NCBI GenBank assembly: GCA_003221085.1
Contig: QHUD01000204.1
Coordinates: 768-35,925 of the forward strand
Origin: Gemmatimonadota bacterium
GTDB lineage: Bacteria > Gemmatimonadota > Gemmatimonadetes > Gemmatimonadales > GWC2-71-9
Length of the DNA stretch: 35,158 bases
Direction of reading: 5' to 3'
Shown: positions 1-35,158 of the stretch, piece by piece
Layout of the letters: each line of letters begins with the position of its first letter
How positions within the stretch are numbered: the stretch's first letter is position 1
Notes under the pieces: generated by a model
Told to the model about the DNA's origin: nothing
Seen by the model: only the letters and a program-made list of their open reading frames with translations
The model's database searches: none
Program-made: the position numbers and the translations under genes

Positions 1-426
1 GACGCCCGCGACCGCCCCTTGCTCCCACACCAGATCGTCGACCGTCGTGGCCTGGCACACGTGCGCCCCCGCCCGCGCCGCCGCGGCCACGAGCATGGTG
101 TCGAACGTGGTGCGCGGCAGGGCGTAGCTGTAGCAGTGGGGTCCGCCGCGGAACCGTCCGCACACCGCCGCGCCGCCGGGCGCGACCACTTTCATCCCGT
201 ACAGCTTGGCGTGCGCCGAACCCTCAACCGCGTCGACGATGCCCCCGCCGAGCCGCTCCAGGATTTCCGTGGTCGCGGGGCTCAGGTACTCGGAGCAGGC
301 CTTGTCTCGGGGGAACCGGGCGCGGTCGAGGAGCAGGACGGACGCCCCCGCGCGGGCGAGCAGCAAGGCCGTCGTCGCCCCGGCCGGACCGGCCCCGACG
401 ACGATGACATCCCAGCGGTCGGTCAC
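1..426 (-). CDS. FAD-dependent oxidoreductase, geranylgeranyl-reductase-like (N-terminal 142 codons only; gene continues past window start)
   Basis: The ORF is open at the window edge and so is absent from the track. Hand translation of the reverse strand from GTG at 426 gives VTDRWDVIVVGAGPAGATTALLLARAGASVLLLDRARFPRDKACSEYLSPATTEILERLGG... This is a GxGxxG Rossmann dinucleotide fold plus the downstream segment typical of this flavoprotein family. It lies 13 nt downstream of the DUF92 stop on the same strand. Confidence 0.65.
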   Translation of the reverse strand, partial: MTDRWDVIVVGAGPAGATTALLLARAGASVLLLDRARFPRDKACSEYLSPATTEILERLGGGIVDAVEGSAHAKLYGMKVVAPGGAAVCGRFRGGPHCYSYALPRTTFDTMLVAAAARAGAHVCQATTVDDLVWEQGAVAGV

Positions 427-439
427 AAAGGCGTCGCGC

Positions 440-1126
440 TCAGGGCGGCGAGCCGTGCGATCCGAGCACGGCCACGGCCGCGCCCACGAGCGTCGCCGCG
501 AGGTTCACGCCGTCGTTGTCGAGCCAGCGCCAACCACTCGCAAGGCGCACCGGCTCGTGGCACACCGTCCGGCCGCGCTCGAAGCGCGCATCGCATGCGG
601 GACATTCGTATTTGCCTTGCAGCGTCGCGCCCAGGACCGAGTCCGCGAGCATGCCCGCCACGCCGGCGCCGGTCAGGCTCGCAAACCCCGGGGCGGTGCC
701 CCGGGGTGAAAGCGCGGCGGCCAATCCTGCCATCAGGGCCGCGCCGGCCACGCCGCCCAGCGTTCCCAACACCGTGATACCCCCCGACGCGCCTCGCGTC
801 ACCCGCCTCCCGGACGTGATGAGGCGGGGCGGGAACGGCGAGAACGCTCCGATTTCGGTGGCCCACGTGTCAGCGGCCGCGGCCGCGATGGCGCCGGCGG
901 CCGCCGGCCACGACCCCAACAGCGCCGCGACCAGGGCGACGCCGCCGTTGGCCAACACTTGTCGGGCGCTCCGGTTCGGGCCCCGGCGCTCGGCCATCTG
1001 GGTGAGGATGCTACCGGTGAGAAAGAAAGCAGCGAGCAGCGTGAGCCCCGGCCAGCCGAAGCCCCACGTCACGCCGACCCCGACGGCGCAGGCGGCGACG
1101 AGCCCGCCGGGGGTGAGCCACCTCAC
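440..1126 (-). CDS. DUF92/TMEM19-like integral membrane protein
   Basis: 228-aa ORF encoding a Gly/Ala-rich multi-pass membrane protein (ANGGVALVAALLG, DTWATEIG, GGITVLGTLGGVAGA), as in DUF92. The GTG start overlaps the anti-sigma stop (GTGA). A CPAC...C.H segment lies near the C-terminus. Confidence 0.55.
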   Translation of the reverse strand: MRWLTPGGLVAACAVGVGVTWGFGWPGLTLLAAFFLTGSILTQMAERRGPNRSARQVLANGGVALVAALLGSWPAAAGAIAAAAADTWATEIGAFSPFPPRLITSGRRVTRGASGGITVLGTLGGVAGAALMAGLAAALSPRGTAPGFASLTGAGVAGMLADSVLGATLQGKYECPACDARFERGRTVCHEPVRLASGWRWLDNDGVNLAATLVGAAVAVLGSHGSPP

Positions 1127-1347
1127 TCGTCGAGCAGCTCGTCCAGGATCCGTCGCTTCAATTCGGGGGGGGCGCCTTGGGCTTTGCAGCGGGCCTGCAG
1201 GAAATCGAGGAACAGCTTTTCGAAGTCGAATTGCTCACCGCACGGCGGGCAGTCTGTCAGGTGCTGGCGGATCTCCTGCTCGACCGCTGGCGTGAGCTCG
1301 CGGTCGAGATACTCATACAGGTGCTCCCTGCACTCCCGACAATTCAT
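1123..1347 (-). CDS. Zinc-binding anti-sigma factor (ZAS, RsrA-like, cytoplasmic)
   Basis: 74 aa with CxxC at residues 3-6 and the HxxxCxxC motif (HLTDCPPC). Its ATG overlaps the stop of the upstream ECF sigma gene (ATGA), the classic sigma/anti-sigma coupling. Confidence 0.75.
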   Translation of the reverse strand: MNCRECREHLYEYLDRELTPAVEQEIRQHLTDCPPCGEQFDFEKLFLDFLQARCKAQGAPPELKRRILDELLDE

Positions 1348-1979
1348 GTGGCGGACCCCTTGATGTAGCCCATGCCGACCGCGTAATCGTACAGCTTCTG
1401 CTGGAGCAAACGGCGTGCCCTGAACAGGCGGGACTTCACCGTTCCGACGGGCACCTCCAGGATGCGCGCGATCTCCTCGTACGACATGCCCTCCACGTCG
1501 CTCAACACCACGGTCTCCCGGAATTGTTCCGGGAGCAGGTCGATGGCTCGGAGGACCTCGTCGTCCACGATCCGATCGAAGAAGGTCCCCTGCGGGTCCT
1601 CGTCCTGCAGCTCCTCGAACACGGAGAACGGTTCGATGGCGTCGATATCGACCGTCTCCGGATGCCGCGTGCGTCGCCGATACTCATTAATGAAGGCGTG
1701 CCGCAGGATCGTGAGCAGCCACCCCTTGGCATTCGTCCCCCGCTCGAACTGGTGCCACGCGCGGTAAGCCTTGAGCATCGTTTCCTGGACGAGGTCGTCG
1801 GCTTCCGCGGGATTGCCGGTCAAGCGCAGGGCCACGCGGTACAAACTGTCGAGGTGTACGAGCGCTTCGCGCTCGAAGCTCGCCCGCTTGTCGGCCTCGG
1901 CCGCGGGGCTGGGCGCGGGCGAGGGGGGCGGGGGCGGGGGCGGGGGCGGGGGGGTCGGGGGGGGCGTGGGCGGGGCCAT
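1344..1979 (-). CDS. ECF-type sigma-70 family RNA polymerase sigma factor with poly-proline N-terminal extension
   Basis: 211 aa. Region 2 reads LYRVALRLTGNPAEADDLVQETMLKAYRAW...WLLTILRHAFINEYRR. Region 4 reads LPEQFRETVVLSDVEGMSYEEIARILEVPVGTVKSRLFRARRLL. The N-terminus is MAPPTPPPTPPPPPPPPPPSPAPSP. Confidence 0.9.
   Translation of the reverse strand: MAPPTPPPTPPPPPPPPPPSPAPSPAAEADKRASFEREALVHLDSLYRVALRLTGNPAEADDLVQETMLKAYRAWHQFERGTNAKGWLLTILRHAFINEYRRRTRHPETVDIDAIEPFSVFEELQDEDPQGTFFDRIVDDEVLRAIDLLPEQFRETVVLSDVEGMSYEEIARILEVPVGTVKSRLFRARRLLQQKLYDYAVGMGYIKGSAT
1923..1976. repeat. G-run simple repeat, (GGGGGC)n-like, encoding the poly-Pro tract on the minus strand
   Basis: The plus strand reads ggggggcgggggcgggggcgggggcgggggggtcggggggggcgtgggcgggg, immediately inside the 5' end of the sigma gene. 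Confidence 0.9.
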
Positions 1980-1988
1980 GGCGTCTCG

Positions 1989-2015
1989 TAACCTCTCTCC
2001 GGGCGCCCGGGTTCC
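1989..2015 (-). promoter_or_regulatory. Candidate ECF (SigR/SigH/SigE-type) autoregulated promoter GGAAC-N18-GTT
   Basis: The reverse strand reads tgcGGAACccgggcgcccggagagagGTTAcgagacgccATG. The -10 element ends only 9 nt before the sigma ATG, which implies a near-leaderless mRNA. Confidence 0.4.
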
Positions 2016-2049
2016 GCAATGGGGCGGGGCCGGCTAGGTTTCGCGCGCC

Positions 2050-2655
2050 GTGGTCCACAGCATTGTCCCTCTCGCCGTCCTCGAGGCGGTCAAGAACCTC
2101 GACACGCCGGTCGAGGACGGGTTGTCGGAATTCGCCGAGGAGCTCTTGTCCAAGCGACTCGGCCTCTCGGCCACGGTGGCGATGCAGCTGCGTGAATACG
2201 AGGGCATGGTGCGGCGAGACGCGACCGCCGACCGCTCGCACGTCGAGGCGCTGCTGCGGCTGGTGGGGCGGCGGCCCGATGCCGACCTGGTGTTCGCGGA
2301 TGCGGGCCGGCGCGCGGCGCGACGGGCAGTGCGACGCCTCTTCGTGCTCACCCGGCTCGCTGCACGCGCTGGCCCTCGCGCCCTCGGGTACGTCGCTGCC
2401 CGGCGCGCGGCGCGCGCGGTGTTCTCGGGGGAGCTGCGCCGCGAGAGCCATCTTCCGGTGGCGCGCGTGAGCGACTCCCTCGCCGTTCAAGCGACGCCCG
2501 ACGGCGCCGCGTGCGCGCTGTACGGCGCCGGGTTCAGCGAGCTGCTCCGGCTCCTCGTGGGCTTCGAAGGAGCCATGCTCCATGTCTCCTGCCGTGCGAC
2601 CGGCGGCGCGGTGTGTGAGTGGCGCGCCGCCCCCCCCGATCCCCGACACGGCTGA
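2050..2655 (+). CDS. Hypothetical protein with V4R-like (4-vinyl-reductase/ligand-binding) C-terminal domain
   Basis: 201 aa. The C-terminal part CALYGAGFSELLRLLVGFEGAMLHVSCRATGGAVCEWR has the Cys spacing I associate with V4R domains. The stop TGA overlaps the ATG of the next gene. Confidence 0.4.
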   Translation: MVHSIVPLAVLEAVKNLDTPVEDGLSEFAEELLSKRLGLSATVAMQLREYEGMVRRDATADRSHVEALLRLVGRRPDADLVFADAGRRAARRAVRRLFVLTRLAARAGPRALGYVAARRAARAVFSGELRRESHLPVARVSDSLAVQATPDGAACALYGAGFSELLRLLVGFEGAMLHVSCRATGGAVCEWRAAPPDPRHG

Positions 2656-3836
2656 TGCCATTGCTGGAGGGGTTCGACCTCCCCGCGCTCGCACAGGAGC
2701 TCGGCGCGCTCGGGGCCGACGGCTGGCTGTTATATGACTTCCGCAAGCTGAATCCGATCGCCGGCCGCATCCTCGGCGACACCGGGATGGGAACGCGACG
2801 TCTGTTCGTGCTGCTGCCGCGCTCGGGTCATCCCGTCGCGGTGGCCCATCGCATCGAGCTCCAGGCACTCGCCGACTTTCCGGGTGAAGTGCGGCCCTAC
2901 GGCGCGTGGCGCGAGCTGTACGGGCACCTCGAGGCGCTGGTCCGCGGCCGCACCCTCGCGATCGAAACCTCGCCTCGTGACCAGGTACCATACCTCGATC
3001 GCGTACCGCACGGCGTGGTCCAGCTGCTCGAGTCGCTCGGCGCTCGGCTGGTGTCGTCCGCGCCGCTCGTGTCCCGCTTCGCGGCGCGGTGGTCGGCGCC
3101 GGAGCTGGCGGGCCACCGCAAGGCGGCGGAGGTCCTCGCGAGCGTCGCGCGCGAGACGCTGACCTGGCTGGGGAGCGAGGCGGCGCGCGGCGCCGAGGTG
3201 CGGGAGACCGGCGTGCAGCTGCGCGTGCTCGAGGCGATCGAGCGCGCGGGGCTCTGGACCAACGACGGGCCAATCGTCGCGTTCGGTCCGACCAGCGCGA
3301 TGCCTCACTACGAGCCGCGTCCGGGGGCCGACCGGCGTCTGGCGGGGGGCGACGTGGTCTTGCTCGATCTGTGGGCCGGGCCGGGCAAGGGCTCCGTGTT
3401 CGCCGACCAGACTTGGATGGGGTTCGCGGGGCGCACGCCCGATGCGGACGTGCGCCGCGTGTGGCAGGCAGTGAAGGGGGCGCGCGAGGCCGCCGTCCGC
3501 TTCTTGCGTGAGCGCTGGCGGCCGGATGGCGCCGTGACGGGCGCGCAGGTGGATGACGCCGCGCGCGCCGTCATCCGCGACGCCGGGCTGGCCGACTACT
3601 TCGTACATCGCACAGGACATTCGATCGATCGCGACGTGCACGGCTCCGGGCCGCATATCGACAACTTCGAGACCGAGGACGCGCGGGCCCTGGTGTCCGG
3701 CGTGGGCTTCTCGATCGAGCCGGGTGTCTATCTGCCGGAGCGTTTTGGGATGCGCAGCGAGATCAACGTGTACATCGACACGGCGGGTCCCGAGGTGAGT
3801 CCCACCCGCCCGCAGGACGAGCTGATCCTGATCTGA
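2655..3836 (+). CDS. M24 family metallopeptidase (Xaa-Pro aminopeptidase-like)
   Basis: Pita-bread-fold metal-ligand motifs are present: VVLLDLWA, HRTGHSIDRDVHGSGP and GVGFSIEPGVYLPERFGMRSEINV. I place the start at ATG 2655 (MPLLEGF...), overlapping the upstream stop. The track ORF starts at 2619. Confidence 0.8.
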   Translation: MPLLEGFDLPALAQELGALGADGWLLYDFRKLNPIAGRILGDTGMGTRRLFVLLPRSGHPVAVAHRIELQALADFPGEVRPYGAWRELYGHLEALVRGRTLAIETSPRDQVPYLDRVPHGVVQLLESLGARLVSSAPLVSRFAARWSAPELAGHRKAAEVLASVARETLTWLGSEAARGAEVRETGVQLRVLEAIERAGLWTNDGPIVAFGPTSAMPHYEPRPGADRRLAGGDVVLLDLWAGPGKGSVFADQTWMGFAGRTPDADVRRVWQAVKGAREAAVRFLRERWRPDGAVTGAQVDDAARAVIRDAGLADYFVHRTGHSIDRDVHGSGPHIDNFETEDARALVSGVGFSIEPGVYLPERFGMRSEINVYIDTAGPEVSPTRPQDELILI

Positions 3837-3848
3837 CGGTCGAACGGC

Positions 3849-4709
3849 TCAGAGCACTGCGAGGACCAGTCCTGCCCACACCGCCGCGCCCACCGCCACG
3901 TGCGCGGCCTGGAGCGGTTGAGGAAGCGCGAGCAGCACCATCGCGGCGGCGACCGCGACCTGCAGGGTGACGAGGCCAACCACGTACCACGCACCACGCC
4001 GCTTCGAGTGCACCGCCCACCACACGACGTACGCGAACAGGGTGTACGCGAGCAGCCGGTGGGCCCAATGGATGTGCTGCAGGTAGTTCCCCGCCGGGGC
4101 GAGCTGGCCGGTGCAGAGCGGGAATCCGAGGCACGCGCTCGCCGCCCCCAGGTTGGCCGTGAGCGCGCCGAGCAGGACCGTCAGGAAGCCCAGAACGAGC
4201 GCCACGATTCCCACTAACCCCGGGCGCGAGCCCGGGGTGATCGGGGGCTCCGTGTCCCCCGGGCTTGCGCCCGGGGTCAGCTTTGCGACGACGATCAAGG
4301 TCGCCAGAAGCAGCATCGCCGTTCCGAGATGGAGGATCACAGTCCACGCCGGCAGGCTCAGCTTCACTGTCACCGCGCCGAGCACGACCTGCACGACGAG
4401 CAGCCCCAACGCGACGTAGGCGGTTCTGTCGGGAGAGAACCGCTCCCCGCTCCCTGCTCCCCGTCGCAGCCACCACGCATACGCCGCGAGTGTGGCAACC
4501 AGCCCACTCACCGCCGCGGCCGCCAGCCGGTGCCCGTACTCGATCATCGTCGGGAGGTCGAGCGGTGGGAGCAGCCTGCCGTTGCAGAGCGGCCAATGCT
4601 CGCCGCAGCCCAGTCCCGATCCGGTGATCCGGACGATCGCGCCGAGGATGACGAGCAGGTAGGTGAAGGTCGCCGCGGTCCAGGCGAGTCGCGTAAAGGG
4701 TCGCGTCAT
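3849..4709 (-). CDS. ctaA: Heme A synthase (COX15/CtaA family)
   Basis: Multi-pass membrane protein with GSGLGCGEHWPLCNG, MIEYGHRLAA, CLGFPLC and HWAHRLLA motifs (paired Cys and His heme ligands). The start is chosen at MTRPFTRL (ATG 4709); the longer track ORF reaches 4814. Confidence 0.8.
   Translation of the reverse strand: MTRPFTRLAWTAATFTYLLVILGAIVRITGSGLGCGEHWPLCNGRLLPPLDLPTMIEYGHRLAAAAVSGLVATLAAYAWWLRRGAGSGERFSPDRTAYVALGLLVVQVVLGAVTVKLSLPAWTVILHLGTAMLLLATLIVVAKLTPGASPGDTEPPITPGSRPGLVGIVALVLGFLTVLLGALTANLGAASACLGFPLCTGQLAPAGNYLQHIHWAHRLLAYTLFAYVVWWAVHSKRRGAWYVVGLVTLQVAVAAAMVLLALPQPLQAAHVAVGAAVWAGLVLAVL
4213..4279. repeat. GC-rich double-hairpin element (two inverted 24-nt units) inside the ctaA coding sequence
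   Basis: The sequence is ctaaCCCCGGGCgcgaGCCCGGGG, then a 19-nt spacer, then CCCCGGGCttgcGCCCGGGGtcag. The 25-mer ccccgggcttgcgcccggggtcagc (4256-4280) recurs exactly at 31893-31917. Confidence 0.85.
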
Positions 4710-4763
4710 GGGTGCGGAAATGTAGGTCGGTTGAGCGACCCCGGGCGACGTGTCCCGGGTCAC

Positions 4764-4791
4764 TTGACAAGGCTTCGGCTCGGGTAGAAAT
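4764..4791 (+). promoter_or_regulatory. Candidate sigma-70-type promoter (TTGACA-N15/16-TAGAAAT)
   Basis: TTGACA lies at 4764-4769 and TAGAAAT at 4785-4791, about 58 nt upstream of ATG 4849. The spacer is slightly short. Confidence 0.3.
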
Positions 4792-4848
4792 GTTGTACTG
4801 CACAAACTGACCAACGCCCCTCGTGCGGACCTTCTGTTCCGAGGCCCA

Positions 4849-5160
4849 ATGACCCGTCGACTGACGCCGGATGTTCAACTGGTAGCGCGCATGGCCGCAG
4901 GTGACCGCGACGCCCACACAGAGTTTTGCGAGCGCCACCGTCTCTCGCTGTACGCGCAAGTCTATGCCCTGCTCGTCGACGCGGCCTCTGCCGAGCGGGT
5001 CGTGGTGGAGACCCTCGAGCGCGCGTGGCATGCGGCGAAAGATTTCAATCCCGGCGCCGGGAGCGCGTTCGCCTGGCTGTCGGAGATCGCCCGGTCCCTG
5101 GCGCAGCATCGACGGCGCCCGCCCCATGACCCCACGGCATCGCCTTCCGTAGCGCTGTAG
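4849..5160 (+). CDS. Short sigma-70 region-2-only protein (truncated ECF-sigma-like)
   Basis: 103 aa: VARMAAGDRDAHTEFCERHRLSLYAQVYALLVDAASAERVVVETLERAWHAAKDFNPGAGSAFAWLSEIARSLAQHRRR. This looks like ECF region 2.1-2.4, but there is no region 4/HTH. Confidence 0.45.
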   Translation: MTRRLTPDVQLVARMAAGDRDAHTEFCERHRLSLYAQVYALLVDAASAERVVVETLERAWHAAKDFNPGAGSAFAWLSEIARSLAQHRRRPPHDPTASPSVAL

Positions 5161-5201
5161 TCCGCCGCGACCTGGCCGGCGCGCAGTATATTCGGCCTCT
5201 C

Positions 5202-6572
5202 ATGTCCACTTCCCCCCTGGCTCCCGCGACGGATCGCTGGGGCGACCGGCTGCCGCGCCGGCTTGGCTTCTGGAGTGCCGTCGCCGTGCTGGTCGGCTCC
5301 ACCATCGGCGGCGGGATCTTTCGCACCCCTGCCGTCATCGCCGAGCGCGTGCCGGCGCCCCTGCCGATGTTCAGCGTGTGGGTGCTGGGCGGCCTGCTGG
5401 CGTTGTGCGGCGCGCTCACGTACGCGGAGCTTGCGGCGCTGTTCCCGCGCTCGGGCGGCGTGTACGTGTACATCCGCGAGGGCTTCGGCCGGTTGCCGGC
5501 ATTCCTCTTCGGGTGGACCGAGCTGGTGCTGATCCGGGCATCCGCGCTCGGCGCTATTGCCACGCCGTTTGCCGAGTACCTGCTGCGCTCCATCGGCCGG
5601 GATCCGGCGCTGCCCGAGAATGCCGGACTGGTGCACTACGTGGCCGCGGCGGCCATCGCAGTCACCGCGGCGCTGAATTACTACGGCGTGCGGTGGAGCG
5701 CGCTCGTTTTGAATCTCACCACCGGCGCCAAGTACGGCGCGTTGGTGGTGCTCGTGCTCCTGGCGTTTCTCATAGGGCAGGGCGACTGGACACATTTCAC
5801 GACCGCGGTGGGTCCGGTCACGCCAGGCCTGTTCGGCTTGGCGCTGGTCTCGGTGCTGTGGGCGTACGACGGCTGGGGCGATCTCTCGTTCGTGGGCGGC
5901 GAAGTGCGTGATCCGGAGCGCAACCTGCCACGGGCGCTGGTGGTGGGGACGGCCGGTATCATCGCGATCTACCTGCTCGTCAACGCGGCGTATCTCTACT
6001 TGCTGCCGCTCGGCCAGATGGCGCGCTCGCCGCTGGTGGCGGCCGACGCCGCACAGGCGGTGCTGGGCCGCATCGGCGTCGGCGCCGTGACCGTCGTGGT
6101 GATGCTCGCGACCTTCTCCACGCTCGTGGGGTCGATTCTTACGGCGCCGCGTATCTTTTTTGCGATGGCGGATGACGGGCTCTTCTTCCGGGCCATCGCG
6201 ACGGTGCACCCGCGGTACCAGACGCCGTCGGCGGCGATAGTGCTCACCGGCTGCCTGGGGATCGGCTTCGTGCTGATCCGCACCTTCGAGCAGCTCGCGG
6301 ACCAGTTTGTCGTTGCCATCTTCCCGTTCTACGCGCTCGCGGCCGCGGCAGTGTTCGTGCTGCGTCGCCGGCGCCCCGACTTACCGCGGCCGGTTCGCGT
6401 CCTCGGGTATCCTATAGTGCCGCTCCTCTTCGTGCTCGCGAGTCTCCTCATCCTCGGCAATGCGCTGTGGGCGCACCCGCGAGAGACGGGGTTCGCCTTC
6501 CTGATCATTCTGCTCGGCGTTCCGGTCTACTCCTGGTGGATTCGCCCGCGCGAGCATGGGGGGTCGGCGTGA
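5202..6572 (+). CDS. APC superfamily amino acid/polyamine permease
   Basis: 456 aa with about 12 hydrophobic segments. The N-terminal signature is VGSTIGGGIFRTPAVIA ... YAELAALFPRSGGVYVYIREGFG. Confidence 0.85.
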   Translation: MSTSPLAPATDRWGDRLPRRLGFWSAVAVLVGSTIGGGIFRTPAVIAERVPAPLPMFSVWVLGGLLALCGALTYAELAALFPRSGGVYVYIREGFGRLPAFLFGWTELVLIRASALGAIATPFAEYLLRSIGRDPALPENAGLVHYVAAAAIAVTAALNYYGVRWSALVLNLTTGAKYGALVVLVLLAFLIGQGDWTHFTTAVGPVTPGLFGLALVSVLWAYDGWGDLSFVGGEVRDPERNLPRALVVGTAGIIAIYLLVNAAYLYLLPLGQMARSPLVAADAAQAVLGRIGVGAVTVVVMLATFSTLVGSILTAPRIFFAMADDGLFFRAIATVHPRYQTPSAAIVLTGCLGIGFVLIRTFEQLADQFVVAIFPFYALAAAAVFVLRRRRPDLPRPVRVLGYPIVPLLFVLASLLILGNALWAHPRETGFAFLIILLGVPVYSWWIRPREHGGSA

Positions 6573-6671
6573 CGAAAATGTGACTCCTGGCGGATTGACG
6601 ACCTTTCCGGGGGCCGCCATGTTTGACCCGCCCGAACCACCGTTCCCTTCAGCATTCCGGAGATCGTCCTG

Positions 6672-9600
6672 ATGAAATGCTTTGTCTGGTCATATGGTGT
6701 GCTCGCCACGGCGGCGTTGTTGCTCCCGGCCCGCGCGGCGACGGCGCAGGGCGTCACCTCGGCGGCGCTCACCGGGCGCCTCACCGACGAGTCGGGCGCG
6801 CCGGTCGTCAGCGCCGAGGTGGCGGTAACGAACCCGTCAACCGGCGCGCGTGCCTCCCGGCGCTCCGCGGCCGACGGGCAGTACTTCTTCGAGAACCTCG
6901 CCCCCGGCGGTCCTTACGTCGTCGAGGTCCACGCCCTGGGGTTCGGGCCGGAGAAGGCTCAAGGCGTTATGCTCACCCTCAACCAGCGTGCGATGCTCGA
7001 CTTCCACCTGAGGCGGGCCGCGGTCGAGCTGACGGGCGTGACTATCGAAGCCGAAGCGAACCCGCTGATCTCGACGTCCCGTACCGGGCCCTCGACCCTC
7101 TTGACCGCCGATGCGCTTTCACGGCTCCCGAACCTGACACGGAATTTCACCGACCTGATCCAGACGTCTCCGCTTGCCGGGACCGCCCAATCAAGCACGT
7201 CGATCGGCGGTCAAAACAATCGCTTTAACAACATTCAGATCGACGGTGGCGTGAACAACGACGTCTTCGGGCTGGCTGGCAGCGGAACGCCTGGCGGTCA
7301 GGCGAACGCCCACGCCATCTCGATCGAGGCGATTAGGGAGTATCAAATCCAGATCGCGCCCTACGACGTCCGCTCGGGCAGCTTCACGGGCGGCCTGGTC
7401 AACGCCATCACCAAGTCGGGCACCAACCAATACCACGCCTCCCTCTTCGGCTATTACATCAACCAGGAGCTGGTCGGGAAGGACACAGCCCATAACAAGG
7501 TCAGCGACTTCCTCACCGAGCAGTACGGATTCGCCGTCAGCGGGCCCATCGTGCGCGACAAGGTCCAGTTCTTCGCAACCGGCGACTGGCAGCACCGCGG
7601 TCTGCCCTTCTCGAGTCAGTTCTTGATCCGGCCCGACACGACCGGCGGGCAAGACTCGCTCGGCGTGGGCATCCGAGCGACACGCGCCGATTCGGTGATC
7701 AACACCCTGAAGACCCAGTACGGATTCGACCCCGGCGGCTTCGGTTCGCCGACCCTCGGAAACCCCGACAAGAATCTGTTCGGGAAGGTGAGCGTCCACT
7801 TCGGGACCAACAGCGATCTCGAGCTGTCGCACAATTACGTGAACGCGACCGCCGGCAACCTCACCCGCAGCCCGATCTTCGGCACACAGTTCCGCGACGG
7901 GTACCAGCTGTCGAATTCAGGGTGGGGTCAGCACAACACGACAAACACGACGCGGGCCGTCTGGAAGGCGCAGCTGTTCGAAAAGTTTTCGAACGAGCTC
8001 CTGGTGGGCCGGAACGCGATTCGCGACAAGCGCGACCTGCCGAACAACGTCCCATTGATCCTCGTCAACGGCAACCGCTCGGGCGACACGAGCTCCGTGC
8101 GGCCGGTCACCGTGTTGGCGGCCGGTTCGGACAAGTTCTCGCAGAACAACTTCCTGAACCAGGATATCTACGAGATCACGGACAACGTGACGTTTGCGTC
8201 GGGCAGACACGTGCTCACGGTGGGCACGCACAACGAGTTCTACAAGTTCTCCAACGGCTTCTTCCCGGGCTCGTTCGGGGTATGGGCGTTCACGAGCCCG
8301 GCGCAGCTCGCGGCCGGCCGTGCCTATCACTACGAGATCGCGCTCCCGGCCGACACCATCCTCAGACCGCAGGGTGCGATCGCGAACTTCAACGTGCAGC
8401 AAGTTGGCGGGTACTTGCAGGACGTCTGGGCGGCGACGCCGAAGCTCCGCGTCACCCTGGGCTTGCGGTTGGACATTCCGTTTATGGACCATCCGGTGAA
8501 AAACCCTGCTTTCGACACCATCCCGGCGTTGCCGATCAACACGTCGAACTCACCCTCCGGCAACGCCCTGTGGTCGCCACGCGTCGGTTTCAACTACGAT
8601 GCCCGGGGTGACGCATCGACGATTGTACGGGGTGGGATCGGCGTGTTCAGCGGTCGCCCACCGTACGTATGGGTGTCGAACGCGTTTGTGAACACGGGGC
8701 TTGAGCAGTTCACCCTGTCGTGCGACGGCGCTCTCGTTCCGACCACGTTTGCCGTTAACCTGCCCAGCCAGCCCAAGCTGTGCCAGGGCCAGACGACGGC
8801 GAACACCAACGCGGTGCGCACTGTCAACTACTTCGACTCGAGCTTCAAGTTTCCTCAGGATCTGAAGGTCTCGTTCGGCCTCGACAAGACGCTTCCGTGG
8901 GACGTCGTGGGAACGTTCGATTTTCTCTACACGAAGGCGGTCGAGCAGTTCTACCTCACCGACGTGAACCTGCGGGGTATCCAGGGCGCGAGCGGCGGCG
9001 AGGCCGGTCGGCCGCTGTACGGCACCATCAACGCAACCACCGGCCGGGCGACGGCCACCCGCATCGCCCCCGGCTTCAGTCAGGTGATCGAGCACAAGAA
9101 CGACAACCGCGACCGGTCGTTCTTCGTCACGGGGCAGTTTCAGAAGGTCGCGGGCCGCGCGTCGTTCAACGTTGGGTACACCTATTCGCACACCGAGGAC
9201 GTCATCTCGCTCACGTCGTCCATCGCGAGCTCGAACCTGAACTTCGGAGCGCTGGACGGGACGCTCAACAACCGCAATCTCCGCACCTCGGCGTTCGACA
9301 CGCCGCACAAGGTCACGGCGAGCGGGACTGTGAACCTTCCAGGTAACGTGGACGTCTCGCTCGTGTACATCGGGTTCTCCGGGTTCCCGTTCAGCTACAT
9401 GGTCCAAGGCGACGCCAACGCGGACGGGATCTCAGGGAACGATATGATCTACGTGCCGCGGAGCCGCAGCGACATCACGCTGGTGGACACGACGACGGCG
9501 AACTGGAACGCGCTGGACAGCTACATTAGGGGCGAGGACTGCCTGAACAACAATCGGGGTCGTCTCCTGCCGCGCAACTCGTGCCGGAACCCATGGCAGA

Positions 9601-9884
9601 ACTTCTTGAACGCCCGAGTCGTGAAGCCAATCCCCACGACCAGAGGCCAGTCGGTCGAGCTATCGATCGATCTGTTCAACATTTTGAACTTGCTCAACTC
9701 CCGCTGGGGTCGGATCAAGCAGACGGCCCAGTTCGAAGAGCAACCCATGCTCACGCAGACGGGCTACGACGCGGTGAACCAGCGAGGCATCTATCGCCTG
9801 CTCCTGCCGACGCGACCGGCCGTGTTGTCGAACTCTCTGTCGAGTCGCTGGCGCCTGCAGATGGGACTGCGGTACAGCTTCTAG
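6672..9884 (+). CDS. TonB-dependent outer-membrane receptor with N-terminal carboxypeptidase-regulatory-like domain (Oar-like)
   Basis: 1070 aa with a signal peptide (MKCFVWSYGVLATAALLLPARAATAQG). A CarboxypepD_reg-like beta-sandwich follows (GRLTDESGAPVVSAEVAVTNPSTGARASRRSAADGQYFFENLAPGGPYVV). There is a plug segment (NFTDLIQTSP...GGQNNRFNNIQIDGG) and a C-terminal aromatic residue (LRYSF). Confidence 0.85.
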   Translation: MKCFVWSYGVLATAALLLPARAATAQGVTSAALTGRLTDESGAPVVSAEVAVTNPSTGARASRRSAADGQYFFENLAPGGPYVVEVHALGFGPEKAQGVMLTLNQRAMLDFHLRRAAVELTGVTIEAEANPLISTSRTGPSTLLTADALSRLPNLTRNFTDLIQTSPLAGTAQSSTSIGGQNNRFNNIQIDGGVNNDVFGLAGSGTPGGQANAHAISIEAIREYQIQIAPYDVRSGSFTGGLVNAITKSGTNQYHASLFGYYINQELVGKDTAHNKVSDFLTEQYGFAVSGPIVRDKVQFFATGDWQHRGLPFSSQFLIRPDTTGGQDSLGVGIRATRADSVINTLKTQYGFDPGGFGSPTLGNPDKNLFGKVSVHFGTNSDLELSHNYVNATAGNLTRSPIFGTQFRDGYQLSNSGWGQHNTTNTTRAVWKAQLFEKFSNELLVGRNAIRDKRDLPNNVPLILVNGNRSGDTSSVRPVTVLAAGSDKFSQNNFLNQDIYEITDNVTFASGRHVLTVGTHNEFYKFSNGFFPGSFGVWAFTSPAQLAAGRAYHYEIALPADTILRPQGAIANFNVQQVGGYLQDVWAATPKLRVTLGLRLDIPFMDHPVKNPAFDTIPALPINTSNSPSGNALWSPRVGFNYDARGDASTIVRGGIGVFSGRPPYVWVSNAFVNTGLEQFTLSCDGALVPTTFAVNLPSQPKLCQGQTTANTNAVRTVNYFDSSFKFPQDLKVSFGLDKTLPWDVVGTFDFLYTKAVEQFYLTDVNLRGIQGASGGEAGRPLYGTINATTGRATATRIAPGFSQVIEHKNDNRDRSFFVTGQFQKVAGRASFNVGYTYSHTEDVISLTSSIASSNLNFGALDGTLNNRNLRTSAFDTPHKVTASGTVNLPGNVDVSLVYIGFSGFPFSYMVQGDANADGISGNDMIYVPRSRSDITLVDTTTANWNALDSYIRGEDCLNNNRGRLLPRNSCRNPWQNFLNARVVKPIPTTRGQSVELSIDLFNILNLLNSRWGRIKQTAQFEEQPMLTQTGYDAVNQRGIYRLLLPTRPAVLSNSLSSRWRLQMGLRYSF

Positions 9885-9901
9885 CAGGTGAACCTGTGTG
9901 G

Positions 9902-9932
9902 GAAGGGCGGAGGGCTCGGCTCTCTGCCCTTC
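9902..9932. terminator. Candidate bidirectional terminator hairpin between the convergent receptor and lptG-like genes
   Basis: gaagggcggaggg-ctcgg-ctctctgcccttc forms a 13-bp stem (two G-U pairs) with a 5-nt loop. No clear T-run follows on either strand. Confidence 0.35.
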
Positions 9933-9945
9933 GCGTTCACTGGGG

Positions 9946-11037
9946 TCAGGTCTGAGCCTTCCGCCACAACCACACACCCGCCGCCCCGAATAGCACGTTC
10001 GGCACCCACGCCGCGAAGGCCGGCGGCAGGGCTCCGCCCGCACCCACCGCCTTCGACAGCTGGAACATCAGCAGGTCCACGAACGTCGTGGCGAGGCATA
10101 CCGCCACTCCCCACGCCATGCCGCTCCGCGGGGTGGAGATCGCGAGCGGCGCCCCGAACAGCGCGATGACGATACAGGCGAACGGCACCGAGAGCTTGAG
10201 CGCCCGCTCCACCCGCAGCTTTTTCGTGTCCGAGCCGGAGCGCGACAGCGCGTCGACGTAGCGCCCCAGCTCCGCGTAGCGCATCTCGTCCGGTGCCTTG
10301 GGCTCGGCCAGGAGGGCGGTGGGCGTCTCGCGCAGGCTCGTGATCCTGAGCGAGTCGAACGTGAAGGTCGTCTCCCGCCCGGGGCCGAGCAGGTAGCGCA
10401 CCGCGCCCTTGCCGAGCGTCCAGCCGCGCGCCTGCCGTGCCGTGTCGTACGTCGCGCGTTGCGCCGCGACCAGGATCGTCGGGTAGTCCTCCCCCGTGCC
10501 CCCGCGCTCCATGATCGGATCCCGCATGTCCGCCCCGCTCGTCCTGAGCTCCAGCGAGCGGATCGAGTACACCCAACCGCTGTCGGCGCGGTAGACGAAG
10601 GGCGAGAAGCGCGAGATCGTCGGGCGGGCGGTTTTCTCCCCCAAGAGCTCGGCGCGCCGGGCCGAGGCGCCGGGGGCGAGCTCGGTGAGCCCCAGATCGA
10701 GCAGCACCGCCGCGAGCGAGGCGACGAGCAGCGGCCGCACCACCCGATGGAACGAGATCCCCGAGGCCTTGGCCGCGGTCAGCTCCGAGTGGCGACCGAG
10801 CGCGCCGACCGTGAACACCACGGCGAACAGCACCGCCACCGGGAGCACCAGCGAGATCGTCTCCGGCAGATAGAACAGGTAAGAATACGCGACACGCGCC
10901 TTCGAAATGCCGCGGCCGAAATAGGCGTCGAACTTGTCGGCCAGATCGATCACCATCACCAGGAAGGGGAATCCCAACGCCGCCAGGAGACACACCTTGG
11001 TCCACTCGCGCAGGACGTAGCGATCGAGCGTGTTCAT
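9946..11037 (-). CDS. lptG: LptF/LptG family LPS export permease (YjgP/YjgQ), downstream paralog
   Basis: 363 aa starting MNTLDRYVLREWTKVCLLAALGFPFLVMVIDL..., with HSELTAAKASGISFHRVVRPLL. Its ATG overlaps the stop of the upstream paralog (ATGA). The rest of the 747-aa track ORF is off-frame read-through. Confidence 0.75.
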   Translation of the reverse strand: MNTLDRYVLREWTKVCLLAALGFPFLVMVIDLADKFDAYFGRGISKARVAYSYLFYLPETISLVLPVAVLFAVVFTVGALGRHSELTAAKASGISFHRVVRPLLVASLAAVLLDLGLTELAPGASARRAELLGEKTARPTISRFSPFVYRADSGWVYSIRSLELRTSGADMRDPIMERGGTGEDYPTILVAAQRATYDTARQARGWTLGKGAVRYLLGPGRETTFTFDSLRITSLRETPTALLAEPKAPDEMRYAELGRYVDALSRSGSDTKKLRVERALKLSVPFACIVIALFGAPLAISTPRSGMAWGVAVCLATTFVDLLMFQLSKAVGAGGALPPAFAAWVPNVLFGAAGVWLWRKAQT

Positions 11038-12551
11038 GGGACGCTGCGCCAGCGCGGTCGGAGCAGGGAGCCGGGCCAACGGATCACACCCGCGACCATG
11101 TCGACGACGTCGCTCCAGTCTCCGCCGTGGGGCGCGTTGCCGGGCTTGCGGATGCGCCACAGGCCGATCAGGCCGGCGGTCGCGAAGATCAAGTTCGGCG
11201 TCCACATCGCCAGGAACGGCGTCACGACCAGGCGGTCGCCAAGCTCCTCGCCGACGATCAGGCCGACGTAATAGACGGTGAACACCGCGACGCTCATCCC
11301 GATCACCAGCCCCACACCGCCGCGCTGGAACCGCAGCGCCACGGGCACGCCCACCAGCGCGAACACCAGGCACGCGGTCGCGATGGCGTATTTCTTCTGA
11401 ATCTCGACCTCGTAGGTCGCCTCGCGACTGCGGGCGTCGTGGAGCCGCTGCTCTTCGCCGACACCCGCGCCCGGGGTGACGTACAGCTGGGGTACGGGGC
11501 GGCCCGTGGGGGGTGGTGGTGTGGCCTGCGGCGTCTGGGCATGGGCCTCCGGCGGCAAGAGCCAGGCGGCGAGCCGCCGCAGCGCCCGGCAGTAGACACC
11601 GGGGGGCGCGGTGTCGGGCACGTACGCCACTGGCGGTGGCCCCACGGGCGCGAGCCCCGCCAGCCGGTGCAGATCGTTCTCGATCACCAGCCGCGCGTCT
11701 TCGGCCGCCTGGCTGGCATCGCGCCGGGCCGCCGCGGCGGCCAGGCGCATCTCGCACGTGGACATCTCGCGGTCGCTCTTGTAGGTGTCGTGCTCCGTCT
11801 GGGTGAAAATGTTTCCCACGCCCGAGACCCGCATGCGGTTGGTGCGAAAGAAGGTGCGGTTGAACTGCGTCGGGTCCGTGCGATTGACTTCCTCGATGTC
11901 TCCGTCCGCGAGCGTCAGGAACAGATCCCGCCCACCGCCGGCATACGCCATCCGCCCGCTGTCCGCGGTGACGATGCGCCGGCGCTCGGCGTCGCTCAGG
12001 TCGTAGAGCGTTACGTCTTTGAGCTTGTTCGTATTGCCGTCGATGCGCGAAGCGCGCAGGAACGTCTGCCCCGGCACGACCTCGTTGATCACCTGCTCCT
12101 TGAGCGTCAACGACGGCTTCTTGCGTGCGATGTCCACCTGCAGGGTGCGGAGCGCGTGGTTGGTGCGGGGGAGCAGCTGGTCGTTCCATAAGAACGACAG
12201 CAGCGCGACGCCGGTCGCGCCCGCGAGCACCGGCGCGACCAGACGCGCGACGCTGACGCCCCCGGCCTGCAGCGCCGTGATCTCGTTGTCGCCCGCGAGT
12301 CGCGTGAACACGTGCAGCACCGCGACCAGCACCGCCATCGGCAGCGTTACGGCCACGATAAACGGCAGCGAGAGCACGAACACTTCGGCGATCACACCCG
12401 CGGGCAGCCCCTTCCCGAGCAGGCCGGAGAGCTGCTTGGCGACCTGCTGGATGAGCATCAGCGAGGTGAGCGCCGCCAGGGCGAAGCCGAGCGGCGCGAT
12501 GTGTTGACGCAGGAGATACCGGCTGACGGTGCGCACGATCAGTGGCGCCAT
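11034..12551 (-). CDS. lptF: LptF/LptG family LPS export permease with an enlarged periplasmic insert
   Basis: 505 aa: SRYLLRQHIAPLGFALAALTSLMLIQQVAK..., NEITALQAGGVSVARLVAPVL, and C-terminal TM helices. A Pro-rich insert of more than 100 aa (PVGPPPVAYVPDTAPP...TPQATPPPPTGRPVP) lies between the beta-jellyroll and TM4. Confidence 0.75.
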   Translation of the reverse strand: MAPLIVRTVSRYLLRQHIAPLGFALAALTSLMLIQQVAKQLSGLLGKGLPAGVIAEVFVLSLPFIVAVTLPMAVLVAVLHVFTRLAGDNEITALQAGGVSVARLVAPVLAGATGVALLSFLWNDQLLPRTNHALRTLQVDIARKKPSLTLKEQVINEVVPGQTFLRASRIDGNTNKLKDVTLYDLSDAERRRIVTADSGRMAYAGGGRDLFLTLADGDIEEVNRTDPTQFNRTFFRTNRMRVSGVGNIFTQTEHDTYKSDREMSTCEMRLAAAAARRDASQAAEDARLVIENDLHRLAGLAPVGPPPVAYVPDTAPPGVYCRALRRLAAWLLPPEAHAQTPQATPPPPTGRPVPQLYVTPGAGVGEEQRLHDARSREATYEVEIQKKYAIATACLVFALVGVPVALRFQRGGVGLVIGMSVAVFTVYYVGLIVGEELGDRLVVTPFLAMWTPNLIFATAGLIGLWRIRKPGNAPHGGDWSDVVDMVAGVIRWPGSLLRPRWRSVP

Positions 12552-12592
12552 TATATTCGGAAGTCCAAGTCTCTACAAGACATCACTACCCT

Positions 12593-13522
12593 GTGACCAT
12601 CCGAAAGAGCCACCTCTGGCGCGCGGCCGCGTGTCTCGCGCTTGGCATCGCCTGCACCGCGCGCGGCGGAGCGAGCCGCCCGCGCGAGTTCGCCGGCGCG
12701 CGCGCCTTCGGGTACCTCGAGCAGCAGATGCAATTCGGCCCGCGGGTGCCCGGGACGCCGGCGCACGAGCGCACCGGCGATTGGATTCTGCAACGGCTCC
12801 GTGCGACGGCCGACACGGTGGTTGTTCAGCAGATTGCCTTCAAGACTCGGACCGGTCAGGTCTTGCACCTGCGCAACTTCTTCGCCCGCTTCCGACCGGC
12901 GGCCACGGAGCGGGTGCTGTTCCTCGCCCACTGGGACTCCCGTCCCCACGCCGACCAGAGCCAGAACCTGGGCCAGCAGCGCCTTCCGGTCCCCGGAGCG
13001 AACGACGGCGCGTCGGGCGTGGCCCTCCTGCTCGGAGTCGCCGACGTGCTCAAGGCGAAGCCGCCCGCCGTCGGCGTGGATCTGCTGTTCACGGATGGCG
13101 AGGACTACGGCACGTCGTGGTCCGCGTGGGAGGCCGATACGAGCGATGTCCTGATCGGCTCCCGCTACTTCGCGGCCCACCAGCCCTCGGGCTACCAGCC
13201 CCTCTTCGCGGTGCTGTTCGACATGGTGGCGGACAAGGACCAGCAGTTCTACTACGAGGGCAATTCCCAGGCTTTCGCCCCCGAAGTGGTCGACCGGGTG
13301 TGGCGCACCGCCGCTGATTTGGGGTACAGCCGCGTTTTCATTCCTGGCGTGAAGCCGACATTGACCGACGATCACGTTGCCCTGCAGAAGGCAGGCATCC
13401 ACGCGATCGACGTCGTGGACTTCGATTACCCGTACTGGCACACGACGGAAGACACCATCGACAAGGTGAGCGCGGCGTCTTTGCAAGTTGTCGGTGATGT
13501 CGCGGTGGCGCTGGTGCGGTAA
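12593..13522 (+). CDS. M28 family zinc peptidase / glutaminyl-cyclase-like, secreted
   Basis: Motifs: FLAHWDSRPHAD, GANDGASGVALLLGVA, LLFTDGEDYG and HTTEDT. I prefer GTG 12593 (MTIRKSHLWRAAACLALGIAC..., signal-peptide-like) as the start. The track start 12542 would overlap the divergent lptF start and cover an AT-richer, intergenic-looking stretch. Confidence 0.75.
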   Translation: MTIRKSHLWRAAACLALGIACTARGGASRPREFAGARAFGYLEQQMQFGPRVPGTPAHERTGDWILQRLRATADTVVVQQIAFKTRTGQVLHLRNFFARFRPAATERVLFLAHWDSRPHADQSQNLGQQRLPVPGANDGASGVALLLGVADVLKAKPPAVGVDLLFTDGEDYGTSWSAWEADTSDVLIGSRYFAAHQPSGYQPLFAVLFDMVADKDQQFYYEGNSQAFAPEVVDRVWRTAADLGYSRVFIPGVKPTLTDDHVALQKAGIHAIDVVDFDYPYWHTTEDTIDKVSAASLQVVGDVAVALVR

Positions 13523-13524
13523 CC

Positions 13525-13627
13525 AATGCGGAATGCGGAGTGTGGAATGCGGAATTGAAGGGAGAGGTCAAGCCGCGACACGACGCTTCCACTGACATTC
13601 CGCACTTCGCATTCCGCATTCCGCACT
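13525..13627. repeat. Inverted array of CATTCCG heptamers (4 + 4 units) with a 41-nt loop
   Basis: The left arm is aatgcgg aatgcgg agtgtgg aatgcgg aat (13525-13555). The right arm is attccg cacttcg cattccg cattccg cact (13597-13627). The arms are complementary except for about 5 mismatches, and the array starts 3 nt after the M28 stop. Confidence 0.85.
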
Positions 13628-13704
13628 CGTGACCCGCAATCTTTCGGCGCTGCGTGCATCGAACGGATGACGTGAGCTGGCAAGGGCACCGTTAGTGTGT
13701 CCCG

Positions 13705-14106
13705 GTGGATGATCGCCGCGCCGCCCTCCTGCTCGCCCTCCTCGCCCTCGCGGGCGCAGCTGTGCGCTTGGCGCTCGCGCCCGTCACAGCCGCGGCGCCC
13801 GGTGACGTGCAGCTCGTGTCCGTCGATACGCCGCCCACCGGCCGGCTGTCTGTCACCGCGCGCAGCGCCGCCCGGCTCGCGCGGCCGCTGCTCCCGGGTG
13901 AGCGGGTCGACCTCGACCGCGCCGACGTGACCGAGATCACGCGTCTCCCACGAATCGGTCCCGCCTTTGCGCAGCGGATTGTCGCTTGGCGTGAGGAGCA
14001 CGGTGCGTTCGGCGGGCTGGCGCGGTTCGACAGTGTGCCCGGGGTGGGTCCGAAGCTGGTCGAGGCGCTCCGACCCTACGTGATGTTTTCGGGGGTGACG
14101 CCGTGA
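13705..14106 (+). CDS. comEA: ComEA family DNA-binding protein (membrane-anchored helix-hairpin-helix)
   Basis: 133 aa with a GTG start and an N-terminal anchor (LLLALLALAGAAV). The C-terminal tandem HhH reads ITRLPRIGPAFAQRIVAWREEHGAFGGLARFDSVPGVGPKLVEAL. Confidence 0.8.
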   Translation: MDDRRAALLLALLALAGAAVRLALAPVTAAAPGDVQLVSVDTPPTGRLSVTARSAARLARPLLPGERVDLDRADVTEITRLPRIGPAFAQRIVAWREEHGAFGGLARFDSVPGVGPKLVEALRPYVMFSGVTP

Positions 14107-14115
14107 CGGGGAGCG

Positions 14116-14160
14116 ACCTCCACAACCTCCCCCAACCTCCTCAACCTCCACAACCTGCCC
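14116..14160. repeat. Five phased AACCTCC repeats (9-10 bp period) between comEA and pilB
   Basis: ACCTCC occurs at 14116, 14125, 14135 and 14144, and ACCTGC at 14153. The reverse strand reads GGAGGTT five times. Confidence 0.8.
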
Positions 14161-14169
14161 CGCTCGGGG

Positions 14170-14197
14170 TTGACTTCCCCCCGTCGCCCCATATGTT
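14170..14197 (+). promoter_or_regulatory. Candidate sigma-70-type promoter TTGACT-N16-TATGTT upstream of or overlapping the pilB start
   Basis: TTGACT lies at 14170-14175 and TATGTT at 14192-14197. The -10 element abuts ATG 14198. If this promoter is real, pilB would start at a downstream in-frame codon such as TTG 14219. Confidence 0.25.
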
Positions 14198-15930
14198 ATG
14201 CTGTTCATTTTCAACGAGTTGCGTACGGCGACCGCAGCAGCCACCTCCGACAAGCTGGGTGAGATCCTCCTCCGGGAGGGGCTGATCACCCAGGACCAGC
14301 TCAAAAAGGCCCTCCTCGAGCAGAAAAACACGGGGATGCGCCTGGGCTATACCCTGGTGAAGCTGGGCTTCGTCGAGGAGACCGAGATCTCCAAGATGCT
14401 GGCCCGCCAGTACCGCATGCCGGCGGTCGACCTCTCCCGCTTCGAGGTGGACCCCAAGATCATCAAGCTGCTTCCCCCCGACGTCGCGACCAAGCACACC
14501 GTCCTGCCGCTCAAGCGCGAGGGCCGGACCCTCACGGTCGCGATCGCGGACCCGAACAACGTCACGGCGATCGAGGACATCAAGTTCATCACCCGCTGCG
14601 ACGTGTTCCCGGTGATTGCGGGCGAGTACACCCTCCGGAACGCGATCGAGAAGTACTACCAGCAATCCGACGCCCAGCTGCAGACGCTGCTCAAGGACAT
14701 CGAGGCCGCGGACGACCTCGAGGTCGTCGAGGAGCAGACGGACGATGACGTCAAAGCGCAGGACCTGGCCGACGACGCGCCGGTGGTGAAGTTGATCAAC
14801 GGGTTGCTCACGGACGCGGTGAAGCGCGGGGCGTCGGACATTCACATCGAGCCGTTCGAGCACGAGATGCGGGTGCGCTACCGCGTGGACGGGGCGCTGC
14901 ACGAGGTGATGAAGCCGCCGATCAAGATGCGCGCGGCGTTGACGTCACGCATCAAGATCATGGCGCAGCTGAACATCGCGGAGCGTCGCGTGCCGCAGGA
15001 CGGGCGCATCAAGCTCAAGTTCGGCGCCAAGGTCATCGATTACCGCGTCTCGACCCTGCCCGTGCTGTTCGGCGAGAAGATCGTGCTCCGGATTCTCGAC
15101 AAGGGCAACCTGACGCTGGATCTGACGAAGTTCGGCTTCGAGCCCAAGGCCGAGGGGGAGCTGTTGCGGGCGATCCTGAACCCGTACGGCATGGTGCTGG
15201 TGACGGGCCCGACGGGGTCGGGCAAGACGACCACCTTGTACTCGGCGCTGTCGCGCATCAACCAGATCGACGTGAACATCATGACCGCCGAGGATCCCGT
15301 CGAGTACAACCTGATGGGGATCAATCAGGTGCTGGTGCGCAACGACGTGGGGATGACGTTCGCGGCGGCGTTGAAGGCATTTCTGCGGCAGGACCCGAAC
15401 ATCATCATGGTGGGCGAGATCCGCGATCTCGAGACCGGATCGATCGCGATCAAGGCGGCCCTCACGGGTCACCTGGTGCTCTCGACGCTCCACACCAACG
15501 ACGCGCCGTCCACGGTGACCCGCATGATCGACATGGGGATCGAGCCGTTCAACGTGGCGAGCGCGGTCAACCTGATCGTGGCGCAGCGCCTCGTGCGCCG
15601 CGTGTGCTCCGAGTGCAAGCAGGAGCACACCTACACGGCCGAGGAGATTCATGCGTTCGGCATCGCGCCCGCGGAAGCGGCGAAGCTGACGTTTTACAAA
15701 GGCGCGGGCTGCGACACCTGCAGCGGCTCGGGGTACAAGGGCCGGCAGGGGCTGTACGAGGTCATGGCCATGACCAGCGCCGTGCGGCGTATGGTCCTGA
15801 AGGGCGGTTCGACCGAGGAGCTGCGGGAGCAGGCGGTGAAGGACGGCATGCTCACCCTGCGGATGGACGGCATGCTGAAGGTGAAGCGCGGCATCACCAC
15901 CCTGGAAGAAGTCGTCAAGGAGACAGCGGC

Positions 15931-15934
<4 letters not shown>
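14198..15934 (+). CDS. pilB: Type IV pilus assembly (extension) ATPase PilB, GspE family
   Basis: 578 aa. It has the T2SSE N-terminal domain, Walker A (GPTGSGKTTT), Asp box (AEDPVEY), Walker B (IIMVGEIRD), His box (GHLVLSTLHTND) and a tetracysteine motif (CSECK...CDTCSGSGYKGR). The start could instead be TTG 14219. Confidence 0.92.
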
Positions 15935-17026
<1,092 letters not shown>

Positions 17027-17047
17027 GCGCCCCGGAGGGAGTGAGCT

Positions 17048-18253
17048 ATGCCGGTCTTCCAGTACACCGCCCGCACGCTCAAGGGCGATCTCGTCAACGA
17101 CAAGATCGACCTGCCGACCCGCGACGACGTCATCGCGCACCTGCGCAAGAACCGCATGGTGGTGGTGCAGGTCCGTGCGGCGCCCAAGGAGTTCAAGCTC
17201 AACCTCAAGTTCGGCGGCGGGGTCAAGACCCGCGACGTCGTCGTGTTCACCCGCCAGTTCGCCACCATGATCAACGCCGGCCTGCCGCTCGTCCAGGCCC
17301 TCGACATCCTGGCGCAGCAGACCGAAAACAAGATCCTGGCGGACACGACCCGCCAGGTCGTGTATGACGTCGAGAGCGGCCAGACGCTCGCCGACGCGCT
17401 GCGCAAGCACCCCAAAGCGTTCAGCGACCTGTACGTCAACATGGTCGCGGCGGGCGAAGCAGGCGGCATCCTGGACACCATCCTCGTCCGATTGGCGGAG
17501 TTCCTCGAGAAAAACGACGCGATCGTGCGCAAGGTGAAGGGCGCGATGATCTACCCGGGCGTCATCATGTCGGTGGCGGTCATCGCAATCTCCGTGCTGC
17601 TCATCTTCGTCATCCCGACCTTCCAGAACATGTTCGCGTCCGTGAACCTGCAGCTGCCGCTCCCGACCCGCGTCGTGATCGGCGCCAGCCACGTGCTCAC
17701 CCAGTACTGGTGGCTCATCCTCGGGGTCATCGGCGCGGGCGTCTTCGCGTTGACGCGCTACTACAAAACCGCCCCGGGGCGCCTCCAGATCGACACGCTG
17801 CTGCTGAAGATGCCCGTGCTGGGTGACGTGCTCCGCAAGGCGGCCGTGTCGCGATTCACGCGCACGCTCGGCACGCTCATCTCCTCCGGCGTCTCGATTC
17901 TCGACGGGCTCGAGATCACGGCGCGAACCGCCGGGAACATGGTGATTCACAACGCGGTGATGGAGTCGCGCGCCTCGATCGCCGGCGGCGAGACCATCGC
18001 CGCGCCGCTCGCCAAGTCGAAAGTGTTCCCGCCGATGGTGATCTCGATGATCTCCGTGGGCGAGCAGACCGGCGGCATGGACGAGATGCTCTCGAAAATC
18101 GCCGACTTCTACGATGACGAGGTGGATGCGGCCGTGAGCGCGCTGCTGTCGCTCATGGAGCCGGTCATGATCGTGGTGCTCGGTGTGATCGTGGGCGGCA
18201 TGGTCATTGCCATGTACCTGCCGATCTTCGACATGGTGAACGCGGTGCAGTAG
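17048..18253 (+). CDS. pilC: Type IV pilus inner-membrane platform protein PilC (GspF family)
   Basis: 401 aa with two GspF repeats (FTRQFATMINAGLPLVQALDIL and FTRTLGTLISSGVSILDGLEI), three TM segments, and a GGAGGGAG RBS upstream. Confidence 0.92.
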   Translation: MPVFQYTARTLKGDLVNDKIDLPTRDDVIAHLRKNRMVVVQVRAAPKEFKLNLKFGGGVKTRDVVVFTRQFATMINAGLPLVQALDILAQQTENKILADTTRQVVYDVESGQTLADALRKHPKAFSDLYVNMVAAGEAGGILDTILVRLAEFLEKNDAIVRKVKGAMIYPGVIMSVAVIAISVLLIFVIPTFQNMFASVNLQLPLPTRVVIGASHVLTQYWWLILGVIGAGVFALTRYYKTAPGRLQIDTLLLKMPVLGDVLRKAAVSRFTRTLGTLISSGVSILDGLEITARTAGNMVIHNAVMESRASIAGGETIAAPLAKSKVFPPMVISMISVGEQTGGMDEMLSKIADFYDDEVDAAVSALLSLMEPVMIVVLGVIVGGMVIAMYLPIFDMVNAVQ

Positions 18254-18261
18254 CGCCGTAG

Positions 18262-19449
18262 ATGATGGCCTCCGACGCCCCCGACGCCCCCAACCCCCGG
18301 GAGCCGAGGCCGGCACGTACGGGCACGTTGCGCCACGACACCGTCCCGATGCGCTTGTACCACGAAGCGAAACGACTCGGCGCCTGGGACCCGCGAAGCC
18401 TCGACCTGCGGCGGGACGTCGACGACTGGACGCGGTTCACCGTGGCCGAGCGCGATATGCTGCTCCGCCTCACCGTGCTGTTCCAGGCCGCGGAAGAGAG
18501 CATGACCCGCGATCTGCTGCCGCTCGTCATGGCCGTCGTGCGCGAAGACCATCTCGAGGAGCAGCTGTTCCTCACCACCTTCCTCGCCGACGAAGCGAAG
18601 CACACCGAGTTCTTCCGCCGCGTGCTGGACGAGATCTGCCGGCAGTCCGGGGACCTCCAGCGCTACCAGACGCCCAGCTTCCGGCGCCTCTTCGCCGAGC
18701 AGCTCCCCGACGCGATGCACCGGCTCCTGGCCGATCCGTCCCCCGCCGCCCAGGCCGAGGCGCTGGTGACTTATAGCCTAGTCGGCGAGGGCGTCCTGGG
18801 CGACGCGGGATACCACATCTTCTCGACCGCGCTCGCGCGCGGCGACTCGATGCCCGGGTTCCGCGAGGGTCTCAAGTACTCCCAGGCCGACGAGGATCGG
18901 CACATGGCCTATGGCCTGTTCCTCTTGTCCCGGCTCGTGGCCGAAGCCCCGGAGGTCTGGAGCGCGGTGAGCCGGCGCATGGAGGAGCTCTTGCCGCTCA
19001 CGCTCGGCATTGTGAGCGAGTTCTTCGAGGCCTATGAGCCCATGCCCTTCGGGCTCTCACTCGACGACACCGTTCAGGATGCGATCGCCCGGTTCGCCAA
19101 TCGGTGGGCGGCCCTGGAGGGAGCGCGCGAGCAAGGGCACGCGCTCGCGGGCGCCGTGGGCACCGAACGGACCATCCGCGACCTGCTCGGATGGGTCGGC
19201 GCAGAGCTGCAGCCGGCGCCGATCGAAGTGCGCCGGGAGGGCTCGAGTCCCGTCTACACGTTCCAGATCGGCCCGGCGGGCGCGGCGGCGCTGTTGATCA
19301 CGCAGGAGGTGCTCGCGCAGCATATGTCCACGGACGTGATCGCGGCGCTGCGCGCGCACCGCGTGCCAGAGCGCCTGCGGGCGGGCGGGCGGACACGGCT
19401 GACCTGCCTGAGCGCCCGCGGCAAGATCATCGTGCAGCCGCCGGAATGA
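18262..19449 (+). CDS. R2-like ligand-binding oxidase (ferritin-like diiron/Mn-Fe carboxylate protein, RNR-R2 superfamily) with an extra C-terminal region of about 100 aa
   Basis: 395 aa. Metal-ligand pattern: FQAAEES, LADEAKHTEFF (ExxH), SLVGEGVLGDAGYH and QADEDRHMAYG (ExxH). The gene starts 9 nt after the pilC stop. Confidence 0.65.
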   Translation: MMASDAPDAPNPREPRPARTGTLRHDTVPMRLYHEAKRLGAWDPRSLDLRRDVDDWTRFTVAERDMLLRLTVLFQAAEESMTRDLLPLVMAVVREDHLEEQLFLTTFLADEAKHTEFFRRVLDEICRQSGDLQRYQTPSFRRLFAEQLPDAMHRLLADPSPAAQAEALVTYSLVGEGVLGDAGYHIFSTALARGDSMPGFREGLKYSQADEDRHMAYGLFLLSRLVAEAPEVWSAVSRRMEELLPLTLGIVSEFFEAYEPMPFGLSLDDTVQDAIARFANRWAALEGAREQGHALAGAVGTERTIRDLLGWVGAELQPAPIEVRREGSSPVYTFQIGPAGAAALLITQEVLAQHMSTDVIAALRAHRVPERLRAGGRTRLTCLSARGKIIVQPPE

Positions 19450-19459
19450 CGCCGCCGGC

Positions 19460-20056
19460 CTAGGGACCGGACGCGGCGCCCCCGAGACCGGGCAGCTCGA
19501 GCCATTGCCGGGGGAAGCGCGGCAGGAACTTCACGTGGCGGTTCACCACCGCCTGCACCCGTCGCCACCAGCAAATGATCGGCTGGGCCGTTCGACCGAC
19601 GCTCACCACCGCGAACGGGATCGAGTCCGCCACCACCGTCCGCAGGTCCGGCTGGCTGAGGGAGCAGAGATCCTCCGGCGTCTTCAAGCCGAAACTCGAG
19701 TCCGGCCCGATCCAGGGGTGATTGTGCCACACAGCCAGCGTGGTGGCCGGCGGACACGGCAGCGGGATCACGGCGTCGACGCTCGAGTGCACGATGTCCG
19801 GCATCGCGAATTCCCGCACCAGCGCCGTATCTCCCGCTACCGTGCCCTGCAAGCACAGCACCACCTCCCGGTCGAGACCGGCCGCCAAGAGACTGAGGCG
19901 TCGGAGCAGGGACGGAGCGAGTACGAGGCGTTTCAGCGGTTGGGAGTTGAGGATCGCGGAGTCGGCCGGCGTCAATGCGGCCTGGCCTGGTGCCGGGCTC
20001 GCCACCGCGAGCCCTCCGACAGCCAGGTACACGAGGACTCGTAGCATCGGCTGCAT
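19460..20056 (-). CDS. Secreted hypothetical protein with a possible JAB/MPN-like metal motif
   Basis: The start is chosen at MQPMLRVLVYLAVGGLAVASPAPGQA (signal peptide). It contains WHNHPW...SLSQPD, which resembles the JAMM HxH...SxxD motif but with a long insert. It is convergent with the R2lox gene, with a 10-nt gap. Confidence 0.3.
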   Translation of the reverse strand: MQPMLRVLVYLAVGGLAVASPAPGQAALTPADSAILNSQPLKRLVLAPSLLRRLSLLAAGLDREVVLCLQGTVAGDTALVREFAMPDIVHSSVDAVIPLPCPPATTLAVWHNHPWIGPDSSFGLKTPEDLCSLSQPDLRTVVADSIPFAVVSVGRTAQPIICWWRRVQAVVNRHVKFLPRFPRQWLELPGLGGAASGP

Positions 20057-20263
20057 TCCGTAGGATAGCGCAGTGGGCGTTGGTGTGCCCGCTCTTGCAC
20101 TTTGCGACAGCGCTTCCAATACTGTACCTAAGGCGCCAGCCGCAGACCGTAAGGCACAAGTGGTCCAACAGCTTTAGCATCAATCGGTTACGCTCACCGA
20201 CGGGCACATGATCCTAGCGAGGGACGTGCTTACGGCTTACGACTTTCGAGTTGCGGCTGTCTC

Positions 20264-21925
20264 GTGACCTGGCTGAGGGGTGACCGGCGGGGGTCAGTCC
20301 TCCCGACTCCGCAGAGCCTGCTGCGGTCGGTGTACGCCGGGCGGATGTGCGTCGCCGGGGCGATCTACCTGACCGCGGCGCTCAAGTTCGCGGTCGTGGC
20401 GCCGCTCGACCTGCTCGTCACCTCGTTCGTGCTGGTCGCGGCGGTGGTGGTGACCATCGCCTCCTACTGGTACACCCACCTGTCGCGTCGCACGCCCGGC
20501 CGGACCTTCCTCTACGGGCAGGCGCTGTTCGACGTGGCGCTGATCACGACGGTCGTGCACATCACGGGTGGCCCGCAGAGCGACCTGACGCCCCTCTACG
20601 TCCCGCTGATCGCGGTGACGGCGGTGCTGATGCCGCCAGCGAGCACGGGGCTGATCACGGCGCTGGTGGGCATCGTCTACTTCGCCGACGTGTTCTTCGG
20701 GCACACCACGCCGATGTCGGCACAGGTGGGGTTGCAGCTGCTGGTGTTCGCTGCGGTAGCTGCCGTCACCGCCTACTTCGCGAGTCGGGTATCGGTGATG
20801 GGCGCGGAGCGGGAAGCGCTGGCGGGGGAGCTCCGGCAGGCGCGGCTGGAGGCGGCCGACGTGCTGCGGAGCGTCCCAACGGGGATCGTCACGGTGGACC
20901 AGGCGGGTCATCTGCTGTACTGCAATCCTGCGGCCGAGCAGATCCTCGGCTTCAAAGAACGCCAGTGGCGAGGGCGCCCGATCATGCCGGAGTTCGCGAA
21001 GATCGCTCCCGAGTTCTGGGCCGCGATCACCGCCACTGCGCGACGGGGCGTGCGGGCCATGCGGGTCGAGGCGACGGTACGGCGTTCCGATCGCACCTTC
21101 CCGATCGGCGTGACGACGACGACGCTGGACGTCGAGCCGGCGGGCGAGCCTCGGGTCACGGCGATCTTCACCGATATCTCGGACTCGAAGCGACTCGAGG
21201 AGCTCCATTTGCGCGCGGAGCGGCTCGAGGCCGTGGCGGAGCTGTCGTCGAGCCTGGCGCACGAGATCAAGAACCCGCTTGCGTCGATCCGCTCGTCGGT
21301 GGAGCAGCTGGGACGCGCGAAGCGCGTGAACGCCGACGAGAAGTTCTTGACGTCGCTGGTGGTGCGCGAGACCGACCGGCTGTCGCGTCTGCTCTCGGAG
21401 TTTCTCGATTTCTCCCGCGTGCGGGCCACGGAGTGCCGGCCGCTCGACCTCCACAGCGTGGCGGCCGCGGCGATCCGTCTCGTGCGCGAGCACCCGGACT
21501 GCCCCGAGGATGCTGTCATCGACCTGATGGGCGACGCCACGCCCATGGAGGGCGACGAGGACTTGTTGCATCGCGTGGTGTCGAACCTGGTGCTGAACGC
21601 CGTCCAGGCCACCGGGAAGGGCGCGCGCGTCGTGGTGCGGACTGGACGGCCCCAGCCCCACGACCTGCCCGGGGGGGCCGGCATCGAGAGCCCCGTATCC
21701 CTCGCCGTGAGCGACAATGGCCCGGGCATACCCGACAACCTGCGGGCCCGCCTGTTCGAGCCGTTCGTGACCGGTCGCGTGGGTGGCACCGGCCTCGGCC
21801 TCGCCATCGTACAGCGCGCCGTGGACGCGCACCGCGGGCTCGTGCTCGTGGACTCCCCGCCGGGGCAGGGCACGACGTTCACCGTCTACTTCCCCGCCGC
21901 GCGGCGGAAAGAGGAAGCGGCATGA
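20264..21925 (+). CDS. pilS: Membrane sensor histidine kinase (multi-TM N-terminus, PAS, HisKA, HATPase_c), PilS-like
   Basis: 553 aa with about 5-6 N-terminal TM helices and a PAS-like region (VPTGIVTVDQAGHLLYCNPAAEQILG). Kinase motifs: H-box (SLAHEIKNPLASIRSSVEQL), N-box (LVLNAVQAT), G1 (DNGPGIP) and G2 (GGTGLGLAIV). The stop overlaps the ATG of the NtrC-type regulator. Confidence 0.8.
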   Translation: MTWLRGDRRGSVLPTPQSLLRSVYAGRMCVAGAIYLTAALKFAVVAPLDLLVTSFVLVAAVVVTIASYWYTHLSRRTPGRTFLYGQALFDVALITTVVHITGGPQSDLTPLYVPLIAVTAVLMPPASTGLITALVGIVYFADVFFGHTTPMSAQVGLQLLVFAAVAAVTAYFASRVSVMGAEREALAGELRQARLEAADVLRSVPTGIVTVDQAGHLLYCNPAAEQILGFKERQWRGRPIMPEFAKIAPEFWAAITATARRGVRAMRVEATVRRSDRTFPIGVTTTTLDVEPAGEPRVTAIFTDISDSKRLEELHLRAERLEAVAELSSSLAHEIKNPLASIRSSVEQLGRAKRVNADEKFLTSLVVRETDRLSRLLSEFLDFSRVRATECRPLDLHSVAAAAIRLVREHPDCPEDAVIDLMGDATPMEGDEDLLHRVVSNLVLNAVQATGKGARVVVRTGRPQPHDLPGGAGIESPVSLAVSDNGPGIPDNLRARLFEPFVTGRVGGTGLGLAIVQRAVDAHRGLVLVDSPPGQGTTFTVYFPAARRKEEAA

Positions 21926-23298
21926 GCCAGCAGCCATCGATTCTGGTTGTCGACGACGAGATGGGGATCCTGGATGTGCTCCGGATCCTGTTGAAGGGGG
22001 AAGGCTTCGACGTCACGACCGCCCAGGGCGGGAAAGCCGGGCTCGAGGCGCTGAAGGGGAACCCGCCCGACATCGTGCTGACGGATATCAAGATGCCGGG
22101 CGTTTCGGGCACCGAGATCCTGGCTGCGGTGCGGGAGCAGGACCCCGAGACTCCCGTGATCCTCATGACGGCGCAGGCCTCGCTGCAGAGCGCGATCCAG
22201 GCGGTGAACCAGGGAGCGTTCTACTACATCCAGAAGCCGTTCTCGAACGACGACCTGGTCGCGATTTGCCGGCGCGCCGCGGAGCAGCGCCTCCTCAAGG
22301 CCGAGAACAAGCAGCTCAAGCAGGAGATCCGTCGGCGCGAGCGCTCCGGGCTCGTGAAGCCGCTGGGCAAGTCGCGTGCCTTCCAGGACGTGCTGAAGCT
22401 CGCCGAACAGGTGGCGCCCACCGAGAGCACGGTGCTCATCCAGGGAGAGTCGGGGACGGGGAAGGAAGTCATCGCGCGCTACATCCACGAGCTGTCAGCG
22501 CGCGCGGACGGTGGATTCTTTTCACTCAACTGTGGCGCGCTGCCGGAGAGCCTCCTCGAGTCGGAGCTGTTCGGCCACGTGAAGGGATCGTTCACGGGCG
22601 CGGTCCGGGACAAGCAGGGTCTGTTCGCGGCCGCCCGCGGGGGCACGTTCTTCCTGGACGAGATTGGTGAGATGTCGCCCGCGACCCAGGTGAAGCTGCT
22701 GCGGGTGCTGCAGGAGCGCGAGGCGATCCCCGTGGGCGGCACCGAGGCCATTCCGGTCGACGTTCGGGTCGTGGCCGCGACCAACCGTGACCTCGAGGAC
22801 GACATCAAGCGCGGTCGCTTCCGCACCGACCTGTACTACCGGCTGAATGTGATCGCCATCCATCTGCCGCCGCTGCGCGACCGGCGCGACGACATTCAGA
22901 TCCTGTGGGAGGAGTTCCTGAGTCGCATTGCCAGCGAGCGCGGCGAGCAGCCCAAGGCGCTCGCGCAGGAGGTGAAGGACGCCCTGCTCGCCTACGACTG
23001 GCCCGGCAACGTCCGCGAGCTCGAGAACGCCCTCGAGCGGGCGGTCGTGCTCAGCAAAGGGACGACGATCGATCTCGCGTCCCTGCCCGACAAGCTCACG
23101 GAGCGCCGCGCCGAGCCCCTCGTCGCCGAGCGGCCGCACGCGAACCCCACCCTCGACGTGATCGAGCGCGCCTACATCACCTGGGTGCTGCAGAGCGAGG
23201 GCGGCAACAAGACCCGCGCCGCCGAAGTGCTCGGCATCGATCCCTCTACGCTCTATCGCAAGCTGAGCCGTTACGAAGGCGATGTCCCCCCCGGGTGA
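21922..23298 (+). CDS. pilR: Sigma-54-dependent response regulator (REC, AAA+, Fis-HTH), PilR-like
   Basis: 458 aa starting MSQQPSILVVDDE. It has the receiver Asp (IVLTDIKMPG), Walker A (GESGTGKE), a GAFTGA-type loop (GSFTGA), the R-finger region and a C-terminal HTH (NKTRAAEVLGIDPSTLYRKL). Confidence 0.85.
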   Translation: MSQQPSILVVDDEMGILDVLRILLKGEGFDVTTAQGGKAGLEALKGNPPDIVLTDIKMPGVSGTEILAAVREQDPETPVILMTAQASLQSAIQAVNQGAFYYIQKPFSNDDLVAICRRAAEQRLLKAENKQLKQEIRRRERSGLVKPLGKSRAFQDVLKLAEQVAPTESTVLIQGESGTGKEVIARYIHELSARADGGFFSLNCGALPESLLESELFGHVKGSFTGAVRDKQGLFAAARGGTFFLDEIGEMSPATQVKLLRVLQEREAIPVGGTEAIPVDVRVVAATNRDLEDDIKRGRFRTDLYYRLNVIAIHLPPLRDRRDDIQILWEEFLSRIASERGEQPKALAQEVKDALLAYDWPGNVRELENALERAVVLSKGTTIDLASLPDKLTERRAEPLVAERPHANPTLDVIERAYITWVLQSEGGNKTRAAEVLGIDPSTLYRKLSRYEGDVPPG

Positions 23299-23998
23299 GG
23301 CGGCGGATCAAGTCGGGGCCGCGACCCTCGAGCGCATGGCGGCGGCCCCCCGCTACAATCGATGGATGTTCGACCGGCTGCGCCCTTGGGTGGGACGGCG
23401 GGTGCTCGAGATCGGGGCCGGGATCGGCAACATGTCCGCGTTCCTGGTCGATCGTGACCGCGTCGTGCTCACCGACACCGAGCCCTACTACCTCGGTCGG
23501 CTGCGCGAGCGGTTCGCGGGGCGGCCCCACGTCTCGGTTGCCGAGCTGCGGCTGCCCGCGGTGAGCCCGGGACTCGTCGCCGAGCGGCTCGACACCGTGG
23601 TCTGCCTGAACGTCCTGGAGCACATCGAGGACGATCGCGCGTCGCTGCGCGCCATGCACGACCTGCTCCAGCCCGGCGGCCGGCTCGCCCTCCTCGTGCC
23701 GTCGCTGCGCGCGCTATACGGCACCCTGGACGAGGCGCTGGGCCACTGCCGCCGCTACGTCCCCGACGAGCTGTCGGAGAAGCTCCGGGCCGCAGGCTTT
23801 CGCCTCCGGCATCTCGAGTATTTCAACCTCGCCGGCGTTCCGGGATGGTGGTTTGCGGGGCGCGTGCTGCGCCGCCGGCTCATTCCCTCGGGCGCGCTCC
23901 GGTGGTACGAAGCGCTGGTGCCGCTGTTCCGGCTGGAGCGGGTCCTTCCCTGGCGGATCGGCCAGTCGCTCATCGCCATCGGCGAGGTGCCGGCTTGA
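23282..23998 (+). CDS. Class I SAM-dependent methyltransferase
   Basis: 238 aa with motif I (VLEIGAGIGNMS), CLNVLEHIEDD and LLQPGGRLALLVP. ATG 23282 overlaps the pilR end by 17 nt; ATG 23336 is an alternative start. Confidence 0.75.
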   Translation: MSPPGEAADQVGAATLERMAAAPRYNRWMFDRLRPWVGRRVLEIGAGIGNMSAFLVDRDRVVLTDTEPYYLGRLRERFAGRPHVSVAELRLPAVSPGLVAERLDTVVCLNVLEHIEDDRASLRAMHDLLQPGGRLALLVPSLRALYGTLDEALGHCRRYVPDELSEKLRAAGFRLRHLEYFNLAGVPGWWFAGRVLRRRLIPSGALRWYEALVPLFRLERVLPWRIGQSLIAIGEVPA

Positions 23999-24720
23999 CG
24001 ACCGGAGACCTGCTGCTCTCGGTGGTCGTGCCCGCGTACAACGAGGCGACGACGATCGAAGCCGCCCTGCGGCAACTCGAGGGGGTCCCGCTGCGCCTCG
24101 AGGTGATCGCCGTGGACGACGCGTCGACCGACGGTACCGGCGCCATTCTCGACGGCCTGGCGGGCACGGGGCTCGTACACCAGGTGCTCCACCATCCGAC
24201 CAACCGCGGCAAAGGCGCGGCGCTCAAAACCGGGATCGCGGCGGCCACGGGCAGCGTGATCGTGGCGCAGGACGCCGATCTCGAGTACGATCCCGCCGAC
24301 CTCCCTCGCCTGCTCGCGCCCATCAAGGAAGGCCGGGCCGACGCGGTCTACGGCTCGCGCTTTCAGGGCGGCCCGCACCGCGTGCTGTTCTTCTGGCATG
24401 CGGTCGGCAACAATCTGCTCACGCTCGTCTCCAACATGTTCACGAATCTGAACCTGACGGACATGGAGACCTGCTACAAGCTGGTCAGGGCCGATCTCCT
24501 GAAACGGCTGCCGCTCACGTCGGAGCGGTTCGGGATCGAGGTGGAGCTCACGGCCCGGCTGGCGCAGGCGGGCGCGCGCGTCTGGGAGCTGCCCATCTCC
24601 TACAGCGGCCGGACCTACGCCGAAGGGAAGAAAATCACGTGGCGTGACGGGTTCGCGGCGTTCTTTCACATCCTCCGCTACAACCTGTTCCCGCCCCGCG
24701 GCAAATGGCGTGAGCGCTAG
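23995..24720 (+). CDS. GT2 family glycosyltransferase, polyprenol-phosphate-sugar-synthase-like (Dpm1/GtrB/ArnC-type)
   Basis: A TTG start overlaps the methyltransferase stop (TTGA). Motifs: LSVVVPAYNE, VIAVDDASTDGT, NRGKGAALKTG, AQDADLEYDP and GSRF. The product is 241 aa. Confidence 0.75.
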   Translation: MTTGDLLLSVVVPAYNEATTIEAALRQLEGVPLRLEVIAVDDASTDGTGAILDGLAGTGLVHQVLHHPTNRGKGAALKTGIAAATGSVIVAQDADLEYDPADLPRLLAPIKEGRADAVYGSRFQGGPHRVLFFWHAVGNNLLTLVSNMFTNLNLTDMETCYKLVRADLLKRLPLTSERFGIEVELTARLAQAGARVWELPISYSGRTYAEGKKITWRDGFAAFFHILRYNLFPPRGKWRER

Positions 24721-26227
24721 GCGCCTGTACGCCGCCGTCGCGCTCTGCGCCGTGGCCGTGCACGTCGGCGCGCTCTGGAATCACTTCGCGCTCGACGACA
24801 ACCAGATCGTCCAGTTCAACAAGCTGGTGCTCCAGTTCAGCGGCGTGTGGCGGGCGTTCGTGAGCCCCTACTGGCCCCCGGTCATCGGGGGCGGGATGTA
24901 TCGTCCCTTACCGCTCGCCTCGTACGCCCTCGACTGGCAGCTCGGGGGCGCGGCCTGGTGGTTTCACGCCGTGAACGTCGCCTGGCACGCCGGGGCGAGC
25001 GTGGCTGTCGCGTGGCTGGCGCGACAGTGGAGCGGCGAGCGGGCGGCGCTCGCCGCCGGGCTGCTGTTCGCGGTGCATCCGGTCCACGTCGAGGCCGTCG
25101 CCAACATCGTCGGCCGCGCCGAGCTGATGGCCTCGCTGTTCGCAATCCTTTGCGTCTACGCGGCGCTGGCGCACGATCGTCTGTGGTGGAGCGCCGCAGC
25201 GCTCACCGCCGGTCTCCTCAGTAAGGAGAATGCGGTCGTCGCGCCGGCGCTCATCGTCTGGGGGTGGATGATCGGGTTGGCCCCCCGCCCGTCCCGCGGA
25301 CGGATGGCCGCGTACGCCGGCGCATGGGTCGGCCTCGGCCTCGTGTACGTACTGGTCCGGTCGAGCGTCCTGGGCCACGAGCTGGTGGGCCGCCCGGCAC
25401 CCGTGTTCTTCGGCGCGTCTCCCGTCGCCGTCCGGTTGACGGCCGTGGCGGCGCTCGCGGATGTGGCGCGGCTCCTGGTCTTTCCGCTCACGTTGCGTGT
25501 CGATTATTCGCCCGCCGAGCGTACCCTCGTCACGACCCCGTTCGACTCCCGCTTCGCACTCGGGTTGCTGTGCGTCGTGGCCTGGGGTGCGCTCCTCTGG
25601 CTCGCCTGGCGGCGCGGGCGTCGGGTCGAGGCGTTCGGGCTGGGCTGGATTGGGATCGCCCTCTTTCCGGTGTCGAACCTCGTGGTCCCCGTGGGAGTCC
25701 TCCTGGCTGAGCGCGCGCTGTACATGCCGTCCGCCGGAGTCGCGTTGGCGGCCGGGACATGGCTCAAGGACCTCGAGACGCGCCGGCTGGCGCTGGTTCT
25801 CAGCGTGCTCGTCGTGGCCGGGGGCATCCGGAGCGCTCTCCGCGTGCCGGTGTGGCGGGACACCCAGGCGGTGATCGGCAGCGAGCTAGAAGACTCCCCC
25901 AACTCGTTCGCCGGTCCCGCCCACATGGTCGTGATGTATCTGACCGGGCATCAGCCGGCCAAGGCCCTCGAGGCATATCGCCGAGCCACCGAGCTCTATG
26001 ACGTGACGCTGCCGTGGCTGCAGATCCAGGGCGCTGAAGCGGCGTTCGCCACCGGGCGGCACGCCCTGGCGGACTCGCTGCTCGATCGAGTCGAGAGGGT
26101 CTGCCGGCCATGTGATTTCTACTACCGATACGAGTCCTCGGTCGCCCGCGCCCGCGGCTACCCCGCCGCCGCCGACTCGTTTGCCGCCCGCGTCGGACGG
26201 GCGCCGGGCCCCGTCCATGAGCCCTAG
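24710..26227 (+). CDS. TMTC/DUF1736-like GT-C fold membrane glycosyltransferase, paralog 1
   Basis: A GTG start overlaps the GT2 gene by 11 nt. The product has about 10 or more TM segments. The first loop carries ALWNHFALDDNQIV (acidic DD motif). FAVHPVHVEAVANIVGRAELMA matches my recollection of the DUF1736 signature. The C-terminal soluble part is TPR-like (AKALEAYRRATELYD). Confidence 0.6.
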   Translation: MSARRLYAAVALCAVAVHVGALWNHFALDDNQIVQFNKLVLQFSGVWRAFVSPYWPPVIGGGMYRPLPLASYALDWQLGGAAWWFHAVNVAWHAGASVAVAWLARQWSGERAALAAGLLFAVHPVHVEAVANIVGRAELMASLFAILCVYAALAHDRLWWSAAALTAGLLSKENAVVAPALIVWGWMIGLAPRPSRGRMAAYAGAWVGLGLVYVLVRSSVLGHELVGRPAPVFFGASPVAVRLTAVAALADVARLLVFPLTLRVDYSPAERTLVTTPFDSRFALGLLCVVAWGALLWLAWRRGRRVEAFGLGWIGIALFPVSNLVVPVGVLLAERALYMPSAGVALAAGTWLKDLETRRLALVLSVLVVAGGIRSALRVPVWRDTQAVIGSELEDSPNSFAGPAHMVVMYLTGHQPAKALEAYRRATELYDVTLPWLQIQGAEAAFATGRHALADSLLDRVERVCRPCDFYYRYESSVARARGYPAAADSFAARVGRAPGPVHEP

Positions 26228-27629
26228 ACGGATGTATCTCGCCGTCGGCTTGTGCGCCGTGGTGGTCTACCTCGGCGCGCTGTGGAACCAGTTCGCCCTG
26301 GATGATATCCCGATCATCGTGGTGAACCCGCTGGTCGCGCACCCGTCAGGGATCTGGCGGGCGTTCACGGCGCCCTACTGGGCGGCAGACTTCGGCGGTC
26401 ACATGTACCGGCCATTGGTCATCGCGGGGTTCGCCCTCGATGCGCTGGTGGACGAGACCGTCTGGTTCCACGCGGTGAACCTGCTATGGCACGCCGGGGC
26501 CGCGGTGGCGGTCGCGGCCCTGGCCCGGCGCTGGATGGATACGGCGGGCGGGCTCGTCGCCGGGTTGCTGTTCGCGGTGCACCCCGTGCACGTGGAGGCC
26601 GTCGCGAACGTCGTGGGTCGCGCGGAGCTCATGGCGACGCTGTTCACGCTCCTCGTCGTGTACGCCGCGCTCGGTCGCGCTCACCCAGGCTGGAGCGCAG
26701 CCGCCCTCGCCTTCGGCCTTCTATCCAAGGAGAACGCGGCGGTCGCACCCGCTTTGGTCGTCTGGGCGTGGATGCTCGGCCTCGACCGGCCCGACCGACG
26801 CCGCATGGTCTCGCTCGTCGTCGGGTGGGTGCTGGTGGGCGTCGCGTACACCGCCGTTCGCACGTTGGTACGCCAGCCGTTCGGCGGGTACATGAGCGTC
26901 GCGCCGATGTTCATCGGCCAGTCGTGGCTCTCGGTGCGCCTCACCGCGGTCGCCGCGCTCGCCGATGTGGCGCGTCTGCTCGTCTTCCCACTCACGCTGC
27001 GCGTGGACTATTCGCCCAACGAGCGCACCATCGTCACGTCGCCCCTCGACCTCCGCTTCGCCGCCGGCCTGTTCTGCGCGCTGGTGTGGGCTGCCTTGTT
27101 GACCGTCTCCTGGAGGCGCGGGAGGAAGCTCGAGGCGTTCGGTCTCGGTTGGATCGGCGTCGCCTTCCTGCCCGTGGCCAACCTCCTCTATCCCGCCGGC
27201 TTCTACGTAGCGGAGCGCACGCTCTATCTCCCGTCAGCGGGGCTGGTGCTCGCGGCGACCGCCGCCCTGTGCCGCTTGCCGCGGGACCGCGTGCGCCTGG
27301 TGGTGGCGATTCTCTGCATACTCGGCGGCGTCCGCACCGCGCTGCGGGTTCCGGTGTGGCGCAATGATAACGCGGTCACGCTGAGCATCATCGAAGACTC
27401 GCCGGACTCCTACGGGGGTCCGGTGCGCATGGCCGGTGTGTACCTGGCGGCACTCGCGCTGGGCGACTCGGGTGCGGCGGATTCGCTCCTTGCGCGGCTC
27501 GAGCGCTTCTGCTCCGGCGCGTGCGCCGCCGGCTACCTCCGTTACGAGGCCACGATGGCGCGTGCCCACGGCTATCCGGGGACCGCCGACTCGCTGCTGG
27601 CTCGCGCCGGCCGGCTGCAGGAGCCGTGA
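26217..27629 (+). CDS. TMTC/DUF1736-like GT-C fold membrane glycosyltransferase, paralog 2
   Basis: The ATG overlaps paralog 1 by 11 nt. The product is collinear with paralog 1 (ALWNQFALDDIPII, FAVHPVHVEAVANVVGRAELMA, LLVFPLTLRVDYSP) but has a shorter C-terminal domain. Confidence 0.6.
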   Translation: MSPRRMYLAVGLCAVVVYLGALWNQFALDDIPIIVVNPLVAHPSGIWRAFTAPYWAADFGGHMYRPLVIAGFALDALVDETVWFHAVNLLWHAGAAVAVAALARRWMDTAGGLVAGLLFAVHPVHVEAVANVVGRAELMATLFTLLVVYAALGRAHPGWSAAALAFGLLSKENAAVAPALVVWAWMLGLDRPDRRRMVSLVVGWVLVGVAYTAVRTLVRQPFGGYMSVAPMFIGQSWLSVRLTAVAALADVARLLVFPLTLRVDYSPNERTIVTSPLDLRFAAGLFCALVWAALLTVSWRRGRKLEAFGLGWIGVAFLPVANLLYPAGFYVAERTLYLPSAGLVLAATAALCRLPRDRVRLVVAILCILGGVRTALRVPVWRNDNAVTLSIIEDSPDSYGGPVRMAGVYLAALALGDSGAADSLLARLERFCSGACAAGYLRYEATMARAHGYPGTADSLLARAGRLQEP

Positions 27630-27659
27630 GGGCCGAAGGACAGCACGTTGCGCTCAGCG

Positions 27660-27680
27660 CGGGGCCTTGCAAAAAACCCG
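27660..27680 (+). promoter_or_regulatory. Conserved upstream motif CGGGGCCTTGCAAA-N3-CCCG, candidate enhancer (bEBP) site for pilA copy 1
   Basis: The same motif recurs at 28299-28319 and 28919-28939. In each case the GGGG run begins exactly 111 nt before the GGGCAC of the -24 element, although the intervening DNA has diverged and is AT-richer. Confidence 0.4.
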
Positions 27681-27771
27681 ACTCGACCCAGTGTCGCGGA
27701 GCGTACTAAGAATCGCCCCTATCTATCTAACGTATTGCAGGACAGCGCCTTATGGTACGTTAAGTGACACA

Positions 27772-27787
27772 GGGCACGGGCTTTGCT
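27772..27787 (+). promoter_or_regulatory. Sigma-54 (-24/-12) promoter of pilA copy 1
   Basis: GGGCAC-gggct-TTGCT matches TGGCAC-N5-TTGCW with correct GG/GC spacing. It lies 92 nt upstream of ATG 27864. Confidence 0.7.
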
Positions 27788-27863
27788 TTACCCACCCGTG
27801 GGAAATTGTGCTTCAGGAAGTTTTGGGTAGTCATGAGCTGGACTTCAACGGGGGTAAAGTCAG

Positions 27864-28211
27864 ATGAACCGCAAGGGTTTCACACTCATTGAGCTGCTGA
27901 TCGTGGTGGTGATCATCGGCATTCTGGCCGCCATCGCGATCCCGAAGTTCGCCAACACGAAGGCGAAGGCGTACATCGCCTCCATGAAGTCGGACCTTCG
28001 GAACCTGGTGACCGCCGAAGAGGCGTATTTCGCCGACTCGGTCAAGTACAGCGCGACGCTGGGGACCATCGGTCTCGCGGCCGGTAACGGCGGCTGGAGC
28101 GTGACGGTCACGAACAACAACCTGACCACTCCGCTGGTGACGTGCGCGATCTTCATTAACACCGCGGCGTTGGCGCCGGCGGCCTCGGAAGGCGCGCCCG
28201 CCTGTCAGTAA
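27864..28211 (+). CDS. pilA: Type IVa major pilin PilA (intact copy)
   Basis: 115 aa. The class III signal is MNRKG/FTLIELLIVVVIIGILAAIAIPKF with Glu5. A C-terminal disulfide loop runs VTC...APAC-Q. Confidence 0.9.
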   Translation: MNRKGFTLIELLIVVVIIGILAAIAIPKFANTKAKAYIASMKSDLRNLVTAEEAYFADSVKYSATLGTIGLAAGNGGWSVTVTNNNLTTPLVTCAIFINTAALAPAASEGAPACQ

Positions 28212-28239
28212 GTCGGCGAGCCTTGCGGACATCTGACGA

Positions 28240-28269
28240 GCGGCGGGGACTTCCCCGCCGCTTCGTTTT
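28240..28269 (+). terminator. Rho-independent terminator after pilA copy 1
   Basis: GCGGCGGGG-actt-CCCCGCCGC followed by TTCGTTTT. Confidence 0.75.
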
Positions 28270-28298
28270 GGCCTTCTCAGGGGCCATTGCGGTCGGCC

Positions 28299-28319
28299 CG
28301 GGGCCTTGCAAATATCCCG
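28299..28319 (+). promoter_or_regulatory. Conserved upstream motif (copy 2), candidate enhancer site
   Basis: cggggccttgcaaatatcccg, 111 nt upstream of the copy-2 -24 element. Confidence 0.4.
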
Positions 28320-28410
28320 AATTTATCGATTCTGTTAGGCGACTCGAGCGCGTCCGTTCTCTCCTGTAACTGCTTGCAACGGAGTGTGTTAGGCGCGTTT
28401 CCGTGACGCA

Positions 28411-28426
28411 GGGCACGAGGTTTGCT
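28411..28426 (+). promoter_or_regulatory. Sigma-54 (-24/-12) promoter of pilA copy 2
   Basis: GGGCAC-gaggt-TTGCT, 71 nt upstream of ATG 28482. Confidence 0.65.
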
Positions 28427-28481
28427 TCACGTATCACTTTGAAGAGTCCGCTGCCATCGACTCGAACGGGGGTAAAGTCAG

Positions 28482-28830
28482 ATGAACCGCAAGGGTTTCA
28501 CACTCATCGAGCTGCTGATCGTGGTGGTGATCATCGGCATTCTGGCCGCCATCGCGATCCCGAAGTTCGCCAACACGAAGGCGAAGGCGTACATCGCCTC
28601 CATGAAGTCGGACCTTCGGAACCTGGTGACCGCCGAAGAGGCGTATTTCGCCGACTCGGTCAAGTACAGCGCGACGACGTCGTGCACCACGCCGCCCACC
28701 GCGGGTAGGTGGCTGGAGCGTGACGGTCACGAACAACAACCTGACCACTCCGCTGGTGACGTGCGCGATCTTCATTAACACCGCGGCGTTGGCGCCGGCG
28801 ACCACGGAAGGCGCGCCCGCCTGTCAGTAA
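28482..28830 (+). pseudogene. pilA: pilA copy 2, frameshifted in the central variable patch (349 nt; zero-frame ORF ends at 28778)
   Basis: The first 194 nt are identical to copy 1 apart from one synonymous change. The 35-nt variable patch encodes TSCTTPPTAG. After ggt-a-ggt the conserved C-terminal module (GGWSVTVTNNNLTTPLVTCAIFINTAALAPATTEGAPACQ, stop 28828-28830) is in the +1 frame. Confidence 0.75.
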
Positions 28831-28857
28831 GCGGCGAGCCTTGCGGACATCTGACGA

Positions 28858-28889
28858 GCGGCGGGGACTTTCCCCCGCCGCTTCGTTTT
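28858..28889 (+). terminator. Rho-independent terminator after pilA copy 2
   Basis: GCGGCGGGG-loop-CCCCGCCGC followed by TTCGTTTT. Confidence 0.7.
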
Positions 28890-28918
28890 GGCCTTCTCAG
28901 GGGCCATTGCGGTCGGCC

Positions 28919-28939
28919 CGGGGCCTTGCAAAAGTCCCG
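28919..28939 (+). promoter_or_regulatory. Conserved upstream motif (copy 3), candidate enhancer site
   Basis: cggggccttgcaaaagtcccg, 111 nt upstream of the copy-3 -24 element. Confidence 0.4.
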
Positions 28940-29030
28940 GTTTGCTCGATTGCTTCCGGGACGAGAAGCTGTCGGTTCAATCGATGTAACTGGTTTTCAT
29001 AAACCGTCTTATGCGCCTTTTGGTGACGCA

Positions 29031-29046
29031 GGGCACGCGGTTTGCT
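29031..29046 (+). promoter_or_regulatory. Sigma-54 (-24/-12) promoter of pilA copy 3
   Basis: GGGCAC-gcggt-TTGCT, 72 nt upstream of ATG 29103. Confidence 0.65.
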
Positions 29047-29102
29047 TCATCCACCGGGTGGGAAGATCCCGCTCTAATCGACTTCAACTGGAGCAATGTC
29101 AG

Positions 29103-29442
29103 ATGAACCGCAAGGGTTTCACACTCATTGAGCTGCTGATCGTGGTGGTGATCATCGGCATTCTGGCCGCCATCGCGATCCCGAAGTTCGCCAACACGAA
29201 GGCGAAGGCGTACATCGCCTCCATGAAGTCGGACCTTCGGAACCTGGTGACCGCCGAAGAGGCGTATTTCGCCGACTCGGTCAAGTACAGCGCGACCCGT
29301 CGGCCTCGCGGCCGGTAACGGCGGCTGGAGCGTGACGGTCACGAACAACAACCTGACCACTCCGCTGGTGACGTGCGCGATCTTCATTAACACCGCGGCG
29401 TTGGCACCGGCGACCACGGAAGGCGCGCCCGCCTGTCAGTAA
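29103..29442 (+). pseudogene. pilA: pilA copy 3, 8-nt shorter variable patch causing a frameshift (340 nt; zero-frame ORF stops at 29318 after 71 codons)
   Basis: The first 194 nt are identical to copy 1. The 26-nt patch is copy-1-like but lacks 8 nt, giving ...SVKYSATRRPRGR-stop. The conserved 120-nt C-terminal module continues in the +1 frame to TAA 29440-29442. The track ORF start at 28926 is an upstream read-through artefact. Confidence 0.75.
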
Positions 29443-29472
29443 GCGGCGACCTTGCGGCGGCATCCGAACTGA

Positions 29473-29501
29473 GCGGCGGGGACTTCCCCGCCGCTTCGTT
29501 T
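29473..29501 (+). terminator. Rho-independent terminator after pilA copy 3
   Basis: GCGGCGGGG-actt-CCCCGCCGC followed by TTCGTTT. Confidence 0.7.
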
Positions 29502-29520
29502 CTATGCCTATTCCAGCGCC

Positions 29521-30651
29521 ATGGCGGCCAAGCCCGCGCTCCGGACCGAGCTGCTCTTCTACCTGTCGTTCCTCGCCGCCGCCGCCCTGCTGATTGGGGT
29601 GGCGACCATGCTGGTCGCCACGAGTTTCGCTCCCGAGCGGACGTTCGTGCTGGTGATGCTCCTGGTCGCTCTGGAAGTGGCCGTGTTCCTCGTGTTCGGA
29701 CGCTACCTCGTAAACCGGCTGGTCCTGTGGCCTCTGGAGCGCGTGGTCGCCACCGCCGACGCGGTGGCGGACGGCGACCTGGCGCGGCGCGCGCCGGACG
29801 CGGAGACGCGCGACTTCGCCACCCTCGCGGAGCGGCTCAACCGCATGACCGATCACCTGCTCGATGCGCAAGGGCAGCTGGTGCGCTCGGAGAAGCTCGC
29901 CAGCATCGGCCGGCTGGCGGCCGGGATCGCCCATGAGGTAGGCAACCCGCTGGGCGCGATCGGAACCTACGTGGAAGTCCTGCGGCGCCGTGGCGCCGAC
30001 CCGGGGGTGGTCGCGGGCGTGACGCGCGAGCTCGAGCGCCTCGACCACATCGTGCGCGGGCTCCTGGACTACGCGCGACCCCAGGAGGAGCCGCTCGCGC
30101 CGCTCGATGCCGCTGCGGTGGCGCGGAGCGCCTACGGGCTGCTCGAGGCGCAGGGAGCGCTGAAGCCCGTGCGCCCGCGCCTCGAGGTCGCGGGCGACGT
30201 GCCACGGATGCTCGGCCGGGCGCACCTCCTGGAGCAGGCGATCGTCAACCTGGTACTGAACGCGGTCGATGCGGCGCCCCAGGGGGTCGTGATCCTCGGG
30301 GCGAGGGCGTGGGCGTACGAGTCGCGGCGCGCGTCGCCCAAGCGGGCGGACGATCCGCAGCGGAGTGCGTTTCCGCGCGGCGCCGAGCGTCGTCCGGGGC
30401 GCGCAGACTTCACTCCCGGGCAGCGGGGAGTGCTCCTCTACGTGGCGGATTCGGGCCCTGGCGTCCTCCCCGAGGACCGCGACACGATCTTCGAGCCGTT
30501 CTACACCACGAAGGCCCCGGGCCGGGGAACCGGATTGGGCCTCGCGATCGTCGCGCGGGCGGTGCACGACATGGGAGGGGTGGTGTGGGTGGACACGGCG
30601 CGGGAGGGAGGGGCGGCGTTTAAGATGTTCTTCCCGGAGGCGACCGCGTGA
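29521..30651 (+). CDS. Sensor histidine kinase (2 TM, HAMP, HisKA, HATPase_c)
   Basis: 376 aa with two N-terminal TM helices and a HAMP-like linker (LERVVATADAVADGDLARR...LAERLNRMTDHL). Kinase motifs: H-box (AAGIAHEVGNPLGAI), N-box (LVLNAVDAA), G1 (DSGPGV) and G2 (GRGTGLGLAIV). Confidence 0.85.
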   Translation: MAAKPALRTELLFYLSFLAAAALLIGVATMLVATSFAPERTFVLVMLLVALEVAVFLVFGRYLVNRLVLWPLERVVATADAVADGDLARRAPDAETRDFATLAERLNRMTDHLLDAQGQLVRSEKLASIGRLAAGIAHEVGNPLGAIGTYVEVLRRRGADPGVVAGVTRELERLDHIVRGLLDYARPQEEPLAPLDAAAVARSAYGLLEAQGALKPVRPRLEVAGDVPRMLGRAHLLEQAIVNLVLNAVDAAPQGVVILGARAWAYESRRASPKRADDPQRSAFPRGAERRPGRADFTPGQRGVLLYVADSGPGVLPEDRDTIFEPFYTTKAPGRGTGLGLAIVARAVHDMGGVVWVDTAREGGAAFKMFFPEATA

Positions 30652-30701
30652 TGCTTTCACGATCCCCACGGCGAGCCTCGAGGATCGACGAGCGCGCGAT
30701 C

Positions 30702-30739
30702 TACTCCGCATTCCGCACTCCACATTCCGCACTTCGCAC
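30702..30739. repeat. Direct array of CATTCCG-type heptamers abutting the start codon of the second NtrC-type regulator
   Basis: The array is tactccg cattccg cactcca cattccg cacttcg cac, followed directly by ATG. The 17-mer acattccgcacttcgca is shared exactly with the 13.6-kb array. Confidence 0.85.
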
Positions 30740-32125
30740 ATGACACGAGTCCTCGTCGTAGACGACGAACCCGGCCTGCGCCAGTCGCTCGGCCTATTGC
30801 TGGCGGACGCCGGTTACGACGTGGTGGCCGAGGGTAACGGGACGCGAGCGCTCGAGCGCGCGCTCGCCGAGTCGTTCGACCTGGTGCTGTGCGACGTGCG
30901 AATGCCAGAGATGGAGGGGCTGGCCTTCCTGCGCGCTTACAAAGGACGAGGTGGTACGGCCCTGGTCATCATGATGAGCGCCTACGGCGGCGAGGAAGCG
31001 GCGCTCGCGGCCATGAAGGAGGGCGCGTACGACTACATCCCCAAGCCGTTCCGGCCGGACGAGGTCGTCCTCACCCTTCGCAAGGCGGAGGAGCGGGAGC
31101 GGCTAGGGCGCACCATCGCGACACTAAGGGCACAGTTAGATAGCGCTCCTGCAGCCCGGGCGCTGATTGCCGAGAGCCCGGCCATGCGACAAGCCCTGGA
31201 GATCGTGGCGCGCGTGGCGGGTCATCCCACGACGGTACTGATCACGGGCGAGCGCGGCACCGGCAAGGAGGTCATCGCGCAAGCGATCCACCGAGCCAGT
31301 GCCCGCGCGGCGGGCCCGTTCGTGGCGGTGAACTGCGCCGCGATTCCCGACACGCTGCTCGAGTCGGAGCTGTTCGGCTACGTGAAGGGGGCGTTCACCG
31401 GGGCCGCCGCGGATCGTCCGGGGCTGTTCGAGCAAGCCGATGGCGGAACCCTCCTGCTCGACGAGGTGGGCGAGCTGCCGCTGGCGCTCCAGGCAAAGCT
31501 GCTGCGCGTGCTGCAGGAGAATGAGATCCGCCGGGTGGGAGACCAGAAGACGCGGCGCGTCGACGTGCGACTGCTCGCGGCGACTGCCAAGGACCTCGGC
31601 GCCGAGGCGGCGTCCGGCCGGTTTCGACACGATCTCCTGGACCGCTTGAACGTCGTGGCCATTCACCTGCGCCCGCTGTCCGAACGGCGCGCCGACATCG
31701 CGCCCCTGGCGGCGCATTTTGCTGCCCGGCTTGCCGGCCGGCTGGGCCGGCGCGTGGCCTTGAGCGAGGCGGCGCTCGCGTGGCTCGGCGAGCAGCCGTG
31801 GCCGGGCAACGTGCGCTCGCTCGAGCACGCCATCGAGCGGGCGGCGGTGCTGTCGGAAAAGGAGGTTCTGGAGCCGAAGGACTTTGGGCCCACCCCGGGC
31901 TTGCGCCCGGGGTCAGCACTGACCCCCGACACGCCACTGACCTCGGGCGCAAGCCCGGGGTTGCCGGAGACCGGGACCCTCAAGCACGCGGTCGAGCTGG
32001 CCGAGCGCCAGGCGATTACCGCAGCTCTCGGGGCGGCGGCAGGCAACCGCCGCGAGGCTGCCAAGCGGCTCGGCGTGAGCCTCCGGACGCTCTTCTACAA
32101 GATGGACCGATACGGCATCGAGTAG
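30740..32125 (+). CDS. Sigma-54-dependent response regulator (REC, AAA+, HTH), second NtrC-family activator
   Basis: 461 aa starting MTRVLVVDDEPG. It has the receiver Asp (LVLCDVRMPE), GERGTGKE, GAFTGA and the HTH (NRREAAKRLGVSLRTLFYKM). The Pro/Gly-rich linker (PTPGLRPGSALTPDTPLTSGASPGLPE) is encoded by the repeat at 31893-31960. Confidence 0.85.
   Translation: MTRVLVVDDEPGLRQSLGLLLADAGYDVVAEGNGTRALERALAESFDLVLCDVRMPEMEGLAFLRAYKGRGGTALVIMMSAYGGEEAALAAMKEGAYDYIPKPFRPDEVVLTLRKAEERERLGRTIATLRAQLDSAPAARALIAESPAMRQALEIVARVAGHPTTVLITGERGTGKEVIAQAIHRASARAAGPFVAVNCAAIPDTLLESELFGYVKGAFTGAAADRPGLFEQADGGTLLLDEVGELPLALQAKLLRVLQENEIRRVGDQKTRRVDVRLLAATAKDLGAEAASGRFRHDLLDRLNVVAIHLRPLSERRADIAPLAAHFAARLAGRLGRRVALSEAALAWLGEQPWPGNVRSLEHAIERAAVLSEKEVLEPKDFGPTPGLRPGSALTPDTPLTSGASPGLPETGTLKHAVELAERQAITAALGAAAGNRREAAKRLGVSLRTLFYKMDRYGIE
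31893..31960. repeat. GC-rich double-hairpin element (24-nt unit, 20-nt spacer, inverted 24-nt unit) inside the regulator coding sequence
   Basis: CCCCGGGCttgcGCCCGGGGtcag, then cactgacccccgacacgcca, then ctgaCCtCGGGCgcaaGCCCGGGG. The unit is identical to 4256-4279. Confidence 0.85.
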
Positions 32126-32161
32126 TGCAGTACTCTGCAGTTATGCAGTATTCTGCAGTAC
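32126..32161. repeat. 18-bp tandem direct repeat (TGCAGTAYTCTGCAGTNN, two units) giving four TGCAG boxes
   Basis: The units are tgcagtactctgcagtta and tgcagtattctgcagtac (15/18 identical). The repeat starts directly after the regulator stop codon, at the head of an AT-rich island that precedes the minor-pilin operon. Confidence 0.8.
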
Positions 32162-32258
32162 CTCACCGCCTTGCCGAACTATGTAATACAATACAATGCA
32201 ACAACTTACGCTACGGCATAAGGTGTGATAGGGATACTCCACGACTGGAGGCATTGTC

Positions 32259-32705
32259 ATGCGGCGTTCAGGGTTCACGACCATCGAAATGGTCATCGTG
32301 GTAGTCCTCATCGGCATCATCGCGATGATCGGCTTTCCGAAGATCTCGAAAACGCTCGACAAGACCAACGTGCGCTCGGCGCGGGACGCGGTGGGCACGC
32401 TAGCGGGCACGGCGCGGGCGGCGGCGATCCAGCGGGGCTGCCGCAGCGTGCTGCACTTCACGACGAACACGGTGTGGGTGACCACGGCGTGCCCGACAAA
32501 AGTGGATACGGTCTCGGGAGTCCAGGACCTGTACGCGCGGTTCAAGGTGACGATGAGCGCGTCGCGGGACTCGGTGCAATACGATCCGCGTGGGCTGAGC
32601 ATGGACGGCTTTCCGTCGAACACGGTGGCGCGGCTCACGGGCAGGGTCACGACGAACCAGGACTCGGTAATGATCAACCCGATCGGTAAGGTGGTGCGGC
32701 AATGA
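32259..32705 (+). CDS. fimT: GspH/FimT-family minor (pseudo)pilin
   Basis: 148 aa. The prepilin signal is MRRSG/FTTIEMVIVVVLIGIIAMIGFPK, followed by SARDAVGTLAGTARAAAIQRG, as in FimT/FimU/GspH. A GGAG lies 8 nt upstream. Confidence 0.6.
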   Translation: MRRSGFTTIEMVIVVVLIGIIAMIGFPKISKTLDKTNVRSARDAVGTLAGTARAAAIQRGCRSVLHFTTNTVWVTTACPTKVDTVSGVQDLYARFKVTMSASRDSVQYDPRGLSMDGFPSNTVARLTGRVTTNQDSVMINPIGKVVRQ

Positions 32706-33070
32706 AACGCGAACAGGGCTTCACGATCGTCGAAGTCATCGTCGCGATTCTGGTGCTCACCATTGGCTTGCTGGCGCTCGTGACGTCGGCGGCGCTGGTG
32801 ACGCGGATGATCGGCCGCGGCCAGCGCTCGGCGGTGGCGGCGCAATACGCCCAGCGGCGGCTCGAGATCCTCCGTGCGTCCGGCTGCAAGTCGCAGGCCG
32901 GGGGCAGCGAGGTGATGATGCGCGGATCCGTTCCCGTGGACTCGATCACGTGGCGGTTCGCGAACACGGGGCCAAACCATTGGCAGATCGTGGTGCGCAG
33001 CACGTACCCGACCGCACTCGGCAAGTGGCGGACCGACAGCACGGAGAGTCAGATCTCATGCCTGTTCTAG
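32702..33070 (+). CDS. pilV: Type IV minor pilin PilV-like
   Basis: 122 aa: MKREQG/FTIVEVIVAILVLTIGLLALV... The ATG overlaps the upstream stop (ATGA). Confidence 0.65.
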   Translation: MKREQGFTIVEVIVAILVLTIGLLALVTSAALVTRMIGRGQRSAVAAQYAQRRLEILRASGCKSQAGGSEVMMRGSVPVDSITWRFANTGPNHWQIVVRSTYPTALGKWRTDSTESQISCLF

Positions 33071-33984
33071 CCCGTCGAGGGTTTTCCCTCATCGAACTGA
33101 TGATCGCCCTGGTGCTCCTGGGCCTGGTCTCGGCCGCCGTGTACAAGGTGCTGGTCAACAACCAGCGGGTGTACCTGGCGCAGACGCAGACGATCGACCT
33201 GCAGCAGAACATCCGGGCCGCGGCCGCCATCCTGCCGGCCGAGTTCCGCGAGCTGGACGCGGCCGAGGGCGACATCGCCGCCATGGGCCCAGACTCGATT
33301 CAGATGCGCGCGATGCGGCAGCTCGCGTTCGTGTGCTTGCCGAACCCCCCGCTGGGCGGCGGGATCGGTCAGCTGACCCTCACCGTCCGGCAGACGCCGA
33401 TGTACGGCAACCGCCAGACGTTCTCCCAGAACGACTCGCTCCTGATCTACTGGGAGGGCGACCCGAGCACTCGTAACGACGACAAATGGCTCCCCGCCCA
33501 GGTCAAGACGGTCGCGGCCGGCCCGGTGTGCACCGACAGCGGCGCCAACCACGCGGGCTTCACGTTGACATTCCAGCCGCAGTGGATCAACAACCCCGCG
33601 CTGAACGTCGCCAACGCGATTACGCGCGGCGCTCCCCTGCGTGGCTACGACGCGGTCCTCTATCGGGTCTACCAGGGCGCAGACGGCAACTGGTACCTGG
33701 GTCAGAAGAACCTGTCCCAGGGCGGCACCATCCAGCCGGTGGTGGGACCGCTGACGGACGCCAACGGCGTGACCTTCACCTATTACGACAGTGTCGGGGT
33801 GGTGACCGCCGTTCCGGCGCAAGTCGCGCAGATCCAGATCGTGCTGCGCGCCCGGACCAATTCGCCGATTCGCGGCGCGGACGGGGTGCAGGCATACAAG
33901 GTGGACAGCGTCGTGACTCGTGTCGCGCTGCGGAACAACCCGCGGTGCGGCCCTGGCGCGGCGCCTCCCCGCCAATGCGGTTGA
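33058..33984 (+). CDS. pilW: Type IV minor pilin PilW-like
   Basis: 308 aa from ATG 33058: MPVLARRG/FSLIELMIALVLLGLVSAAVYKVLVNNQRVY...LQQNIRAAAAIL. It overlaps pilV by 13 nt. The track ORF starts further upstream, at 32950. Confidence 0.65.
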   Translation: MPVLARRGFSLIELMIALVLLGLVSAAVYKVLVNNQRVYLAQTQTIDLQQNIRAAAAILPAEFRELDAAEGDIAAMGPDSIQMRAMRQLAFVCLPNPPLGGGIGQLTLTVRQTPMYGNRQTFSQNDSLLIYWEGDPSTRNDDKWLPAQVKTVAAGPVCTDSGANHAGFTLTFQPQWINNPALNVANAITRGAPLRGYDAVLYRVYQGADGNWYLGQKNLSQGGTIQPVVGPLTDANGVTFTYYDSVGVVTAVPAQVAQIQIVLRARTNSPIRGADGVQAYKVDSVVTRVALRNNPRCGPGAAPPRQCG

Positions 33985-34018
33985 GGGCGGGTCACACGTG
34001 AACCTCAAGGAGTCGTCT

Positions 34019-35158
34019 ATGAAGCACGTCGTGCAAAACGAGCGCGGTATGGCGCTCGCCATCGCGATCGTCGCCCTCGTCGTCGTGGGCGCGCTCATCG
34101 CCGGCGCGTTCTTCTCGGGCACCCAGGAGCAGCGGGTGGCCGAGAACGTGCGCCGCGTCCAGGCGTCGTTCGGCGTGGCGGAGGAGGGCGTGTACGACAT
34201 CATCCGCACGTGGGACAGCACCGTCGCCGGCGTCCAGAACAAGCAGAAGTACGCCGCGCTGTATCCGTACCCGGCGTTTGGAACCAAGGACACGGTGCGG
34301 TACGGCTGGGAGACGGCCAAGAGCAAGACGGGGAGCTACAGCGGCACGATGTACAAGCTCAACGACGAGCTCTATCTGATCGACATGTCCGCCCAGGACA
34401 CGATGAGCCTCGCGGGGCGCATCCGGGGCGGCGGCGCGAGCCAGCGCCTCGGGCTCCTGGCCCGGATCCGACCCCTGAGCCTTAACACGCAGGCGGCGGT
34501 CACCTCGGGGGGCGACAACGTGGTGGTCGGGAGTGCCAGTATCGACGGCAATGACCATGCACCGGGCGGGTGGGCAGGCTGCCCTCCGCTCGATTCTGCT
34601 AAGGCCGGGATCCGGACGCAGTCGAGCGGAACGGTATCGACCAGCGGGCACCCCACCATTCTCGGGAACCCGCCGGTGCTCAAGGACCCGACGCTCGCCG
34701 ACAGCTCGTTTACCCACTACGGCGACGTGACGTATGCGACGCTGACCCAAAGCGCCAACATCACCGTGCCGGCGCAGAACTTCTCGAGCTCGATCGCCCC
34801 GGCGACCGTGGGCGCGGCCTGCGACTACAGCGTACTGACCAACTGGGGGAGCCCCACGACCCCGACCGGCCCATGCGGCAACTATTTCCCCGTCATCCAC
34901 ATCACGGGGGACGGTGCTGTCATCAACGGGCAGGAAGGCCAGGGCGTGCTGCTCGTCGACGGCAGCCTCAGCGTCCAGGGGGGGTTCCAGTTTTTCGGCG
35001 TCGTGATCGTCAAGGGCTCCCTCAAGACCTCCGGTGGTGGCGGCACTCCGGCCCACTTCTGGGGCACCGTCATGGTGCAGGACACCGCGGCGTTCACCGA
35101 CACCACGAACAACCTGTCCGGCTCTGCCAACCTCCTGTACTCTAAGTGCGCTATTATC
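34019..35158 (+). CDS. pilX: PilX-N-domain pilus assembly protein (5' partial; runs off window end)
   Basis: The ORF is open at the window edge and is not in the track. Hand translation gives MKHVVQNERGMALAIAIVALVVVGALIAGAFFSGTQEQRVAEN..., which is the ERG-x-AL hydrophobic N-terminus typical of PilX_N. An AAGGAG RBS lies at 34007-34012. The frame stays open for 380 codons to the window end. Confidence 0.6.
   Translation, partial: MKHVVQNERGMALAIAIVALVVVGALIAGAFFSGTQEQRVAENVRRVQASFGVAEEGVYDIIRTWDSTVAGVQNKQKYAALYPYPAFGTKDTVRYGWETAKSKTGSYSGTMYKLNDELYLIDMSAQDTMSLAGRIRGGGASQRLGLLARIRPLSLNTQAAVTSGGDNVVVGSASIDGNDHAPGGWAGCPPLDSAKAGIRTQSSGTVSTSGHPTILGNPPVLKDPTLADSSFTHYGDVTYATLTQSANITVPAQNFSSSIAPATVGAACDYSVLTNWGSPTTPTGPCGNYFPVIHITGDGAVINGQEGQGVLLVDGSLSVQGGFQFFGVVIVKGSLKTSGGGGTPAHFWGTVMVQDTAAFTDTTNNLSGSANLLYSKCAII

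Follow-up and report, generated by a model that had tools for sequence, protein, structure and literature searches.

The locus between pilR and the pilin genes

The window, that is, the whole stretch of 35,158 nucleotides analyzed here, from a Gemmatimonadales (Gemmatimonadota) contig, carries six genes, from a pilS-like sensor kinase gene to the second of two membrane glycosyltransferase genes, in one overlapping string (Table 1). Four of these, encoding a methyltransferase, a GT2 and the paralogues GT-C1 and GT-C2, form a block between pilR and the pilin genes. The overlap of pilS with pilR is 4 nt, followed by overlaps of 17 nt at the methyltransferase ATG, 4 nt at the GT2 TTG, 11 nt at the GT-C1 GTG and 11 nt at the GT-C2 ATG, where the TTG and GTG starts were assigned by homologue alignment. 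The last four values, claimed in an earlier sequence-only reading, were reproduced from the gene ends, and every motif named there was found (VVVPAYNE, DDASTDGT, DADLEYDP, FALDD and HPVHVEAVANxVGRAELM), so that the block and its motifs are confirmed as described. The overlaps are identical in a relative that is 87% identical (L081). Because GC3 in the reading frames of the block is 0.85–0.89 and homologues of its genes number in the thousands, the genes are judged to be real and an artefact of high GC content is rejected. Genes for LptF/G lie approximately 12 kb upstream of the block, and minor pilin genes lie downstream of it within the window. The second kinase and regulator pair forms a conserved downstream border of the locus and follows pilA in most related loci; the open reading frame of its regulator ends at 32125, with the true start probably near 30650–30740.

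Table 1. Features of the pilS–pilA region, in positions of the window.
Feature	Start	End	Strand	Remarks
pilS-like sensor kinase	20264	21925	+	First gene of the overlapping string; 6TM_PilS, PAS, HisKA, HATPase_c; start codon uncertain
pilR-like sigma-54 response regulator	21922	23298	+	Translation MSQQPSILVVDDE...; L081 orthologue has Response_reg, Sigma54_activat, HTH_8
Class I SAM-dependent methyltransferase, soluble, accessory	23282	23998	+	238 aa; Methyltransf_12 1e-15, Methyltransf_23 3e-14
GT2, polyprenyl-phosphate sugar synthase type	23995	24720	+	241 aa; PF00535 3e-34
GT-C1, TMTC-like GT-C glycosyltransferase	24710	26227	+	505 aa; short C-terminal TPR-like domain; AF2, Foldseek and motifs
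GT-C2, paralogue of GT-C1	26217	27629	+	470 aa; 56% identical to GT-C1, BLASTP 2e-166
Sigma-54-type promoter element GGCACG-N4-TTGC, upstream of pilin cassette 1	27773	27786	+	Pattern match
pilA cassette 1, major prepilin, proposed acceptor	27864	28211	+	115 aa; N_methyl 1.6e-9; typeIV_PilA_Myxo 3e-18 (N-terminal part only)
Sigma-54 element and pilin cassette 2	28412	28830	+	ATG 28482 to conserved TAA
Sigma-54 element and pilin cassette 3	29032	29442	+	ATG 29103 to conserved TAA
Terminator-like GC-rich hairpin, after last pilin cassette	29471	29496	+	11-pair stem, 9 GC pairs
Second sensor kinase and sigma-54 response regulator	29521	32125	+	Kinase 29521–30651, HAMP/HisKA/HATPase_c; regulator, Response_reg/Sigma54_activat/HTH_8

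Enzymes encoded by the block

The methyltransferase also matches Methyltransf_11 and Methyltransf_25 in the domain search, its PDB matches are generic only, and no TM segment was found in it. The sequence-only reading had included it in the module, but because an orthologue occurs in just 10 of 52 related loci it is accessory and stands outside the core. The GT2 has an orthologue in 38 of the 52. No TM helix was found in this protein, and its best relatives are polyprenyl-phosphate glycosyltransferases throughout, both in NCBIfam (AglJ 1e-30, PpgS 8e-19, Dol-P-hexose transferase 2e-18, with a weak match to the PgfS model at 3e-12) and in the PDB (5mlz, the Pyrococcus Dol-P-Man synthase PfDPMS, 9e-14, then ArnC and GtrB), which bears out its placement among polyprenyl-phosphate sugar synthases of the Dpm1/GtrB/ArnC type. 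Mannose as the sugar transferred would be a guess.

Both large membrane proteins model as GT-C enzymes by predicted fold. The AF2 model of GT-C1 (pLDDT 81, pTM 0.81) matched AglB, STT3, PglB, ArnT, ALG9 and AftA in Foldseek at probability 1.0, with TPR matches as well. Seven ligand-binding motifs have been defined for TMTC enzymes (PMC7801869), and six of the seven occur in both proteins in the same order with similar spacing, in GT-C1 as DD29-30, YRP64-66, RxE136-138, KE172-173, DY265-266 and ERxxY334-338 and in GT-C2 as the same six, and are invariant across 26 homologues; the PxxP motif had no match in either. The DUF1736 signal, at 16 bits in GT-C1 and 17 bits (E = 0.006) in GT-C2, is beneath the Pfam cut-off of 27 bits, though 24 of 26 family members show it at that same position, and homologues found at 1e-66 exceed the cut-off and carry TPR arrays. 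In place of such a long array the window proteins have a helical, TPR-like tail of about 110 aa, and the C-terminal domain of GT-C2 is 32 aa shorter than that of GT-C1. Thus, of the original assignment to a DUF1736/TMTC type, the GT-C fold and the TMTC motif set stand, while the sub-threshold DUF1736 score and the lack of a long TPR array do not fit. Domain searches found no PF02366 (PMT), MIR or Wzy_C-type domain in the block. The GT-C family comprises 75,281 representative clusters.

One alternative raised by these relationships is that the GT-Cs use a lipid-linked donor to modify a non-protein part of the envelope, as the ArnC/ArnT and GtrB/GtrC pairs do, and so adapt the surface to pilus function; lipid A/LPS, exopolysaccharide or peptidoglycan could be the target. 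GT-C1 has ArnT among its Foldseek matches and the GT2 has ArnC and GtrB among its relatives, the LptF/G genes are encoded upstream, and NCBIfam gives a weak match to a family named for “cell surface glycopolymer formation” (E = 6.5e-6, far under its cut-off). Yet the motifs found are those of TMTC protein O-mannosyltransferases, GT-Cs that recognize proteins typically have a C-terminal TPR-type domain, no arn, O-antigen or EPS genes were found in the window, and the block adjoins pilA rather than polysaccharide loci, which together make this explanation quite improbable.

Association with pilin genes in relatives and in the window

Synteny and homology together suggest glycosylation of the pilin itself, and we favor, with a probability of roughly 0.6, a pilin-dedicated extracytoplasmic O-glycosylation system. 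In a neighborhood survey of 80 related Gemmatimonadota loci, a prepilin gene lay within 5 kb in 60, and 10 of the others end too early for a prepilin call; far from being remote from pil genes in most relatives, the block adjoins pilA across Gemmatimonadota, as expected if the two co-occur. Of 116 GT-C genes, 79 are followed on their own strand by a pilin gene within 4.5 kb, the pilin-adjacent genes covering more than 10 subclusters less than 42% identical, and even among distant TPR-bearing homologues three of five sampled adjoin a pilin gene. The interval between pilR and pilA in relatives is a variable island, with PMT_2-type GT-Cs, a membrane GT2, a methyltransferase or a GT4 as extras.

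An alternative explanation could be that the GT2 and GT-C enzymes act on other extracytoplasmic proteins, either in general O-glycosylation or on minor pilins, PilQ or PilY1-like proteins, with the position in the pilSR operon reflecting co-regulation with piliation. Housekeeping paralogues away from pil genes do exist in the same phylum (L048/L053, between guaA and dusB, as well as P0168 and P0256), TMTC-like paralogues off pil loci occur in some cases in PMT-type gene clusters, the window has its own minor pilin genes, and the Streptococcus mutans Pgf system, although encoded beside cnm, modifies WapA too. But co-regulation alone would not require adjacency as tight as that observed, where, in most loci and across many divergent subfamilies, 230–800 nt separate the end of the last GT-C gene from the major pilin gene downstream, and the content of the island varies along with the pilin-bearing locus. 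We therefore regard action mainly on other proteins as possible but unlikely.

The pilin genes of the window are themselves irregular. Only cassette 1 (348 nt, in frame) encodes a full pilin; cassette 2 has 349 nt and cassette 3 has 340 nt, and therefore their conserved C-terminal halves are out of frame, by +1 past the variable patch in cassette 2 and through a patch 8 nt shorter in cassette 3. Each of the two has its own deletion relative to the pilin type of another relative (L019). In addition, pilT lacks approximately 66 nt and has a changed frame, compared with an intact 386-aa PilT in L081, and the pilus system of the window may be decaying or mis-assembled. The module could then be a relic whose enzymes have no working substrate, or the region a chimeric assembly of strain variants. 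We consider this the least probable of the alternatives, as all four genes of the block are intact and keep every invariant residue, pilB, pilC, pilS, pilR and cassette 1 are likewise intact in the window, and tandem near-identical cassettes invite assembly error, the contigs of many relatives breaking exactly there.

The claim that the pilins are rich in Ser/Thr exactly where the copies differ survives in part, in that the three cassettes diverge exactly after ...KYSAT, but the patch TSCTTPPTAG belongs to the frameshifted cassette 2 and is absent from cassette 1, the only intact pilin. Over residues 54–80, Ser/Thr make up 33% of major pilins vs 19% of minor pilins, and this region corresponds to the loop glycosylated in the pilins of Thermus, Neisseria and Pa5196; as evidence of glycosylation, however, Ser/Thr richness is non-specific. 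The sigma-54-type element has five matches in the window where 0.16 were expected, three of the five being upstream of pilin cassettes, one per cassette.

Comparison with known systems and proposed mechanism

The closest precedent is TfpW, the group IV pilin D-arabinofuranosyltransferase of Pseudomonas aeruginosa Pa5196/PA7. Compared by description, TfpW is likewise a GT-C whose first periplasmic loop carries an essential DDx motif and whose C-terminal TPR domain is periplasmic; structurally it is modelled best on ArnT, its gene lies beside pilA, the enzyme uses a polyprenyl-phosphate monosaccharide donor, as proposed for the block, and it modifies Ser/Thr in the pilin alpha-beta loop, the target proposed here. 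The donor of TfpW, in contrast, is made via DPPR synthase and DprE1/DprE2, for which no genes were found in the window, rather than by a Dpm1/AglJ-like GT2; its motif YX6PFX7P is absent from the window GT-Cs; and it is a single enzyme encoded downstream of pilA, where the block has two paralogues with a short TPR tail, encoded in the pilSR operon ahead of pilA. TfpW had been set aside as another enzyme, but it follows the same logic, and because it is a pilA-linked GT-C with TPR and a polyprenyl-phosphate monosaccharide donor, the original description of the combination as undescribed was overstated, even though we found no paper tying TMTC-like enzymes to pilins.

Animal TMTC1-4, classified as CAZy GT105, act with DPM1 in O-mannosylation of cadherins and protocadherins. 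They share with the window proteins the order of DD, YRP, Rx(D/E), KE, D(W/Y) and ERxxY, the HPxHxE-AV block, the DUF1736 signal, the GT-C plus TPR architecture and, as proposed, a lipid-phosphate-sugar donor from a soluble Dpm1-like GT2, but they have 8–10 TPRs against a tail of one short domain, and the window enzymes are bacterial, under the Pfam cut-off and unmatched at PxxP. Pgf of S. mutans (pgfS-pgfM1-pgfE-pgfM2) similarly combines a GT-A/GT2 with two PMT_2-type membrane paralogues, all co-transcribed and next to the gene for a modified surface protein, and the product of its second membrane protein is an intermediate, suggesting stepwise addition; it differs in being Gram-positive, in its LPXTG adhesin substrates and epimerase, in having no TPR or DUF1736 signal, and in that its second substrate is encoded elsewhere. 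In actinobacterial Ppm1/Pmt and fungal/animal PMT (GT39) systems, a GT2 makes polyprenyl-phosphate-mannose, with which a GT-C O-glycosylates exported proteins at Ser/Thr, the same pairing and reaction as proposed for the block; these have the PF02366 and MIR domains that the block lacks, have a broad range of Sec substrates and are encoded away from any single substrate. GtrA/GtrB/GtrC, ArnC/ArnEF/ArnT and the GT136 pentofuranose systems also pair a polyprenyl-phosphate-sugar synthase with an extracytoplasmic GT-C, but on glycans or lipid A rather than protein, and the block locus has no flippase gene. PilO/TfpO and PglL resemble the proposed system in periplasmic type IV pilin glycosylation, and tfpO adjoins pilA, but they are unrelated Wzy_C-type enzymes that move preassembled undecaprenyl-PP-linked oligosaccharides en bloc.

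Gene structure, homology, fold, motifs and conserved synteny are the findings behind the pilin-dedicated reading; its donor, acceptor, sites and biological role are inferred. Under this reading, the soluble GT2 would load a monosaccharide, a hexose or HexNAc, from a common nucleotide sugar onto polyprenyl phosphate at the cytoplasmic face, and the methyltransferase, where present, would methylate the sugar or the lipid-linked sugar. No flippase candidate was found in the window, and flipping would fall to a protein encoded elsewhere or possibly to the GT-C itself. Both TMTC-like GT-Cs would then transfer sugar in the periplasm to Ser/Thr of the pilin while it is still anchored in the membrane, ahead of assembly, probably in the loop that joins the N-terminal helix to the beta-sheet, with the paralogues acting sequentially (first sugar, then extension), at separate sites or as a heterodimer. 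The enzymes would be translated from the pilS-pilR message, and the sigma-54 promoters of the pilin cassettes are presumably under PilR control, which would coordinate the enzymes with their substrate. The likely benefit would be to mask and diversify the surface of the pilus, for instance as a defense against pilus-specific phages. If this reading is true, the pilin would be the first candidate substrate for the large bacterial family of TMTC-like enzymes.

Gene string and probable translational coupling

By third-position GC, a single string of genes stands out on the + strand of the window (68% GC), running from a ComEA-like helix-hairpin-helix (HHH) gene through pilB, pilT, pilC, a ribonucleotide-reductase-small-chain-like gene, pilS and pilR to the four genes of the block, and then through three tandem pilin cassettes, a second sensor kinase with a sigma-54 regulator, and minor pilins. 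The block itself consists of a SAM methyltransferase (MT), a GT2 glycosyltransferase and two paralogous TMTC-like membrane proteins, GT-C1 and GT-C2. Chance ORFs in DNA of this composition are ruled out for the block by GC3 and by homologues, and the window comes from a Gemmatimonadales-like genome, its closest proteins and loci without exception belonging to Gemmatimonadota MAGs. Overlaps reported in the sequence-only reading proved exact (pilR/MT 17 nt, MT/GT2 4 nt, GT2/GT-C1 11 nt, GT-C1/GT-C2 11 nt), and pilS overlaps pilR by 4 nt. The overlaps of this string recur unchanged in an 87%-identical relative (L081), and the most natural interpretation of the stretch from pilS to GT-C2 is therefore a single unit of six translationally coupled genes. 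A sigma-54-type element, GGCACG-N4-TTGC, is matched five times in the window, where 0.16 matches would be expected by chance; three of the five precede the pilin cassettes, one per cassette, and a strong hairpin lies 3′ of the last cassette. Two exact matches lie elsewhere on the - strand (table). The ribonucleotide-reductase-like gene was found in two other related loci (L003 and L009) and is missing from L081, which does keep the ComEA-like gene; the position of the latter beside pilB hints that the pilus may serve DNA uptake.

Features of the window and of related loci (L handles), with residue positions of the published TMTC motifs in the window GT-Cs
Feature	Position	Strand	Remark
GGCACG-N4-TTGC	1406-1419	-	Exact; in 5′ part of ECF-type sigma factor ORF 1344-1979 (-)
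ComEA-like HHH gene	13696-14106	+	HHH_3, 7e-16; immediately 5′ of pilB
pilT	15931-17026	+	Disrupted
Ribonucleotide-reductase-small-chain-like gene	18262-19449	+	PF00268, 4e-16; between pilC and pilS
Unannotated ORF, 219 aa	19460-20119	-	Single hydrophobic stretch, ~residues 39-62
GGCACG-N4-TTGC	22367-22380	-	Exact; within pilR, antisense
MT	23282-23998	+	
GT2	23995-24720	+	
GT-C1	24710-26227	+	505 aa
GT-C2	26217-27629	+	470 aa
Pilin cassettes 1-3	27773-29496	+	Starts at 27864, 28482, 29103
M1 DD (first extracytoplasmic loop)	D29-D30 (FALDD)		Present, invariant
M2 ..YRP	64-66		Present, invariant
M3 RxD	R136-x-E138		Present, invariant
M4 KE	K172-E173		Present, invariant
M5 DW	D265-Y266 (Y for W)		Present, invariant
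M6 PxxP (TM9)	P320, P327		Conserved, spaced Px6P; no match to motif
M7 ERxxY	334-338 (E334, R335, Y338)		Present, invariant
TMTC-like paralogue, housekeeping context	L048:9884-11413; L053:~10000-11506; L088:5001-6872		L053 match begins at 10001; ORF called from 9464 is over-extended
Extra glycosylation genes, pilR-pilA interval	L017:11362-17153; L006:5310-6800; L013:8482-10011; L044:5960-7603; L064:7441-9171		
Prepilin-peptidase-like membrane protein	L011:504-1097	-	A24/CpaA-type; candidate, recognised by eye

The glycosyltransferases and their relatives

The GT2 (241 aa, without a TM segment) matches PF00535 at 3e-34, and its closest NCBIfam relatives are AglJ, PpgS and a haloarchaeal Dol-P-hexose transferase, while by structure it is nearest to the Pyrococcus Dol-P-Man synthase 5mlz (9e-14, residues 7-228), followed by ArnC and GtrB. 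Its earlier placement as a Dpm1/GtrB/ArnC-type enzyme is thus upheld, the best relatives on both counts being polyprenyl-phosphate glycosyltransferases, and from its sequence the type is clear, sugar specificity not being readable at that level. By Pfam, NCBIfam and PDB searches the MT can be placed only generically, as a class I SAM enzyme, with nothing that points to a particular substrate; PADLOC likewise returned only a generic methyltransferase-domain match for it (mad2 at 7e-12) and no match for the GT2 or either GT-C.

GT-C1 and GT-C2 are 56% identical, GT-C2 being without 32 residues of the C-terminal domain relative to GT-C1. Neither reaches a Pfam or NCBIfam cut-off, and a profile of 26 homologues gave only a spurious match to PDB sequences (E = 0.5), so a comparison of folds was needed. 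The AlphaFold (AF2) model of the GT-C (pLDDT 81, pTM 0.81) matched AglB, STT3, PglB, ArnT, ALG9, ALG12 and AftA in Foldseek at probability 1.0 and TM about 0.4, and all matches at that probability were GT-C enzymes. Structure prediction therefore agrees with the multi-spanning GT-C fold expected for the N-terminal domain. The C-terminal ~120 residues matched TPR proteins; this helical tail of ~110-125 aa has no Pfam TPR match, and the long C-terminal TPR array is absent.

Seven motifs are published for TMTC proteins (DD, YRP, RxD, KE, DW, PxxP and ERxxY; PMC7801869), and six are matched in both paralogues, in the same order, with spacing similar to that in TMTC1, and without variation among the 26 homologues. 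The PF08409 (TMTC_DUF1736) scores of the two proteins, 16.0 and 17.0 bits, do not reach the gathering cut-off of 27, and a sub-threshold match recurs at the same site in 24 of the 26 homologues. An exhaustive search with the homologue profile returned 75,281 representative clusters, in which members at E ~1e-66 to 1e-97 are proteins of 550-660 aa with genuine TPR arrays, one of them above the DUF1736 cut-off; the homologue P0256, at 7e-66, scores 35.4 bits. The motifs, the DUF1736 signal and these TPR-bearing relatives together place the window GT-Cs in a short-tailed branch of the bacterial TMTC-like superfamily, of which they are non-canonical members by both the Pfam and the TPR criterion. 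The description of them as TMTC/DUF1736-like accordingly holds for the fold and for six of seven motifs but not for the DUF1736 cut-off, the PxxP motif or the long TPR array. Both paralogues retain all catalytic motifs and so, as far as can be predicted, both should be active. There is also an invariant Cys pair in the C-terminal domain (VCRPCDF in GT-C1, residues 465-468, CxxC-like; FCSGAC in GT-C2), which would fit a disulfide and a periplasmic position of the domain.

An alternative is that the block acts on a glycolipid or glycopolymer. ArnT is among the structural matches, and PMT_2 (PF13231) was detected in 4 of the 26 homologues (best 7.7e-6); the window GT-Cs themselves gave no match to PF02366 or PF13231 (PMT GT39/ArnT GT83) or to a MIR domain, and motifs and context make ArnT-like lipid A modification unlikely. 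A target of this general kind is considered quite improbable. Nor did Pfam or NCBIfam give a match to a Wzy_C or O-antigen ligase-like domain (PglL/PilO).

Association with pilin genes and the candidate acceptor

Window proteins and a prepilin motif were mapped onto 80 related genome loci. A prepilin gene lies within 5 kb of a GT-C in 60 of these, ten are uninformative with contigs ending within 1.5 kb of the GT-C, and in the other ten no prepilin gene was found within 5 kb. Among the latter, one locus (L017) has its pilins 6 kb off, behind inserted further glycosylation genes, and two (L015 and L033) pass directly into the downstream kinase. Counted by gene, a pilin gene follows downstream on the same strand within 4.5 kb for 79 of 116 GT-C genes, and these 79 fall into more than ten subclusters less than 42% identical, Longimicrobiales included; further GT-C genes in L046, L055 and L059 have adjacent opposite-strand pilin genes, 300-400 nt away in each. 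In the window 234 nt separate the end of GT-C2 from pilA. Upstream, 33 of the 42 informative loci have a sigma-54 regulator. The order pilR-GT2-GT-C-pilA is also seen in the Gemmatimonas MAGs L070, L073, L079 and L080. A GT2 orthologue was present in 38 of 52 related loci and an MT orthologue in only 10 of 52, and for that reason the MT is ruled out as a core component. The proposed association with pilin genes holds across the phylum, with the MT as an accessory member of the block. Among five distant TPR-bearing homologues sampled, three were pilin-adjacent and two were not, and one of the three has the complete arrangement: a regulator, a GT2, a pair of GT-C/TPR genes, a pilin and a kinase.

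It is possible that other proteins are the substrates, under pilSR control. The recurrence of pilin genes beside divergent GT-Cs points instead to the pilin, and other substrates are judged unlikely. A separate TMTC-like paralogue also occurs in Gemmatimonadota in a housekeeping context (hisS, proS ... guaA, then dusB). It has a fuller TPR tail, no pil genes were found near it in L048, L053 or L088, and in one example it shares a MAG with a pil-linked copy. In L011, the candidate prepilin peptidase adjoins a 54%-identical GT-C, and a recognisable pilin gene is absent from the locus.

In relatives the pilR-pilA interval holds extra PMT_2/DUF2079-like GT-Cs with a YDDG motif, a second methyltransferase, a GT4 and a 385-aa GtrB-like GT2 with C-terminal TM helices. 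With these varying additions the interval has the character of a variable glycosylation island. Across Gemmatimonadota the island comprises between one and three TMTC-like GT-Cs, GT-Cs of PMT_2 type, one lipid-sugar synthase or two, methyltransferases and a GT4.

Ser/Thr content across mature residues 54-80 is 33% in GT-C-adjacent major pilins versus 19% in the minor pilins that these loci also encode. Thermus PilA4/PilA5 and Neisseria pilins are glycosylated in the matching loop, which also includes Thr64/Thr66, where the Pa5196 pilin chiefly carries D-Araf. As a candidate acceptor region this loop is suggestive only. The cassettes have identical 5′ (~195 nt) and 3′ (~130 nt) parts and differ solely in a patch after ...KYSAT, with 348, 349 and 340 nt from ATG to a conserved TAA in cassettes 1, 2 and 3; only cassette 1 is in frame, the other two being frameshifted. 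The Ser/Thr patch TSCTTPPTAG of cassette 2, previously put forward as an acceptor site, is thus unusable because of the frameshift, and cassette 1 has lost the corresponding TTxCTTPPTAG patch. Each cassette appears to have its own deletion relative to a longer variable patch of the type in L019, a related locus. Cassettes 2 and 3 might be silent copies, might be decaying, or might have been mis-assembled. The pilT gene has its N-terminal 165 residues in one frame and the remainder in another, and lacks ~66 nt around the stretch after GHIITV by comparison with the intact 386-aa PilT of L081. The defects in pilT and the cassettes are due either to genuine decay or to mis-assembly of repeats. A decaying or mis-assembled locus as the explanation for the block as a whole would fit these defects; set beside the catalytic motifs retained by both GT-Cs, it is regarded as very improbable. 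Eleven related contigs (L001, L008, L009, L044, L045, L060, L066, L070, L071, L076 and L079) have 3′ ends inside the first pilin gene, which suggests that cassette repeats are widespread in the phylum and interrupt assembly from short reads.

Proposed route and its implications

We infer all functional roles of the block, and the reading preferred here, with a probability of roughly 0.6, is that it performs extracytoplasmic O-glycosylation of pilin. The GT2 would make a polyprenyl-P-sugar, a putative flippase would carry this across the membrane, the TMTC-like GT-Cs would transfer the sugar onto pilin Ser/Thr, and the MT, in lineages having it, may decorate the sugar. No flippase of GtrA, SMR or MATE type was found in the window by a scan for small multi-TM ORFs or by Pfam scans of ORFs. 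The 219-aa ORF was rejected as a flippase on account of its single hydrophobic stretch, which is read as a probable signal peptide. The GT2 and GT-C pairing resembles the three-component GtrABC-like systems, although the locus in the window has no dedicated flippase.

The nearest known system, likened by its published features and motif, is TfpW (AAM52060.1), a 646-aa GT-C with 11 predicted TM helices, a C-terminal TPR domain and ArnT as best template, which is encoded beside pilA, uses a polyprenyl-P-monosaccharide donor and has been reconstituted in E. coli. The window GT-Cs are also of GT-C type with DD in loop 1, and their genes are adjacent to pilA, with conserved adjacency. However, the GT-C genes are upstream of pilA rather than downstream as in the TfpW locus; the proline-rich YX6PFX7P of periplasmic loop 4 occurs in neither paralogue and in none of the 26 aligned homologues; D-Araf pathway genes (DPPR synthase, DprE1/DprE2) are absent from the window, the donor enzyme being the Dpm1-like GT2; and the GT-Cs carry the TMTC motif set. 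For two paralogous membrane proteins beside a substrate gene there is precedent in the S. mutans Pgf operon, with one GT-A and two paralogous PMT_2 proteins, where loss of the second membrane protein leads to an intermediate product. Searches of a literature in which subscription journals were thinly covered, so that absence is no proof, found no paper linking TMTC, DUF1736 or PMT-type enzymes with pilin and none on this Gemmatimonadota locus. The suggestion of an undescribed combination is nevertheless too strong, since TfpW works alike.

A broader reading, tentative and held at somewhat less than even odds, is that the major type IV pilin would be the first substrate of the bacterial TMTC-like (DUF1736) family, that the variable glycosylation island and tandem pilin cassettes may together form a system of pilus surface diversification, that the paralogues, as a heterodimer or in sequence, may build a (methylated) O-glycan, and that animal TMTC O-mannosylation may have a prokaryotic, substrate-dedicated origin. 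Pilin glycosylation by TfpO and TfpW in Pseudomonas alters pilus assembly, adhesion and phage susceptibility. If confirmed, O-glycosylation by the block would be a third enzymatic route to pilin glycosylation, beside Wzy_C-type oligosaccharyltransferases and TfpW, combining a Dpm1-like lipid-sugar synthase with TMTC-type transferases and conserved across a whole soil phylum. For annotation, neither "hypothetical" nor "protein O-mannosyl-transferase" is suitable for the GT-C genes unless qualified. No assigned substrate was found in the literature searched for the bacterial TMTC-like family of ~75,000 representative clusters, and the moderate interest of the locus lies in the testable substrate that it provides for this very large uncharacterised family, which would gain a concrete hypothesis with an acceptor that is small, easy to purify and encoded by a neighbouring gene. 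A simple bacterial model would also result for relatives of human TMTC1-4, enzymes that have been linked to brain malformation and do not lend themselves readily to study.

Follow-up and report, generated by a model that had tools for sequence, protein, structure and literature searches.

A Highly Probable Local Mis-Assembly Within a Tandem Triplicate of Type IVa Pilin Genes in a Gemmatimonadota Metagenome-Assembled Genome

Introduction

Loci with the arrangement pilA-pilS-pilR, in which the major pilin is sigma-54-dependent, are known from Pseudomonas aeruginosa, Myxococcus xanthus and Geobacter. The locus analyzed here lies in a window of 35,158 nt (the whole stretch of DNA under study) and resembles these loci: it encodes a type IVa prepilin (short leader, G/FTLIEL, Glu5) behind a -24/-12 promoter, and genes for a histidine kinase and a sigma-54 activator follow directly. 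Unlike the pilA loci of P. aeruginosa, M. xanthus and Geobacter, it contains three promoter-bearing copies that are homogenized per genome, and it is known here from sequence. The pilE/pilS system of Neisseria likewise has several pilin-related copies at one locus and signs of gene conversion, however the promoterless, 5′-truncated silent copies, the variable minicassettes and the G4 element of that system are lacking here.

Local assembly errors at repeats have been described in short-read metagenome scaffolds produced with IDBA-UD (Chen et al. 2020, Genome Res, PMC7111523). Those errors and the present locus are probably alike in having unsupported sequence where a repeat exceeds the k-mer or read length, with corruption of protein-coding genes. 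The window differs in that it holds three clean internal deletions whose left ends are exact k-mer boundaries, with no N gaps and no error in repeat number.

The short central patch that differs between the pilA copies, together with two frameshifts, is very probably the product of local mis-assembly, a short-read assembler having failed where a perfect repeat exceeds 200 bases. The real locus most likely consists of three intact, near-identical type IVa major-pilin genes of 411 nt (136 aa) arranged one after another, with a sigma-54 promoter and a terminator apiece, in an array just upstream of pilS/pilR. Mis-assembly of a 0.6-kb triplicate was among the options listed in the sequence-only reading of this DNA, and it is the one supported by the k = 200 breakpoints and by the intact 136-aa genes of relatives.

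Results and Discussion

Organization of the pilA Array

The start codons of the three tandem pilA copies are spaced 618 and 621 nt apart (Table 1). Within the first 194 nt the sole difference among the copies is T/C at offset 26, and just three to four positions differ in the last ~120 nt. As assembled, copy 1 is a 115-aa open reading frame, and copies 2 and 3 are out of frame, with stops at 28778 and 29318 and predicted truncated products of 98 aa and 71 aa. The start positions, near-identical 5′ and 3′ modules, gene lengths and stops given in the sequence-only reading were all measured again with the same result, as was the far greater divergence it had described for the non-coding flanks: the spacers share 57–80% identity between copies, versus 98.5–99.1% for the coding parts.

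Within each genome the copies are homogenized, with gene conversion as the probable mechanism. Conversion of the coding modules, as first proposed from the window, is reasonable given concerted evolution across several genomes.

Table 1. Features of the pilA array and its surroundings in the window.
Feature	Coordinates	Strand	Details
Large membrane protein, first of two tandem paralogues	24644..26227	+	ORF; start uncertain
Second paralogous membrane protein	26217..27629	+	ORF from 26112, likely ATG 26217
Upstream box, copy 1	27648..27681	+	..GGGGCCTTGCAAAA..; repeat family D5
Equivalent upstream boxes	28287-28320 and 28907-28940		repeat family D5
Sigma-54-type -24/-12 promoter, copy 1	27773..27787	+	GGCACGGGCTTTGCT
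pilA copy 1	27864..28211	+	348 nt, 115 aa; highly probable artificial join 28057/28058
Hairpin terminator, copy 1	28238..28268	+	repeat D6; RNA fold -35 kcal/mol for 28212-28275
Sigma-54-type promoter, copy 2	28412..28426	+	GGCACGAGGTTTGCT
pilA copy 2	28482..28830	+	349 nt, out of frame; highly probable artificial join 28707/28708
Hairpin terminator, copy 2	28856..28889	+	repeat + RNA fold
Sigma-54-type promoter, copy 3	29032..29046	+	GGCACGCGGTTTGCT
pilA copy 3	29103..29442	+	340 nt, out of frame; highly probable artificial join 29296/29297
Hairpin terminator, copy 3	29471..29501	+	RNA fold -42 kcal/mol
PilS-like sensor histidine kinase	29521..30651	+	HAMP, HisKA, HATPase_c
PilR-like sigma-54-dependent response regulator	30740..32125	+	receiver, AAA+ sigma-54 interaction domain (Sigma54_activat), Fis-type HTH

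Identity of the Pilins

The encoded prepilin has a class III signal peptide (MNRKG/FTLIELLIVVVIIGILAAIAIP, with a short basic leader, Gly-1/Phe+1, Glu+5 and a hydrophobic N-terminal helix). It matches Pfam N_methyl above the cut-off (E = 1.6e-9) and scores 38 bits for TIGR02532, whose cut-off is 16. The NCBIfam Myxococcus PilA model matches far below its cut-off, with the match restricted to the N-terminal helix. When the family profile was compared with solved pilins, matches were obtained mainly over this same helix, to Geobacter PilA-N (7tgg, 2e-22), M. xanthus PilA (8tj2, 1e-13), P. aeruginosa PAK (1oqw, 4e-10) and Thermus thermophilus PilA (6xxd, 1e-8). An AlphaFold model of the full-length relative P0004 places a helix at residues 8–58 followed by three strands, at poor confidence (pLDDT 61). 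Two cysteine pairs, C68/C80 and C115/C135, are conserved among full-length relatives; as the window is assembled, the first pair is missing from copy 1 and the C-terminal domain from copies 2 and 3.

A Single Conserved Centre and Its Remnants

Homologues are mostly 132–136 aa in length and align with one conserved centre, which in the 136-aa pilins of relatives reads ..SAT-TSCTTPPTAGTVNFCVTTGNKLGTVGLAAGN-GGW... Alignment to full-length relatives identifies the patches as different leftovers of this conserved centre of ~97 nt: copy 2 retains its front (gene offsets 194–225), and its back is retained in copy 1 from offset 257 and in copy 3 from offset 265. Offsets 226–256 (..VNFCVTTGN..) are absent from the whole 35-kb window. 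Relative to these homologues, the internal deletions amount to 63 nt in copy 1, 62 nt in copy 2 and 71 nt in copy 3. The patch had first been described as hypervariable, with that of copy 2 unrelated to the others, a description that gives way here to non-overlapping pieces of one conserved centre, the copy 2 piece matching its front in relatives. The copy 1 deletion removes 21 aa, TSCTTPPTAGxVNFCVTTGNx; it is in frame and takes out one whole disulfide loop with the adjoining segment. As a counterpoint to mis-assembly, this in-frame loss of one loop could resemble a real variant.

A system like pilE/pilS of Neisseria, in which copies 2 and 3 donate variable sequence to the expressed copy by gene conversion, was suggested in the sequence-only reading and would accord with identical flanks around a differing centre in tandem copies and with concerted evolution of the coding parts. 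Such a system is nevertheless extremely unlikely: the "variable" centres are parts of one conserved sequence, the central peptide is identical in all three pilins encoded at the related locus L001, and every copy has a full 5′ end with promoter, ribosome-binding region and leader, as well as a terminator. No G4 motif (G3+N1-7 x4) occurs on either strand between 27001 and 29700.

The same reading had also raised recoding and deliberate truncation. A programmed +1 frameshift could be imagined for copies 2 and 3 from the fact that both lengths are 1 mod 3, and the 98-aa and 71-aa products could function as short pilins akin to Geobacter PilA-N, which they resemble in the sequence of the N-terminal helix (7tgg, E = 2e-22). 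Hardly any weight can be given to either idea. The proposed GGT-A-GGT shift site coincides with the artificial join at 28707/28708, a shift of frame would not bring back the missing residues of the beta-strand and disulfide loop (62–71 nt), and relatives show no frameshift and no shifty site that is conserved; almost all complete copies in the genome loci surveyed are in frame and encode 122–142 aa. The out-of-frame tails of the short products (RWLERDGHEQQ.. and RRPRGR) are not found in homologues.

Breakpoints at k = 200

The left breakpoints of all three copies follow one rule. The last base that distinguishes each copy from another copy is at 27858 in copy 1, 28508 in copy 2 (a copy-specific C) and 29097 in copy 3 (a copy-specific T), and the joins follow 28057, 28707 and 29296, respectively, an interval of exactly 200 nt inclusive in each case. 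Exact repeats in the 35-kb window as a whole reach at most 199 nt, or k-1. Left breakpoints at distance k with no repeat of k or longer remaining are what characterizes a repeat mis-join in a De Bruijn graph. Because a 199-nt exact repeat is retained and every break falls at a 200-mer boundary, the pilA copies of this genome are perfectly identical over more than 200 nt. The right-hand junctions lie 0–2 nt ahead of the first downstream copy-specific base (T28710 in copy 2, G29299 in copy 3). They follow a less exact rule than the left, which stands as a counterpoint to mis-assembly, and the k-mer rule of the left breakpoints could not be derived for them from a simple three-sequence graph.

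The copy 1 protein is deposited as PYO95450.1, "MAG: pilin [Gemmatimonadetes bacterium]", and has no exact match in the contig index. From its accession series and sister MAGs, the MAG is attributed to the Angelo soil study, in which IDBA-UD was run with -maxk 200 on reads trimmed to ≤200 nt and the MAGs passed through automated scaffold-error correction, a step expected to catch joins that lack support (PMC6784897).

Under mis-assembly, the contig from each unique spacer would reach into the gene up to the last 200-mer containing a copy-specific base, and the shared pilA interior would collapse into repeat nodes, with offsets 226–256 lying only in the part of the node common to all three copies. 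Joining the flanking contigs would then omit the interior and yield deletions of 63 nt in copy 1, 62 nt in copy 2 and 71 nt in copy 3, the latter two frame-breaking. The patches would thus be what is left of the conserved centre to the left and right of every false join. In the true genes the 5′ module would be joined to ..GGTACGGTCAACTTCTGCGT.., and reads would hold ..GCGGGTACGGTCAACTTCTGCGTGACGACCGGTAACAAGCTGGGG.. or a close variant. Support for the joins was judged from the assembled sequence rather than from reads, a further counterpoint to mis-assembly.

Three independent real internal deletions of 62–71 nt, with slippage between short repeats as one possible cause, would instead leave one shortened in-frame pilin without its first disulfide loop and two fresh pseudogenes. 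This alternative is improbable. Microhomologies are present at the joins ((G)CTG in copy 1, near-ACGGT in copy 2, near-GTCG in copy 3), but those of copies 2 and 3 are one base off. Copy 1 does remain in frame, however its 115 aa fall short of almost all intact family members in the surveyed loci, most of which have 122–142 aa. If the study attribution holds, the scaffold also passed automated error correction. Against real deletions, three independent events of near-equal size would have had to strike the same 100-nt stretch, with promoters, leaders, coding modules and terminators free of decay, and three of three left breakpoints to fall at the marker + 199 nt, as k = 200 predicts, with the longest repeat at k-1.

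Were the deletions genuine, this would be a genome or subpopulation in which each copy of a triplicated major pilin is missing its own portion of the surface-exposed disulfide-loop region, a state of affairs given very little credence here. Such deletions could serve to switch off or remodel pili when phages or predators exert pressure, and intact copies elsewhere in the population could allow a return by gene conversion.

The 115-aa "pilin" PYO95450.1 and the two apparent pseudogenes of the deposited MAG are very probably absent from the organism. A distance to the last marker equal to k, taken together with a longest repeat of k-1, offers a cheap, read-free artefact test for other short-read MAGs.

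Related Loci and Sister MAGs

Arrays of two to three near-identical pilA copies are found in many Gemmatimonadales genomes, long-read MAGs included. In the syntenic loci L001 to L003, two membrane-protein genes precede three intact pilA genes of 136 aa each, and pilS and pilR follow. The closest relatives (L008, L011, L013 and L009; 93–98% nucleotide identity) have copies of 409–411 nt without a 60–70-nt deletion. A conserved, concertedly evolving three-gene pilA array in soil Gemmatimonadales is a modest observation in an under-studied phylum and entails no new mechanism.

Sister MAGs whose copies share fewer than 200 identical nucleotides have intact arrays (L029, 185 nt; L089, 137 nt). Difficulties with this gene in other sister MAGs also favour mis-assembly. 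L014 has a single pilA copy alongside an orphan 283-nt contig, L023, that is pure pilA interior; many other short-read contigs terminate inside pilA. In sister MAG L055, a run of 144 N lies within the tandem pilA genes. This run was considered as a second k = 200 signature and is uninformative, as it starts at offset 147 whereas the differences between the copies are at 21, 101 and 116. Error correction had flagged or masked this equivalent site, yet left the three joins of the window in place, which is also a counterpoint to mis-assembly.

When metagenomes were scanned for a 31-nt stretch of the 3′ module, only six contigs were recovered, none from the same strain; the deletions of the window were seen in none of the six, which argues against real deletions. 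In-frame "deletion variants" among the database entries (P0002, P0008, P0112 and P0119) were considered as support for real deletions and set aside as single-member Plass entries, the Soil Reference Catalog (SRC) consisting of Plass protein-level assemblies (10.1101/386110).

Regulatory Elements and Neighbouring Genes

A sigma-54-type promoter of the form GGCACG-N4-TTGCT precedes each pilA copy, and the motif GGCAC-N5-TTGC is kept 5′ of nearly every pilA copy in a comparison of 14 upstream regions. Every copy also has a strong GC hairpin with a T-rich tail behind it, so that the -24/-12 promoter, leader and hairpin terminator attributed to each copy in the sequence-only reading were found at all three. 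Further upstream, the CTTGCAAAA core of the upstream box is also conserved 5′ of pilA copies in other genomes, and this box may be a putative activator-binding site.

The -24/-12 promoters, the adjacent histidine kinase and the response regulator of the sigma-54 enhancer-binding type together correspond to a PilS/PilR-sigma-54 pilA locus, and control of pilA by the adjacent PilS/PilR with sigma-54 is predicted from the gene layout and promoters. The PilS-like gene holds the same position in L001 to L003.

The two membrane-protein paralogues 5′ of the array share ~68% nucleotide identity with each other. The first has a weak NCBIfam match to "cell surface glycopolymer formation protein" (E = 7e-6, below cut-off) and the second a weak Pfam match to TMTC_DUF1736 (E = 0.007, below cut-off). 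This gene pair is also located 5′ of the pilA array in L001 to L003, L008, L011 and L014.

Organization of the pilA array

The window contains a type IVa major-pilin array in which three pilin genes lie head-to-tail. The prepilin has a five-residue leader, G|FTLIEL and Glu5, its likeness to solved pilins in family profile comparisons lies chiefly in the N-terminal helix, and the full-length form carries two conserved Cys pairs. Unit alignment and position-by-position comparison show that the copies are identical over a stretch starting 5 nt before the ATG and ending at offset 193 (counted from the ATG), except for a T/C difference at offset 26, and that their final ~120 nt differ at just three or four positions. 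The start codons, module identities, gene lengths and reading frames described in the sequence-only reading were reproduced, as were the promoter and terminator that it noted at the defective copies 2 and 3.

Features of the pilA array and its surroundings (window positions)
Feature	Position	Description
Large sigma-54-dependent response regulator	20347-23298	983-aa ORF, long N-terminal extension; ~4.5 kb 5' of array
Two tandem paralogous membrane proteins	24644-27629	~500 aa each; directly 5' of array
Conserved box (..GGGGCCTTGCAAAA..)	27648-27681, 28287-28320, 28907-28940	~110-125 nt 5' of each sigma-54 promoter
Sigma-54 -24/-12 motif GGCACG-N4-TTGCT	27773, 28412, 29032	5' of each pilA copy
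pilA copy 1	ATG 27864	348 nt as assembled; sole in-frame copy, 115 aa
pilA copy 2	ATG 28482; stop 28778	349 nt as assembled; out of frame
pilA copy 3	ATG 29103; stop 29318	340 nt as assembled; out of frame
Strong GC hairpin with T-rich tail		3' of each pilA copy
HAMP/HisKA/HATPase histidine kinase	29521-30651	Downstream of array
Sigma-54-dependent response regulator	30740-32125	Downstream of array

Transcription of each copy would start from a separate sigma-54 promoter under activation by the neighbouring PilS/PilR-like pair, and the upstream box may be an activator-binding site. Conservation of the CTTGCAAAA core of this box extends to several further Gemmatimonadales genomes, where it too lies 5' of pilA copies; the second, much larger regulator gene also lies upstream of the array. 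The paralogous membrane-protein pair precedes the array in related loci L001-L003, L008, L011, L014 and L015 as well, and has weak, sub-threshold similarity only, to TMTC/PMT-type glycosyltransferases and a "cell surface glycopolymer formation" family. Given the high Thr and Ser content of the pilin, these proteins could be pilin-modifying enzymes.

Central segments of the three copies

The copy 1 protein has an exact match in PYO95450.1 ("MAG: pilin [Gemmatimonadetes bacterium]"), and its relatives are mostly 132-136 aa in length. When aligned, these share a single conserved centre, ..SVKYSAT-TSCTTPPTAGxVNFCVTTGNxLGT(I/V)GLAAGN-GGWSVT.., the front part of which is the copy 2 patch (TSCTTPPTAG), previously described as unrelated sequence, and the back part of which supplies the patches of copies 1 (LGTIGLAAGN) and 3 (..VGLAAGN). 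By nucleotide alignment, 63, 62 and 71 nt of the 411-nt full gene are missing from copies 1, 2 and 3, respectively, and offsets 226-256 (..VNFCVTTGN..) were found neither in any copy nor elsewhere in the 35-kb window. Because the patches are front or back pieces of one conserved centre, the array as assembled shows three different internal deletions of a single segment, and the proposed hypervariable patch falls away.

Intact genes are found throughout the related loci. Contigs L001-L003, which encode the 136-aa relative P0004 and have ~80-87% DNA identity to the window, have the gene order of the window: a membrane-protein pair, then three pilA genes, all intact and encoding 136 aa, followed by the kinase and the regulator. 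When metagenomes were scanned with 31 nt taken from the 3' module of the window, six contigs matched; L008 and L011 have flanks 93-95% identical to the window and one intact 411-nt pilA, L013 has two intact copies, and L009 has four of about 409-411 nt. No 60-70-nt deletion was found in the pilA copies of these four contigs. In 80 loci from species-representative genomes, most intact members of the family have 122-142 aa. Tandem arrays of two or three almost identical copies occur often, long-read MAGs included, and the pilA interior is the end point of many short-read contigs.

These data bear on three explanations offered for the patches. Donor cassettes of the Neisseria pilE/pilS type fail on every feature tested: every copy keeps its promoter and full 5' end, the centre is conserved, with an identical peptide among the three L001 copies, and a G4 motif was looked for at the array and not found. 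Against recoding, the proposed shift site coincides with the join and frameshifts occur in no relative; against deliberately truncated, Geobacter-like pilins, the tails are read out of frame and are present in no homologue. Both explanations therefore fail.

Evidence for a probable mis-assembly

In a graph built with k = 200, any contig that runs out of unique sequence into a repeat has to stop at the final 200-mer holding a copy-specific base. From its accession series and sister MAGs, the window is attributed to a MAG study of Angelo grassland soil, the link between accession and paper being indirect; reads in that study were hard-trimmed to 200 nt, assembled with IDBA-UD (-mink 30 -maxk 200 -step 10) and then automatically corrected for scaffolding errors (PMC6784897). 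Copies 1 and 3 last differ from each other at offset -6 (27858, 29097) and both follow the full-length sequence up to offset 193 (28057, 29296); copy 2 has its last private base, C, at offset 26 (28508) and follows it up to offset 225 (28707). The interval from marker to join is exactly 200 nt inclusive in all three copies, an agreement that by rough reckoning would arise by chance well below 1 in 10,000 times. The longest exact repeat across the 35-kb window is 199 nt (k-1), and offsets 226-256 are the stretch expected solely in the node common to all three copies.

Nothing would direct the left-hand breakpoints of genuine losses to exact k = 200 positions, and from these observations together we conclude mis-assembly. 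On the right-hand side, the joins start 0-2 nt ahead of the nearest copy-specific base downstream (T28710, G29299), that of copy 1 starting at a site variable among relatives. They match only approximately a rule by which the interior is left out up to the point where the copies can once more be told apart. Since, in addition, automated error correction, expected to flag unsupported joins, left these three, and the copy 1 loss keeps frame, we reserve a slight probability for real deletions. In-frame "deletion variants" in the protein collection (P0002, P0008, P0112, P0119) were set aside as single-member Plass protein-level Soil Reference Catalog entries, not genomic evidence (10.1101/386110).

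Sister-MAG arrays in which the copies have under 200 identical bases in common are intact (L029, 185 nt; L089, 137 nt). Contigs attributed to other sister MAGs show further breakdowns at this gene: L055 has a tandem pilA copy interrupted midway by a 144-N run (453-596), and L014 has a single pilA accompanied by an orphan 283-nt contig, L023, of pilA interior only. With left joins at 200-nt boundaries and intact relatives, the repeat mis-assembly listed among the earlier options is very probably correct; the hypervariable patch and single in-frame copy are very probably not real, and the actual locus is of an ordinary, already known kind.

Concerted evolution and related loci

Within genomes, pilA identity is 98.5-99.1% (window), 93.7-96.6% (L001), 96.5% (L019) and 98.1% (L029), whereas window and L001 genes are 88-91% identical to each other. 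Window and L001 have the three-copy architecture in common, and spacers between copies in one genome are only 57-80% identical. These comparisons indicate that the coding sequence evolves in concert, most simply via gene conversion, in agreement with the earlier inference from strongly diverged non-coding flanks. Because the coding copies are homogenised within the genome, the repeat would have exceeded k and the assembly would have broken at pilA.

The untranslated leader of copy 1 contains an extra ~20 nt (~27816-27835) absent from copies 2 and 3; this long form is also present in L008 and in array copies 1 and 3 of L001, and array positions are therefore not strictly orthologous between genomes. 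Contig L009 (4445 nt), palindromic and error-ridden, has pilA in both orientations, many 1-nt indels and a kinase gene at either end, and is probably an artefact of assembly, either chimeric or foldback. Lone 136-aa pilA genes with 93% DNA identity to the window gene occur in L010 (1401-1811) and L012 (9074-9484) in unrelated surroundings, comprising a Ser/Thr kinase with a PEGA domain, ECF sigma and anti-sigma factors and an outer-membrane efflux protein, which points to an additional, unlinked locus for pilA or to gene transfer. On the reverse strand of L013, the pilA array and spacer (145-800) are 96% identical to the window and the adjacent pilS/pilR (835-6047) only 84%, a mosaic that may reflect pilin alleles passing from one lineage to another.
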